Of a DNA stretch of 32,000 nt, positions 1 to 32,000 are shown one piece after another. Numbering within the stretch: position 1 is the stretch's first letter; every line of letters begins with the position of its first letter. The DNA is from Planctomycetales bacterium (GTDB lineage Bacteria; 4484-113; JAFGCY01), in assembly GCA_022646745.1 (NCBI GenBank), contig CP060262.1, positions 3,960,001 to 3,992,000 on the forward strand, written 5' to 3'. The translations under genes were made by a program, and so were the position numbers. Below the pieces are notes generated by a model. The model did no database searches. It had not been told where the DNA came from and saw only the letters and a program-made list of their open reading frames with translations.

Positions 1-58
1 CAGCGTCCGCGGCCAGAGCATCCACATCCTGCAGCTGCACGATTTCTTCCGCGCCTGA
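1..58 (+). CDS. 3' end of an unidentified CDS (partial, continues upstream of the window)
   Basis: Frame 2 is open from nt 2 to TGA at 56-58. Nearly all 18 codons end in G/C, like the confident genes here. Too short to name. Confidence 0.35.
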   Translation, partial: SVRGQSIHILQLHDFFRA

Positions 59-106
59 TCAAAGAACGAACCCGTCCCGATCCTGCGCCTGCACTATAAT
101 CAGTGC

Positions 107-1003
107 GTGCACAGACTGCTACACATCGCCCTGCTGCTGAGCCTGCTGGCAGCAGGCTGCTACAAGCCCGAGGCTGAATCCCACGCCCTCGGCTCCGAGA
201 AGAACCCCATCACCATGGCCTTCGTGCCCTCGACAGAGGCGGAAAAGGTCGTCAGCTCCGGCGACGAACTGTGCGAGCTGCTTGGTGAGCAGACGGGACT
301 GCACTTCAAGTCAATGGTGGCAACCTCCTACGTAGGCATCGTCGAGGCAATGGCTGCTGACAAGGTACAGGTCGGCTGGCTGCCTCCGATGGCATACGTC
401 TTCGCGCATGAGCGCAACGGCGACCAGGCGATCCTCAAGGTGGTGCGCCACGGCAAGAGCAGCTACCGCGGACAGATCCTCGTTGGCACTGACAGCGGCA
501 TTGAAAGCATCGCCGACCTGAGGGGCAAGCGCATCGCCTACCCGGAGCATGCTTCCACCAGCGGGCACCTCTACCCGGCCACACTGCTGATCGAGGCCGG
601 GCTGGACCCCGAGGTTGACCTGGAGGAAAGCTACAGCGGCAGCCATGACGCGGCCGTGCTGGCACTGGCCAAGGGCAGCGTTGACGCCGCCTGCTGCTTC
701 GAGGATGCCCGCCAGAAGCTTGTTGACAACGGCATGGATGACCTGATGCAGACGACGCGCGTGCTGGCATACACGCCTGAGATCCCCGCTGACAACGTGT
801 CGGTCAGCGCCGGGCTGGACCCGGAACTGACGTCGAAGATCAGCAGCGGGCTGCTCGCGCTGGCAGCCAGCGAGGAAGGCAAGCGGGTGCTGTTTGAGCT
901 GTATGAGGTGGAAGGGCTGGTCCCGGCGGCTGATGCGGACTACGATCCGGTGAGAAACATGGCGAACCTGCTCGGCCTGGATGTTGAAAAGGAAATTGAC
1001 TGA
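107..1003 (+). CDS. PhnD-family (phosphonate/phosphite-type) ABC transporter substrate-binding lipoprotein
   Basis: 298-aa ORF with a GTG start. The signal peptide has lipobox LLAAG|C. ITMAFVPS...YVGIVEAMAADKVQVGWLPPMAY...YRGQILV...RIAYPEHASTSGHLYP matches the PhnD/PBP type-2 pattern from memory. Confidence 0.7.
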   Translation: MHRLLHIALLLSLLAAGCYKPEAESHALGSEKNPITMAFVPSTEAEKVVSSGDELCELLGEQTGLHFKSMVATSYVGIVEAMAADKVQVGWLPPMAYVFAHERNGDQAILKVVRHGKSSYRGQILVGTDSGIESIADLRGKRIAYPEHASTSGHLYPATLLIEAGLDPEVDLEESYSGSHDAAVLALAKGSVDAACCFEDARQKLVDNGMDDLMQTTRVLAYTPEIPADNVSVSAGLDPELTSKISSGLLALAASEEGKRVLFELYEVEGLVPAADADYDPVRNMANLLGLDVEKEID

Positions 1004-1166
1004 ACCCGTTTGACTATTGGCCTTCACGTACGCTTTACCCAATCCACATATTCCCATTTTGCTGAATTCCCTGTATTGATGCGGGCTGAGGCTGCATCTT
1101 CACATACTTCTGTTACACTTCACACAGTGCCGACACATAGTGTGGCGGACGAAGGAGACCATCTAC

Positions 1167-1850
1167 ATGGCTAAGAAGCAGAAGAAGAGTGCCAAGGTCC
1201 ATGCCGGCAAGGGCATCCTGCGCAAGATCCCCAAGCGCAAGCTGAAGGCTGACAAGAAGATCCACAAGCTGGCCCAGCTCACCAACGACGCTGCCGCAGC
1301 TGTCAACAAGGCGATTGCCAAGGCGAAGCAGCACGACAGCCGCGTTTCCAAGCTGGCAGCCAAGCTGCGCACCGAGCTGAAGAAGGCCCGCAAGCAGGCG
1401 CAGAAGGCCCAGAAGGCGATTGACAAGGCCCGCAAGGCCGAGAAGGCCGCCGAGAAGAAGCTCAAGGCCGCAGTCAGCGCTGAACTGAAGAAGATGGCGC
1501 AGGCAGCCAAGAAGGCCAAGGCCGCCAAGGCGAAGAAGCAGAAGGCTGCCAAGGCCGCCAAGCAGCGCGCCCGCAAGCAGCAGAAGGCCGTTGCCAGGAT
1601 GATCAGCAAGCGCCAGCCGGTGGCACTGCTAAATGGCAACATGGGCAAGGGCAAAAAGAAGAAGGGCAAGCAGAGCCTGAAGAAGCTCAGCTCCAAGAAG
1701 CTCATCAAGGCCGCCAGCAAGCTGAAGCTGAACCCGATCAAGGGCAAGCAGAAGGACCGCCAGCTGAAGAAGCTGAAGTATAAGGGCAAGAACGGCAAGG
1801 CCGTGCTGTTCGACATGCGCAAGCTGAAGAAGGGCAAGGTGCCGGTCTAG
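1167..1850 (+). CDS. Lys/Ala-rich histone H1-like (Hc1/AlgP-like) basic protein
   Basis: ATG at 1167 lies 9 nt after the SD GAAGGAG (1151-1157). 227 aa dominated by K/A repeats (AKKAKAAKAKKQKAAKAAKQRARKQQK) and followed by an intrinsic terminator. Confidence 0.65.
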   Translation: MAKKQKKSAKVHAGKGILRKIPKRKLKADKKIHKLAQLTNDAAAAVNKAIAKAKQHDSRVSKLAAKLRTELKKARKQAQKAQKAIDKARKAEKAAEKKLKAAVSAELKKMAQAAKKAKAAKAKKQKAAKAAKQRARKQQKAVARMISKRQPVALLNGNMGKGKKKKGKQSLKKLSSKKLIKAASKLKLNPIKGKQKDRQLKKLKYKGKNGKAVLFDMRKLKKGKVPV

Positions 1851-1884
1851 GTTCCTTACCGAGAGTGGTTGAATGAGGAAACAA

Positions 1885-1912
1885 GGGGAGTCCATTACGG
1901 GCTCCCCTTTTT
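1885..1912 (+). terminator. Rho-independent terminator after the histone-like gene (may also serve the convergent VOC gene)
   Basis: GGGGAG(tcc)...(ggg)CTCCCC stem followed by TTTTT (1908-1912), 35 nt after the stop codon. Confidence 0.6.
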
Positions 1913-1977
1913 CGTGAGGGATCCGGGAAGGGGAATGTGGGATTGGCACAGCCTCCAGTCATAGTGCCCCTCCTTTC

Positions 1978-2424
1978 TTAGTTAAGCTTCTCAGCCAGTG
2001 CGATCAGGATTCCCTCGGGGCCGTTCAGATAGCACAGCCGGTACATGTCGCGGTACTGCGTGACTTCGCCGACCAGCTCAGCACCGACTGCCTGCAGCCG
2101 CGCGAGGACTGCATGCAGGTCATCCACAGCGAACATCAGGCGCCGGATGCCGAGCGTGTTGACGGGAACGGGAGTGCCATTACCGATTGCTTCAGGCGTG
2201 ATGAAGCGGCTCAGCTCCAGGCGCACTACGCTGTCCGGCGTAGCCAGCATCGCGATTTCGCAGCGGGCATTTTCGATGCCGATGGTGAGGTCCACCCAGT
2301 CTCCTTCCACAGTGGTGCGGCCCTCCACGCTCAGGCCGAGTTCCGTGAAGAATTCGATCACCCTTTCCATGTCGCGCACCATAATGCCGACGTTGTCCAT
2401 CCGGAGAAGATTTCCCGCTGTCAT
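1978..2424 (-). CDS. VOC family (glyoxalase/bleomycin-resistance/dioxygenase fold) protein
   Basis: 148 aa with ATG at 2424. MDNVGIMVRDMERVIEFFTELGLSVEG... and a second beta-alpha-beta-beta-beta half (IRRLMFAVDDLHAVLARLQAVGAELVGE) are typical of the family. Confidence 0.75.
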   Translation of the reverse strand: MTAGNLLRMDNVGIMVRDMERVIEFFTELGLSVEGRTTVEGDWVDLTIGIENARCEIAMLATPDSVVRLELSRFITPEAIGNGTPVPVNTLGIRRLMFAVDDLHAVLARLQAVGAELVGEVTQYRDMYRLCYLNGPEGILIALAEKLN

Positions 2425-2534
2425 GTTGTCACCCTTGTACCTGTACGATCATATTGCACTGAACCAGCTGTCACCTGAAAACATCCTTCGTGAGCCTTGT
2501 GCACTTTGTGGTGGGATTTTCTGTGTGCTTGTTG

Positions 2535-3296
2535 TCAGACTATCGTCTGACCTCCCAGCTCTTCCGGCCGCCAGCCAAGGCACTGCACACCGGCGGAGTA
2601 CAGTACGTGCTCCGGCTGCTCCGGCAGGTCCAGGCCGAGCTGCTCAAACACCGTGTTCTCCTCGATCGCCACACTGCCCTGCTGCAGGGGCCAGGGCCGG
2701 TGGTGTACATCACCGCGCGAGATCCTTCCATTGTTGTCAGCACTGTACAGGCAGTAGCGCTCACACAGCCAATACTCCAGGCTGCCAGGTTGCGCAGTGA
2801 ATGTCTCCCCTGCTCCGTTGAAATCAGCATCGAACTCAAGTGCCGGCGCACCACGATGCACCCGCCGGCAACGGAAACTGACAACACCCTTGTCCATCGA
2901 GTGCCGGATGCGCGCGTCGTAGTACGGCAGGTGGAATTTTGCCCGGGCCGTGCGTACCGCCAGCGGATTTGTTGCTTCCAGCGAGAAGAACCAGACACCG
3001 GGCTTTCCGTTGGCAACTACATATGTGCGCAGGTTCAGTTCCGGGAAGGCTGACATCATTCTCGGCAGCCTGTAGTGCGTCGGATTGACATTCTCCATCC
3101 GAAACGGCACGACCCCCAGCCATGCCCTGCCTTCCCAGGTATCCAGCTCCAGGCCGGCGGGCAGGTGTTTCCTTAGCAGCTCAGGGTCCAGCGACCAGTG
3201 CAGGAAGCTGAGCTCCAGCCAGTCCATAGTCATGTACGGCTGGCCGGCCGGGATCGGCCAGGGCCGGTGCTGCGTGAATTCCAGAGCGGGATGCAT
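2535..3296 (-). CDS. DUF2071 (YqjF-like) family protein
   Basis: 253 aa. WLELSFLHWSLDPELLRKHLPAGLELDTWEGRAWLGVVPFRMENV matches the conserved N-terminal signature of DUF2071 as I recall it. Confidence 0.65.
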   Translation of the reverse strand: MHPALEFTQHRPWPIPAGQPYMTMDWLELSFLHWSLDPELLRKHLPAGLELDTWEGRAWLGVVPFRMENVNPTHYRLPRMMSAFPELNLRTYVVANGKPGVWFFSLEATNPLAVRTARAKFHLPYYDARIRHSMDKGVVSFRCRRVHRGAPALEFDADFNGAGETFTAQPGSLEYWLCERYCLYSADNNGRISRGDVHHRPWPLQQGSVAIEENTVFEQLGLDLPEQPEHVLYSAGVQCLGWRPEELGGQTIV

Positions 3297-3316
3297 CCCG
3301 CTAGGATATCAGCACT

Positions 3317-4246
3317 TTGCGGCGGGCACTGCCCCGCACTGATACAATCAAGGCAGTGAGCACCGTGCGCCCGGACAACCCGCTGGACACCGCCTTCCTG
3401 GCGGAGCTGGAACGCCTGCGCATGCTCTCTCGAAAGCTATTCCGCGGCCAGATGCGCGGCGAGCGCCGCAGCCGCAACAAGGGCCAGTCCGTCGAGTTCG
3501 TCGACTTCCGCCCCTACATGAAGGGCGACGACATCCGCCGCATCGACTGGAACCTCTACGGCCGGCTGGAGCGCCACTACGTCAAGCTGTTCGAGGAAGA
3601 GGAGGACCTGCGCCTCTACATCCTGCTGGACTGCTCGGCGAGCATGGACTACGGCAACCCCAACAAGTTTGACTACGCACGCCGGCTGGCGGCCGGGCTG
3701 GCCTACATCGTGCTGTCCAACATGGAAAGCGTATCGGTCAGCGTATTCTCCAGCGACTACGACATCATCCAGACCCCCTCACGCGGCAAGGGCAAGATCC
3801 ACCCGATCCTGCGCCGCCTGAGCAGGCTGGAGGCCGGCGGCGGCAGCTCGCTGCGGGCGGCTGCTGCGCGCTTCGCAGCACATACCCGCAAGAGCGGCAT
3901 GGTGGCGGTGATCAGTGACTTCCTCACCGAGGACGGCATCGAAACCATTGCGCCCCTGCTGGGCAGTGGGCACCAGATTGAGCTGATGCAGGTGCTCAGC
4001 CCCGAGGAAGCCAACCCGCAGCTGACCGGTGACCTGCAGCTGGTGGATCGCGAAACCGGCGAGCGGATGGATGTCTCGATGGGCGTGAACGTGCTGAAGA
4101 AGTACCACGAGCGCCTGTCCGCGCTGCAGTCCGAGCTGAAGCGATTCGCACTGAAGAGCGGTGGTGACTTCTTCCCCTGCGTGACCAGCACCGGCGTGAC
4201 CGAGCTGATCATGGGAGCGATGCGCTCCGGCAAGCTGATCAGGTAG
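3317..4246 (+). CDS. DUF58 domain protein (vWA-like; usually partnered with a MoxR ATPase)
   Basis: RSRNKGQSVEFVDFRPYMKGDDIRRIDWNLYGR...LYILLDCSASMDYG is the DUF58 signature. The start is uncertain: TTG at 3317, or in-frame GTG at 3356 or 3365. Confidence 0.75.
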   Translation: MRRALPRTDTIKAVSTVRPDNPLDTAFLAELERLRMLSRKLFRGQMRGERRSRNKGQSVEFVDFRPYMKGDDIRRIDWNLYGRLERHYVKLFEEEEDLRLYILLDCSASMDYGNPNKFDYARRLAAGLAYIVLSNMESVSVSVFSSDYDIIQTPSRGKGKIHPILRRLSRLEAGGGSSLRAAAARFAAHTRKSGMVAVISDFLTEDGIETIAPLLGSGHQIELMQVLSPEEANPQLTGDLQLVDRETGERMDVSMGVNVLKKYHERLSALQSELKRFALKSGGDFFPCVTSTGVTELIMGAMRSGKLIR

Positions 4247-4295
4247 GAGGCCAGGCTGTAAGCCTGGCAAACGCCAAGCCAACGGCTTGGCCTCC
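4246..4295 (+). repeat. 50-nt double-hairpin extragenic element, copy 1 (REP-like)
   Basis: GGAGG-CCAGGCT-GTA-AGCCTGG-CAAAC-GCCAAGCC-AAC-GGCTTGGC-CTCC. A second copy (43/50 identical) lies at 24488-24537. Confidence 0.7.
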
Positions 4296-4341
4296 TTCTA
4301 CTTTTAATGGCCCGAACCCTGCGGCCTGTTCCCAGAAACGG

Positions 4342-4368
4342 AAAAGGCCGACCCGCAGGCCGGCCTTT
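4342..4368. terminator. Bidirectional intrinsic terminator between the convergent DUF58 gene and tsf
   Basis: AAAAGGCCGACC-CGCA-GGCCGGCCTTT: a GC-rich stem flanked by an A-run and a T-run, giving a U-tract on either strand. Confidence 0.65.
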
Positions 4369-4428
4369 GTGATTCCGATTGGTAGCGGGCCTGGGCCCAC
4401 TAATTGTTCGGCTTTCGCCGGATGGCAG

Positions 4429-5343
4429 TTACTCGCCCATCTGCACGCGGTGGAAGCGGGCAACGCTGATGCTGTCACCAAGCTCCTTGGCAACCGCCTC
4501 GACGATGTCCTTGACACGCTGCTTGTCATCCTTGATGAAGGGCTGCTCAAGCAGGCAGACCTCACCGTAGAACTTCTGGATGCGGCCCTCGACCATCTTC
4601 TCAGCGATCTCCTGGGGCTTGCCCTCCTCCTTAGCCTGGGCCACGAGCACGTCGCGCTCACGACGCAGCACCTCAGGATCGATGCCACTGCGGTCCACGG
4701 ACTGCGGCACCTGCGGGGTGGCAGCCGCGATCTGCATCGCGATGTCCTTGGCCAGCTCCTGGAACTTCGGGTTGTCCTGGGTGGCTGCGTTTCCGGTTGT
4801 CAGGCAGACGAGCACGCCGACGCGCGCGCCGTGCTTGTACTCCTGCAGCCAGTCGGTGGCATCGCTGCTGCGCTCAGCCACCAGCGCGCCGATCATCATG
4901 TTCTCACCGATGCGGGCGATGGCGGACGTCAGCTCCTCACCGAGAGTGCTGCCCTTGAAGCTCAGGCCCTTGACGGCCTCCAGCGCCTCGGCATCACCGA
5001 GCTTGCCGTTCACGCCCTCGGGCAGGTCGGCATTCAGCAGGAACTGGCCGATCTCATCGACCATCGCCTTGAAGTCGTCATTGCGCGAGACGAAGTCCGT
5101 CTCGCAGTTCAGCATCAGCATGATCCCGTCGTTCTTGTCCTTGCGCAGGATGCTGATGATGCCCTCGTTGGCGGCTCGGTCGGCCTTCTTGGCGGCCTTG
5201 GCAAGGCCCTTGGTGCGCAGGAGATCGACGGCGGCCTCAACGTCACCACTGGTGTCGCCGAGTGCCTTCTTGCACTCCATCATGCCCGCGCCGGTCATCT
5301 TGCGCAGTTCCATTACCTGCTTTGCACTGATCTCAGTCATCAT
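4429..5343 (-). CDS. tsf: Translation elongation factor Ts
   Basis: 304 aa. The N-terminus ISAKQVMELRKMTGAGMMECKKAL is the EF-Ts UBA-like signature, and the gene lies immediately downstream of rpsB as in most bacteria. Confidence 0.95.
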   Translation of the reverse strand: MMTEISAKQVMELRKMTGAGMMECKKALGDTSGDVEAAVDLLRTKGLAKAAKKADRAANEGIISILRKDKNDGIMLMLNCETDFVSRNDDFKAMVDEIGQFLLNADLPEGVNGKLGDAEALEAVKGLSFKGSTLGEELTSAIARIGENMMIGALVAERSSDATDWLQEYKHGARVGVLVCLTTGNAATQDNPKFQELAKDIAMQIAAATPQVPQSVDRSGIDPEVLRRERDVLVAQAKEEGKPQEIAEKMVEGRIQKFYGEVCLLEQPFIKDDKQRVKDIVEAVAKELGDSISVARFHRVQMGE

Positions 5344-5391
5344 CTTCTCCGATGGATAGATAAATGTACGGGCGCTTAATACCCGCGTAAG

Positions 5392-6318
5392 TTACTCGTT
5401 ATCGTTAGCTTCCTCAGCGGCAGCTTCGGCCGGGGCCGGCTCCTCAGCGGGAGCCTGCGCCAGCACCGGCGCCTCAGGCTGGGCGGCGGGGGCCGGAGCG
5501 GCCTCAACGGCAGCCGGCTTCTCCGCCTTCTCAGCCTTTTCCTTCTTGTCCTTCTTGTCCTTGCGGCCGCCGTCGTCATCCATGGACTCATCCTCGTCCT
5601 CCTGGGCGCGGATGAATACGCTGTCCGGCGGCAGGTAGCCGTAGCGGGCCTCCATCACGGAGTCAGCCACGATCTGGCAGAACAGGCGGATCGAACGGAT
5701 GGCGTCGTCGTTGCCGGGGAGCTTGTAGTCCACGTCGTCGGGATCGCAGTTGGTGTCGAGGATCGCGATGATCGGGATCCCGAGGCGGCGCGCTTCCTTG
5801 ACGGCGTTGACTTCCTTGTTGGTGTCAACGATGAACAGGGCGTCCGGCAGGCCGTTGAGGTCCGCCACACCACCGATGTTCTTCTCGAGCTTGCCCAGCT
5901 CCTCCATCAGGAAGTTCTTGTCCTTCTTGGTCAGGGTGTCGAAGTAACCGTCTTCCTTCTGCTTGCGCAGCTCACGCAGGCGCTCGATGCGCTTGGTCAT
6001 CGTGTTGCGATTGGTGAGCAGTCCGCCGAGCCAGCGGTTGTGCACATAGGGCATGCCGCACTTGGTCGCCTCCTCACGGACGGCGTCCTGGGCCTGCTTC
6101 TTGGTGCCGACGAACAGGATGGTCTTGCCCTGGCCGACGATCTCCTGCACATAGGCGTGCACGTCGTCGATGAAGCGGGTGGTCATCTGCAGGTCGAGGA
6201 TGTGGATCCCGTTGCGCTTTGTGTAAATGAACGGGGACATCTTGGGGTTCCACTTGCGGGTCGGGTGACCGAAGTGGACGCCGCATTCGAGAAGTTGACG
6301 CAAAGAAATGAGTGCCAC
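5392..6318 (-). CDS. rpsB: 30S ribosomal protein S2 with a ~69-aa low-complexity C-terminal tail
   Basis: GTG at 6318 lies 7 nt after GGAGGT (the longer ORF to 6429 is not supported). ALISLRQLLECGVHFGHPTRKWNPKM is the S2 signature. Confidence 0.93.
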   Translation of the reverse strand: MALISLRQLLECGVHFGHPTRKWNPKMSPFIYTKRNGIHILDLQMTTRFIDDVHAYVQEIVGQGKTILFVGTKKQAQDAVREEATKCGMPYVHNRWLGGLLTNRNTMTKRIERLRELRKQKEDGYFDTLTKKDKNFLMEELGKLEKNIGGVADLNGLPDALFIVDTNKEVNAVKEARRLGIPIIAILDTNCDPDDVDYKLPGNDDAIRSIRLFCQIVADSVMEARYGYLPPDSVFIRAQEDEDESMDDDGGRKDKKDKKEKAEKAEKPAAVEAAPAPAAQPEAPVLAQAPAEEPAPAEAAAEEANDNE

Positions 6319-6385
6319 GTTGAAACCTCCGATGAGGGGATTTGACTTTCGCCGGTTGGCCGTGGCCCGGCCTGGGCGAAGGGGA

Positions 6386-6413
6386 ATTATAACACGCAGT
6401 TGCATCTTTGCAA
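6386..6413 (-). promoter_or_regulatory. Sigma70-type promoter for rpsB-tsf
   Basis: On the minus strand: TTGCAA, 16-nt spacer, TATAAT, with TG immediately before the -10 (extended -10). It sits about 65 nt upstream of the rpsB start. Confidence 0.55.
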
Positions 6414-6466
6414 GCAGCATCCCGCGCACTCCACGGACGGGCTGGTGTGCTAGGATTTAGCCTGCC

Positions 6467-7534
6467 GTGAGCACCACACAGAACAGGTTCATACTGCGTC
6501 CGCTGGAACTGAAGCACCTGTTTGACTTCGCGATCCGCCTGCTGCGCTTCAACTTCGTCCCGATGTTCCTCAGCATGGCGATGGTGCAGCTGCCGCTGGC
6601 CCTGATTGGCATCCCGCTCAGCCTGAAGATGGTGGCGATAGCGGAAAAGTTCCAGGACCCCTCATTCATGACCAACAGCAGCGGCATGGACATCTGGAAC
6701 AGCATCGTGCTGGAGTTTGGTGACATATTCCTGTTCCTGATACTGGGCATGATCGGGGCTGCCCTGTACCAGCTGCTGGTCACCCCGCTGGGTCTGCTGA
6801 CCTGCTCCCGCCTTGCAGCCCGCGCACTTGATGGCCACCGGGACGACTTCGGCTCCGCATTCCGCTTTGCCCTGTCACGCTACTGGCCTACGCAGGTCGC
6901 GCTCGCGACTTTCTTCCTGCCTACCGTGCTGCTGGCGCTGCTGATCCTGATCATGGTACTGATCGCGCAGGCCAGCGGGTCAGACAGTGCGATCATCGTG
7001 ATTGCATCGACCGGCGTGTTCCTGATCTGGGCTGCATCAATAGCCACTATGCTGATGTACTTCCGCTTCTTCCCTGCGCTGTGCGGTGCGCTGCAGGCCT
7101 GTGAGGAAGGGCCAGACCCGGGTATGGTGGCGCAGGGTGTGTGGTACCTCAAGCGTGCATTCAGCCTGAGCCAGGGCTACTACGGCAGGATCTTCCTGAT
7201 GATGCTGATGATGTACATCGTCTGGTACATGTTCAACGGCGGCCTGCAGAGCACGATTGAGCTGCTTGTGATGCTGTATGACTACATGAGCAGCGGCAGC
7301 GTGGACATCACCGAATACATCACCCAGCAGGCGGAGGGCAATTCAGATCCGCTGCGGATGGGCCTCCAGATGTCCATCATGCACATAGTTATGCTGATCT
7401 TCCCGCCTCTGTGGCAGTGCTACAAGCTGCTGCTGTATGTTGACCTGCGCTGCCGGCGCGAGGCCTTCGACATCTACCAGCTCGTTGAATCAGACGAGGC
7501 CGGTGAGGACATGGCCATCTCCGCTCCTCAGTGA
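6467..7534 (+). CDS. Polytopic integral membrane protein, function unknown
   Basis: 355 aa with a GTG start, several long hydrophobic segments, GC3-rich codons and an acidic C-terminus. I recognise no family. Confidence 0.55.
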   Translation: MSTTQNRFILRPLELKHLFDFAIRLLRFNFVPMFLSMAMVQLPLALIGIPLSLKMVAIAEKFQDPSFMTNSSGMDIWNSIVLEFGDIFLFLILGMIGAALYQLLVTPLGLLTCSRLAARALDGHRDDFGSAFRFALSRYWPTQVALATFFLPTVLLALLILIMVLIAQASGSDSAIIVIASTGVFLIWAASIATMLMYFRFFPALCGALQACEEGPDPGMVAQGVWYLKRAFSLSQGYYGRIFLMMLMMYIVWYMFNGGLQSTIELLVMLYDYMSSGSVDITEYITQQAEGNSDPLRMGLQMSIMHIVMLIFPPLWQCYKLLLYVDLRCRREAFDIYQLVESDEAGEDMAISAPQ

Positions 7535-8757
7535 TCGCAGTAGTCGACGCCAAGCTCGCCGGCTTCCAGCTCCCGCCAGATCGTTTCCAGCTCCGCCGCG
7601 ATATCCGGGCCATCCGGGTTGTAGCGCTCGTAGAACTCCAGGCTCGTGTATCCGACCGCACTTTCATCAAGCCCCGGCCGGCTGCCCTTCAGGCCGAACA
7701 TGATGTAGCCATTCGGGTCAGCTGCAGCCTGCAAATCTGCCACGGTGGCACAGTTCTTCAGCAGCCAGGCCAGTGCCACATCGCCCTTCTTGACGCCGAA
7801 GGTCAGGATGCGTTTCTCCGCGACGTGGCGCAGGTCCTCATAGCCCCCGGACACATAGCCGTTGAGCGGCCCCTGCGGGTCAGCGATCAGGGCGGTGACA
7901 TACGGTGTTGAGCGGGTCAGATCGAGGATGTAGTGGTTGCCATTGTAATTTGCACCGGCCTCATTGAGCAGGCGGATATGCTCATCGCGGAATGTCTCAG
8001 GCGCGACCATCCCACGGCTGTCAACCGGCAGCACAGCCTGCTTCACCCAGGCGCTGGGTGAGACGTATTCCAGGCCAGCCACCGCCGCATCCATGAACTC
8101 GGCAACCTGCGGATCATCCGCGCTGCCCAGCAGCATGAAGTGGGCCACATTGCTGGAGCGGGCCGCCGCTGCACCGGCCATGAAGGCTGCCGGGCAGATA
8201 TCGAAGCGCAGACGGAACACTGGCACGCTCGTGATGTTTATCACGCCATCGCTGCCAATCTCATCGACGACGATCACCGCCTTGGCCTTAAGGCTGCCAT
8301 TGTCAATGCGCTCCAGCGCGGACTTCAGCAGATAGCCGCTGGACAGTACCAGCCAGTCACATGACTGCACCTGGTCCAGCAGGGCCGCCGCCTGCAGGTC
8401 GGTCATCTTGCCGGGCAGCTTTGATTCCGGGTCGGGCATGCCGACTTCGCCGTCAATCTCTCCGAACTCGATCTGCTGTGGCAGGGTGCCGTACAGGGTG
8501 TAGCCGATGTCCTGCGTCTCACCGAGGTTGGCAAGCAGGCCATCCAGTTCGCGGACCCGCACTCCATCACCGATGCCAAGGTCGGAGGCCACCATCGCCA
8601 CCACCTGCTGCTGTCCCCTGGCTGGGGTTGCCTGGTTGCTGCCCTGCTGGGTCTGGCTTGTGGTGTTGCCCGTATTGCCACTCTTTGATGCGGGAGGCGG
8701 GCAGCCGCAGAGCAGTAGAAGGGATATGAGCGCTATTGTCGTGCTGAGCTTGTACAT
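7528..8757 (-). CDS. BMP/Med-like (PBP type-1) substrate-binding lipoprotein
   Basis: ATG at 8757 (the track's TTG at 8763 is less likely), with GAGGA upstream. Lipobox LLLCG|C followed by a Q/T/N-rich linker. FDICPAAFMAGAAAA resembles the BMP-family ligand-binding core. Confidence 0.55.
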   Translation of the reverse strand: MYKLSTTIALISLLLLCGCPPPASKSGNTGNTTSQTQQGSNQATPARGQQQVVAMVASDLGIGDGVRVRELDGLLANLGETQDIGYTLYGTLPQQIEFGEIDGEVGMPDPESKLPGKMTDLQAAALLDQVQSCDWLVLSSGYLLKSALERIDNGSLKAKAVIVVDEIGSDGVINITSVPVFRLRFDICPAAFMAGAAAARSSNVAHFMLLGSADDPQVAEFMDAAVAGLEYVSPSAWVKQAVLPVDSRGMVAPETFRDEHIRLLNEAGANYNGNHYILDLTRSTPYVTALIADPQGPLNGYVSGGYEDLRHVAEKRILTFGVKKGDVALAWLLKNCATVADLQAAADPNGYIMFGLKGSRPGLDESAVGYTSLEFYERYNPDGPDIAAELETIWRELEAGELGVDYCDH

Positions 8758-8793
8758 GGTCAACTGTCCTCGGTGCCCGGGAAAAGGCCGCCT

Positions 8794-9393
8794 TCAGCCT
8801 AGACGCAGGAGCAACCGACGAAGTTTACCCGATTCCGTACGCAGCACCGTGAGATGGTAGCCGCGGCTCAGCCTGCCGGAACCACTGCTGCCTGGCGTGA
8901 ACCAGGCCTTGGACAGGTTTTCCTCCAACCTGATGCTGCCTGCGCACTCCGGTGGAATGTCTGCATAGAGTCCAAGCACCTCCAGCTCCTCACCGAACCC
9001 TCGTGAGTGGTCATATAGCTGGCTGTACAGCTCTTCAGCCTGCTCGCGCCCCAGTTCATCGGCAAACTGCCGGCGCCTGCTGACAGGCTGCTCCATGGCG
9101 GAGTCCAGGTCCCGCCTGACGGACAGCTTCGCAGCCGGGATTGGGATGGACACATTTGGATCCCGCCTGACAAGTCCCAGCAGTCCGGTCCTACGGGCGG
9201 GCGGTCCAATGCGCACGTCAATCGACCTCACCGTACGCGGCGCCTGGACCTGCCCCAGCTGCAGATCCAGCGCTGCTGTTCCTGCCTGCAGGAGAATCCT
9301 GTGTGTGACGAACTGAAAGGACTCATGCAGATAGAGCAGATCCGCTGCATCTATGTCTGAGGTATCCAGTCCACTGATGCTGCGCTCAGGCAC
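8794..9393 (-). CDS. Hypothetical protein (ORF B); start uncertain (GTG 9393 or ATG 9423)
   Basis: The downstream two-thirds of the 273-aa track ORF has coding-like composition. GTG at 9393 overlaps the stop of ORF A (GTGCCTGA). No recognisable motif. Confidence 0.4.
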   Translation of the reverse strand: MPERSISGLDTSDIDAADLLYLHESFQFVTHRILLQAGTAALDLQLGQVQAPRTVRSIDVRIGPPARRTGLLGLVRRDPNVSIPIPAAKLSVRRDLDSAMEQPVSRRRQFADELGREQAEELYSQLYDHSRGFGEELEVLGLYADIPPECAGSIRLEENLSKAWFTPGSSGSGRLSRGYHLTVLRTESGKLRRLLLRLG

Positions 9394-9934
9394 CCTGTCC
9401 CACCTGCTCACGCTGCAGGGCATCGAGGATGCGCCGGATCCTTCCCATTGGCTCCAGCACATCAAAGCTGGCCCCGCATTCACCCAGCCCGGGAATGGTC
9501 TTCTCAGCGGCAAAGTTGTCTCGGCTGAATACCTGTACCAAGATAGGGCTGCGGTGCTCCCCCAGCTGGGCCTGCAATTCCGTCTCGGAGAGCCACTCAA
9601 ACGCACCCGAATCACTCAGCGGGCGGTTCTCGGTGCGCTGGATGAAACATACCGGCCGTTTCACCCGTTGCCCGAGGGCCAGCAGGTCCTTTCCATTCAC
9701 GACCAGTGGCGCTGCCTTCTGCTGGGAAGCGTCAACCAGTCCCTTGCCGATCACATCCAACAGCAGGTAACGGCCCAGGGTCGATCCATACAGGCTGGTC
9801 TGCAGCTCTGTTGGCCGGATCTGTTCGCTATGGATGAATTCTATCGGGATTCCGAGCTCGTTGACGCTGAGCAGTCCACCGATATGGAGGTCACCGCGCA
9901 GGCGGACGATGTCGAGGTAGGAAATGGCCAGCAC
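9386..9934 (-). CDS. Hypothetical protein (ORF A)
   Basis: 182 aa with a GTG start and normal-looking amino-acid composition (VLAISYLDIVRLRGDLHIGG...). No family recognised. Confidence 0.45.
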   Translation of the reverse strand: MLAISYLDIVRLRGDLHIGGLLSVNELGIPIEFIHSEQIRPTELQTSLYGSTLGRYLLLDVIGKGLVDASQQKAAPLVVNGKDLLALGQRVKRPVCFIQRTENRPLSDSGAFEWLSETELQAQLGEHRSPILVQVFSRDNFAAEKTIPGLGECGASFDVLEPMGRIRRILDALQREQVGQGA

Positions 9935-10034
9935 AGGCTATTTTACGGCTGTGGAAACGTCACACTTGAAGGTCGAAACAAACATTTTTCAGATCACATA
10001 TGTCTAAGGTACCGGGTGGGGCCATCCTCAAGCA

Positions 10035-10063
10035 TTCCCACGACACCCCGTCTGTGGTAGAAT
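10035..10063 (+). promoter_or_regulatory. Candidate sigma70 promoter with extended -10, upstream of the bS22-like ORF
   Basis: TTCCCA, 17-nt spacer, TAGAAT, with TG one nt upstream of the -10 (TGGTAGAAT). Confidence 0.35.
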
Positions 10064-10131
10064 TTCAGCCCGCAATTGTGATTCACACTTGCTGGCAAGG
10101 TCACGTCTAAATTCAAGTACAGTGGTGTTCT

Positions 10132-10218
10132 ATGAAAGGAAGAAAGGCCAAGCGCGCCAAGATTCGCAAGCATAAATACAAAAAGATGCGTAAGCGCCTC
10201 AGGCACAAACGCAAATAA
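10132..10218 (+). CDS. 28-aa highly basic peptide, bS22-like (AURKAIP1/COX24-type) small ribosomal protein
   Basis: ATG...TAA encodes MKGRKAKRAKIRKHKYKKMRKRLRHKRK. Below the ORF-track cutoff. The K/R pattern with KHKYKK..RKRLRHK resembles bacterial bS22 / AURKAIP1-COX24-domain peptides as I recall them. Confidence 0.55.
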   Translation: MKGRKAKRAKIRKHKYKKMRKRLRHKRK

Positions 10219-10296
10219 CTGACACCTGCCGTGGCAGGGTTGTCAGCCTGATCCTTGATCAACCTGCGCGGCCGGCGCCGTCCCCCCTGGGGGCTG

Positions 10297-10333
10297 CCGG
10301 CTGCGCTTGTCATTTTCTGGGCGCAGCCGGTTT
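10297..10333. terminator. GC-rich hairpin between the convergent bS22-like ORF and fliA
   Basis: CCGGCTGCGC, 14-nt loop, GCGCAGCCGG, followed by TTT on the plus strand. It abuts the fliA stop codon. Confidence 0.35.
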
Positions 10334-11075
10334 AGCTGTTCATCTGTTCACGCCAGTCCTCGAGCATCACCCGCAGGCGCGAAACCGCGGCACTGTGGAT
10401 CTGGCAGATCCGCGACTCGGACAGGCTCATCACCTCACCGATTTCCTTGAGGGAAAGCTGGCGACGGTAGTAGAGGTCCAGCACCTGCTGGTCCCGCTCG
10501 CACAGCCTGGAAATCGCACTGGCGAGGCAGCGTGAGAAATCGCTACGGGCGATCCCGTCCTCGGGCCGGTCCCTCGTACTGGAGATCTGGAATTCAGTCT
10601 CCCCTTCCTCAAGGTCACGGAATGAAAGCACCGTCAGCACGCTGATCTCGGAAAGTGCCTGGCGGTACTCCGGCACCTTCATGTTGAGCTTGCGTGCAAG
10701 CTGCTCATCGGTAGGTGTCCGTCCGATTTCCTGCTCAAGCTCCAGCTCTGCCCGGCTGATCTCACGGGCCCGTTGCCTGAGGCTGCGCGGCGCCCAGTCG
10801 AGCTTGCGCAGGTAATCCACGATTGCCCCGCGGATCCGGATCGAGGCGTAGGTCTCGAACTTGACCTGTTTGCCCGGGTCATAGCGGTTGATCGCGTCAA
10901 TCAGCCCGATGCGCGCCTCACTGAGCAGGTCGTCCCTGTCGACCGAGGCCGGCAGGTCCACGATCAGGCGCTGCACCTGGTATTCCGCCAGGTGCGAATA
11001 CGCCTTCACAAGCTGCTCGAGGTACGGCTCGCGCTGATCCTTGTCATACGTCTGCCACTGTACTGCTGCTTCCAC
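10332..11075 (-). CDS. fliA: Flagellar sigma factor sigma-28 (FliA/WhiG family)
   Basis: 247 aa. GTG at 11075 lies 7 nt after GGAGGAG. Region 2 (DDLLSEARIGLIDAINRYDP...FETYASIRIRGAIVDYLR) and region 4 (LSLKEIGEVMSLSESRICQIHS) are present, and the gene sits at the operon end after the che genes. Confidence 0.9.
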   Translation of the reverse strand: MEAAVQWQTYDKDQREPYLEQLVKAYSHLAEYQVQRLIVDLPASVDRDDLLSEARIGLIDAINRYDPGKQVKFETYASIRIRGAIVDYLRKLDWAPRSLRQRAREISRAELELEQEIGRTPTDEQLARKLNMKVPEYRQALSEISVLTVLSFRDLEEGETEFQISSTRDRPEDGIARSDFSRCLASAISRLCERDQQVLDLYYRRQLSLKEIGEVMSLSESRICQIHSAAVSRLRVMLEDWREQMNS

Positions 11076-11079
11076 TTAT

Positions 11080-11442
11080 CTACTCCTCCATCTCGCTTGA
11101 GACAATCACTTCCACGTCGTCGTCCATCTCGGGGCTGTCAAGCCTGTCTTCCATGGCAACGGCCTTCTCCTGCTCCTCCTCCCACTGCCTCAGCACCTTG
11201 ATCACATGGATGCTGACAACACGGAACCAGATGTAGCCGAGCACATCACCGGCAAGGTAGAACATCACGCCGAGCAGCCAGGGCCAGACGTGCGCAACCG
11301 GCCGCTGGGTGTCACCGCTGAGCAGGATCAGCACATAGGCCGCACAGAACGCGACCAGGCCCATCAGCAGGGCGGTCAGCGTGCGGCTGCGCTGCTCGAG
11401 TGTCGTCAGGCTCTGCCTGAGGTCATATTCCACATTCTCCAC
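11080..11442 (-). CDS. Small 2-TM membrane protein with an acidic C-terminal tail, function unknown
   Basis: 120 aa with a GTG start and two hydrophobic helices. The tail is EEEQEKAVAMEDRLDSPEMDDDVEVIVSSEMEE. Its stop is 4 nt from the fliA start, and the fliA SD lies inside its last codons. Confidence 0.55.
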   Translation of the reverse strand: MENVEYDLRQSLTTLEQRSRTLTALLMGLVAFCAAYVLILLSGDTQRPVAHVWPWLLGVMFYLAGDVLGYIWFRVVSIHVIKVLRQWEEEQEKAVAMEDRLDSPEMDDDVEVIVSSEMEE

Positions 11443-11469
11443 CTTCGGCGGCTCCCCGCCGCCTTCAAC

Positions 11470-11958
11470 CTATAGGTTCGCCTCGCCCTTCCCGACGATC
11501 CTGATCATGAAGCTCAGTTCGTCGAGGCTGACGATGAACGTCCTGCCCTTGTTGCCTCCGGTATCGGAACCGGATAGCTTGAGGCGGTACTCCTTCAGGA
11601 ACCCGTTCACCGCCTCGGTGTTGCGCTTGCCGATTGCCATCTTCGGCGCATCACTACCGGCGAAGCTGAACATCTCAGCACCCCCGGCCATCTTCACAAC
11701 CAGCCTCTCGCGCATTGCCCCGGCCCGCAGCACCTGGTCCAGCAGCTCCGGCACAGCCGTGTCCGCATATTTCCCAAGCTGCTTGACCGGCCCTTGCACG
11801 ATCTTCGAATCCGGCAGCATGATGTGCACCATCCCGCCGACCCGGTTCACCTTGTCAACCATTGCCAGGCCGATGCAGGACCCCAGCCCCAGCGCTTCGA
11901 GCCTGTCTCCCGGACCACCAATCTTCAGTTCGGCCATTCCGACCCTGTGCACTGCCAT
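11470..11958 (-). CDS. cheD: Chemoreceptor glutamine deamidase CheD
   Basis: 162 aa. ALGLGSCIGLAM (catalytic Cys) and GMVHIMLPDS (His) are CheD signatures. TAATG overlap with cheC. Confidence 0.9.
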   Translation of the reverse strand: MAVHRVGMAELKIGGPGDRLEALGLGSCIGLAMVDKVNRVGGMVHIMLPDSKIVQGPVKQLGKYADTAVPELLDQVLRAGAMRERLVVKMAGGAEMFSFAGSDAPKMAIGKRNTEAVNGFLKEYRLKLSGSDTGGNKGRTFIVSLDELSFMIRIVGKGEANL

Positions 11959-12578
11959 TACAGATTGGCAACCCCCAGGGATTCCAGCAGCATCGTCAGT
12001 GAACCCGGTTCAGGGATGAACACGCACTGCCCGTCGATATGGTCGCCACCGACTTCAAAGTGGGTATCAACGATCATGATTTTTTCCGAAAGTTCATACA
12101 TGTTGCTGACCACGTAGCTCACGATGCTGCCGGCGAAGTCCTGCGCAACCGCAGGCACGGTGCTGTGCATCAGCAGGCTGGTCATGTCTGCCAGGCTGCG
12201 CAGGAAGCTGCTCGCGAGGATGTTGCCAAGCTCCTGCAGTGCGCTTCGTGCCATCTCGCTCTCGCCAATGGTCATGTCCGCGCTGGGGGCCATCTGGTTC
12301 AGCAGCATCTGGGCATCCGAGGTGCGGAAGATCATCACCAGGTGGCCGCGGATGTCCCCCACGACCTGCACGTAGGATGCGCAGACCTCCACCTCCTCTC
12401 CGCCCAGCAGCCGGCTGATCTCCACATCTGGAACCACCTTGACGAAGGGGACCGTAATGTCAACGCGGGTGTTGATCAGCTGGCTCAATGAGGTCGCGGC
12501 ATTGCCCATGCCGATGTTGCTGACCTCGCGGATCGTGTCCTTCTGCATGTCACTGAGGTCATATGCCGAGTTGCCCAT
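11958..12578 (-). CDS. cheC: CheY-P phosphatase CheC
   Basis: 206 aa. Both [D/S]xxxExxN-x22-P active-site motifs are present: DTIREVSN...x22...P and SALQELGN...x22...P. Confidence 0.88.
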   Translation of the reverse strand: MGNSAYDLSDMQKDTIREVSNIGMGNAATSLSQLINTRVDITVPFVKVVPDVEISRLLGGEEVEVCASYVQVVGDIRGHLVMIFRTSDAQMLLNQMAPSADMTIGESEMARSALQELGNILASSFLRSLADMTSLLMHSTVPAVAQDFAGSIVSYVVSNMYELSEKIMIVDTHFEVGGDHIDGQCVFIPEPGSLTMLLESLGVANL

Positions 12579-12581
12579 GTG

Positions 12582-13097
12582 CTATGCCCTGCCCTTCTCA
12601 GGATGTTCAGTGCCGAGCAGCCCTGCGAGGTTGAGCAGGGTGATCAGGCGGTTGTCAATCGTCACCGTGCCGCTGACCAGTCCGTCACTGCCGTTGCGGC
12701 CAAGCTTGGCCGCTGAATCGTCAATGTCCCTAGTGGAGATCTTGATCACGTCCGCCACCTGGTCAACAAGCAGACTTGCATCGTCTCCGTCACTGTCGAC
12801 CACCATCAGGGACTGGTTGTCATACTGGTCCTGGCCAACTTCGGGCATTCCCAGCCTTGTTCGCAGGTTGAACACCGGGATGATCCGGCCCCGCAGGTTG
12901 ATCACCCCGTCGATGCAGTCACTGGAATTCGGGACGCGCGTGAACTGCTTGATCGCGATGATCTCAGTCACGATGTTGGCAAACAGCCCGAATTCCTGGC
13001 CTCCCAGACGGCAGACAACGAGCAGCTCCTCGATGTCAACGGCCTGCAGCTCCGGGATCTCCGACTGTACCTGCACTGCTGTAGCTTCATTTTTCAT
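12582..13097 (-). CDS. cheW: Chemotaxis coupling protein CheW
   Basis: 171 aa. CheW-domain pattern GGQEFGLFANIVTEI...VPNSSDCIDGVINLRGRIIPVFNLRTRLG. ATGA overlap with cheB. Confidence 0.9.
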   Translation of the reverse strand: MKNEATAVQVQSEIPELQAVDIEELLVVCRLGGQEFGLFANIVTEIIAIKQFTRVPNSSDCIDGVINLRGRIIPVFNLRTRLGMPEVGQDQYDNQSLMVVDSDGDDASLLVDQVADVIKISTRDIDDSAAKLGRNGSDGLVSGTVTIDNRLITLLNLAGLLGTEHPEKGRA

Positions 13098-14155
13098 ATT
13101 GCATCCACCGCGTCCACAACTGCCTGTGGGAGTTCATTGATCGGGTATGCCGCATCCGCGATCCTGCTTTCGATGACACTGCGCGGCATGCCGTAGATCA
13201 ATGCCGTTTCCTTGCTTTCCGCCAGGATCCGGCAGCCGTTCTTCTTCAATGCATTGCAGCCCTCTGTGCCGTCCTTGCCCATTCCCGTCAGGACGACTCC
13301 GACGGCCCGCTTGCCAACGTTCTGGGCTAGTGTGCGAAATGTCAGGTCCGCACAGGGGCGCAACCCGCCAATCGCCGGGCTGTCATTGAGCACCGCGACG
13401 CCGTCCCTGTTGAATTCCAGGTGGCGCCCACCGGGGGCGATCAGGCACAGCCCAGGGGTCAGGCGGTCTCCTTCCTCGGCCTCCTTCACCTTGATGCTGC
13501 AGATCGAATTGAGCCTCTCGGCCAGCAGCGCCGTGAACTTGGCAGGCATGTGCTGCACGACAAGCATCGCTGCGCCGATGTCGGCCGGAATGCCCGGCAG
13601 GAACTGGGAAAGCGCCTTTGGTCCGCCTGTTGAGCTGGCAATCGCCACCAGCTTGCGTGCGGAATTGGTGCTGTATGAGGCTGTCGGGCGGTCAACCCGG
13701 TGATTGGCAGTCACCGCGCGCATCACCTTGCCCGGTGTTGGCACGCGGCTTGCCATCGCTCCGTCAAGCGTACGCATCAGCTGCGGGCCGACACTGGCGA
13801 AGTCAACGGAAATGGAACCGCCGGGCTTGCAGATGAAGTCAACCGCACCGTCCTCGAGTGCCTGGATGGTTTCCTGGGCACCTTCACTGGTGAGGCTGGA
13901 AACCATCACCACACGGGTTGGCTTCTGCTTCATGATCTCACGCAGGCAGGCCAGCCCGTCCATCTTGGGCATGTTGATGTCAAGCGTGACAAGGTCCACG
14001 GAACCGTTGCTCCGCTGCAATTTCTCCAGCGCTTCGATTCCATCGCGTGCGGTGTCAACCACTTCGTAACGACCGGAATCGCTGACGATCTCGGAGATCA
14101 CCTTACGCATGAATGCGCTGTCATCAACTATCAGAATGCCGTGCTTTCTGGACAT
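13094..14155 (-). CDS. cheB: Chemotaxis response regulator protein-glutamate methylesterase CheB
   Basis: ATG at 14155 (the track's TTG at 14170 is unlikely). Receiver domain ILIVDDS...LDINMPKMDG. Esterase domain ASTGGPKAL...VVQHMPAKFT...LTGMGKDG (Ser/His/Asp). Confidence 0.92.
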   Translation of the reverse strand: MSRKHGILIVDDSAFMRKVISEIVSDSGRYEVVDTARDGIEALEKLQRSNGSVDLVTLDINMPKMDGLACLREIMKQKPTRVVMVSSLTSEGAQETIQALEDGAVDFICKPGGSISVDFASVGPQLMRTLDGAMASRVPTPGKVMRAVTANHRVDRPTASYSTNSARKLVAIASSTGGPKALSQFLPGIPADIGAAMLVVQHMPAKFTALLAERLNSICSIKVKEAEEGDRLTPGLCLIAPGGRHLEFNRDGVAVLNDSPAIGGLRPCADLTFRTLAQNVGKRAVGVVLTGMGKDGTEGCNALKKNGCRILAESKETALIYGMPRSVIESRIADAAYPINELPQAVVDAVDAI

Positions 14156-14228
14156 ATCATTACAAACCAAAAACCTTCAATCAATGGTAACCCTGAATCG
14201 CTTTACTCAGGAATAAATCCCGGTTTCA

Positions 14229-15122
14229 TTACCTCGCGTCAGTCACCGCCATTCGTTTCACTGAATCCATCAGGCGACCGAAGAATCCGCGCCGCTCAGG
14301 TTCCGGCAGGACTGCCGACTGGCCATCTAGCACCTGTACCAGCGCGTTGATGGCCCGCGCGCAGCGTCCATGCGGGAACATTCCCAGCAGCGGTGCCTGG
14401 CGACGCGTGCACTCATACATCTGTTCGTCATATGGTATGCCTCCCAGCAGGTTGATCCCGCGTTCCTGGTAGCGCCTGGTCACACGGTCCAGTGAGGCGT
14501 GTGTGCGCTCCAGCTCACCTTCCGCTCGCAGCATGTTCACCACCAGGTGCAGGTTGCCACTGTACTGCCGCGCGCAGAGCATCTTGATCACACTGTAGGC
14601 ATCCAGCATGGCCGGGGGGTCCGGGGTGCAGACCAGCACACAGTCATCGGCCGGCAGGGCGAAGCGGGCGACGCCCTCCCCGATTCCGGCTGCGGTGTCA
14701 ATCACCATCACGTCGTAGCTGTCCTCCAGTTCCCTGAGCTGGCCAAGCATGCGCACAAGCGACAGGGAACCCATCGACGCCAGTTCCGGCACGCCTGCGC
14801 CGCCTGGCAGCAGATCAATCCCGTGTTGCGTATGCAGCAGGATGTCAGCCAGCCGGCAGCTACCCTTCGAGACGTCCTCAATGGTGCGCTGCGGCACCAC
14901 GCCGAGCATCAGGTCTAGGTTGGCAAGCCCGAGGTCCGCATCGAACAGCAGCACACGGCGACCGCCGGCCGCCAGTGCGATCGCCAGGTTCAGCGAGATG
15001 CTGGACTTGCCAACGCCGCCCTTGCCGCCGGTGACGGTCACAACCCGGCAGCGTCCACTGCCGAACACACTATGGCCGCGGTCCTGCGCCAAGCTGCGCA
15101 GCTGCTGTGCCTGGTCAATCAT
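14229..15122 (-). CDS. flhG: Flagellar number/placement regulator FlhG (MinD/ParA-type ATPase, YlxH)
   Basis: ATG at 15122 (the track's TTG is at 15131). N-terminal DQAQQLR (FlhF-activating DQAxxLR motif) and deviant Walker A GGKGGVGKSS. 8-nt overlap with the flhF stop. Confidence 0.88.
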   Translation of the reverse strand: MIDQAQQLRSLAQDRGHSVFGSGRCRVVTVTGGKGGVGKSSISLNLAIALAAGGRRVLLFDADLGLANLDLMLGVVPQRTIEDVSKGSCRLADILLHTQHGIDLLPGGAGVPELASMGSLSLVRMLGQLRELEDSYDVMVIDTAAGIGEGVARFALPADDCVLVCTPDPPAMLDAYSVIKMLCARQYSGNLHLVVNMLRAEGELERTHASLDRVTRRYQERGINLLGGIPYDEQMYECTRRQAPLLGMFPHGRCARAINALVQVLDGQSAVLPEPERRGFFGRLMDSVKRMAVTDAR

Positions 15123-16707
15123 TGACGACAATCCCCCTGTCCATCATCTCATTGATGCATTGCATGTCCGCGCTGCGGATGTCCTCCGGCACACTCTGGC
15201 CGGTTGTGAAATAGCTCAGCGGCAGGTCACAGATGCGGCCGATGTTGTGCAGGCCACCGAGGCCGACACATTCATCGAGCTTGCTGAGAACCAGCCTGCT
15301 GCAGCCGAGCCTGGCAAACCCGGCAATCGCACGGCGCGCATCGGCCGCCTGGGTACCGGCGGCCAGCACCAGGTGCACCTCATCCGGCTGGCTGGCCTGC
15401 AGCAGGCTGGCGGTTTCCTCTATGTGTTCACTGCAGCCCGGGCTGCGTCCGGCGGTGTCAACAAGCACCAGGTCGAAGTCCACCAGGCGATCGATCACTT
15501 CCGCAAACTCCTGCGGGCTGAACACCACCTCGAAGCGCAGGCCCATGATCTCCGCATAGCTGCGCAGCTGCTCGGCTGCCGCTATGCGATAGGTGTCAAG
15601 GCTGACAACCGCCACCTTCAGGCCCTGCTCAAACACGGCCTGGGCGGCGATCTTGGCAATCGTCGTCGTCTTGCCGACGCCGGTCGGCCCGACCAGTGCC
15701 ACTACCCGGCGCTGCCCGCTATTCAGGCGCAGGCCACCGCTGAGCAGCACCCCGCGGCAGATCTCACGGCGCACCGCCTGCAGCAGCTGCTGCGGGTCGG
15801 CGGCATTGTCAACCTGCCCGGTCGCAGCCTGCAGCAGTTCCAGTGCATCCGCCAGCGGGATGTTCCACTCGATCAGGGTGTCGAACACATCAGCCTGGCT
15901 GGCATCCAGCCCCATCCCGGCGTGCGGCCCCTGCGGCGGGGCCAGCACTGCGGCCTGCCTCTCCTGTTCCAGCCTGCGTTGCTCAAGTTCCTCGCGCTGC
16001 ACACTGAAGGTCCGTTCCAGTCGCTCAAGTTCGCTGCGGAACTGCTGCGGGATACCGCGGCTGGCAACAGCCTGCTCACGCAGCAGGCGGTCCTGTTCCT
16101 GCTGCCGGCCGGCAAGCTCAGTGATCATCCCGCGGATTTCATCCATCGCACTGTGCAGTTCGCCCAGGCCATGGCCCGGCTCTCCTGCCGCCTGGCTGAT
16201 CACCGGCTGGGCCACAGGATCCCTATGCGGCGTGGCATAGCGGTCCTGCTGCGGCCTTGCAGGCATCTCGGCAATCTCCTGCCGGTGGAAGGCGTCCCGC
16301 AGCCGGCTGATTGCATCGCCATTCGTGGTACGCCCAGCCGTTGGCACCGTGTATGTGGCTTCATCTACTGGAGTATGCCGGAGGATGGCATCACTGCCGG
16401 ATGCACCGTAGCCAGCCAGCAGCTCGCGGCGGATTTCCTCATCGGAAACCTGGCTGGACTCCTGCTGTGGCACAACTGGCTGCCGGGCAGCCGCCTGGCT
16501 GAGCACATCACCGCGCTGCTCCTCAAGGCTGAGCGTGGCGATGATCTCCACCATCTTCTGCCCGCCTATGCCGAGGATGCCGTTGCGGCGAAACTCGCGC
16601 GCCTCCAGCTGGGCCTCCGGCCCCATCTCGCGCTCGATCCGAGACAGCAGGCTGTCCAGGTTCTCGAGCTTCTCCTCATATCTCCTGATCCTAGTCGGCA
16701 TGTTCAT
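15115..16707 (-). CDS. flhF: Flagellar SRP-type GTPase FlhF
   Basis: 530 aa. G1 GPTGVGKTTT, G3 DTAGRS, G4-like SKLDE. The start may be the second ATG at 16701, which is better spaced from GAGGTG. Confidence 0.9.
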   Translation of the reverse strand: MNMPTRIRRYEEKLENLDSLLSRIEREMGPEAQLEAREFRRNGILGIGGQKMVEIIATLSLEEQRGDVLSQAAARQPVVPQQESSQVSDEEIRRELLAGYGASGSDAILRHTPVDEATYTVPTAGRTTNGDAISRLRDAFHRQEIAEMPARPQQDRYATPHRDPVAQPVISQAAGEPGHGLGELHSAMDEIRGMITELAGRQQEQDRLLREQAVASRGIPQQFRSELERLERTFSVQREELEQRRLEQERQAAVLAPPQGPHAGMGLDASQADVFDTLIEWNIPLADALELLQAATGQVDNAADPQQLLQAVRREICRGVLLSGGLRLNSGQRRVVALVGPTGVGKTTTIAKIAAQAVFEQGLKVAVVSLDTYRIAAAEQLRSYAEIMGLRFEVVFSPQEFAEVIDRLVDFDLVLVDTAGRSPGCSEHIEETASLLQASQPDEVHLVLAAGTQAADARRAIAGFARLGCSRLVLSKLDECVGLGGLHNIGRICDLPLSYFTTGQSVPEDIRSADMQCINEMMDRGIVVND

Positions 16708-16712
16708 TCACC

Positions 16713-18866
16713 TCAGGCCTGCTCCTCGGGGTTGGCAATGCTTGCGAAGGTGCGGATCTCCACGTCTCCCGCGATCTCGCCGTAGCTCAGCATCACCATG
16801 CCGCCGAACAGCTTGGCGAACACCTTGCGCAGGTAGGGCCGGATGCGCGGGCTGACGATGAACACCGGCACGTAGCCCTGGCTCTGCATGCGGTTGACCT
16901 GCTCGGTGGCGAGGTCGATCAGCTTGCGCAGGTAGGCCGGCGGCAGCACCGGGATGGTGCCGGTGGTCGTGTTCTGCAGCGAGTTGGCAACTTTCTCCTC
17001 AATGCGCGGGTCAAGTGTCAGCACCGTGATGCGGCCCTCCGCATCTGCATGCTCACTGGCGATCTGCCGGCCGAGCGCCACTCGGACGTACTCATTGAGC
17101 ACCTCCGGATCCTTGCTGACATTGCAGTGGTCCGAGAGCACCTCAAGGATCAGCGGCAGGTTGCGGATGCTGACGCCCTCGGCCAGCAGCAGCATCAGCA
17201 CGCGCTGGATCTCGCCGACGCCGAGCTTGTCAGGCACCAGCTCCTGCACCACGGTCGGGAACTTCTGCTTCGTGAGGTCGATCAGCTCCTGCACCGCCTG
17301 GCGGCTGAGCAGCTCGGCGCAGTTGCGGCGCACGAGCTCCGTCAGGTGTGTTGCCAGCACGGTGGCGCTGTCCACCACGGTGTAGCCGTCCGCCTCGGCG
17401 ATCGCACGTTCATCCGGGTTGATCCAGTAGGCATCGAGACCGAAGGCCGGCTCCTGCACCTTCACACCGCTGAGCTCCGGGCCTTCGCCCGTCGGGCTCA
17501 TCGCCAGGTAGCGGTCGAGCATCAGCTCACCATGGCCGACGGTGTTGGCGCGGATCTTGACGTTGTACTCACCGGGCCTGAGCGTGATGTTGTCACGGAT
17601 GCGCATCGGCGGCACGATGAAGCCGAGGGCGATCGCGGTCTGCTTGCGGATGCCGTTCACGCGCTCCAGCAGGTCGCCGCCCTGTTCGCTGTCAACGAGC
17701 GGAATCAGGCCGTAGCCGATCTCCAGCTCCAGCAGGTCCACGGTCAGCAGCTGCTCGAGGTTGTGGCGGGCCTGCTCCTCCTCCGTCATCGGTTCAGGCT
17801 GGGATTGTCCGCCTTCGCCATCAGCCTTCGGACTGCCATCCGGGGCAGTGCCACCGGCGGCATCCTGCTCCTCAGTACGCTTTGCAACAATTGCGATTGC
17901 GAACAGTGAGCCCGCCGCCAGCGCCATCAGCACCTTCGGCATGCCCGGCACCATCATCAGCACCAGGATGAAGCCACCGCTGATCATCAGCGGCTTGCTC
18001 TGGTTCGTGAGCTGCGTGATCATCGAGAGACCGACCGTCTCGTCGCTGGCGGCCTTGGTGACCATGATGCCGGTGGCAGTGGAGATCAGCAGCGCCGGGA
18101 TGTTGGCGACGAGGCCGTCACCAACCGTGAGCGAGGTGAAGGTGCTGAGCGCCTCGGCGGCACCCATGTGCATCTGCAGCATGCCGATCACGAAGCCGGC
18201 GCCGATGTTGACGATGATCAGGATGATGCCGGCCATCGCATCGCGCTGCACGAACTTCGAGGCACCGTCCATCGCCCCGAAGTACTCCGTTTCGCGCTCC
18301 AGCTTGCGGCGGCGCGAGCGGGCCTGCTCCTCGTTGATCACCCCGGCGTTGAGGTCTGCGTCTATCGAGATCTGCTTGCCCGGCAATGCATCGAGGGTGA
18401 AACGGGCCGCCACCTCACCGATGCGCTGGGCACCGTGCGTGACGACGACGAAGTTGATGATCACGATGATAAGGAAGATCACCAGGCCGACAACCTCGTT
18501 GCCACCTGTGACATATGTCGCGAAGGTGTTGATCACGTGGCCGGCCTCGGCGTTCGAAAGGATCGAGCGCGTGGTGGCAACGTTGAGGAACAGGCGGAAG
18601 ATCGTGGTGAACAGGATCACCGCCGGGAAGATCGAGAAGTCCAGCGGGGTGTTGACATACATCGTGTTCAGCAGGATCACCACGCCGCTGATCAGGGAGA
18701 GGATCACGAACACGTCGAGCAGGCCGGATGGGATGCGCACGACCAGCAGCAGCACCGCTGCGAGGATCGCGAAGGGGACGAGCGCCTCCATCTGTGACTT
18801 CTTCGGTGCCTGCAGCCTGCCCAGCAAGCTGGCCAGCCCGGCACCGGCACTGCTCTGTGCCGACAT
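16713..18866 (-). CDS. flhA: Flagellar type III export apparatus protein FlhA
   Basis: 717 aa. N-terminal polytopic FHIPEP-type domain (FPAVILFTTIFRLFLNVATTR...), a linker, and a large cytoplasmic domain. Followed by flhF-flhG. Confidence 0.96.
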   Translation of the reverse strand: MSAQSSAGAGLASLLGRLQAPKKSQMEALVPFAILAAVLLLVVRIPSGLLDVFVILSLISGVVILLNTMYVNTPLDFSIFPAVILFTTIFRLFLNVATTRSILSNAEAGHVINTFATYVTGGNEVVGLVIFLIIVIINFVVVTHGAQRIGEVAARFTLDALPGKQISIDADLNAGVINEEQARSRRRKLERETEYFGAMDGASKFVQRDAMAGIILIIVNIGAGFVIGMLQMHMGAAEALSTFTSLTVGDGLVANIPALLISTATGIMVTKAASDETVGLSMITQLTNQSKPLMISGGFILVLMMVPGMPKVLMALAAGSLFAIAIVAKRTEEQDAAGGTAPDGSPKADGEGGQSQPEPMTEEEQARHNLEQLLTVDLLELEIGYGLIPLVDSEQGGDLLERVNGIRKQTAIALGFIVPPMRIRDNITLRPGEYNVKIRANTVGHGELMLDRYLAMSPTGEGPELSGVKVQEPAFGLDAYWINPDERAIAEADGYTVVDSATVLATHLTELVRRNCAELLSRQAVQELIDLTKQKFPTVVQELVPDKLGVGEIQRVLMLLLAEGVSIRNLPLILEVLSDHCNVSKDPEVLNEYVRVALGRQIASEHADAEGRITVLTLDPRIEEKVANSLQNTTTGTIPVLPPAYLRKLIDLATEQVNRMQSQGYVPVFIVSPRIRPYLRKVFAKLFGGMVMLSYGEIAGDVEIRTFASIANPEEQA

Positions 18867-19073
18867 ATTCCGCCTATCTCCAAGGTTCCGGTTCTTTTCC
18901 GGAATCCAACCTGCAGTCAGTATTACACAACAGGGCTGTGCGGCGTGTGTGAAAAGCCGAATTCTGGCAACAAGTTTCGGTAAAACGGCTAAAGGGGTGT
19001 GCCCAGGGCAGGCTCAAGTCACACTGGGACTGGCCTCATGCATATCCTGGCAATCGGTTAAGCAGCGGTGAAA

Positions 19074-19790
19074 TCAGTCGCAGCGGAAGCGCACGACGGT
19101 CCAGGGGCTGTCCTCGGACCAGGCGCTGCCATCGTAGCCACCGAAGAACTCCGGCTGCACGCCCTCGGGCAGCAGTTCCTCGATGCGCCGGCGGTTGAGC
19201 ATCAGCAGGCTGCGGCTGCGGCGGTGGAACTTGCCATCGAGCTTCATCTCGGTGGTCTCCTGCAGCGGGCGCGTGGTGGACTCGGTCAGCTTCCAGCTGC
19301 GCCGCATCGACGGCGTGGGCTGGTCCTCCAGTTTGGAGACCCCGGCGGAGACCGACTTCACAAGGTGGTTGACATTGAAGAAGTCCACCACGACATAACC
19401 GCCGGGCCAGGCCAGGTCGCGCAGCTGCAGGATCACGCTGGCGACGTCCTCATCGCTGTCCAGTTCCGGCAGGCGGTTGCCGCAGCAGCAGGCCAGCGCC
19501 AGCGGGCTGCGTACGAGGTCGAACACCTCGAGCATCTCGCCCTGGATCAGGTGGTGCCCCAGCAGCGGGAAGCGCTCGCGTGCCAGCCGGATCAGCCCGG
19601 GGTCAAGCTCCACGCCGTTCGCCTCATAGCCCTCGCCCAGCAGGCGGGCCACGGTCGATCCGTCCTGGCAGCACAGCTCGAGCATCGCCGCGGGCGGCTT
19701 GGGCAGGCAGGCGCGCAGGAACTCATAGCGCTGCTCATCGAAGCGATCGCAGAACACGGGCTGTGACTGGGGGCTGTCCATCGCCGCCAT
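19074..19790 (-). CDS. Class I SAM-dependent methyltransferase-like protein with an atypical motif I
   Basis: 238 aa. MLELCCQDGSTVARLL...GYEANGVELD has motif I / post-I geometry, but the usual GxGxG is replaced by CCQDG. Divergent from the pilin-like array. Confidence 0.55.
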   Translation of the reverse strand: MAAMDSPQSQPVFCDRFDEQRYEFLRACLPKPPAAMLELCCQDGSTVARLLGEGYEANGVELDPGLIRLARERFPLLGHHLIQGEMLEVFDLVRSPLALACCCGNRLPELDSDEDVASVILQLRDLAWPGGYVVVDFFNVNHLVKSVSAGVSKLEDQPTPSMRRSWKLTESTTRPLQETTEMKLDGKFHRRSRSLLMLNRRRIEELLPEGVQPEFFGGYDGSAWSEDSPWTVVRFRCD

Positions 19791-19884
19791 TATATCGGGC
19801 AGCCGGCGGAGAGCGCTTTTCGATCAGCGGTAACATTTGCGCCTGCAGCTTCATCCTGTAACTGGAGCCAGCTAAGGAGTTCCG

Positions 19885-20919
19885 ATGATTTATGCGAGAG
19901 GCAGCGCCGGGGGGCGCTGGCTGATGGGATTGACCACGCTTGCCGTGGTGCTGGCACTGGCCGGATCAATGCGGCTCGTGCCTGACCTGCGCTCAAGGGC
20001 GCGGGAAGCTGAGACGAAACAGAACCTGCATGCGATCCAGCTTGCGCTGGAACGGTATGAGGTCGACTTTGTAACTGGGACCTATCCACTTTGGTTGAGC
20101 GGCGGAGTTGTTTCAGGCGCGCTCAGCGAAGCAGGATCAAGCCGGCTGAAGCTTGATCCCCTGCTTGATGACGGTTACTTCACTAAGTATCCACCAAATC
20201 CGTTCACTGTCCAGGACAGCAGGCAGCGCGAACTGATTGCGCTGGCCCAGTCACTGACCAATGATCAACTCAGTCCGGAGAGCAGTTCCGCAGAAGTAGC
20301 TCCAGCGTACCGCTTTGGCAGCGAACATGACCTGATGGGCAATGTATTGGCCAACTTCCGCATGGCGCAGAAGTTCTGTGGCACCGATGCAGACGGGCAT
20401 GCAGTACTGAGTCCAACAGGTGCTGACACCTTCTACTTCAGTGTGAATCAGCCAACGCAATCTCCCAGCCGCCGGATGCTGCAGGGCCAGTTCGGTTACT
20501 TCCCGATCGATTACCACGAGGTGATCGAAGTCAGTGTCACTCCGGACAGCGGATACTACCTGCCGCTCGGGTACTCCCTCATCTGCTGGGGAAGTGCTCG
20601 CAACAAAGGGAAGGACACCCTGAGTAATGCTTCGCTGCAATACTGCACAGATGCCAATGGAGCGGCAATGCTTGCCTGGCAGCGAATGGAATCTCCTCTG
20701 GCAGCCGACGAGGAATTCGACGCCCTGGCAGCAGTTGCCAGTAACGTCGATCTTATGGAACTGATTTACATACCGGCGGAGAATGCCTGGGATGGCATCC
20801 CGGATGGCGTGTTGATTTCACTTGGCAATGGAACACATTGCGGTATCCAGTCCGAATACCGTCAATCAAGGTCCTTGGAGTCAGCGCCAGAACAAATGGG
20901 AAATAGCAATGGCAGCTAA
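19885..20919 (+). CDS. Large GspG-like pilin-domain paralog 1 (degenerate prepilin signal; most diverged member)
   Basis: 344 aa. AAGGAG lies 5 nt before the ATG. N-terminus GGRWLMGLTTLAVVLALAG, then EAETKQNLHAIQLALERYEVD..YPLWLSGG, DPLLDDGY..YPPNPF, YRFGSEHDLMGNVLA, GSARNKGKD. Confidence 0.7.
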   Translation: MIYARGSAGGRWLMGLTTLAVVLALAGSMRLVPDLRSRAREAETKQNLHAIQLALERYEVDFVTGTYPLWLSGGVVSGALSEAGSSRLKLDPLLDDGYFTKYPPNPFTVQDSRQRELIALAQSLTNDQLSPESSSAEVAPAYRFGSEHDLMGNVLANFRMAQKFCGTDADGHAVLSPTGADTFYFSVNQPTQSPSRRMLQGQFGYFPIDYHEVIEVSVTPDSGYYLPLGYSLICWGSARNKGKDTLSNASLQYCTDANGAAMLAWQRMESPLAADEEFDALAAVASNVDLMELIYIPAENAWDGIPDGVLISLGNGTHCGIQSEYRQSRSLESAPEQMGNSNGS

Positions 20920-21907
20920 GGGCAGCAACACAGGCCGCTGGCTGATGGGCGTGCTAAGCGTGGTAATCGTTGCTGCGCTGATCCTCGTGGCAGTTCCGAA
21001 CATGATCAGGGTCACGGATTGCAACAATCGCGAAGCCGAAACCAAGCAGAACCTGCATGCAATCCAGCTTGCCATTGAGAGGTACGCGGTTGACCACGGT
21101 GGAACTTACCCACTCTGGCTGAGCGGTGGGTTGGAGGTGTCCTATTCCGGATCTGGTCCTGATTTTGACTACATTGCAGACAAGCTGATGGTTGAAGGCT
21201 ATATGCCAGACTACCCCTCCAACCCTTTTATAAAGTCCACGGAGTCACGAGCAAACAAGGATCTCTTTAAACTGCAGAAGGATCTGGATGACCCATTGTC
21301 TTATGGAAGCTCCGCGTGGATACAGAATATGCGTTTTGGTGCAACAGGAAAGGTCGCGATGGGTAATGTGCTGGCTGATCCCCGCTTCGCCCAAATGCCA
21401 TATATTGATGCCAAAGGCAATCAAGGGATTGCAGGCACAGGGACGGACGTGATCTTTCGCTGCTGGGACACGCAGCAATTGCAGGAGCCGCAGTACTGGC
21501 TGCAGGGCCAGTTCTTCTACAAGTCCGATGCCGGTCATTATTCCGAAAACGACGACATCTCAGTGCTGGACTTCAGCGGGGATGTGGCTGACAACTACAT
21601 CCTGGGATGCTTTGGCTCCTTCAGGAGCAAGGGCAAGGACATCCTTGGTGAGGAACACTCTGCGCCATGGTGGGTTGAAACTGGCAGAAGCGCACAGGTC
21701 TGGGGATTCCACGGAATCCCCGTGCCTGGCAACCCACTGCGCCAGGGCAGCCCATTCGGCAGCAGCAATGGCACACCACCCAGCCCATTCCAGTATGGCA
21801 ACCCGAATGGAGTACGGGATGGAATACTTCTGGTCCTGACAAGGGGTGAAGGCTATGACTCTGAGTCCATTGAAACAGAAAAGGCTGATGGGGGTGAAGT
21901 TCAATGA
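20909..21907 (+). CDS. Large GspG-like pilin-domain paralog 2 (degenerate prepilin signal)
   Basis: ATG at 20909 (332 aa) overlaps the paralog 1 stop by 11 nt. KGSNTGRWLMGVLSVVIVAALILVAVPN, EAETKQNLHAIQLAIERYAVDHGGTYPLWLSGG, PQYWLQGQFFYK, GSFRSKGKDILG, YGNPNGVRDGILLVLT. Confidence 0.72.
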   Translation: MAAKGSNTGRWLMGVLSVVIVAALILVAVPNMIRVTDCNNREAETKQNLHAIQLAIERYAVDHGGTYPLWLSGGLEVSYSGSGPDFDYIADKLMVEGYMPDYPSNPFIKSTESRANKDLFKLQKDLDDPLSYGSSAWIQNMRFGATGKVAMGNVLADPRFAQMPYIDAKGNQGIAGTGTDVIFRCWDTQQLQEPQYWLQGQFFYKSDAGHYSENDDISVLDFSGDVADNYILGCFGSFRSKGKDILGEEHSAPWWVETGRSAQVWGFHGIPVPGNPLRQGSPFGSSNGTPPSPFQYGNPNGVRDGILLVLTRGEGYDSESIETEKADGGEVQ

Positions 21908-22935
21908 CAGCTAAGGGACACGGTATCAGGCGCAGCGTCATGGGATGTGTGGCCATCCCGCTGCTGATCATCATTGCTGCTGTTCTCATCGAAAATCCAT
22001 TCAGGATCAAGCCCGGCAAGGGACACCGCGAAGCCGAAGCCCAGCAGAACCTGCATGCGATCCAGCTGGCACTGGAGCGCTATGCTGTGGACTACGGTGG
22101 AGTGTACCCACTCTGGCTGAGCGGCGGAGGAATTGCAGACCCGGCTGCCGGAGAAATCGATCCGCATTTCGCAATGGACCCCCTGATGGCTGAAGGCTAC
22201 ATGCCGCAATACCCGCGCAATCCTTTCAACCGGCTTGGCACCGGGGATACGAATGATAATCTTCGGGCGATGCAGGTCAGGCTCAGCGACCCACTCAGGC
22301 CAGGCTCTGGCAGCAGCATGGAACCACCCGTATACCGCTTCGGCAGGGACTACACCCTGATGGGCAATGTGCTGGCGGATCCGCGCTTCGCCGAAGTGAT
22401 TGTGGGCACGGACAGCAATGGCAACGCCGTCCGGAAGCGGACCGGCTCGGATGTTATCTACCGCTGCTGGGACATCGAAGAACTTGACGAGCCGCAGTAC
22501 TGGCTTCAGGGGCAGTTCTTCTACAAGGTCCCTTCAGGCAGGACTTCATTTGTGAATGACATTTCCCAGTTTTCCTTCAAGACCGATGTAAGTGGAGATT
22601 ACATCCTCGGCACCTACGGTTCATATCGCAATAAGGGCAAGGACATTCTTGGGGATGAGTTGCCATGGCAAGTTATTCATAATGGCAATGCCACAGCACG
22701 ATTGCTCTGGTCCTTCAATGGCATAGAGATGCCTGGAAAAAGCTACAGGCAGGGCAGCCCATACAACTGGCCAGTCGCTGGAGACTACTCCGGCTTCCCG
22801 ATTTGCTATGGAAATCCAAATGGGCAGCGAGACGGCTTGATTCTCGTATTAACCGCTGAGAATCCTGCAGACATGCAATTCGACTATCCAGATCCCCAGG
22901 ACATCAATCAGAAATCTGAATATTCATGGGATTAG
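21904..22935 (+). CDS. Large GspG-like pilin-domain paralog 3 (degenerate prepilin signal)
   Basis: 343 aa. ATGA overlap with paralog 2. GIRRSVMGCVAIPLLIIIAAVL, EAEAQQNLHAIQLALERYAVDYGGVYPLWLSGG, YRFGRDYTLMGNVLADPRFAEVIVGTD, YRCWD, PQYWLQGQFFYK, YGNPNGQRDGLILVLT. Confidence 0.72.
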   Translation: MTAKGHGIRRSVMGCVAIPLLIIIAAVLIENPFRIKPGKGHREAEAQQNLHAIQLALERYAVDYGGVYPLWLSGGGIADPAAGEIDPHFAMDPLMAEGYMPQYPRNPFNRLGTGDTNDNLRAMQVRLSDPLRPGSGSSMEPPVYRFGRDYTLMGNVLADPRFAEVIVGTDSNGNAVRKRTGSDVIYRCWDIEELDEPQYWLQGQFFYKVPSGRTSFVNDISQFSFKTDVSGDYILGTYGSYRNKGKDILGDELPWQVIHNGNATARLLWSFNGIEMPGKSYRQGSPYNWPVAGDYSGFPICYGNPNGQRDGLILVLTAENPADMQFDYPDPQDINQKSEYSWD

Positions 22936-22951
22936 GAAGGTTCTGACAATT

Positions 22952-24013
22952 ATGACTAACAAGGGCAGTAACACAGGTCGGTGGCTGATGGGGGTGATCT
23001 CCGTCGCTGTGGTGGCGGGGATCATCCTGATCGCGGTTCCGATGGTGTTTGGCAACCACCGCCATCCACAGTACCAGGAAACCGAGGTCAAGCAGAATCT
23101 GCATTCGATCCAGCTGGCAATTGAGCGCTATGCGGTGGACAGCGAGGGCAGGTATCCGCAGTGGATCAGCGGCGGCAGTCATGCTCCGGGCAGCCTCGGC
23201 GGACCGGATGCCGCGTACACTGCCGATGTACTGATCATGGAAAGCTACATGCCGAGTTGCCCCGCCAACCCCTTTGCCAGAACTGGACAGGCCAGGAATG
23301 AAACCCGCCGGGCCGTGCGCGAGATGCAGGAACTGCTGAATGACCCGCTGCAGCCAGTCGAAGGGGGCGACCTGTCCGCCCCGGCCTACCGCTTCGGAAA
23401 GGATTACGAGTTGATGGGCAATGTGCTGGCGGATCCGCGCTTCGCCGAAGTGATAGTGGGCACGGACAGCGATGGCAACGCCATCCGGAAGCGGACCGGC
23501 ACGGATGTAATCTACCGCTGCTGGGACACCGAGGCTTTGGACAAACCGCAGTACTGGCTGCAGGGCCAGTTCATGTACAAATCCTTCGGACCGCTGATTG
23601 CAGCAGGCGATGCAGGTGCTGAACCGGACTTTGGCAAACTGCACGCGGACATGTACATGCTCGCCGGCTACGGCAGTGTGCGCACGAAGGGCCAGGATGT
23701 GCTGGGTCCGGAGCAGCAGCTCAGGCCGGAGAGCGGGGCTCAGTCGCAGCTGAGGCTGCTCAATTACACGGGCCTGAGCATCCCGGGCTTCTCCGGGCGG
23801 CAGGCCAGCCCCTTCAGCTTCGGCGGTACGGATGCGGAGCAGCCGCTTGTCAGTTTCGGCAACCCCAATGGAATTACCGACGGACTGATCATGGTGCTGA
23901 CGGCCGGACAGCAGCAGTCGATGGCCCTGCAGGAACGAGAAGCGGATGTGCTTGCAGTGCCGGATGGTGATGTGCTGGAGGAAGGCGCAGAAGCTCAGGG
24001 AGACAATGAGTAA
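22952..24013 (+). CDS. Large GspG-like pilin-domain paralog 4 (degenerate prepilin signal)
   Basis: 353 aa. KGSNTGRWLMGVISVAVVAGIILIAVP, ETEVKQNLHSIQLAIERYAVDSEGRYPQWISGG, YRFGKDYELMGNVLADPRFAEVIVGTD, PQYWLQGQFMYK, GSVRTKGQDVLG, FGNPNGITDGLIMVLT. Confidence 0.72.
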   Translation: MTNKGSNTGRWLMGVISVAVVAGIILIAVPMVFGNHRHPQYQETEVKQNLHSIQLAIERYAVDSEGRYPQWISGGSHAPGSLGGPDAAYTADVLIMESYMPSCPANPFARTGQARNETRRAVREMQELLNDPLQPVEGGDLSAPAYRFGKDYELMGNVLADPRFAEVIVGTDSDGNAIRKRTGTDVIYRCWDTEALDKPQYWLQGQFMYKSFGPLIAAGDAGAEPDFGKLHADMYMLAGYGSVRTKGQDVLGPEQQLRPESGAQSQLRLLNYTGLSIPGFSGRQASPFSFGGTDAEQPLVSFGNPNGITDGLIMVLTAGQQQSMALQEREADVLAVPDGDVLEEGAEAQGDNE

Positions 24014-24120
24014 GAAATCTGGCAACTGCTGACATGGCAGCGATGCGGGTCTGGTTCATATCTCCTGGCTTTGCTGCGGGATGAATGCCCGCAGACCGGC
24101 GAGCTGAATGCTCGCGCTCC

Positions 24121-24168
24121 ATACTGTTTACGGATTACGCTTCACTGTTTACTGTTCATGGTTCACTG
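24121..24168 (+). repeat. About 2.3 imperfect 21-bp phased direct repeats (core ACTGTTTAC / TTCACTG)
   Basis: ACTGTTTAC at 24123-24131 and 24144-24152; TTCACTG at 24141-24147 and 24162-24168. ACTG recurs at exact 21-nt intervals in a locally AT-richer stretch. Confidence 0.5.
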
Positions 24169-24172
24169 ATCC

Positions 24173-24192
24173 CGGCGACAGGAGTGTCGCCG
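24173..24192 (+). terminator. Perfect 8-bp hairpin downstream of paralog 4 (possible terminator or attenuator)
   Basis: CGGCGACA-GGAG-TGTCGCCG followed by a pyrimidine-rich tract. There is no clean U-run. Confidence 0.3.
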
Positions 24193-24195
24193 CTA

Positions 24196-24254
24196 CTTCC
24201 CTCACTTCCCTCACTTCCTCCACTTCTTCGACTTCTTTCACATTTCACTTCCCA
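24196..24254 (+). repeat. Tandem 9-nt repeat array CTTCNNTCA (5 full units plus 2 degenerate)
   Basis: CTTCCCTCA CTTCCCTCA CTTCCTCCA CTTCTTCGA CTTCTTTCA CATTTCA CTTCCCA, head to tail. Confidence 0.6.
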
Positions 24255-24487
24255 GTTGGGAACAAACTCCACGGCGCATGGTCTGACAATCTGCTAAGGG
24301 ACATAATTACCGGTCGGCGCACTGCAAAGGAGGTGGGTCGAACCGCAGGAGCCTTGCGGCTCCAAAGCAACTGGTGGGATAGAGCCGGACGGGTGGCTGG
24401 CAGCAGACCATTATTGCCATTCTTTCCATTCATTCATTCCGACACTGGCAGTACACCGCATACCGCTCATTCCCACACCCGGACAAC

Positions 24488-24537
24488 GGAGGTCAGGCTG
24501 TCAGCCTGGCAGGAGCCAAGTCAACGACTTGGCCTCC
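24488..24537 (+). repeat. 50-nt double-hairpin extragenic element, copy 2
   Basis: GGAGG-TCAGGCT-GTC-AGCCTGG-CAGGA-GCCAAGTC-AAC-GACTTGGC-CTCC. Relative to copy 1, the C-G pair in hairpin 2 has become T-A (a compensatory change). Confidence 0.7.
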
Positions 24538-24689
24538 AGCAACGGAGCCGCGAAGCAAAGCTTCGCAGGCTTTGGTCGAATCCACTCAGCTGCGCCACGC
24601 ATGCGCGTGACTCCGCAACGTGGCTCCCTGCTCCGGGCAACTCCATGCGCGCCAATCAGCGCGCCCAGTACTGTCAACACTGATGCATC

Positions 24690-25838
24690 ATGGAATACTC
24701 TGCAAACACCAACAAGCGTCGCGGCTTCACCCTGATCGAGCTGCTGGTTGTGATCGTGATCATCGGCATCCTCGCCGCGATCGCGCTGCCGAACTACATC
24801 AAGGTCAAGGACAAGGCCAAGGAAGCCGAGGTCAAGGCCAACCTGCACAACATCCAGCTTTCCGTCGAGCGCTGGGCCGTTGACAGTGAAGGCCCCTACC
24901 CGAACTACCTGATCGGCGGCGAGCCGAAGTACGCCGCCCAGGTGATCGAGTCCGCCTCCGCCAGTGCCTTCAACCAGGTGACCGAGATCGACCCGACCGA
25001 GCGCGCCAGCGACCCGCTGCTGCGCCGGGGCTACGTTGATGCCTACCCGAAGAACCCCTTCACCACCAACGGCGTCGCCATCCACCGCGTGCAGGAGACC
25101 CTGCCGACGAGTGCAGTGAACTCCAGCGACCCGCTGCGCAACGGCCAGGGCAACCCCGGTGAGGACTACGGCACGCGCTTTGGCCCCTACTGCACCAGCA
25201 TGGGCTCAGTGCTTGCCGACCCGCGCTATACGCAGTGGATCTACTTCAACCTGGACAACGGCACGCGCAACGTGGAGAACACGTATGCCAACATCGAGTA
25301 CGACTTCTGGGACATGTGGCAGGGCAACAAGCCCTTCCCATACCTGCCCGGCATGTTCTTCTACAAGAGCAGCGGCCCGATCATCGCGGCGGGGAACGAT
25401 GATGCCTCGACGGCACCGATCATCCCGACCCAGAGCGACCAGTACATGCTGGGCGGCTATGGCAGCATCCGTACCAAGGGCAAGGACGTGCTTGGCGAGG
25501 AGGAGCAGGTCATTTACTTCCAGCGCGCCGCAGCCGGTTCCAGCAACTGGCTGGCCGATGCAGATCAGCCTGGACAGCCCTCCACCGGGCCGATGGCGGG
25601 CCCGCCTCCGAATGACGGCGATATCGGCAGCGGAGGCGGCACCGGCAAGGTCGAACTGCGCATCTGGCCCTGGACCCGCAGCCAGAGCGGCGACCCGGAT
25701 GCCCGCAGCGGCAGCCCGTACTCAGTCGGCGATGTGGGGGACAACAACGACCAGCTGCAGTACGGCAATCCGAACGCGATCCGCGATGCGGTGATCCTGG
25801 TGCTTACTGCCGGAGAGGACTACGACGGCGACCGCTAA
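24690..25838 (+). CDS. Large GspG-like prepilin with a canonical class III signal (paralog 5)
   Basis: 382 aa. MEYSANTNKRRG|FTLIELLVVIVIIGILAAIALPNY is the prepilin cleavage/methylation motif with Glu5. Then EAEVKANLHNIQLSVERWAVDSEGPYP, DPLLRRGYVDAYPKNPF, GSIRTKGKDVLG, YGNPNAIRDAVILVLT. Double stop TAATAG. Confidence 0.82.
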   Translation: MEYSANTNKRRGFTLIELLVVIVIIGILAAIALPNYIKVKDKAKEAEVKANLHNIQLSVERWAVDSEGPYPNYLIGGEPKYAAQVIESASASAFNQVTEIDPTERASDPLLRRGYVDAYPKNPFTTNGVAIHRVQETLPTSAVNSSDPLRNGQGNPGEDYGTRFGPYCTSMGSVLADPRYTQWIYFNLDNGTRNVENTYANIEYDFWDMWQGNKPFPYLPGMFFYKSSGPIIAAGNDDASTAPIIPTQSDQYMLGGYGSIRTKGKDVLGEEEQVIYFQRAAAGSSNWLADADQPGQPSTGPMAGPPPNDGDIGSGGGTGKVELRIWPWTRSQSGDPDARSGSPYSVGDVGDNNDQLQYGNPNAIRDAVILVLTAGEDYDGDR

Positions 25839-26131
25839 TAGCGATTCCGGCTGGAATTATGGGGGAGACTCCGGCATTGCGCCGTGAGTCAGAGGGGGCG
25901 CGGCCTGGCGGACGGGTCGCGCCCCTGCCATACAAGCAAAAACCCGCCCAGGCCGGACGGGTGTTTGAGGTAGGGGTTCAATATGAAATGCTACCGTGGC
26001 GTTTTGTACCGGAAGTAAAAGCCAGGTTGAATCCCCGTGAAACGAATTTATCTGCTGTTTCACAATATAATATACCGGCCTTCGTGGTATGAACCCCGAC
26101 TGACGGAATGCAGCCGGAAACCGGCTGGCCC

Positions 26132-26160
26132 TTGCAATTGGGGCCCCTTCGGTATATAAT
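26132..26160 (+). promoter_or_regulatory. Near-consensus sigma70 promoter
   Basis: TTGCAA (26132-26137), 17-nt spacer, TATAAT (26155-26160). The GGGAG SD and the ATG at 26190 follow. Confidence 0.6.
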
Positions 26161-26189
26161 CTCCGGTTCAATCCCCAGGGAGTGAAATT

Positions 26190-26501
26190 ATGGCGACTAC
26201 CAAGAAGACCACGACACGCAGAACGACCGCAGCCAGCAAGAAGACTGAAGGCGAATTCCCGGTGTATGACCCCGGTGCCGGCGCTGACGCATACAAGAAG
26301 GGCGACATCGTCTTCTTCGAGAAGGTGCGCAACTGGCTGGACAAGGGCGCCTTCGTCTCCGCCCACGGCAAGGTGACGAGCGTCGGCAAGTTCGACGGTG
26401 AAGTGCCCTACATCGAAGTCAGCTTCGACCAGGCAAAGAGCAAGAACGACGTGGACCTCGGCAAGGACAAGCGCAAGTTCCTGCTCGAAGTGAAGGGCTG
26501 A
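26190..26501 (+). CDS. Small protein of unknown function (basic T/K-rich N-terminus plus an ~80-aa domain)
   Basis: 103 aa with a strong promoter, an SD and an intrinsic terminator. GC3-rich codons. No family recognised. Confidence 0.65.
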   Translation: MATTKKTTTRRTTAASKKTEGEFPVYDPGAGADAYKKGDIVFFEKVRNWLDKGAFVSAHGKVTSVGKFDGEVPYIEVSFDQAKSKNDVDLGKDKRKFLLEVKG

Positions 26502-26536
26502 TCTCCGCGGGACTTTCCCGCAGAACATGAAGATTG

Positions 26537-26564
26537 AAGGCCGGCCTGCGGGTCGGCCTTTTTT
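26537..26564. terminator. Intrinsic terminator (bidirectional; convergent with the histidine phosphatase gene)
   Basis: AAGGCCGGCC-TGCG-GGTCGGCC followed by TTTTTT. The 26-nt core is the exact reverse complement of the hairpin at 4342-4368. Confidence 0.7.
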
Positions 26565-26573
26565 CATTCCGGC

Positions 26574-27176
26574 TCAGCCGACGTGCACCTTCCACATCTC
26601 GATGCGCTCCCGCTCCTGCATGTCCCAGACATCCACCTCGTCATTGTTCTGGCGGAAGCCCGCAGCGCTTTCCACATCTGAGCGGCCGCTGATCGCGACT
26701 TTCATCGCCATGTTGATCGCCTGGTGTGCCACCACCAGCACATCTCCGTCGATCGCCGACTGCAGTAGCTGGATGAGGTAGGGCTTGACCCGCGCAGCTC
26801 CGTCAAGGATGGATTCCCCTCCCGGAGGTGCCGTGGTGTACTGGCTCTCCCGCCATTTGGTGTATGCACTGCCGTACTCGTCCTGCAACTCTGTCTCCAG
26901 CCGTCCCTCGTAGTCCCCAAAAGAGATCTCCATGAAGCCCGGTTCAGGCTGATATGGGGTATCCGTACCCTGCACGATGATGCGGGCGGTCTCAACGGCG
27001 CGAACCAGCGGGCTCGAACGGGCCAGTGTGAACTTCACGCCGCGCCGATCCAGCTCCTCGCGGATCTGCCAGGCCTGGGCGAAGCCGGTTTCATTGAGGG
27101 GGACGTCGGTCGTGCTCTGGAAGCGCTTGGCACGGTTCCAGTCGGTCTGGCCGTGGCGCACAAGGTAGAGGGCCAT
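26574..27176 (-). CDS. Histidine phosphatase family protein (phosphoglycerate mutase-like)
   Basis: 200 aa. N-terminal LYLVRHGQTDWN (RHG motif), a second His in VVAHQAIN, and SSPLVRAVETA. Confidence 0.8.
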   Translation of the reverse strand: MALYLVRHGQTDWNRAKRFQSTTDVPLNETGFAQAWQIREELDRRGVKFTLARSSPLVRAVETARIIVQGTDTPYQPEPGFMEISFGDYEGRLETELQDEYGSAYTKWRESQYTTAPPGGESILDGAARVKPYLIQLLQSAIDGDVLVVAHQAINMAMKVAISGRSDVESAAGFRQNNDEVDVWDMQERERIEMWKVHVG

Positions 27177-27266
27177 GCATCAATTATCCCACAGCGTGCG
27201 TCATACTTAGCTAGCGCAGGCTCCGGGGTGCGTGCCAGCATCGGCCGGACTGCGCGAATTATAATC

Positions 27267-28946
27267 ATGGCCTTGCTGATAAGCATTACAGCCTGCATCC
27301 TCAGTGCCCTGCTTCTGGCACTGTCGTTCCCCCTCAGCCTGCCCCCGGAACTGATGCAGCCGCTGCCGTCCAGTGGCGTAACGATCCCCGGCTGGCAGGC
27401 TGCCGGCGGTTTCGCACAATTACCATGGCTGGCATTCGTGGCGCTGATTCCGTTTCTGTGGGTGATCCGCCGCAGCCCCTCTCCCGCCGCCGCCGCCGGC
27501 TACGGCTACCTGACTGGTGCATTGTGGCTGCTGTTGCACCTCGACTGGATCGGTTCATTCGGCATCGCGCCGGTGATCATGCTGACCCTGTTCTTCTCAC
27601 TGCCGACGGCACTATTCGCCTGGCTGGGCCAGCGCATCTTCAACGAGCGCAGCGCGGCTTATGCCTGCTGGGGCCTGCCGGCGATCTGGACCGCACTTGA
27701 GTACCTGCGCAGCTTCGGCTTCTGGGCCCTGCCCTGGAACCTGCTGGGTTACAGCCAGACCGCCAGCCTGAAGCTGATCCAGGTTGCCGACCTCGGTGGC
27801 GTGTTCGCCGTCAGCTTCATGGTGATGCTGGCCAACTGTGCGCTGTTTCTGCTATTCAGTGGCCATGGTGGAGGGCAGCGTGCACTGGCCCACAGCCTGC
27901 TCGCTGCCAGCCTGATTTGCGCAGCACTGGGCTATGGCGACTGGCGCATAGGCCAGCTGGAGGACATGCCGCGTGAGCAGCGCATCCAGGTCGCACTGGT
28001 ACAGGGCGGCGTTGACACCAAGGGCCGCTGGAGCGGTGACGAGCTGCAGCGCATGCTCGGGGTGTATGAACCGGCCAGTGAGGAACTGGCGCGCAAATGG
28101 AGTGGGGAGCGCACCGAGGAACGCCGCGCGCAATTCGAGGACAGTGCCGACAGCGATGGCTTCGTGGCCGACTACACCGGCCCGCTGGATGAGCCGCAGC
28201 TGCTGCTGGTCTGGCCGGAGTCCTGTATCCCGAAGCGCGTGGAGCCGGCGCATCCGGACGACCTGCCGCTCGGGATCTGGAACATCGTCGAAAGCAATGA
28301 GAACACGACGCTTTTGATGGGCGCACTGTCCAACCCACACAATGAGGATGACTGGGAGAACACTGCAGTGCTGGTCAGGCCTGACCATGTGATCGAATGG
28401 GCCTACAGCAAGGTGCGGCTTGTGGCATACGGCGAGGTGGTGCCTTTTCGCGGCATCGTCAAGTTCCTCGACTACCCCTGGGGCAGCCGCGACCTGACCG
28501 GCGGGCGGGATACCGCCAGCTTTGAGCTGCGTGGGGTGCAGGTCAGCCCGATGGTCTGCTTTGACAACATCTTCAGCTTCCTGTTCATGCGCGAGGCCCG
28601 CCGCGGCAGCGACATGTTCCTCTTGATCACCAACAACTCCTGGTACGACCTCAAGAACGGCATCCGCCAGCACGCGGACATCGACGTGCTGCGCGCCGTG
28701 GAGCACCGCCGCCCGCTGGCCCGCGTCAGCACCACCGGCTGGAGCCACTTCATCGAGCCGAGCGGCCGCATCAGCCAGCAGAGCAACACTGATGAACTGG
28801 CAACGCTCACGCAGTGGGAGGGACGCAGCAGCATCCACTCCTGGTACACCAGGCTTGGCGATCTGTTCGCCCAGCTCTGCGTGCTGGCCAGCATCCTGCT
28901 CGGCCTCAAGCTGGTGTTCGCGCACCGCAGCGAGGGCTGGCTGTGA
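27267..28946 (+). CDS. lnt: Apolipoprotein N-acyltransferase
   Basis: ATG at 27267; the longer track ORF from 27153 would overlap the divergent gene. N-terminal polytopic domain plus CN-hydrolase domain with Glu (LLVWPES), Lys (YSKVRLVAYGEVVPF) and Cys (PMVCFDNIF). Confidence 0.87.
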   Translation: MALLISITACILSALLLALSFPLSLPPELMQPLPSSGVTIPGWQAAGGFAQLPWLAFVALIPFLWVIRRSPSPAAAAGYGYLTGALWLLLHLDWIGSFGIAPVIMLTLFFSLPTALFAWLGQRIFNERSAAYACWGLPAIWTALEYLRSFGFWALPWNLLGYSQTASLKLIQVADLGGVFAVSFMVMLANCALFLLFSGHGGGQRALAHSLLAASLICAALGYGDWRIGQLEDMPREQRIQVALVQGGVDTKGRWSGDELQRMLGVYEPASEELARKWSGERTEERRAQFEDSADSDGFVADYTGPLDEPQLLLVWPESCIPKRVEPAHPDDLPLGIWNIVESNENTTLLMGALSNPHNEDDWENTAVLVRPDHVIEWAYSKVRLVAYGEVVPFRGIVKFLDYPWGSRDLTGGRDTASFELRGVQVSPMVCFDNIFSFLFMREARRGSDMFLLITNNSWYDLKNGIRQHADIDVLRAVEHRRPLARVSTTGWSHFIEPSGRISQQSNTDELATLTQWEGRSSIHSWYTRLGDLFAQLCVLASILLGLKLVFAHRSEGWL

Positions 28947-30064
28947 GCATCAGCCACGAAAGCGCCGGTACAGCCCTCAAAGGGACATCCCTGTCGCTCA
29001 GTGGCGGCGGCTTCCGCGCCACCCTGTTCCACCTTGGCAGCCTGACGCGCCTGAATGAACTGGGCTGGCTGCCGAAGCTGGACCGCATCGTCTGTGTCAG
29101 CGGCGGCAGCATCCTCGGTGCCTGGCTCGGTTGCCGCTGGCAAGAGCTGCGCTTCGAAGGCGATGTCGCCACCAACCTGAGTGAGGTGGTTGGTGATCCG
29201 CTCCGCAAGCTGTGCTCAATGCGCATTGACGTTGCCAGCCTGTGGAGCTACCCGCTGCACCTGCGGGGCAATGGCTCACGGCTCGGCCTGCTTTATGCGA
29301 AACACATGTATGGCACGGCCACCCTGGCTGAGCTGCCAAGAGCCCCGCAAGTGGAGCTGATGGCGACCAACCTGCTGACCGGCGGTTACGTTTCAATGTC
29401 CGCACGTGGCATCCATGACAACCGCATCGGCCTGCTGCCAATGACCGACCTGCCGGTGGCAATGGCGGTGGCGGCCTCCTGCGCACTGCCCCCCTACTTC
29501 TCACCGATCCATGTGAAGTCCGACCCGGCTGACTGGCAGCTGGAGGATGTGGCGCGCAAGCTCGAAGACCCGCGCATGCGCAAACGCATGCTGTTGGCGG
29601 ACGGGGGTGCCTATGACAACCTCGGGATGGAAGCGGTGCTGGATGTGAACGAGACGATCCTGTTCAGCGATGCCAGCTCCCTGTTCCCGGCCTGGAAGAG
29701 CCTGGCGCGCGACCGCACCCTGCAGCTGATGCGCAGCAACACGGTGATGGTCAGCCGGCTGCGCAGCCTGCGCAAGCGCTACCTGCTCGAGCAGCGGCTT
29801 GGCAACCCCGGGCATCCGCAGCGCGGGGCCTACTGGGGGATCTCGAGCGAGATCGAGGACTATGGGCTGGACGATGCGCTGGCAACGGACAGTGAGCAGA
29901 CCGCCTCACTTGCCTACACGCGCACACGCCTGAGCCGCTTCTTCGAGGAGGAGCAGGCCCAGCTGATCAACTGGGGTTACGCGCTGACGGATGCGGCGAT
30001 GCGGCGTTACCTCAATGCGGACGGCCCGACCCCGCAATGGCCCTGCCCCGAACACAGGTTGTAG
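28943..30064 (+). CDS. Patatin-like phospholipase family protein
   Basis: The GTG at 28943 overlaps the lnt stop (GTGA). Oxyanion motif LSGGGFRA, nucleophile elbow-like CVSGGS, and catalytic Asp in ADGGAYDNLG. The start is inferred, not certain. Confidence 0.78.
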   Translation: MSISHESAGTALKGTSLSLSGGGFRATLFHLGSLTRLNELGWLPKLDRIVCVSGGSILGAWLGCRWQELRFEGDVATNLSEVVGDPLRKLCSMRIDVASLWSYPLHLRGNGSRLGLLYAKHMYGTATLAELPRAPQVELMATNLLTGGYVSMSARGIHDNRIGLLPMTDLPVAMAVAASCALPPYFSPIHVKSDPADWQLEDVARKLEDPRMRKRMLLADGGAYDNLGMEAVLDVNETILFSDASSLFPAWKSLARDRTLQLMRSNTVMVSRLRSLRKRYLLEQRLGNPGHPQRGAYWGISSEIEDYGLDDALATDSEQTASLAYTRTRLSRFFEEEQAQLINWGYALTDAAMRRYLNADGPTPQWPCPEHRL

Positions 30065-30068
30065 GAGC

Positions 30069-31010
30069 TCAGTTGGCAAGCAGGCTGCCGGACTTGGCAG
30101 CCGTATAGGCGAAGATCAGCCAGTCCGCGAACACATGCACGATGAAAGCCGGCCACAGGCTGCGCCGGCGCCATGTCCAGGCCCCAAGCAGCACGCCCCA
30201 GCCGCCGGCGAGCACGAGGCCCATGATCCCCTGCGGGGTGCCGTACCAGTGGATCAGCCCGAACACGAGACCCTGCAGCAGCACCTGGTGGCGGGCCCGC
30301 ATCAGGGTGCGCAGTGATCCGAGCAGCACGCCACGGAACCACAGTTCCTCCTGCAGCGCGTTGACAACGGCGAACAGCGCACCGGCAACCAGGAACTTCG
30401 AACGTCCCATTTCGGCGGATATGCCGAATGGCGACCATTGGCCGTGGTTCTCACCGAAGTAGTACTGGTAGCCATACAGCCCGCCGAAGGTCAGCGCGAG
30501 GAAGCCGACAGTGATCAGGATGTCAACCGGCAGGAAGCGGAACTTCAGGTTGAAGTGGAAGCGCACCCGGGTGATGCGGCGTGAATACAGCAACACCGCC
30601 ACCACGCCGATCAGTTCAAGCGCGTAGTAGATGTAGTCCGGATGAACGGGAATGCCCGCCAGGTCCAGCAGGCTGGGAGTGCCCCATGCCTTGTTGCCAA
30701 TAATCAGCGCATAGATTAGGCGCACAAGCCCGAAGTGCACCAGCATGAAGATCGCCAGCAGCTTCAGGTGCCCGGCCGGTTCGAGATCAGACAGTGCGGT
30801 CGGGATGAACTGCCCGTCGCGCTGTGTCAGGTATTCACGACGGCTGTAGACCACCGCGGCAAGCAGGATCACCAGCATTGCCAAGTACTGCAGCGGGTGC
30901 ATCCGCCAGAAGAATTCCTGCATGGCCGCCATGCAGGGCAGCATGGCAATCACCAGCCCGTAGAGGGGCGCAAGCCGTGCATCTGGGGAGCCGGGGACAG
31001 ACACAGTCAC
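30069..31010 (-). CDS. CPBP family (CAAX/Abi-type) intramembrane glutamic endopeptidase
   Basis: 313 aa, polytopic. Motifs QEELWFRG (EExxxR), FGLIHW (FxxxH) and HVFADW (HxxxD/N). GTG start at 31010 is uncertain. Confidence 0.8.
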   Translation of the reverse strand: MTVSVPGSPDARLAPLYGLVIAMLPCMAAMQEFFWRMHPLQYLAMLVILLAAVVYSRREYLTQRDGQFIPTALSDLEPAGHLKLLAIFMLVHFGLVRLIYALIIGNKAWGTPSLLDLAGIPVHPDYIYYALELIGVVAVLLYSRRITRVRFHFNLKFRFLPVDILITVGFLALTFGGLYGYQYYFGENHGQWSPFGISAEMGRSKFLVAGALFAVVNALQEELWFRGVLLGSLRTLMRARHQVLLQGLVFGLIHWYGTPQGIMGLVLAGGWGVLLGAWTWRRRSLWPAFIVHVFADWLIFAYTAAKSGSLLAN

Positions 31011-31062
31011 ATTATGTCAGATTACTGAGCAATGGCCTAAATCTCCCGTGTAAGATCAGCCC

Positions 31063-32000
31063 ATGCGCCGATTGCTGCAACTTGCCGCCTGCCTGATTGC
31101 CTCCATGTTCGCCTGCGCGAGCGCGCATGCCGCGGAACTGTATTACTACAGCGACTTCCTGCTGGAAATGCGCGGGCGGGATTGCCGCGATGAATCTGGC
31201 CTGCTCTGGCCTAATCTGCAAACATTGAAGCGTGCAGCGGACGGAGCACTCAAGCAGCAGCCGCTGTCTGTTGTCAGTGCTGACCGGCAGGCAGGAGATG
31301 TCGACGCGCATGATTACCTGAGCTACGCGCCCTACTACTGGCCGGACCCGAAGAAGGAGGACGGCTTGCCCTGGATCAATCGCGACGGTGAGCGCAACCC
31401 GACCAGCGAGGCAATGCCCAACCGGCGGGACTGGTCACGGCTGCAGGGCTGCCTGCGCGACCTCTGCCTGGCCTGGCATTTCACCGGCGACGAACGCTAT
31501 GCGAAACACGCCGCGCTGCTGGCACGCACATGGTTCCTTGATGAAACAACACGCATGAACCCCAACCTCGAGCATGCCCAGGGGGTACCGGGGCGCAGCG
31601 ATGGCAGCGGCTGGGGCATCATCGACTGGGCCCAGGTGCCGGCACTTTTGGACCACATCACGATGCTGGAAAGCTGGCAGGGCTGGACGGAGGCAGACCG
31701 CACTGGCATCCGGCAGTGGTTCAGTGAGTACCGCGACTGGCTGCTGAGAAGCAACAATGGCAAGGTTGCGGCCAACGCCAAAAACAACCATGCGACCTAC
31801 TATGACGGACAGATTGTCAGCATCTCGCTGTTCCTTGGCGACCGTGAAACTGCCCGGCAATTCTGCGAGGCCGCCGGTGACAAGCGGTTTGCGCACATGA
31901 TCGCGGCCGATGGCAGCCAGCCGCTGGAACTGCGCCGCACCAAGAGCTGGGACTACAGCATCTACAACCTGCAGGCGATGGTCAACCTGGCGCGGCTGGC
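31063..32000 (+). CDS. Secreted alginate-lyase-family polysaccharide lyase (5' partial, runs off the window)
   Basis: Open from ATG at 31063 to the window end. Signal peptide MRRLLQLAACLIASMFACASAHA. HDYLSYAPYYWPDPKKEDGLPWINRDGERNP and NNHATYY resemble the alginate_lyase family signature as I recall it. Confidence 0.6.
   Translation, partial: MRRLLQLAACLIASMFACASAHAAELYYYSDFLLEMRGRDCRDESGLLWPNLQTLKRAADGALKQQPLSVVSADRQAGDVDAHDYLSYAPYYWPDPKKEDGLPWINRDGERNPTSEAMPNRRDWSRLQGCLRDLCLAWHFTGDERYAKHAALLARTWFLDETTRMNPNLEHAQGVPGRSDGSGWGIIDWAQVPALLDHITMLESWQGWTEADRTGIRQWFSEYRDWLLRSNNGKVAANAKNNHATYYDGQIVSISLFLGDRETARQFCEAAGDKRFAHMIAADGSQPLELRRTKSWDYSIYNLQAMVNLARL

Follow-up and report, generated by a model that had tools for sequence, protein, structure and literature searches.

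Few bacterial surface machines are as widespread as type IV pili, yet nearly all that is known of their structure derives from cultured bacteria with small pilins (15-20 kDa). Shaft subunits need Glu5 for a salt bridge in the filament core. Some pilin loci are variable: in the pilA allele island of P. aeruginosa and the pilE/pilS system of Neisseria, a pilin region is exchanged by recombination within a conserved frame, with the conserved 5′ pilin segment acting as the crossover site; the silent pilS cassettes lack promoters and 5′ ends and are nearly identical to the expressed gene in conserved blocks. Also known are lineage-specific, multi-copy proteins of about 300-350 aa with prepilin N-termini in PVC-like genomes, namely the DUF1559/H-X9-DG and Verru_Chthon cassette proteins. 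Large or modular pilins (PilB and PilC of S. sanguinis, CofB, GspK, ComZ) are well above 300 aa, have additional functional mass, and tip or binding roles have been proposed for them (PMC8179133); pilins of at least 300 aa were already known, while a preliminary description of the present locus gave ordinary pilins and pseudopilins as only about 120-170 aa. The type 4 filament tip complex includes a capping subunit without Glu5 (PMC10191384).

The locus reported here belongs to an uncultured wastewater bacterium, in which five tandem paralogous ORFs on the + strand (genes 1 to 5) encode unusually large type IV pilin-type proteins. All positions refer to the window, that is, the whole 32-kb stretch of DNA analysed. 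Gene 5 has in common with the type IVa major pilins (PilA of Myxococcus, Thermus and Pseudomonas; Geobacter PilA-N) a class III signal, Gly14, Pro22 and the alpha-1 helix. Its relatives also share their gene position after pilB-pilT-pilC, and in sequence searches the N-termini of PilA and geopilin came out best. However, the head of the major pilins is about 90-150 aa compared to about 300 aa here, there is no sequence or Foldseek similarity to solved pilins, the conserved disulfide-bonded D-region is absent, and gene 5 lies far from the machinery and beside flagellar genes.

Modular pilins are minor pilins which join a pilin module to a separable extra module, whereas the head found here is one conserved unit never seen without its helix, and the canonical member resembles a major pilin in where its gene lies and how well it is conserved. 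In the 207 head clusters no full-length member has the head outside a pilin context, and Pfam detects no domain in the heads of the five proteins. Genes 1-4 resemble the tip or cap minor pilins of the GspK/PilK/PilX type in lacking Glu5 while keeping the helix and mostly Gly-1, and in forming a cluster of about four genes (PMC10191384). They differ in being paralogs with the major-pilin head rather than members of the GspH-K/FimU-PilX families; moreover, one of four lacks Glu5 in those systems but all four do here, with Arg at +1 and in a strain-hypervariable set. In contrast to the variable pilin loci, it is the major-type gene 5 that is constant and the accessory paralogs that vary, with the cassettes being full genes and not silent fragments. 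With regard to the multi-copy cassette proteins, the head family is different: the Verru_Chthon-type models TIGR02596 and TIGR02599 gave only weak matches limited to the N-terminus, and PF07596 (SBP_bac_10, DUF1559) gave no match at E≤1 in the five proteins nor at E≤0.1 in members of a sister subfamily.

Array layout, genomic setting and the head domain

The array consists of gene 1 (19885..20919, 344 aa), gene 2 (20909..21907, 332 aa from its ATG), gene 3 (21904..22935, 343 aa), gene 4 (22952..24013, 353 aa) and gene 5 (24690..25838, 382 aa), all on the + strand. The ORF list bears out the spacings given previously: genes 1 and 2 overlap by 11 nt and genes 2 and 3 by an ATGA, genes 3 and 4 are 16 nt apart, and a 676-nt spacer precedes gene 5. 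The ORF of gene 2 opens at a TTG (20822), but its ATG start, from which the protein reads MAAKGSNTGRWLMGV..., agrees with GenBank MCB1220406. GenBank annotates all five proteins as either ‘hypothetical’ or ‘type II secretion system protein’, with three bearing the latter name, a database label which is corrected by the family assignment below.

The motif series proposed to be common to the five ORFs is present in the protein alignment, which has 55 invariant columns and identities of 27-36% to gene 5. It begins with EAExKxNLHxIQLxxER[YW]xVD..G.YP.[WY]L.GG and continues with DPL...Y...P.NPF, RFG...MG.VLA..R, GS.R.KG.D.LG and GNPN...D. About 40 invariant positions in the head are common to all five paralogs. 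Gene 1 is the most diverged, in agreement with its earlier description as the most eroded copy. At the DNA level the array has a repeat period of about 1.0-1.05 kb, far above chance, with a repeat identity of about 60-64%.

Flagellar export and chemotaxis genes do flank the array as described, with genes on the left side for FlhA, FlhF, an FlhG-like protein, CheB, CheW, CheC, CheD and a sigma factor. The methyltransferase-like neighbour was also found; it is a conserved, divergent ORF of 238 aa (19074..19790, - strand) whose similarity is weak (Methyltransf_25, E=0.0012, below cutoff). This ORF is also present in related loci (L007/L011, L010, L012, L087) with a dN/dS of 0.058. It is a gene of the syntenic frame and at most a putative member of the pilin system.

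AlphaFold models, read as secondary-structure strings, support the pilin-type architecture put forward for these proteins, in which a long helix at the N-terminus leads into a globular head. In gene 5 (pLDDT 88.1, pTM 0.83) the predicted helix spans residues 15-65 and precedes a beta-rich domain, while gene 4 (pLDDT 85.2, pTM 0.82) has its helix at 7-63 and likewise a beta-rich head. The C-terminal region had been said to match no named domain, and indeed the head of about 300 aa was unmatched in Pfam, NCBIfam, PDB sequences and Foldseek. Despite the confident models, Foldseek searches of PDB and BFVD returned neither a pilin fold nor any other fold, and a profile search of PDB found pilin N-termini only, namely geopilin (6.5e-10), PilA (2e-8) and GspG (5wda, 1e-4).

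A search of 1.84 billion representatives with a profile of the C-terminal region retrieved no more than about 207 protein clusters, and in all full-length clusters the head starts right after a pilin-type helix. Across 114 sequences, the helix residues E45, E47, K49, N51, H53, Q56, E60, R61 and D65 show no variation, or almost none. As the head is never seen without the helix and the residues of the helix face are nearly invariant, the idea of a free module displayed on a stalk does not hold; what is proposed instead is a large head and the usual N-terminal helix joined into one rigid unit. Other members of the family (P0111, P0118, P0139, P0141, P0147, P0156) have N-terminal extensions made up of a zinc ribbon and a transmembrane segment, and at one locus (L085) such a member is directly paired with a canonical one. 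The existence of members with these long N-termini indicates that permanently membrane-anchored, non-pilus roles have evolved within the family.

Gene 5 and the pilus operons of related genomes

The gene 5 protein begins with MEYSANTNKRRG, followed by FTLIELLVV, and carries the canonical prepilin signal RRG/FTLIE, the only one among the five genes. Its leader is short and basic, the residues Gly-1, Phe+1, Glu+5, Gly14 and Pro22 are all present, and its class III signal peptide matches PF07963 (N_methyl; E=2e-10, 40.2 bits, cutoff 21.2) and TIGR02532 (37.6 bits, cutoff 16.3). The N-terminus matches both PilA and GspG models of NCBIfam. Between the window and the array locus of the closest genome, HKST-UBA01 (L010), gene 5 is 98% identical with a dN/dS of 0.084, similar to that of the flanking genes (0.04-0.12), and its GC3 of 0.87 is the strongest codon bias in the locus.

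Machinery for pilus assembly was said to be missing near the array. This stands for the 32-kb window, in which pilB, pilT and pilC are absent by tblastn, but not for the family at large, where members are linked to pilC or pilB-pilT-pilC; the pil machinery was seen in the closest relatives, and linkage in the source organism was scored inside the 32-kb window only. Canonical members lie directly downstream of pilC in L001-L006, L013-L018 and L073, with the pilC-pilin arrangement present in at least 17 loci. In seven loci of deeper relatives (L019-L024, L026) a family member closes a pilB-pilT-pilC-pilin operon. The best NCBIfam matches in the operons of relatives are PilB (611 bits), PilT/PilU (466 bits, cutoff 319) and PilC (406 bits). 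These gene positions after pilC or pilB-pilT-pilC identify the family as one of type IVa major pilins, belonging to the UBP7 / “Planctomycetales” MAG lineage.

HKST-UBA01, whose flanks are 95% identical at the nucleotide level to those of the window, has both a pilC-linked copy (L013) and an array copy (L010), as does AC1.30. Since a canonical GFTLIE member (P0133) sits inside the HKST-UBA01 array, the array is tied to the pilus system. Family members adjacent to pilC are 81-83% identical to gene 5. Gene 5 itself is a type IVa pilin of the major type with a large head, and the pilC-linked pilin found in its lineage is its paralog.

Genes 1-4 and the mosaic array

The N-terminal parts of all five proteins had been likened to the pseudopilin GspG, but a prepilin motif is recognisable in gene 5 only. 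Genes 1-4 gave no N_methyl match in Pfam or NCBIfam, and their aligned residues read G/RWLMG, without Glu5. The long N-terminal helix is kept in all four and Gly-1 in genes 1, 2 and 4 (GRWLMG), a motif found in almost all array paralogs. The residue at +1 is Arg, which is unusual for a substrate of prepilin peptidase. Among the short-leader non-canonical members of the family, 25 of 36 have Gly-1 and 8 of 36 have Glu+5, these sequences being phylogenetically non-independent.

The leader of gene 1 is short and basic and closes with Gly (..GGRWLMGL), and the C-terminal GNPN motif of this protein is eroded. Gene 1 occupies the first array position in all related genomes, and compared to its ortholog in L010 it shows 90% protein identity and a dN/dS of 0.28, as opposed to 0.04-0.12 in the flanking genes. 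The best relatives of gene 2 are merely 52-60% identical. In gene 3 the leader reads KGHGIRRSVMG, in which the helix-adjacent Gly has been lost relative to the GIGRRVMG of its relative in L012; this gene is 84% identical to a chimera in L011 bearing a gene 2-type N-terminus. Gene 4, whose protein reads MTNKGSNTGRWLMGV..., shares 91% identity with its L012 counterpart at a dS of 0.26, under the dS of the flanks (0.35-1.0), but its identity to the counterpart in L010, the closest genome, is only 64%.

By blastn, the window runs collinear with L010 at 95% in 14593-21129 and again in 24279-32000, and only patchy matches of 68-85% lie in between. Collinearity therefore stops inside gene 2 and the hypervariable interior of the cassette (21130..24278, + strand) takes in the rest of that gene, genes 3 and 4 and the start of the spacer. 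Positions 22027-24197 are 86% identical to L012, though the flanks of that locus are only about 80-82% identical. The number of array copies varies from 2 to 5 between genomes. By these alignments, genes 1-4 form a mosaic cassette that is replaced between strains with 95% identical flanks.

Collinearity resumes at a non-coding block upstream of gene 5 (24279..24510, + strand), which is nearly invariant across four genomes while the coding flanks there are about 80% identical. It had no match in Rfam, its + strand gave a folding z-score of -2.15, and it is restricted to the syntenic loci. It may act as a leader or have a regulatory function.

Possible roles of the array

The locus can be explained as a paralogous expansion of lineage-specific large-headed type IVa pilins, with gene 5 as a shaft pilin accompanied by variable non-shaft paralogs, and we consider this account somewhat more probable than its negation. 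Gene 5 is a duplicate of the pilin that follows pilC in this lineage and pilB-pilT-pilC in deeper relatives. Its product would be cleaved by prepilin peptidase and polymerised as the pilus shaft subunit by PilB, PilC and PilT encoded elsewhere in the genome. Against this, a shaft of 37-kDa subunits would be far thicker than known type IVa pili and might be too wide for a standard secretin. Genes 1-4 are diverged copies of the same protein that keep the membrane-inserting helix but have lost Glu5, and for this reason are probably unable to form a shaft. They may be low-abundance accessory subunits of the gene 5 filament, most likely first-in (tip or cap) subunits which give the pilus a strain-specific head, or they may instead remain inner-membrane-anchored proteins. 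Recombination through the conserved 5′ segment that codes for the helix would allow strains to exchange, duplicate and lose head cassettes.

A more specific proposal, offered tentatively, treats the array as a library, kept in motion by recombination, of cap pilins that lack Glu5. Each would be cleaved after the conserved Gly and take up only the first (tip) position on the constant gene 5 shaft, and exchange, duplication and import of cassettes via the conserved 5′ segment would produce strain-specific tips. If so, these could serve in adhesion, in recognition of prey or partners or in evasion of phages, and would be a previously undescribed way to vary type IV pili, with a head fold that Foldseek leaves unmatched in PDB and BFVD and, to our knowledge, the largest bacterial shaft pilin described.

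Genes 1-4 could instead be uncleaved signal anchors, held in the inner membrane with a periplasmic head, where they might for instance regulate, or associate with, the pilin pool or assembly platform, so that only gene 5 enters filaments. This is rather unlikely, though it accommodates the missing N_methyl match and Glu5, the loss of the helix-adjacent Gly in gene 3, the repeated origin of non-pilin N-termini (zinc ribbon and transmembrane segment) in the family and the low GC3, which suggests low abundance of genes 1-4. However, Gly-1 and the short basic leader are preferentially kept in the short-leader group while the rest of the helix varies, which a mere anchor would not need, and replacement of cassettes between near-identical strains is more typical of exposed than of periplasmic proteins.

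It is improbable that genes 1-4 are simply decaying pilin duplicates without their own function. Their GC3 of 0.61-0.75 (0.61 in gene 1) is below that of all neighbours, and this bias, like the broken gene 4 ortholog in L011 (split into 233 + 93 aa) and the copy in L087 truncated to 251 aa, argues for low expression or relaxed constraint; the variable copy number and the eroded C-terminus of gene 1 fit as well. Nevertheless, four or five genomes have intact array ORFs, Shine-Dalgarno-like sequences precede genes 1, 3 and 4, the gene 4 model is confident and the invariant head positions have been kept in all five paralogs. Genes 1-4 evolve faster than gene 5, but their dN/dS of 0.20-0.39, at dS values of up to 1-2, is well under 1, and the pseudogene-like evolution (dN/dS near 1) that the preliminary description had named as speaking against its reading was not found in relatives.

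The preliminary description took the five proteins for orphan GspG-like giant pseudopilins of a type II secretion system, with a novel module and no dedicated machinery, and this is now very improbable. The three GenBank names, the lack of machinery in the window and a weak N-terminal likeness are in its favour: the first 60 residues of gene 5 align with GspG (PDB 5wda), and TIGR01710 gives 48.9 bits (E=6.6e-13). This score nonetheless falls short of the family cutoff of 88.85, and the alignment extends no further than the helix half of the model (positions 1-61 of 134); PilA models score better on the same protein, and gene 2 reaches just 13.6 bits. Furthermore, the GspG head is lacking, the protein is 2.5 times larger and no gsp genes were identified in the window or in the flanks of relatives. 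The sub-cutoff score and the pil operon setting in relatives, which includes PilT, a retraction ATPase foreign to type II secretion, and in the closest genome a pilC beside the sister copy, largely refute this reading and, with best N-terminal matches to PilA and geopilin, point to a type IVa pilus.

A Neisseria-like arrangement, in which genes 1-4 are silent donor cassettes converting an expressed gene 5 for antigenic variation, is barely credible despite the tandem copies upstream of one well-expressed pilin gene and the evident recombination among copies, since genes 1-4 are complete genes with start codons, their own N-termini and RBS-like sites, are too divergent from gene 5 (27-36% protein and about 60-64% DNA repeat identity) for gene conversion with it, and the 98% conservation of gene 5 between strains with differing arrays contradicts it.

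An uncultured candidate phylum (UBP7-type MAGs) is seen to encode a pilin of roughly 37 kDa with a confidently predicted head that has no detectable relative in Pfam, PDB or BFVD, and to pair a constant shaft-type gene with strain-variable Glu5-less paralogs. The head defines a domain family that merits a Pfam entry and an experimental structure. Should the variable genes encode tip subunits, they would represent a simple new genetic route to diversity of the pilus tip and a natural test of the Glu5-less capping model; should their products be retained in the membrane, they would be an example of pilins recruited to non-filament roles.

Layout and surroundings of the array

The window carries five tandem paralogous genes on the forward strand, namely g1 (19885-20919), g2 (20909-21907 from its ATG start, with an open frame from TTG 20822), g3 (21904-22935), g4 (22952-24013) and g5 (24690-25838). 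Here g1 overlaps g2 by 11 nt and g2 overlaps g3 at an ATGA; a gap of 16 nt separates g3 from g4, and between g4 and g5 is a spacer of 676 nt. This ORF listing agrees exactly with the preliminary description. A five-way protein alignment likewise bears out the motif series reported there as common to all five, with g1 as the most eroded paralog. Identity to g5 is 27-36%, 55 columns are invariant, and the DNA of the five genes forms direct-repeat families with a period of ~1.0-1.05 kb. Their GenBank entries (MCB1220403-07 / UNM08336-40) are labelled 'hypothetical' or 'type II secretion system protein'.

To the left of the array lie genes for FlhA, FlhF, a MinD/FlhG-like ATPase, CheB, CheW, CheC, CheD and a FliA-like sigma factor, and to its right those for a histidine phosphatase, Lnt, a patatin and an Rce1-like protease, the flagellar and chemotaxis neighbours and a weak methyltransferase-like ORF being found as earlier described. 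This 238-aa ORF (19074-19790, reverse strand; Methyltransf_25, E=0.0012, sub-threshold) is transcribed divergently from g1. Its SAM-methyltransferase motif I is degenerate (LELCCQDGS), yet a dN/dS of 0.058 shows strong conservation, and the ORF flanks the array in every case. Directly downstream of g5 in the window, L007/L011, L008, L010 and L012 (the L-numbers being loci of relatives) is a gene for a 103-aa protein (26190-26501, forward strand; GC3 0.84) with a Lys/Thr/Arg-rich N-terminus, MATTKKTTTRRTTAASKK, and no Pfam match, which is 95-96% identical even to distant genomes (dN/dS 0.06-0.09). The patatin-like gene (28814-30064, forward strand) and the alignable part of the FlhF gene (15115-16707, reverse strand), with amino acid identities to L011/L012 of 65% and 56-59% respectively, are far more diverged from these loci than their neighbours (dN/dS ~0.47-0.48).

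The window lacks tRNA genes and no integrase was detected in it, so the array is not marked as a mobile island. Only in a single shallow clade, made up of the window, L010/L011/L012 and L087, does it lie beside the flagellar operon, and elsewhere members of the family adjoin pilC or ProRS; the adjacency is therefore treated as a coincidence of synteny, and a functional tie to the flagellar operon was rejected.

Within the g4-g5 spacer, a non-coding block of ~230 nt (24279-24510) is almost invariant in four genomes that share only ~80% identity in their coding flanks. It carries three CTGGCAG motifs, is found solely upstream of g5 orthologs and has a forward-strand folding z of -2.15; a leader RNA and a dense regulatory site are its possible identities. 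When 19000-27000 was compared with Rfam (E<=1), sub-threshold noise alone came back, with no match for the block, and a promoter/terminator scan showed no enrichment over shuffles. A sigma-54 promoter was rejected, as the CTGGCAG repeats, judged by eye, are without GG-N10-GC spacing.

Prepilin signals and the enlarged head

The class III signal peptide is canonical only in g5 (…NKRRG|FTLIELLVVIVIIGILAAIALPNY…), whose N-terminus matches the PilA, GspG and ComGC models of NCBIfam. The Pfam N_methyl model, proposed earlier as a check, detects g5 (E=2e-10) and none of g1-g4, for which NCBIfam also gives no N_methyl match. The aligned positions of g1-g4 read G|RWLMG (RRSVMG in g3), with Glu5, the fifth residue after the cleavage site, absent, and GRWLMG is present in nearly all array paralogs. 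Gly-1, the residue before the site, is the chief determinant of prepilin-peptidase cleavage; among short-leader non-canonical members it is kept in 25/36 and Glu+5 in 8/36. The canonical subfamily is large, with an extremely conserved N-terminus.

Beyond the N-terminal motif, the only part to match, no Pfam or NCBIfam model was detected in any of the five proteins, leaving a head of ~300 aa. Against PDB sequences, a 114-sequence profile found pilin N-termini/helix alone (geopilin 6.5e-10, PilA 2e-8, GspG 1e-4). The AlphaFold2 models of g5 (pLDDT 88.1, pTM 0.83) and g4 (pLDDT 85.2, pTM 0.82) are confident, and in both a beta-rich head comes after a single long helix. Foldseek returned no PDB match for either model and nothing for g5 in BFVD (best E 0.26, TM < 0.1), while a head-only profile recovered just 207 clusters among 1.84 billion representatives. 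The head begins at ~residue 65 in full-length proteins and at ~residue 120-155 in those with an extra N-terminal extension. Since in full-length proteins it always lies behind a pilin-type helix, with the helix-face polar residues E45, E47, K49, N51, H53, Q56, E60, R61 and D65 invariant or nearly so, it is an integral, enlarged pilin head. The earlier idea of a novel module displayed on a stalk thus stands as to novelty, no Pfam, NCBIfam or Foldseek match having been found, and fails as to a separable, grafted module. Size alone is not novel, because pilins of more than 300 aa are already known (modular pilins, GspK, CofB; PMC8179133), making the 120-170 aa first taken as the pilin norm too narrow.

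A Gly/Pro/Asp-rich insertion (25542-25643, g5 residues ~285-318) is specific to g5-type proteins, has low pLDDT and differs among orthologs, and could form a surface loop that is flexible or modified. Sister-subfamily clusters with three canonical prepilin genes of ~345-355 aa each were found at L070 (6224-11017) and L075 (6253-11023). These prepilins share the N-terminal 70 aa, similarity being weak or none over most of the head, and a Pfam scan of sister-subfamily members shows nothing beyond the N-terminal motif.

Pilus machinery in relatives

Absence of assembly machinery, as first reported, holds for the 32-kb window, which has no pilB, pilT or pilC, but not for the family. In relatives, a 405-aa PilC/GspF gene immediately precedes the members with 81-83% and 65% identity to g5, and members 50-54% identical form the last gene of a pilB (605 aa), pilT (380 aa), pilC, pilin cluster, with best NCBIfam matches to PilB (611 bits), PilT/PilU (466 bits, above cutoff) and Thermus-type PilC (406 bits). 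Because these clusters include a retraction ATPase and PilA is the better match, the family is assigned to the type IVa pilus, and the GspG/T2SS identity originally given is not upheld.

MAGs carrying the family, as located by a GTDB scan, bear the label 'UBP7' or 'Planctomycetales bacterium'; HKST-UBA01 is the nearest (g5 98% identical). Both HKST-UBA01 and AC1.30 hold a pilC-linked copy (L013, L014) together with a flhA-linked array copy (L010, L011), so the missing machinery near the array reflects gene position and not the organism. Additional arrays, of sister-subfamily canonical pilin-like genes encoding ~350 aa, are present in these genomes as well. In two genomes (L085 10001-12201; L086 8001-9197), near the prolyl-tRNA synthetase gene, the members P0141 and P0139 have a zinc ribbon and TM segment in place of the prepilin leader; in L085 the canonical member P0148 directly follows one of them.

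Array turnover and possible roles

The window and HKST-UBA01 share 95% nucleotide identity and are collinear over 14593-21129 and 24279-32000, whereas replacement or rearrangement has affected the interior (21130-24278), which contains most of g2, g3 and g4. Amino acid identity to L010 is 98% for g5 and 93-99% for the flanking genes, compared with 90, 60, 73 and 64% for g1 to g4. The dN/dS values, which rest on few orthologs, are 0.084 for g5 and 0.04-0.12 for the flanks (both vs L010), 0.28 for g1 (vs L010), 0.24-0.34 for g2, 0.30 for g3 (vs L011) and 0.20 for g4 (vs L012). GC3 is 0.87 in g5, ~0.8-0.9 in most flanking genes, 0.61, 0.61, 0.64 and 0.75 in g1 to g4, and 0.75 in the pilC-linked copy. 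The g3-g4 region is 86% identical in nucleotides to HKST-UBA03, though the flanks of the latter reach only 80-82%, and its g4 (91% protein identity) has a dS of 0.26, less than the 0.35-1.0 of the flanks. A chimeric gene, with a g3-type body behind a g2-type N-terminus, is present in AC1.30, as is a split g4 ortholog. Non-g5 array genes number two in L087, four in the window and L010, and five in L011 and L012; the canonical one of L010's four, encoding the divergent GFTLIE prepilin P0133 (330 aa, 8517-9509), is the last before g5 and has no counterpart in the window. Among paralogs the helix-coding 5' segment is the most similar DNA, with breakpoints just after it. Together, these data indicate that g1-g4 are functional but less constrained.

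From its family linkage and motif integrity, g5 would be a pilin of the shaft type, with PilB/PilC/PilT supplied from elsewhere in the genome. Judged on their N-termini, g1-g4 cannot be shaft subunits, as Glu5 is missing. The favoured reading is that they would undergo processing and serve outside the shaft, as tip or cap subunits whose heads differ by strain, since this group preferentially keeps Gly-1 together with a short basic leader and a Glu5-less subunit is known to cap the tip complex of type 4 filaments (PMC10191384). Its main rival is that g1-g4 stay permanently membrane-anchored, for which the zinc-ribbon-fused relatives, one of them paired with a canonical member, can be cited. Silent cassettes of the pilE/pilS type are disfavoured and were rejected, g1-g4 being only 27-36% identical to a g5 that is itself 98% identical to that of L010. 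Pseudogenes, for which a dN/dS near 1 had been named as the sign, were likewise disfavoured and rejected, the values for g1-g4 being 0.20-0.34.

Literature searches did not find the g1-g5 family in published work on UBP7 or Planctomycete pilins. Compared with known type IVa pilins, what is new is a head family without detectable relatives, its occurrence at the gene position of a major pilin, a second copy with better codon adaptation lying away from the machinery, and the adjoining hypervariable array of Glu5-less paralogs. As sister-subfamily clusters occur in the same genomes, giant pilin-like proteins are a general trait of this lineage.

Follow-up and report, generated by a model that had tools for sequence, protein, structure and literature searches.

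A conserved Gly-Arg-x-hydrophobic-Met signature in place of the prepilin signal in four tandem pilin-like paralogs

In a window of 32,000 nucleotides (the whole stretch of DNA that was analysed), five tandem genes on the forward strand encode pilin-like paralogs of about 340 residues, P1 to P5, that are homologous over their full length and share 27-36% identity with P1 as the reference. The class III signal is canonical in P5 only (KRRG|FTLIE); P1, P2 and P4 have G-RWLMG at this point and P3 has R-RSVMG, so that Phe1 and Glu5 have been lost from P1-P4, Glu5 under either of two alignments. The segment found instead, G-R-x-hydrophobic-Met, is shown by comparison among relatives to be a true subfamily signature, and its recurrence reflects common descent rather than chance. 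We tentatively hypothesize that P1-P4 are pilin-like proteins that are retained in the membrane and do not polymerise; they are probably unable to build a fibre alone, and probably either remain membrane-bound or serve as accessories of P5. The features of the array, with positions in the window, are as follows.

19074-19790, reverse strand: methyltransferase-like gene (238 aa), divergent to P1 and co-conserved with the array
19885-20919, forward strand: P1, non-canonical pilin-like paralog (344 aa), an open reading frame with N-terminus MIYARGSAGG-RWLMG; motif codons 19912-19929
20909-21907, forward strand: P2, non-canonical paralog (332 aa), an open reading frame with N-terminus MAAKGSNTG-RWLMG; motif codons 20933-20950
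21904-22935, forward strand: P3, non-canonical paralog (343 aa), an open reading frame with N-terminus MTAKGHGIR-RSVMG; motif codons 21928-21945
22952-24013, forward strand: P4, non-canonical paralog (353 aa), an open reading frame with N-terminus MTNKGSNTG-RWLMG; motif codons 22976-22993
24014-24689, forward strand: gap of 676 bp between the P1-P4 operon and P5, with a hairpin repeat and a strongly conserved non-coding core (24246-24470)
24690-25838, forward strand: P5, canonical prepilin-type paralog (382 aa), N-terminus MEYSANTNKRRG|FTLIELLVVIVIIGILAAIALPNY; GFTLIE at 24723-24740

The array is a recombining operon of variable copy number, transcribed separately from P5. The first 11 nt of P2 are shared with the end of P1, and the start codon of P3 overlaps the stop codon of P2 (ATGA). 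P3 is identical to a database protein (P0002) from a metagenome-assembled genome labelled "Planctomycetales bacterium", and P4 to P0005 (H7A35_16040). The gap before P5, which has no match in Rfam, contains the repeat GGCGACAGGAGTGTCGCC, which occurs in one, two or four copies, and its core is 95-96% identical to the related loci L006 and L008, where the DNA of FlhA and P5 is 87-88% identical to the window. The 238-aa protein encoded on the other side matches Methyltransf_25 weakly (E 1.2e-3) and has only eight homologues in the database; its gene adjoins the first non-canonical gene in nine loci, two of which lack the FlhA flank.

The open reading frames and their translations reproduce exactly the N-termini quoted in the initial annotation, and its statement that only the last gene is canonical holds: P5 alone matches Pfam N_methyl (PF07963, 2e-10) and TIGR02532 (1e-9), while P1-P4 match neither model at E<=1 and have nothing in Pfam at E<=0.01, with no T2SSK or GspK-specific domain; P1 has no hit in NCBIfam either. 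(P5 itself falls outside 19885-23050, the span given for that observation.) P5 has partial, sub-cut-off matches to the GspG and PilA N-terminal models; against GspG (TIGR01710, curated cut-off 88.85 bits) its match is confined to residues 11-72 and scores 48.9 bits, and that of P2 scores 13.8 bits, both below the cut-off. In an alignment of 97 family members the Glu5 column of P1-P4 is an invariant Met, and their Gly falls in the column of Gly(-1), the stretch from Gly to Met being one residue shorter through a deletion; counting back from the conserved Pro also places Met at position 5, and counting from the Gly places Gly there. The earlier assignment of Gly to +5 is thus dependent on the alignment, although the loss of Glu5 stands in both cases. 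In a class III signal the leader is neutral or hydrophilic and ends in Gly or Ala, and is followed by a hydrophobic residue, usually Phe or Met, at +1 and by Glu at +5. Position +1 is Arg in P1-P4, not a hydrophobic residue, whereas P5 is canonical at +1 and +5. For P3, the earlier pairing KGHG-IRR is not the best alignment: the protein aligns without gaps to P2 and P4 (R-R-S-V-M-G against G-R-W-L-M-G), so that Arg replaces Gly in this genome, and its orthologue in L008 reads G-R-R-V-M-G. A neutral tail of 9-10 residues ends in Gly in P1, P2 and P4 and has Arg in that column in P3, and the remodelled signal as a whole runs from this tail through Gly, Arg or Lys, any residue, a hydrophobic position, Met and a small side chain into a further stretch of about 16 hydrophobic residues.

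Motif counts were made on 28 non-canonical genes from nine syntenic loci of relatives labelled UBP7, with 2-5 such genes per array. Met is kept in 27 of the 28, the preceding Gly in 26 and Arg or Lys in 25 (Lys replaces Arg in one gene of L065), and the pattern G-[RK]-x-hydrophobic-M-small is found in 26-27 of the 28 and also in representatives less than 50% identical; the N-termini of homologues are hence not random. The fourth gene of L008 lacks both Arg and Met, yet is intact. Among ten genes of the P2/P4 type, T-G-R-W-L-M shows no amino-acid change at all, with three codons in use for Thr, two for Gly, four for Arg and three for Leu. The initial annotation had taken RWLMG in three paralogs as a sign of selection, which is weak evidence alone because paralogs swap N-terminal modules and heads by recombination; the comparison across genomes does support selection.

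All four non-canonical paralogs are under purifying selection (dN/dS 0.2-0.4), which together with the conservation of the motif bears out the earlier proposal of selection rather than decay. Orthologues of P1 are 90%, 52% and 52% identical (dN/dS 0.28-0.39), those of P4 59-91% identical (dN/dS 0.20-0.40), and P3 has dN/dS 0.29-0.39; P5 has 88-98% amino-acid identity across genomes and dN/dS 0.08-0.24. The non-canonical heads diverge fast (about 50% amino-acid identity where P5 has 88%) and recombine: the head of P3 is 90% identical to that of the second gene of L006, with just 28% identity in the first 32 residues. That these genes are decaying duplicates or silent cassettes, or that the motif is a start-codon artefact with the true start at the invariant Met, is highly improbable. 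The motif Met is indeed an invariant ATG, at which the database gene models of P0007 and P0010 begin, and L008 contains a shortened remnant, MAAKGRNTGRWLMGVKFNDR*. Against this, the open reading frames are full-length in all nine loci at the dN/dS given above; a Shine-Dalgarno sequence, AAGGAG, precedes the ATG of P1 by 6 nt, and translation of P3 is coupled to that of P2; the motif segment varies synonymously while constant at the protein level, with synonymous-only change in the codons upstream of Met; and P0007 and P0134, read in their contigs, have true N-termini that take in G-R-N-I-M and G-R-W-I-M. Gene calling done independently on four metagenome contigs arrives at the same starts, including that of P2. 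The annotated start codons are thus right, and the misplaced starts that the initial annotation had named as a possible objection find no support.

As in type IV pilins and T2SS pseudopilins (PF07963, TIGR02532; GspG/PilA), a short tail is followed by an α1N of about 20 hydrophobic residues with a Pro near position 22, and a long α1 is predicted to pack on a beta-rich head; by its N-terminus P5 is a full member of that group. P1-P4 differ from it by the lack of Phe1 and Glu5, the basic residue after Gly and the Met in the Glu5 column, and the head of about 280 residues differs in having no Pfam family or PDB fold match. An AlphaFold2 model of P2 (pLDDT 87.7) has one continuous helix, residues 7-62, running into a beta-rich head that has no fold match in the PDB; P1-P4 retain the lollipop build of pilins, in which α1N is continuous with α1C (a helix of about 56 residues) and carries a globular head. 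The family profile matches Geobacter PilA, PilA and GspG over α1, and the helix is the only part that matches solved pilins or GspG. With 975 representatives at E<=1e-3, the head forms a separate, undescribed family.

By simple rules, P1-P4 look like bitopic proteins with the N-terminus in and the C-terminus out: a basic flank of 10-11 residues (net charge +2 or +3) precedes a single uncharged span of 18-26 residues, and no signal peptidase site is conserved. An ordinary Sec signal peptide cleaved by signal peptidase I, which would make P1-P4 soluble periplasmic or secreted proteins, is improbable. Inspection gives candidate sites in P1 (A-L-A|G, after a 15-residue hydrophobic core) and P4 (V-F-G|N, after a Pro), but neither is conserved in orthologues (ALA is missing from P0028 and P0068), and a small-x-small site is absent from P2 and P3; the uncharged stretch is long for a cleavable signal, and the helix is predicted to run unbroken into a conserved segment, EAExKxNLHxIQL, which packs on the head.

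For membrane-retained, non-polymerising proteins we envisage the following history. P1-P4 would derive by duplication and divergence from a large P5-type protein resembling type IV pilins, with the class III signal remodelled, and would be inserted via SRP/Sec with the N-terminus cytoplasmic and the head periplasmic. Met would stand in for the assembly-critical Glu5, and a basic residue (followed by Trp in most copies) would lie at the cytoplasmic face of the helix; the proteins would therefore not homopolymerise and would be poorly extracted from the membrane, and would thus persist, with or without trimming of the short tail at the Gly, as bitopic inner-membrane proteins with a P5-like head, most plausibly as membrane-proximal partners of a fibre or pseudopilus built of P5. 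Mutants in Glu5 do not homopolymerise (PMC4471445). Arg or Lys is conserved as a charge, and in several genes (MIEFSGSAGG-R, MTNETGTTTG-R) the cytoplasmic side has no positive charge other than the motif Arg, in keeping with a positive-inside role. At least one gene, P3, can do without the Gly: it is intact, is under selection and has Arg in that place. Anchored forms also seem to have a precedent in the family, of which 43 of 97 sampled members have a canonical signal and 54 do not: cytoplasmic zinc-ribbon extensions (an N-terminal CxxC...CxxC, 50-140 residues before the helix) occur in 5 of these 54 and in 7 more among 131 new representatives.

Several observations count against a simple anchor and favour a second reading, a real possibility, that P1-P4 are still class III substrates, cut after Gly by the peptidase of P5 with Arg or Lys at +1, and that the Glu5-less products enter the P5 fibre at low copy number, in a minor or tip role (cap or priming); they may in that case be exchangeable alternative heads generated by recombination of the array. 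In 26 of 28 genes the Gly persists through synonymous codon changes, at the end of a hydrophilic or neutral leader of 9-10 residues, for which a plain anchor gives no reason and recognition by a peptidase would. Gly(-1) is the critical residue for prepilin peptidase and Glu5 is dispensable for processing, and pilins without Glu5 co-assemble with the wild type (PMC4471445); the segment fits a loose definition of class III signals under which Glu5 is "often but not always" there, and tip complexes have a cap that lacks Glu5 (PMC10191384). Heads that diverge and recombine quickly beside a conserved P5 are more usual for exposed subunits, a generic anchor leaves the invariant Met unexplained, and the gene order, with a single conserved canonical gene after several variable paralogs, resembles that of minor-pilin operons; the array of HKST-UBA01 also holds a paralog with canonical GFTLIE (P0013). 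On the other hand, cleavage would put a basic +1 beside the free amine, and the two uncompensated positive charges in the hydrophobic core should hinder extraction; P3 without Gly and the fourth gene of L008 are both intact; and no genes for prepilin peptidase or assembly machinery lie anywhere in the 32-kb window or, at related loci, within 10 kb.

The comparison with GspK-type subunits made in the initial annotation survives as an analogy only. P1-P4 share with the cap minor pilins GspK and PilK/PilX the loss of Glu5, a canonical subunit encoded nearby and an expected failure to homopolymerise, but each known tip complex has a single subunit of this kind, whereas all 2-5 non-canonical genes of each array (28 in total) lack Glu5. 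GspK has a hydrophobic +1 and a T2SSK domain, and P1-P4 have neither; there are no partners of the GspH/I/J type, and, unlike GspH/I/J/K or PilV/W/X, the array neighbours are all paralogs of the canonical subunit, with one head fold in P1-P4 and P5.

It is also conceivable, if rather unlikely, that G-[RK]-x-hydrophobic-M-small is a new N-terminal signal, read by a prepilin peptidase or a dedicated partner such as the methyltransferase-like protein, which is cytoplasmic and co-conserved with the array, and whose Glu5-less products starting with Arg are exchangeable caps or anchors of the P5 fibre, the array supplying interchangeable heads.

The membrane-retained reading has a parallel in the archaellum, in which ArlF and ArlG (FlaF/FlaG) are machine components with the archaellin fold and an uncleaved N-terminal membrane helix. 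Like P1-P4 they are paralogs of type IV filament subunits in which the class III cleavage motif is gone and the hydrophobic N-terminal helix remains, and P1-P4 might by analogy be membrane-anchored accessory parts; the analogy is functional only, as ArlF and ArlG are archaeal and single-copy and no sequence relationship is expected. Among bacteria, the prepilin-like families of the PVC group and of phyla related to it (such as DUF1559/HX9DG and Verru_Chthon cassette proteins) likewise have many paralogs in each genome, with a nearly invariant GFTLIELLVVI N-terminus, large uncharacterised heads and locations apart from assembly machinery, and the C-terminal strand "...NPNG.RDG.I.VL" is reminiscent of them. 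The heads of P1-P5 match neither the DUF1559 model nor any other Pfam family, and of the five proteins only P5 matches the Verru_Chthon cassette models of NCBIfam, below threshold and over the N-terminal helix only (cassette D, TIGR02596, E 3.4e-4, 20.8 bits where the cut-off is 70; cassette C, TIGR02599, E 0.24). In some records P3 and its relatives carry the NCBI name "type II secretion system protein".

The N-terminal signal that defines type IV filament subunits combines Gly(-1), Phe1 and Glu5, and among the five tandem pilin-like paralogs (P1-P5) it is borne in canonical form by P5 alone, as the initial annotation had it: P5 is the sole match to the prepilin N-terminal models (Pfam N_methyl 2e-10; TIGR02532 1e-9), and searches of P1-P4 against Pfam and NCBIfam matched no family. 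The five proteins can be aligned end to end, at 27-36% identity to P1, and have many invariant positions in common (for example EAExKxNLHxIQL, YP, GG, NPF, RFG, LQGQF and KGxD); the N-termini first quoted for them were confirmed in the translations. The array and the gene beside it are laid out as follows.

19074-19790, minus strand: methyltransferase-like gene, 238 aa, divergent from P1 and 94 bp from it
19885-20919, plus strand: P1, ORF of 344 aa
20909-21907, plus strand: P2, ORF of 332 aa
21904-22935, plus strand: P3, ORF of 343 aa
22952-24013, plus strand: P4, ORF of 353 aa
24690-25838, plus strand: P5, ORF of 382 aa, preceded by a 676-bp gap

The start codons assumed for P1-P5 are well supported. 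Four metagenome contigs with an identical locus received the same starts in independent gene calling (344, 332, 343, 353 and 382 aa), AAGGAG, a Shine-Dalgarno-like site, lies 6 nt 5' of the P1 ATG, and the P2 stop overlaps the P3 ATG as ATGA. The strongest support comes from synonymous codon use: the segment T-G-R-W-L-M has zero amino-acid changes in ten genes of the P2/P4 type, drawn from four genomes, and within it three codons are used for Thr, two for Gly, four for Arg (CGC, CGG, CGT and AGG) and three for Leu. Because the codons vary while the amino acids stay constant, this segment is translated, and its conservation reflects selection at the protein level and not identity of the DNA.

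Array members were collected with a whole-protein profile and not by the motif, giving 28 non-canonical genes in nine loci. The motif that stands in place of G|FTLIE was thereby confirmed as conserved across genomes: Met occupies its column in 27 of the 28 genes, Gly precedes the basic residue in 26, and the basic residue itself (Arg or Lys) is present in 25, with Cys in two. The exceptions to the motif are P3 of the window (Arg for Gly), whose orthologue in the related locus L008 retains the Gly, and gene 4 of L008 (G-C-I-I-G-C). The variants (GGRWLMG, TGRWLMG, AGRWVMG, AGRWIMG, PGRNIMA, LGRTLMS, IGRIVMA, VGKIIMS and IGCALMA) give the consensus G-[RK]-x-[LIVM]-M-[GAST], which is under higher constraint than the remaining helix, the hydrophobic residues downstream varying freely; when 1.84 billion representatives at 50% identity were searched with a profile, further GGRWLM and TGRWLM proteins came up (P0122, P0133 and P0141). 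In an alignment of 97 sequences the motif Gly pairs with the canonical Gly(-1) and the Met with the Glu5 column, one residue being deleted between them, and Met is also position 5 when counted back from the conserved Pro. Read from this alignment, the residue that has taken the place of Glu5 is Met, uncharged and unbranched, and not Gly. The loss of Phe1 and Glu5 described in the initial annotation stands in either register, and its placing of Gly at +5 depends on the alignment chosen.

Estimates of dN/dS from best orthologue pairs are 0.20-0.40 for P1-P4 and 0.08-0.24 for P5, so the change of motif is not one of decay; together with the agreement on the starts, this makes it extremely unlikely that P1-P4 are decayed genes or artefacts of start-codon choice. 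They nevertheless diverge much faster than P5: identity with the counterparts in the related loci L006 and L008 is about 52% for P1 and 88% for P5, and the FlhA DNA of L006 also reaches 88%. The array is also a mosaic, P3 of the window and gene 2 of L006 agreeing at 90% in the head versus 28% over the first 32 residues. Gene 2 of the related locus L005 (P0001) is chimeric, joining a P2-type N-terminus, identical to that of P2 in the window, to a P3-type head, nearer to P3 than to P2 (78% versus 55%), and in L008 a P2-type gene survives as a truncated remnant (11046-11110; MAAKGRNTGRWLMGVKFNDR, then a stop) directly before a P3-type gene; chimera and remnant are both signs of unequal recombination in the array. 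The number of non-canonical copies ranges from 2 to 5 per array, and inside the HKST-UBA01 array there is an extra paralog with canonical GFTLIE (P0013). Selection on the motif, which had first been argued from three RWLMG copies in one genome, is upheld by the counts across genomes; the copies themselves are not independent evidence, because paralogs exchange segments within the array. A reading of P1-P4 as silent cassettes of the pilS kind was rejected, as they have their own starts, membrane helices, purifying selection and 27-35% identity to P5.

An AlphaFold2 model of P2 (97 homologues; pLDDT 87.7, pTM 0.84) consists of one helix, residues 7 to 62, and a beta-rich head. A Foldseek search of this model against the PDB returned no match below E = 1, and the family profile matches PDB sequences in alpha1 only (Geobacter PilA 6e-10, other PilA, and GspG 4e-4); proteins of the P1-P4 type are pilin-like in architecture and in alpha1, with a head of unassigned fold. 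Each of P1-P4 begins with a tail of 10-11 residues of net charge +2 or +3 followed by 18-26 uncharged residues, from which an N-in, C-out topology is predicted. Candidate signal peptidase I sites occur in P1 and P4 and are absent from the orthologues as a conserved feature, and we regard cleavage of P1-P4 by this enzyme as very improbable.

The array belongs to a family of large pilin-like proteins that is undescribed and whose head has no Pfam or PDB match. With P2 as query 154 proteins were found, and the clade profile retrieves 975 representatives at E<=1e-3 (50% clustering). In a sample of 97 sequences, 43 have a near-invariant GFTLIELLVVIVIIGILAAIALPNY, 15 are of the G-R-x-h-M type, 34 are otherwise non-canonical, and five have, ahead of the helix, a zinc-ribbon (CxxC...CxxC) N-terminal extension 50-140 residues long; about half of the family members examined are without a class III signal. 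In some clades Glu5 is kept and Gly(-1) lost (KRAARLLEV, MKKYALALEI), and other genomes hold arrays in which canonical, degenerate and non-canonical paralogs are mixed, again with no machinery nearby. Members of this family have thus repeatedly lost the class III signal while keeping the helix. The zinc-ribbon members (P0023, P0032, P0046, P0050, P0077, P0124, P0126-P0128, P0147, P0151 and P0218) carry the ribbon and a Pro-rich linker, 50-140 aa, ahead of the membrane helix, which in several opens with Gly, then Cys or Arg and hydrophobic residues (G-C-I-V-G, G-R-I-V-G-C, G-L-I-I-G-C). The G-C variants were considered as lipoproteins, a reading set aside because the Cys lies ahead of the hydrophobic core and not after it. 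From their sequences the zinc-ribbon members appear to be anchored proteins bearing a module in the cytoplasm, and it is hard to see them as anything other than permanently anchored.

P1-P4 had been proposed to be either uncleaved anchored proteins or non-polymerising partners of P5. Published work shows that prepilin processing depends critically on the Gly and can do without Glu5, and that Glu5 mutants cannot homopolymerise yet can co-assemble with wild-type subunits (PMC4471445); a subunit without Glu5 caps tip complexes, and the class III signal consists of a leader whose last residue is Gly or Ala and of 20-25 hydrophobic residues after it, Glu5 being there "often, but not always" (PMC10191384). 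On these grounds we firmly infer that P1-P4 are unable to homopolymerise. Our leaning, held with a little less than even confidence, is that they are retained in the membrane: the basic residue at the cytoplasmic face, mostly followed by Trp, should together with the loss of Glu5 hinder extraction, Glu5 is absent from all copies and not from one only, P3 is without the Gly, and the family has clear anchored forms. The main rival, possible though somewhat doubtful, is that P1-P4 are cleaved after the Gly and enter a P5 fibre as minor subunits or at its tip, in keeping with a strongly conserved Gly, a leader-like N-terminal tail, and heads that evolve fast and recombine. The invariant Met, which a generic anchor would leave unexplained, hints at specific recognition. 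By analogy, P1-P4 would work like accessory proteins of the pilin family. They differ from type IV pilins at +1, at Glu5 and in the model match, and from GspK in that its domain and partners are absent from the set; the nearest functional analogy may be the archaellum ArlF/ArlG pair, in which filament-subunit folds are kept as uncleaved membrane parts. A literature search on uncleaved or anchored pilins found nothing specific.

Judged by sequence comparison, the remodelling of the class III signal in P1-P4 is real and selected, in an undescribed pilin-like family: in one clade a different motif under purifying selection has replaced the signal, beside a canonical paralog. Retention of P1-P4 in the membrane would mark a route from filament subunit to anchored periplasmic module; cleavage would extend the substrate range of the prepilin peptidase to a basic +1 residue without Glu5, and would provide a natural case of several Glu5-less subunits serving one major subunit. 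Either way, the family would be overlooked by motif-based pilin finders, and to our knowledge almost every pilin search tool relies on the Gly(-1)/Phe1/Glu5 signal.

Identical copies of P3 and P4 occur among proteins with H7A35 tags, from a MAG labelled "Planctomycetales bacterium" with a 4.11-Mb contig, and in the species-representative collection the nearest genomes are UBP7 HKST-UBA01, UBP7 HKST-UBA03 and AC1.30. The gene order runs from FlhA through the 238-aa gene and 2-5 intact non-canonical paralogs to a gap of 0.4-1 kb, followed by a canonical pilin of 382-385 aa, a 103-aa gene, histidine phosphatase, Lnt, patatin and an Rce1-like protease; it is seen again in full in longer related contigs and in part in shorter ones. 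The 32-kb window contains no prepilin peptidase or type IV filament machinery, and the relatives have none within 10 kb. Upstream of the array a flagellar and chemotaxis block (10332-18866, minus strand) comprises a FliA-like sigma factor, assigned by Pfam, and CheD, CheC, CheW, CheB, a ParA/FlhG-like ATPase, an SRP54/FlhF-like GTPase and FlhA, assigned by synteny with L005; it no longer adjoins the array in the related loci L063 and L066. The methyltransferase-like gene adjoins the first non-canonical gene in nine loci, including L063 and L066, which have no FlhA flank. Its product has only 8 homologues among 5.8 billion proteins, at 69-87% amino-acid identity (conservation above that of the pilin paralogs), a degenerate motif I (ELCCQDGS) and a Cys-rich segment (ALACCCGN); the AlphaFold2 model (8 sequences) has pLDDT 67, below 50 over the presumed SAM-binding half. 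The protein may be a cytoplasmic partner acting on the N-terminal tails of the non-canonical paralogs. The Rce1-like (CPBP) intramembrane protease gene (30069-31010, minus strand), four genes downstream of P5, keeps its position in the window, L005, L006 and L062, which may reflect overall synteny and not any action on P1-P4.

The gap between P4 and P5 (24014-24689) contains a non-coding core, 24246-24470, that matches L006 and L008 at 95-96% identity, against 87-88% for the coding DNA beside it. An ORF called there by metagenome gene finders (24108-24683, plus strand, 191 aa) has no family match and is of low complexity; as it lies over repeats and the near-invariant core, it was taken as spurious and is probably not a gene. 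A sigma-54 promoter (GG-N10-GC) was rejected by eye, two TGGCA sites being wrongly spaced; a sigma-70 and terminator scan of 19700-26300 stayed at background level, and an Rfam scan of the whole window, core included, gave no match. The core has a AAAGGAGGTG stretch and short hairpins, and could serve the canonical pilin gene as promoter, leader or small RNA. Immediately after the last non-canonical gene comes a tandem repeat of about 60 nt with the hairpin GGCGACAGGAGTGTCGCC, which differs in copy number among the loci:

Window, about 24150-24200: repeat with hairpin, one copy
L006, 13321-13396: repeat with hairpin, two copies
L008, 15364-15576: repeat with hairpin, four copies
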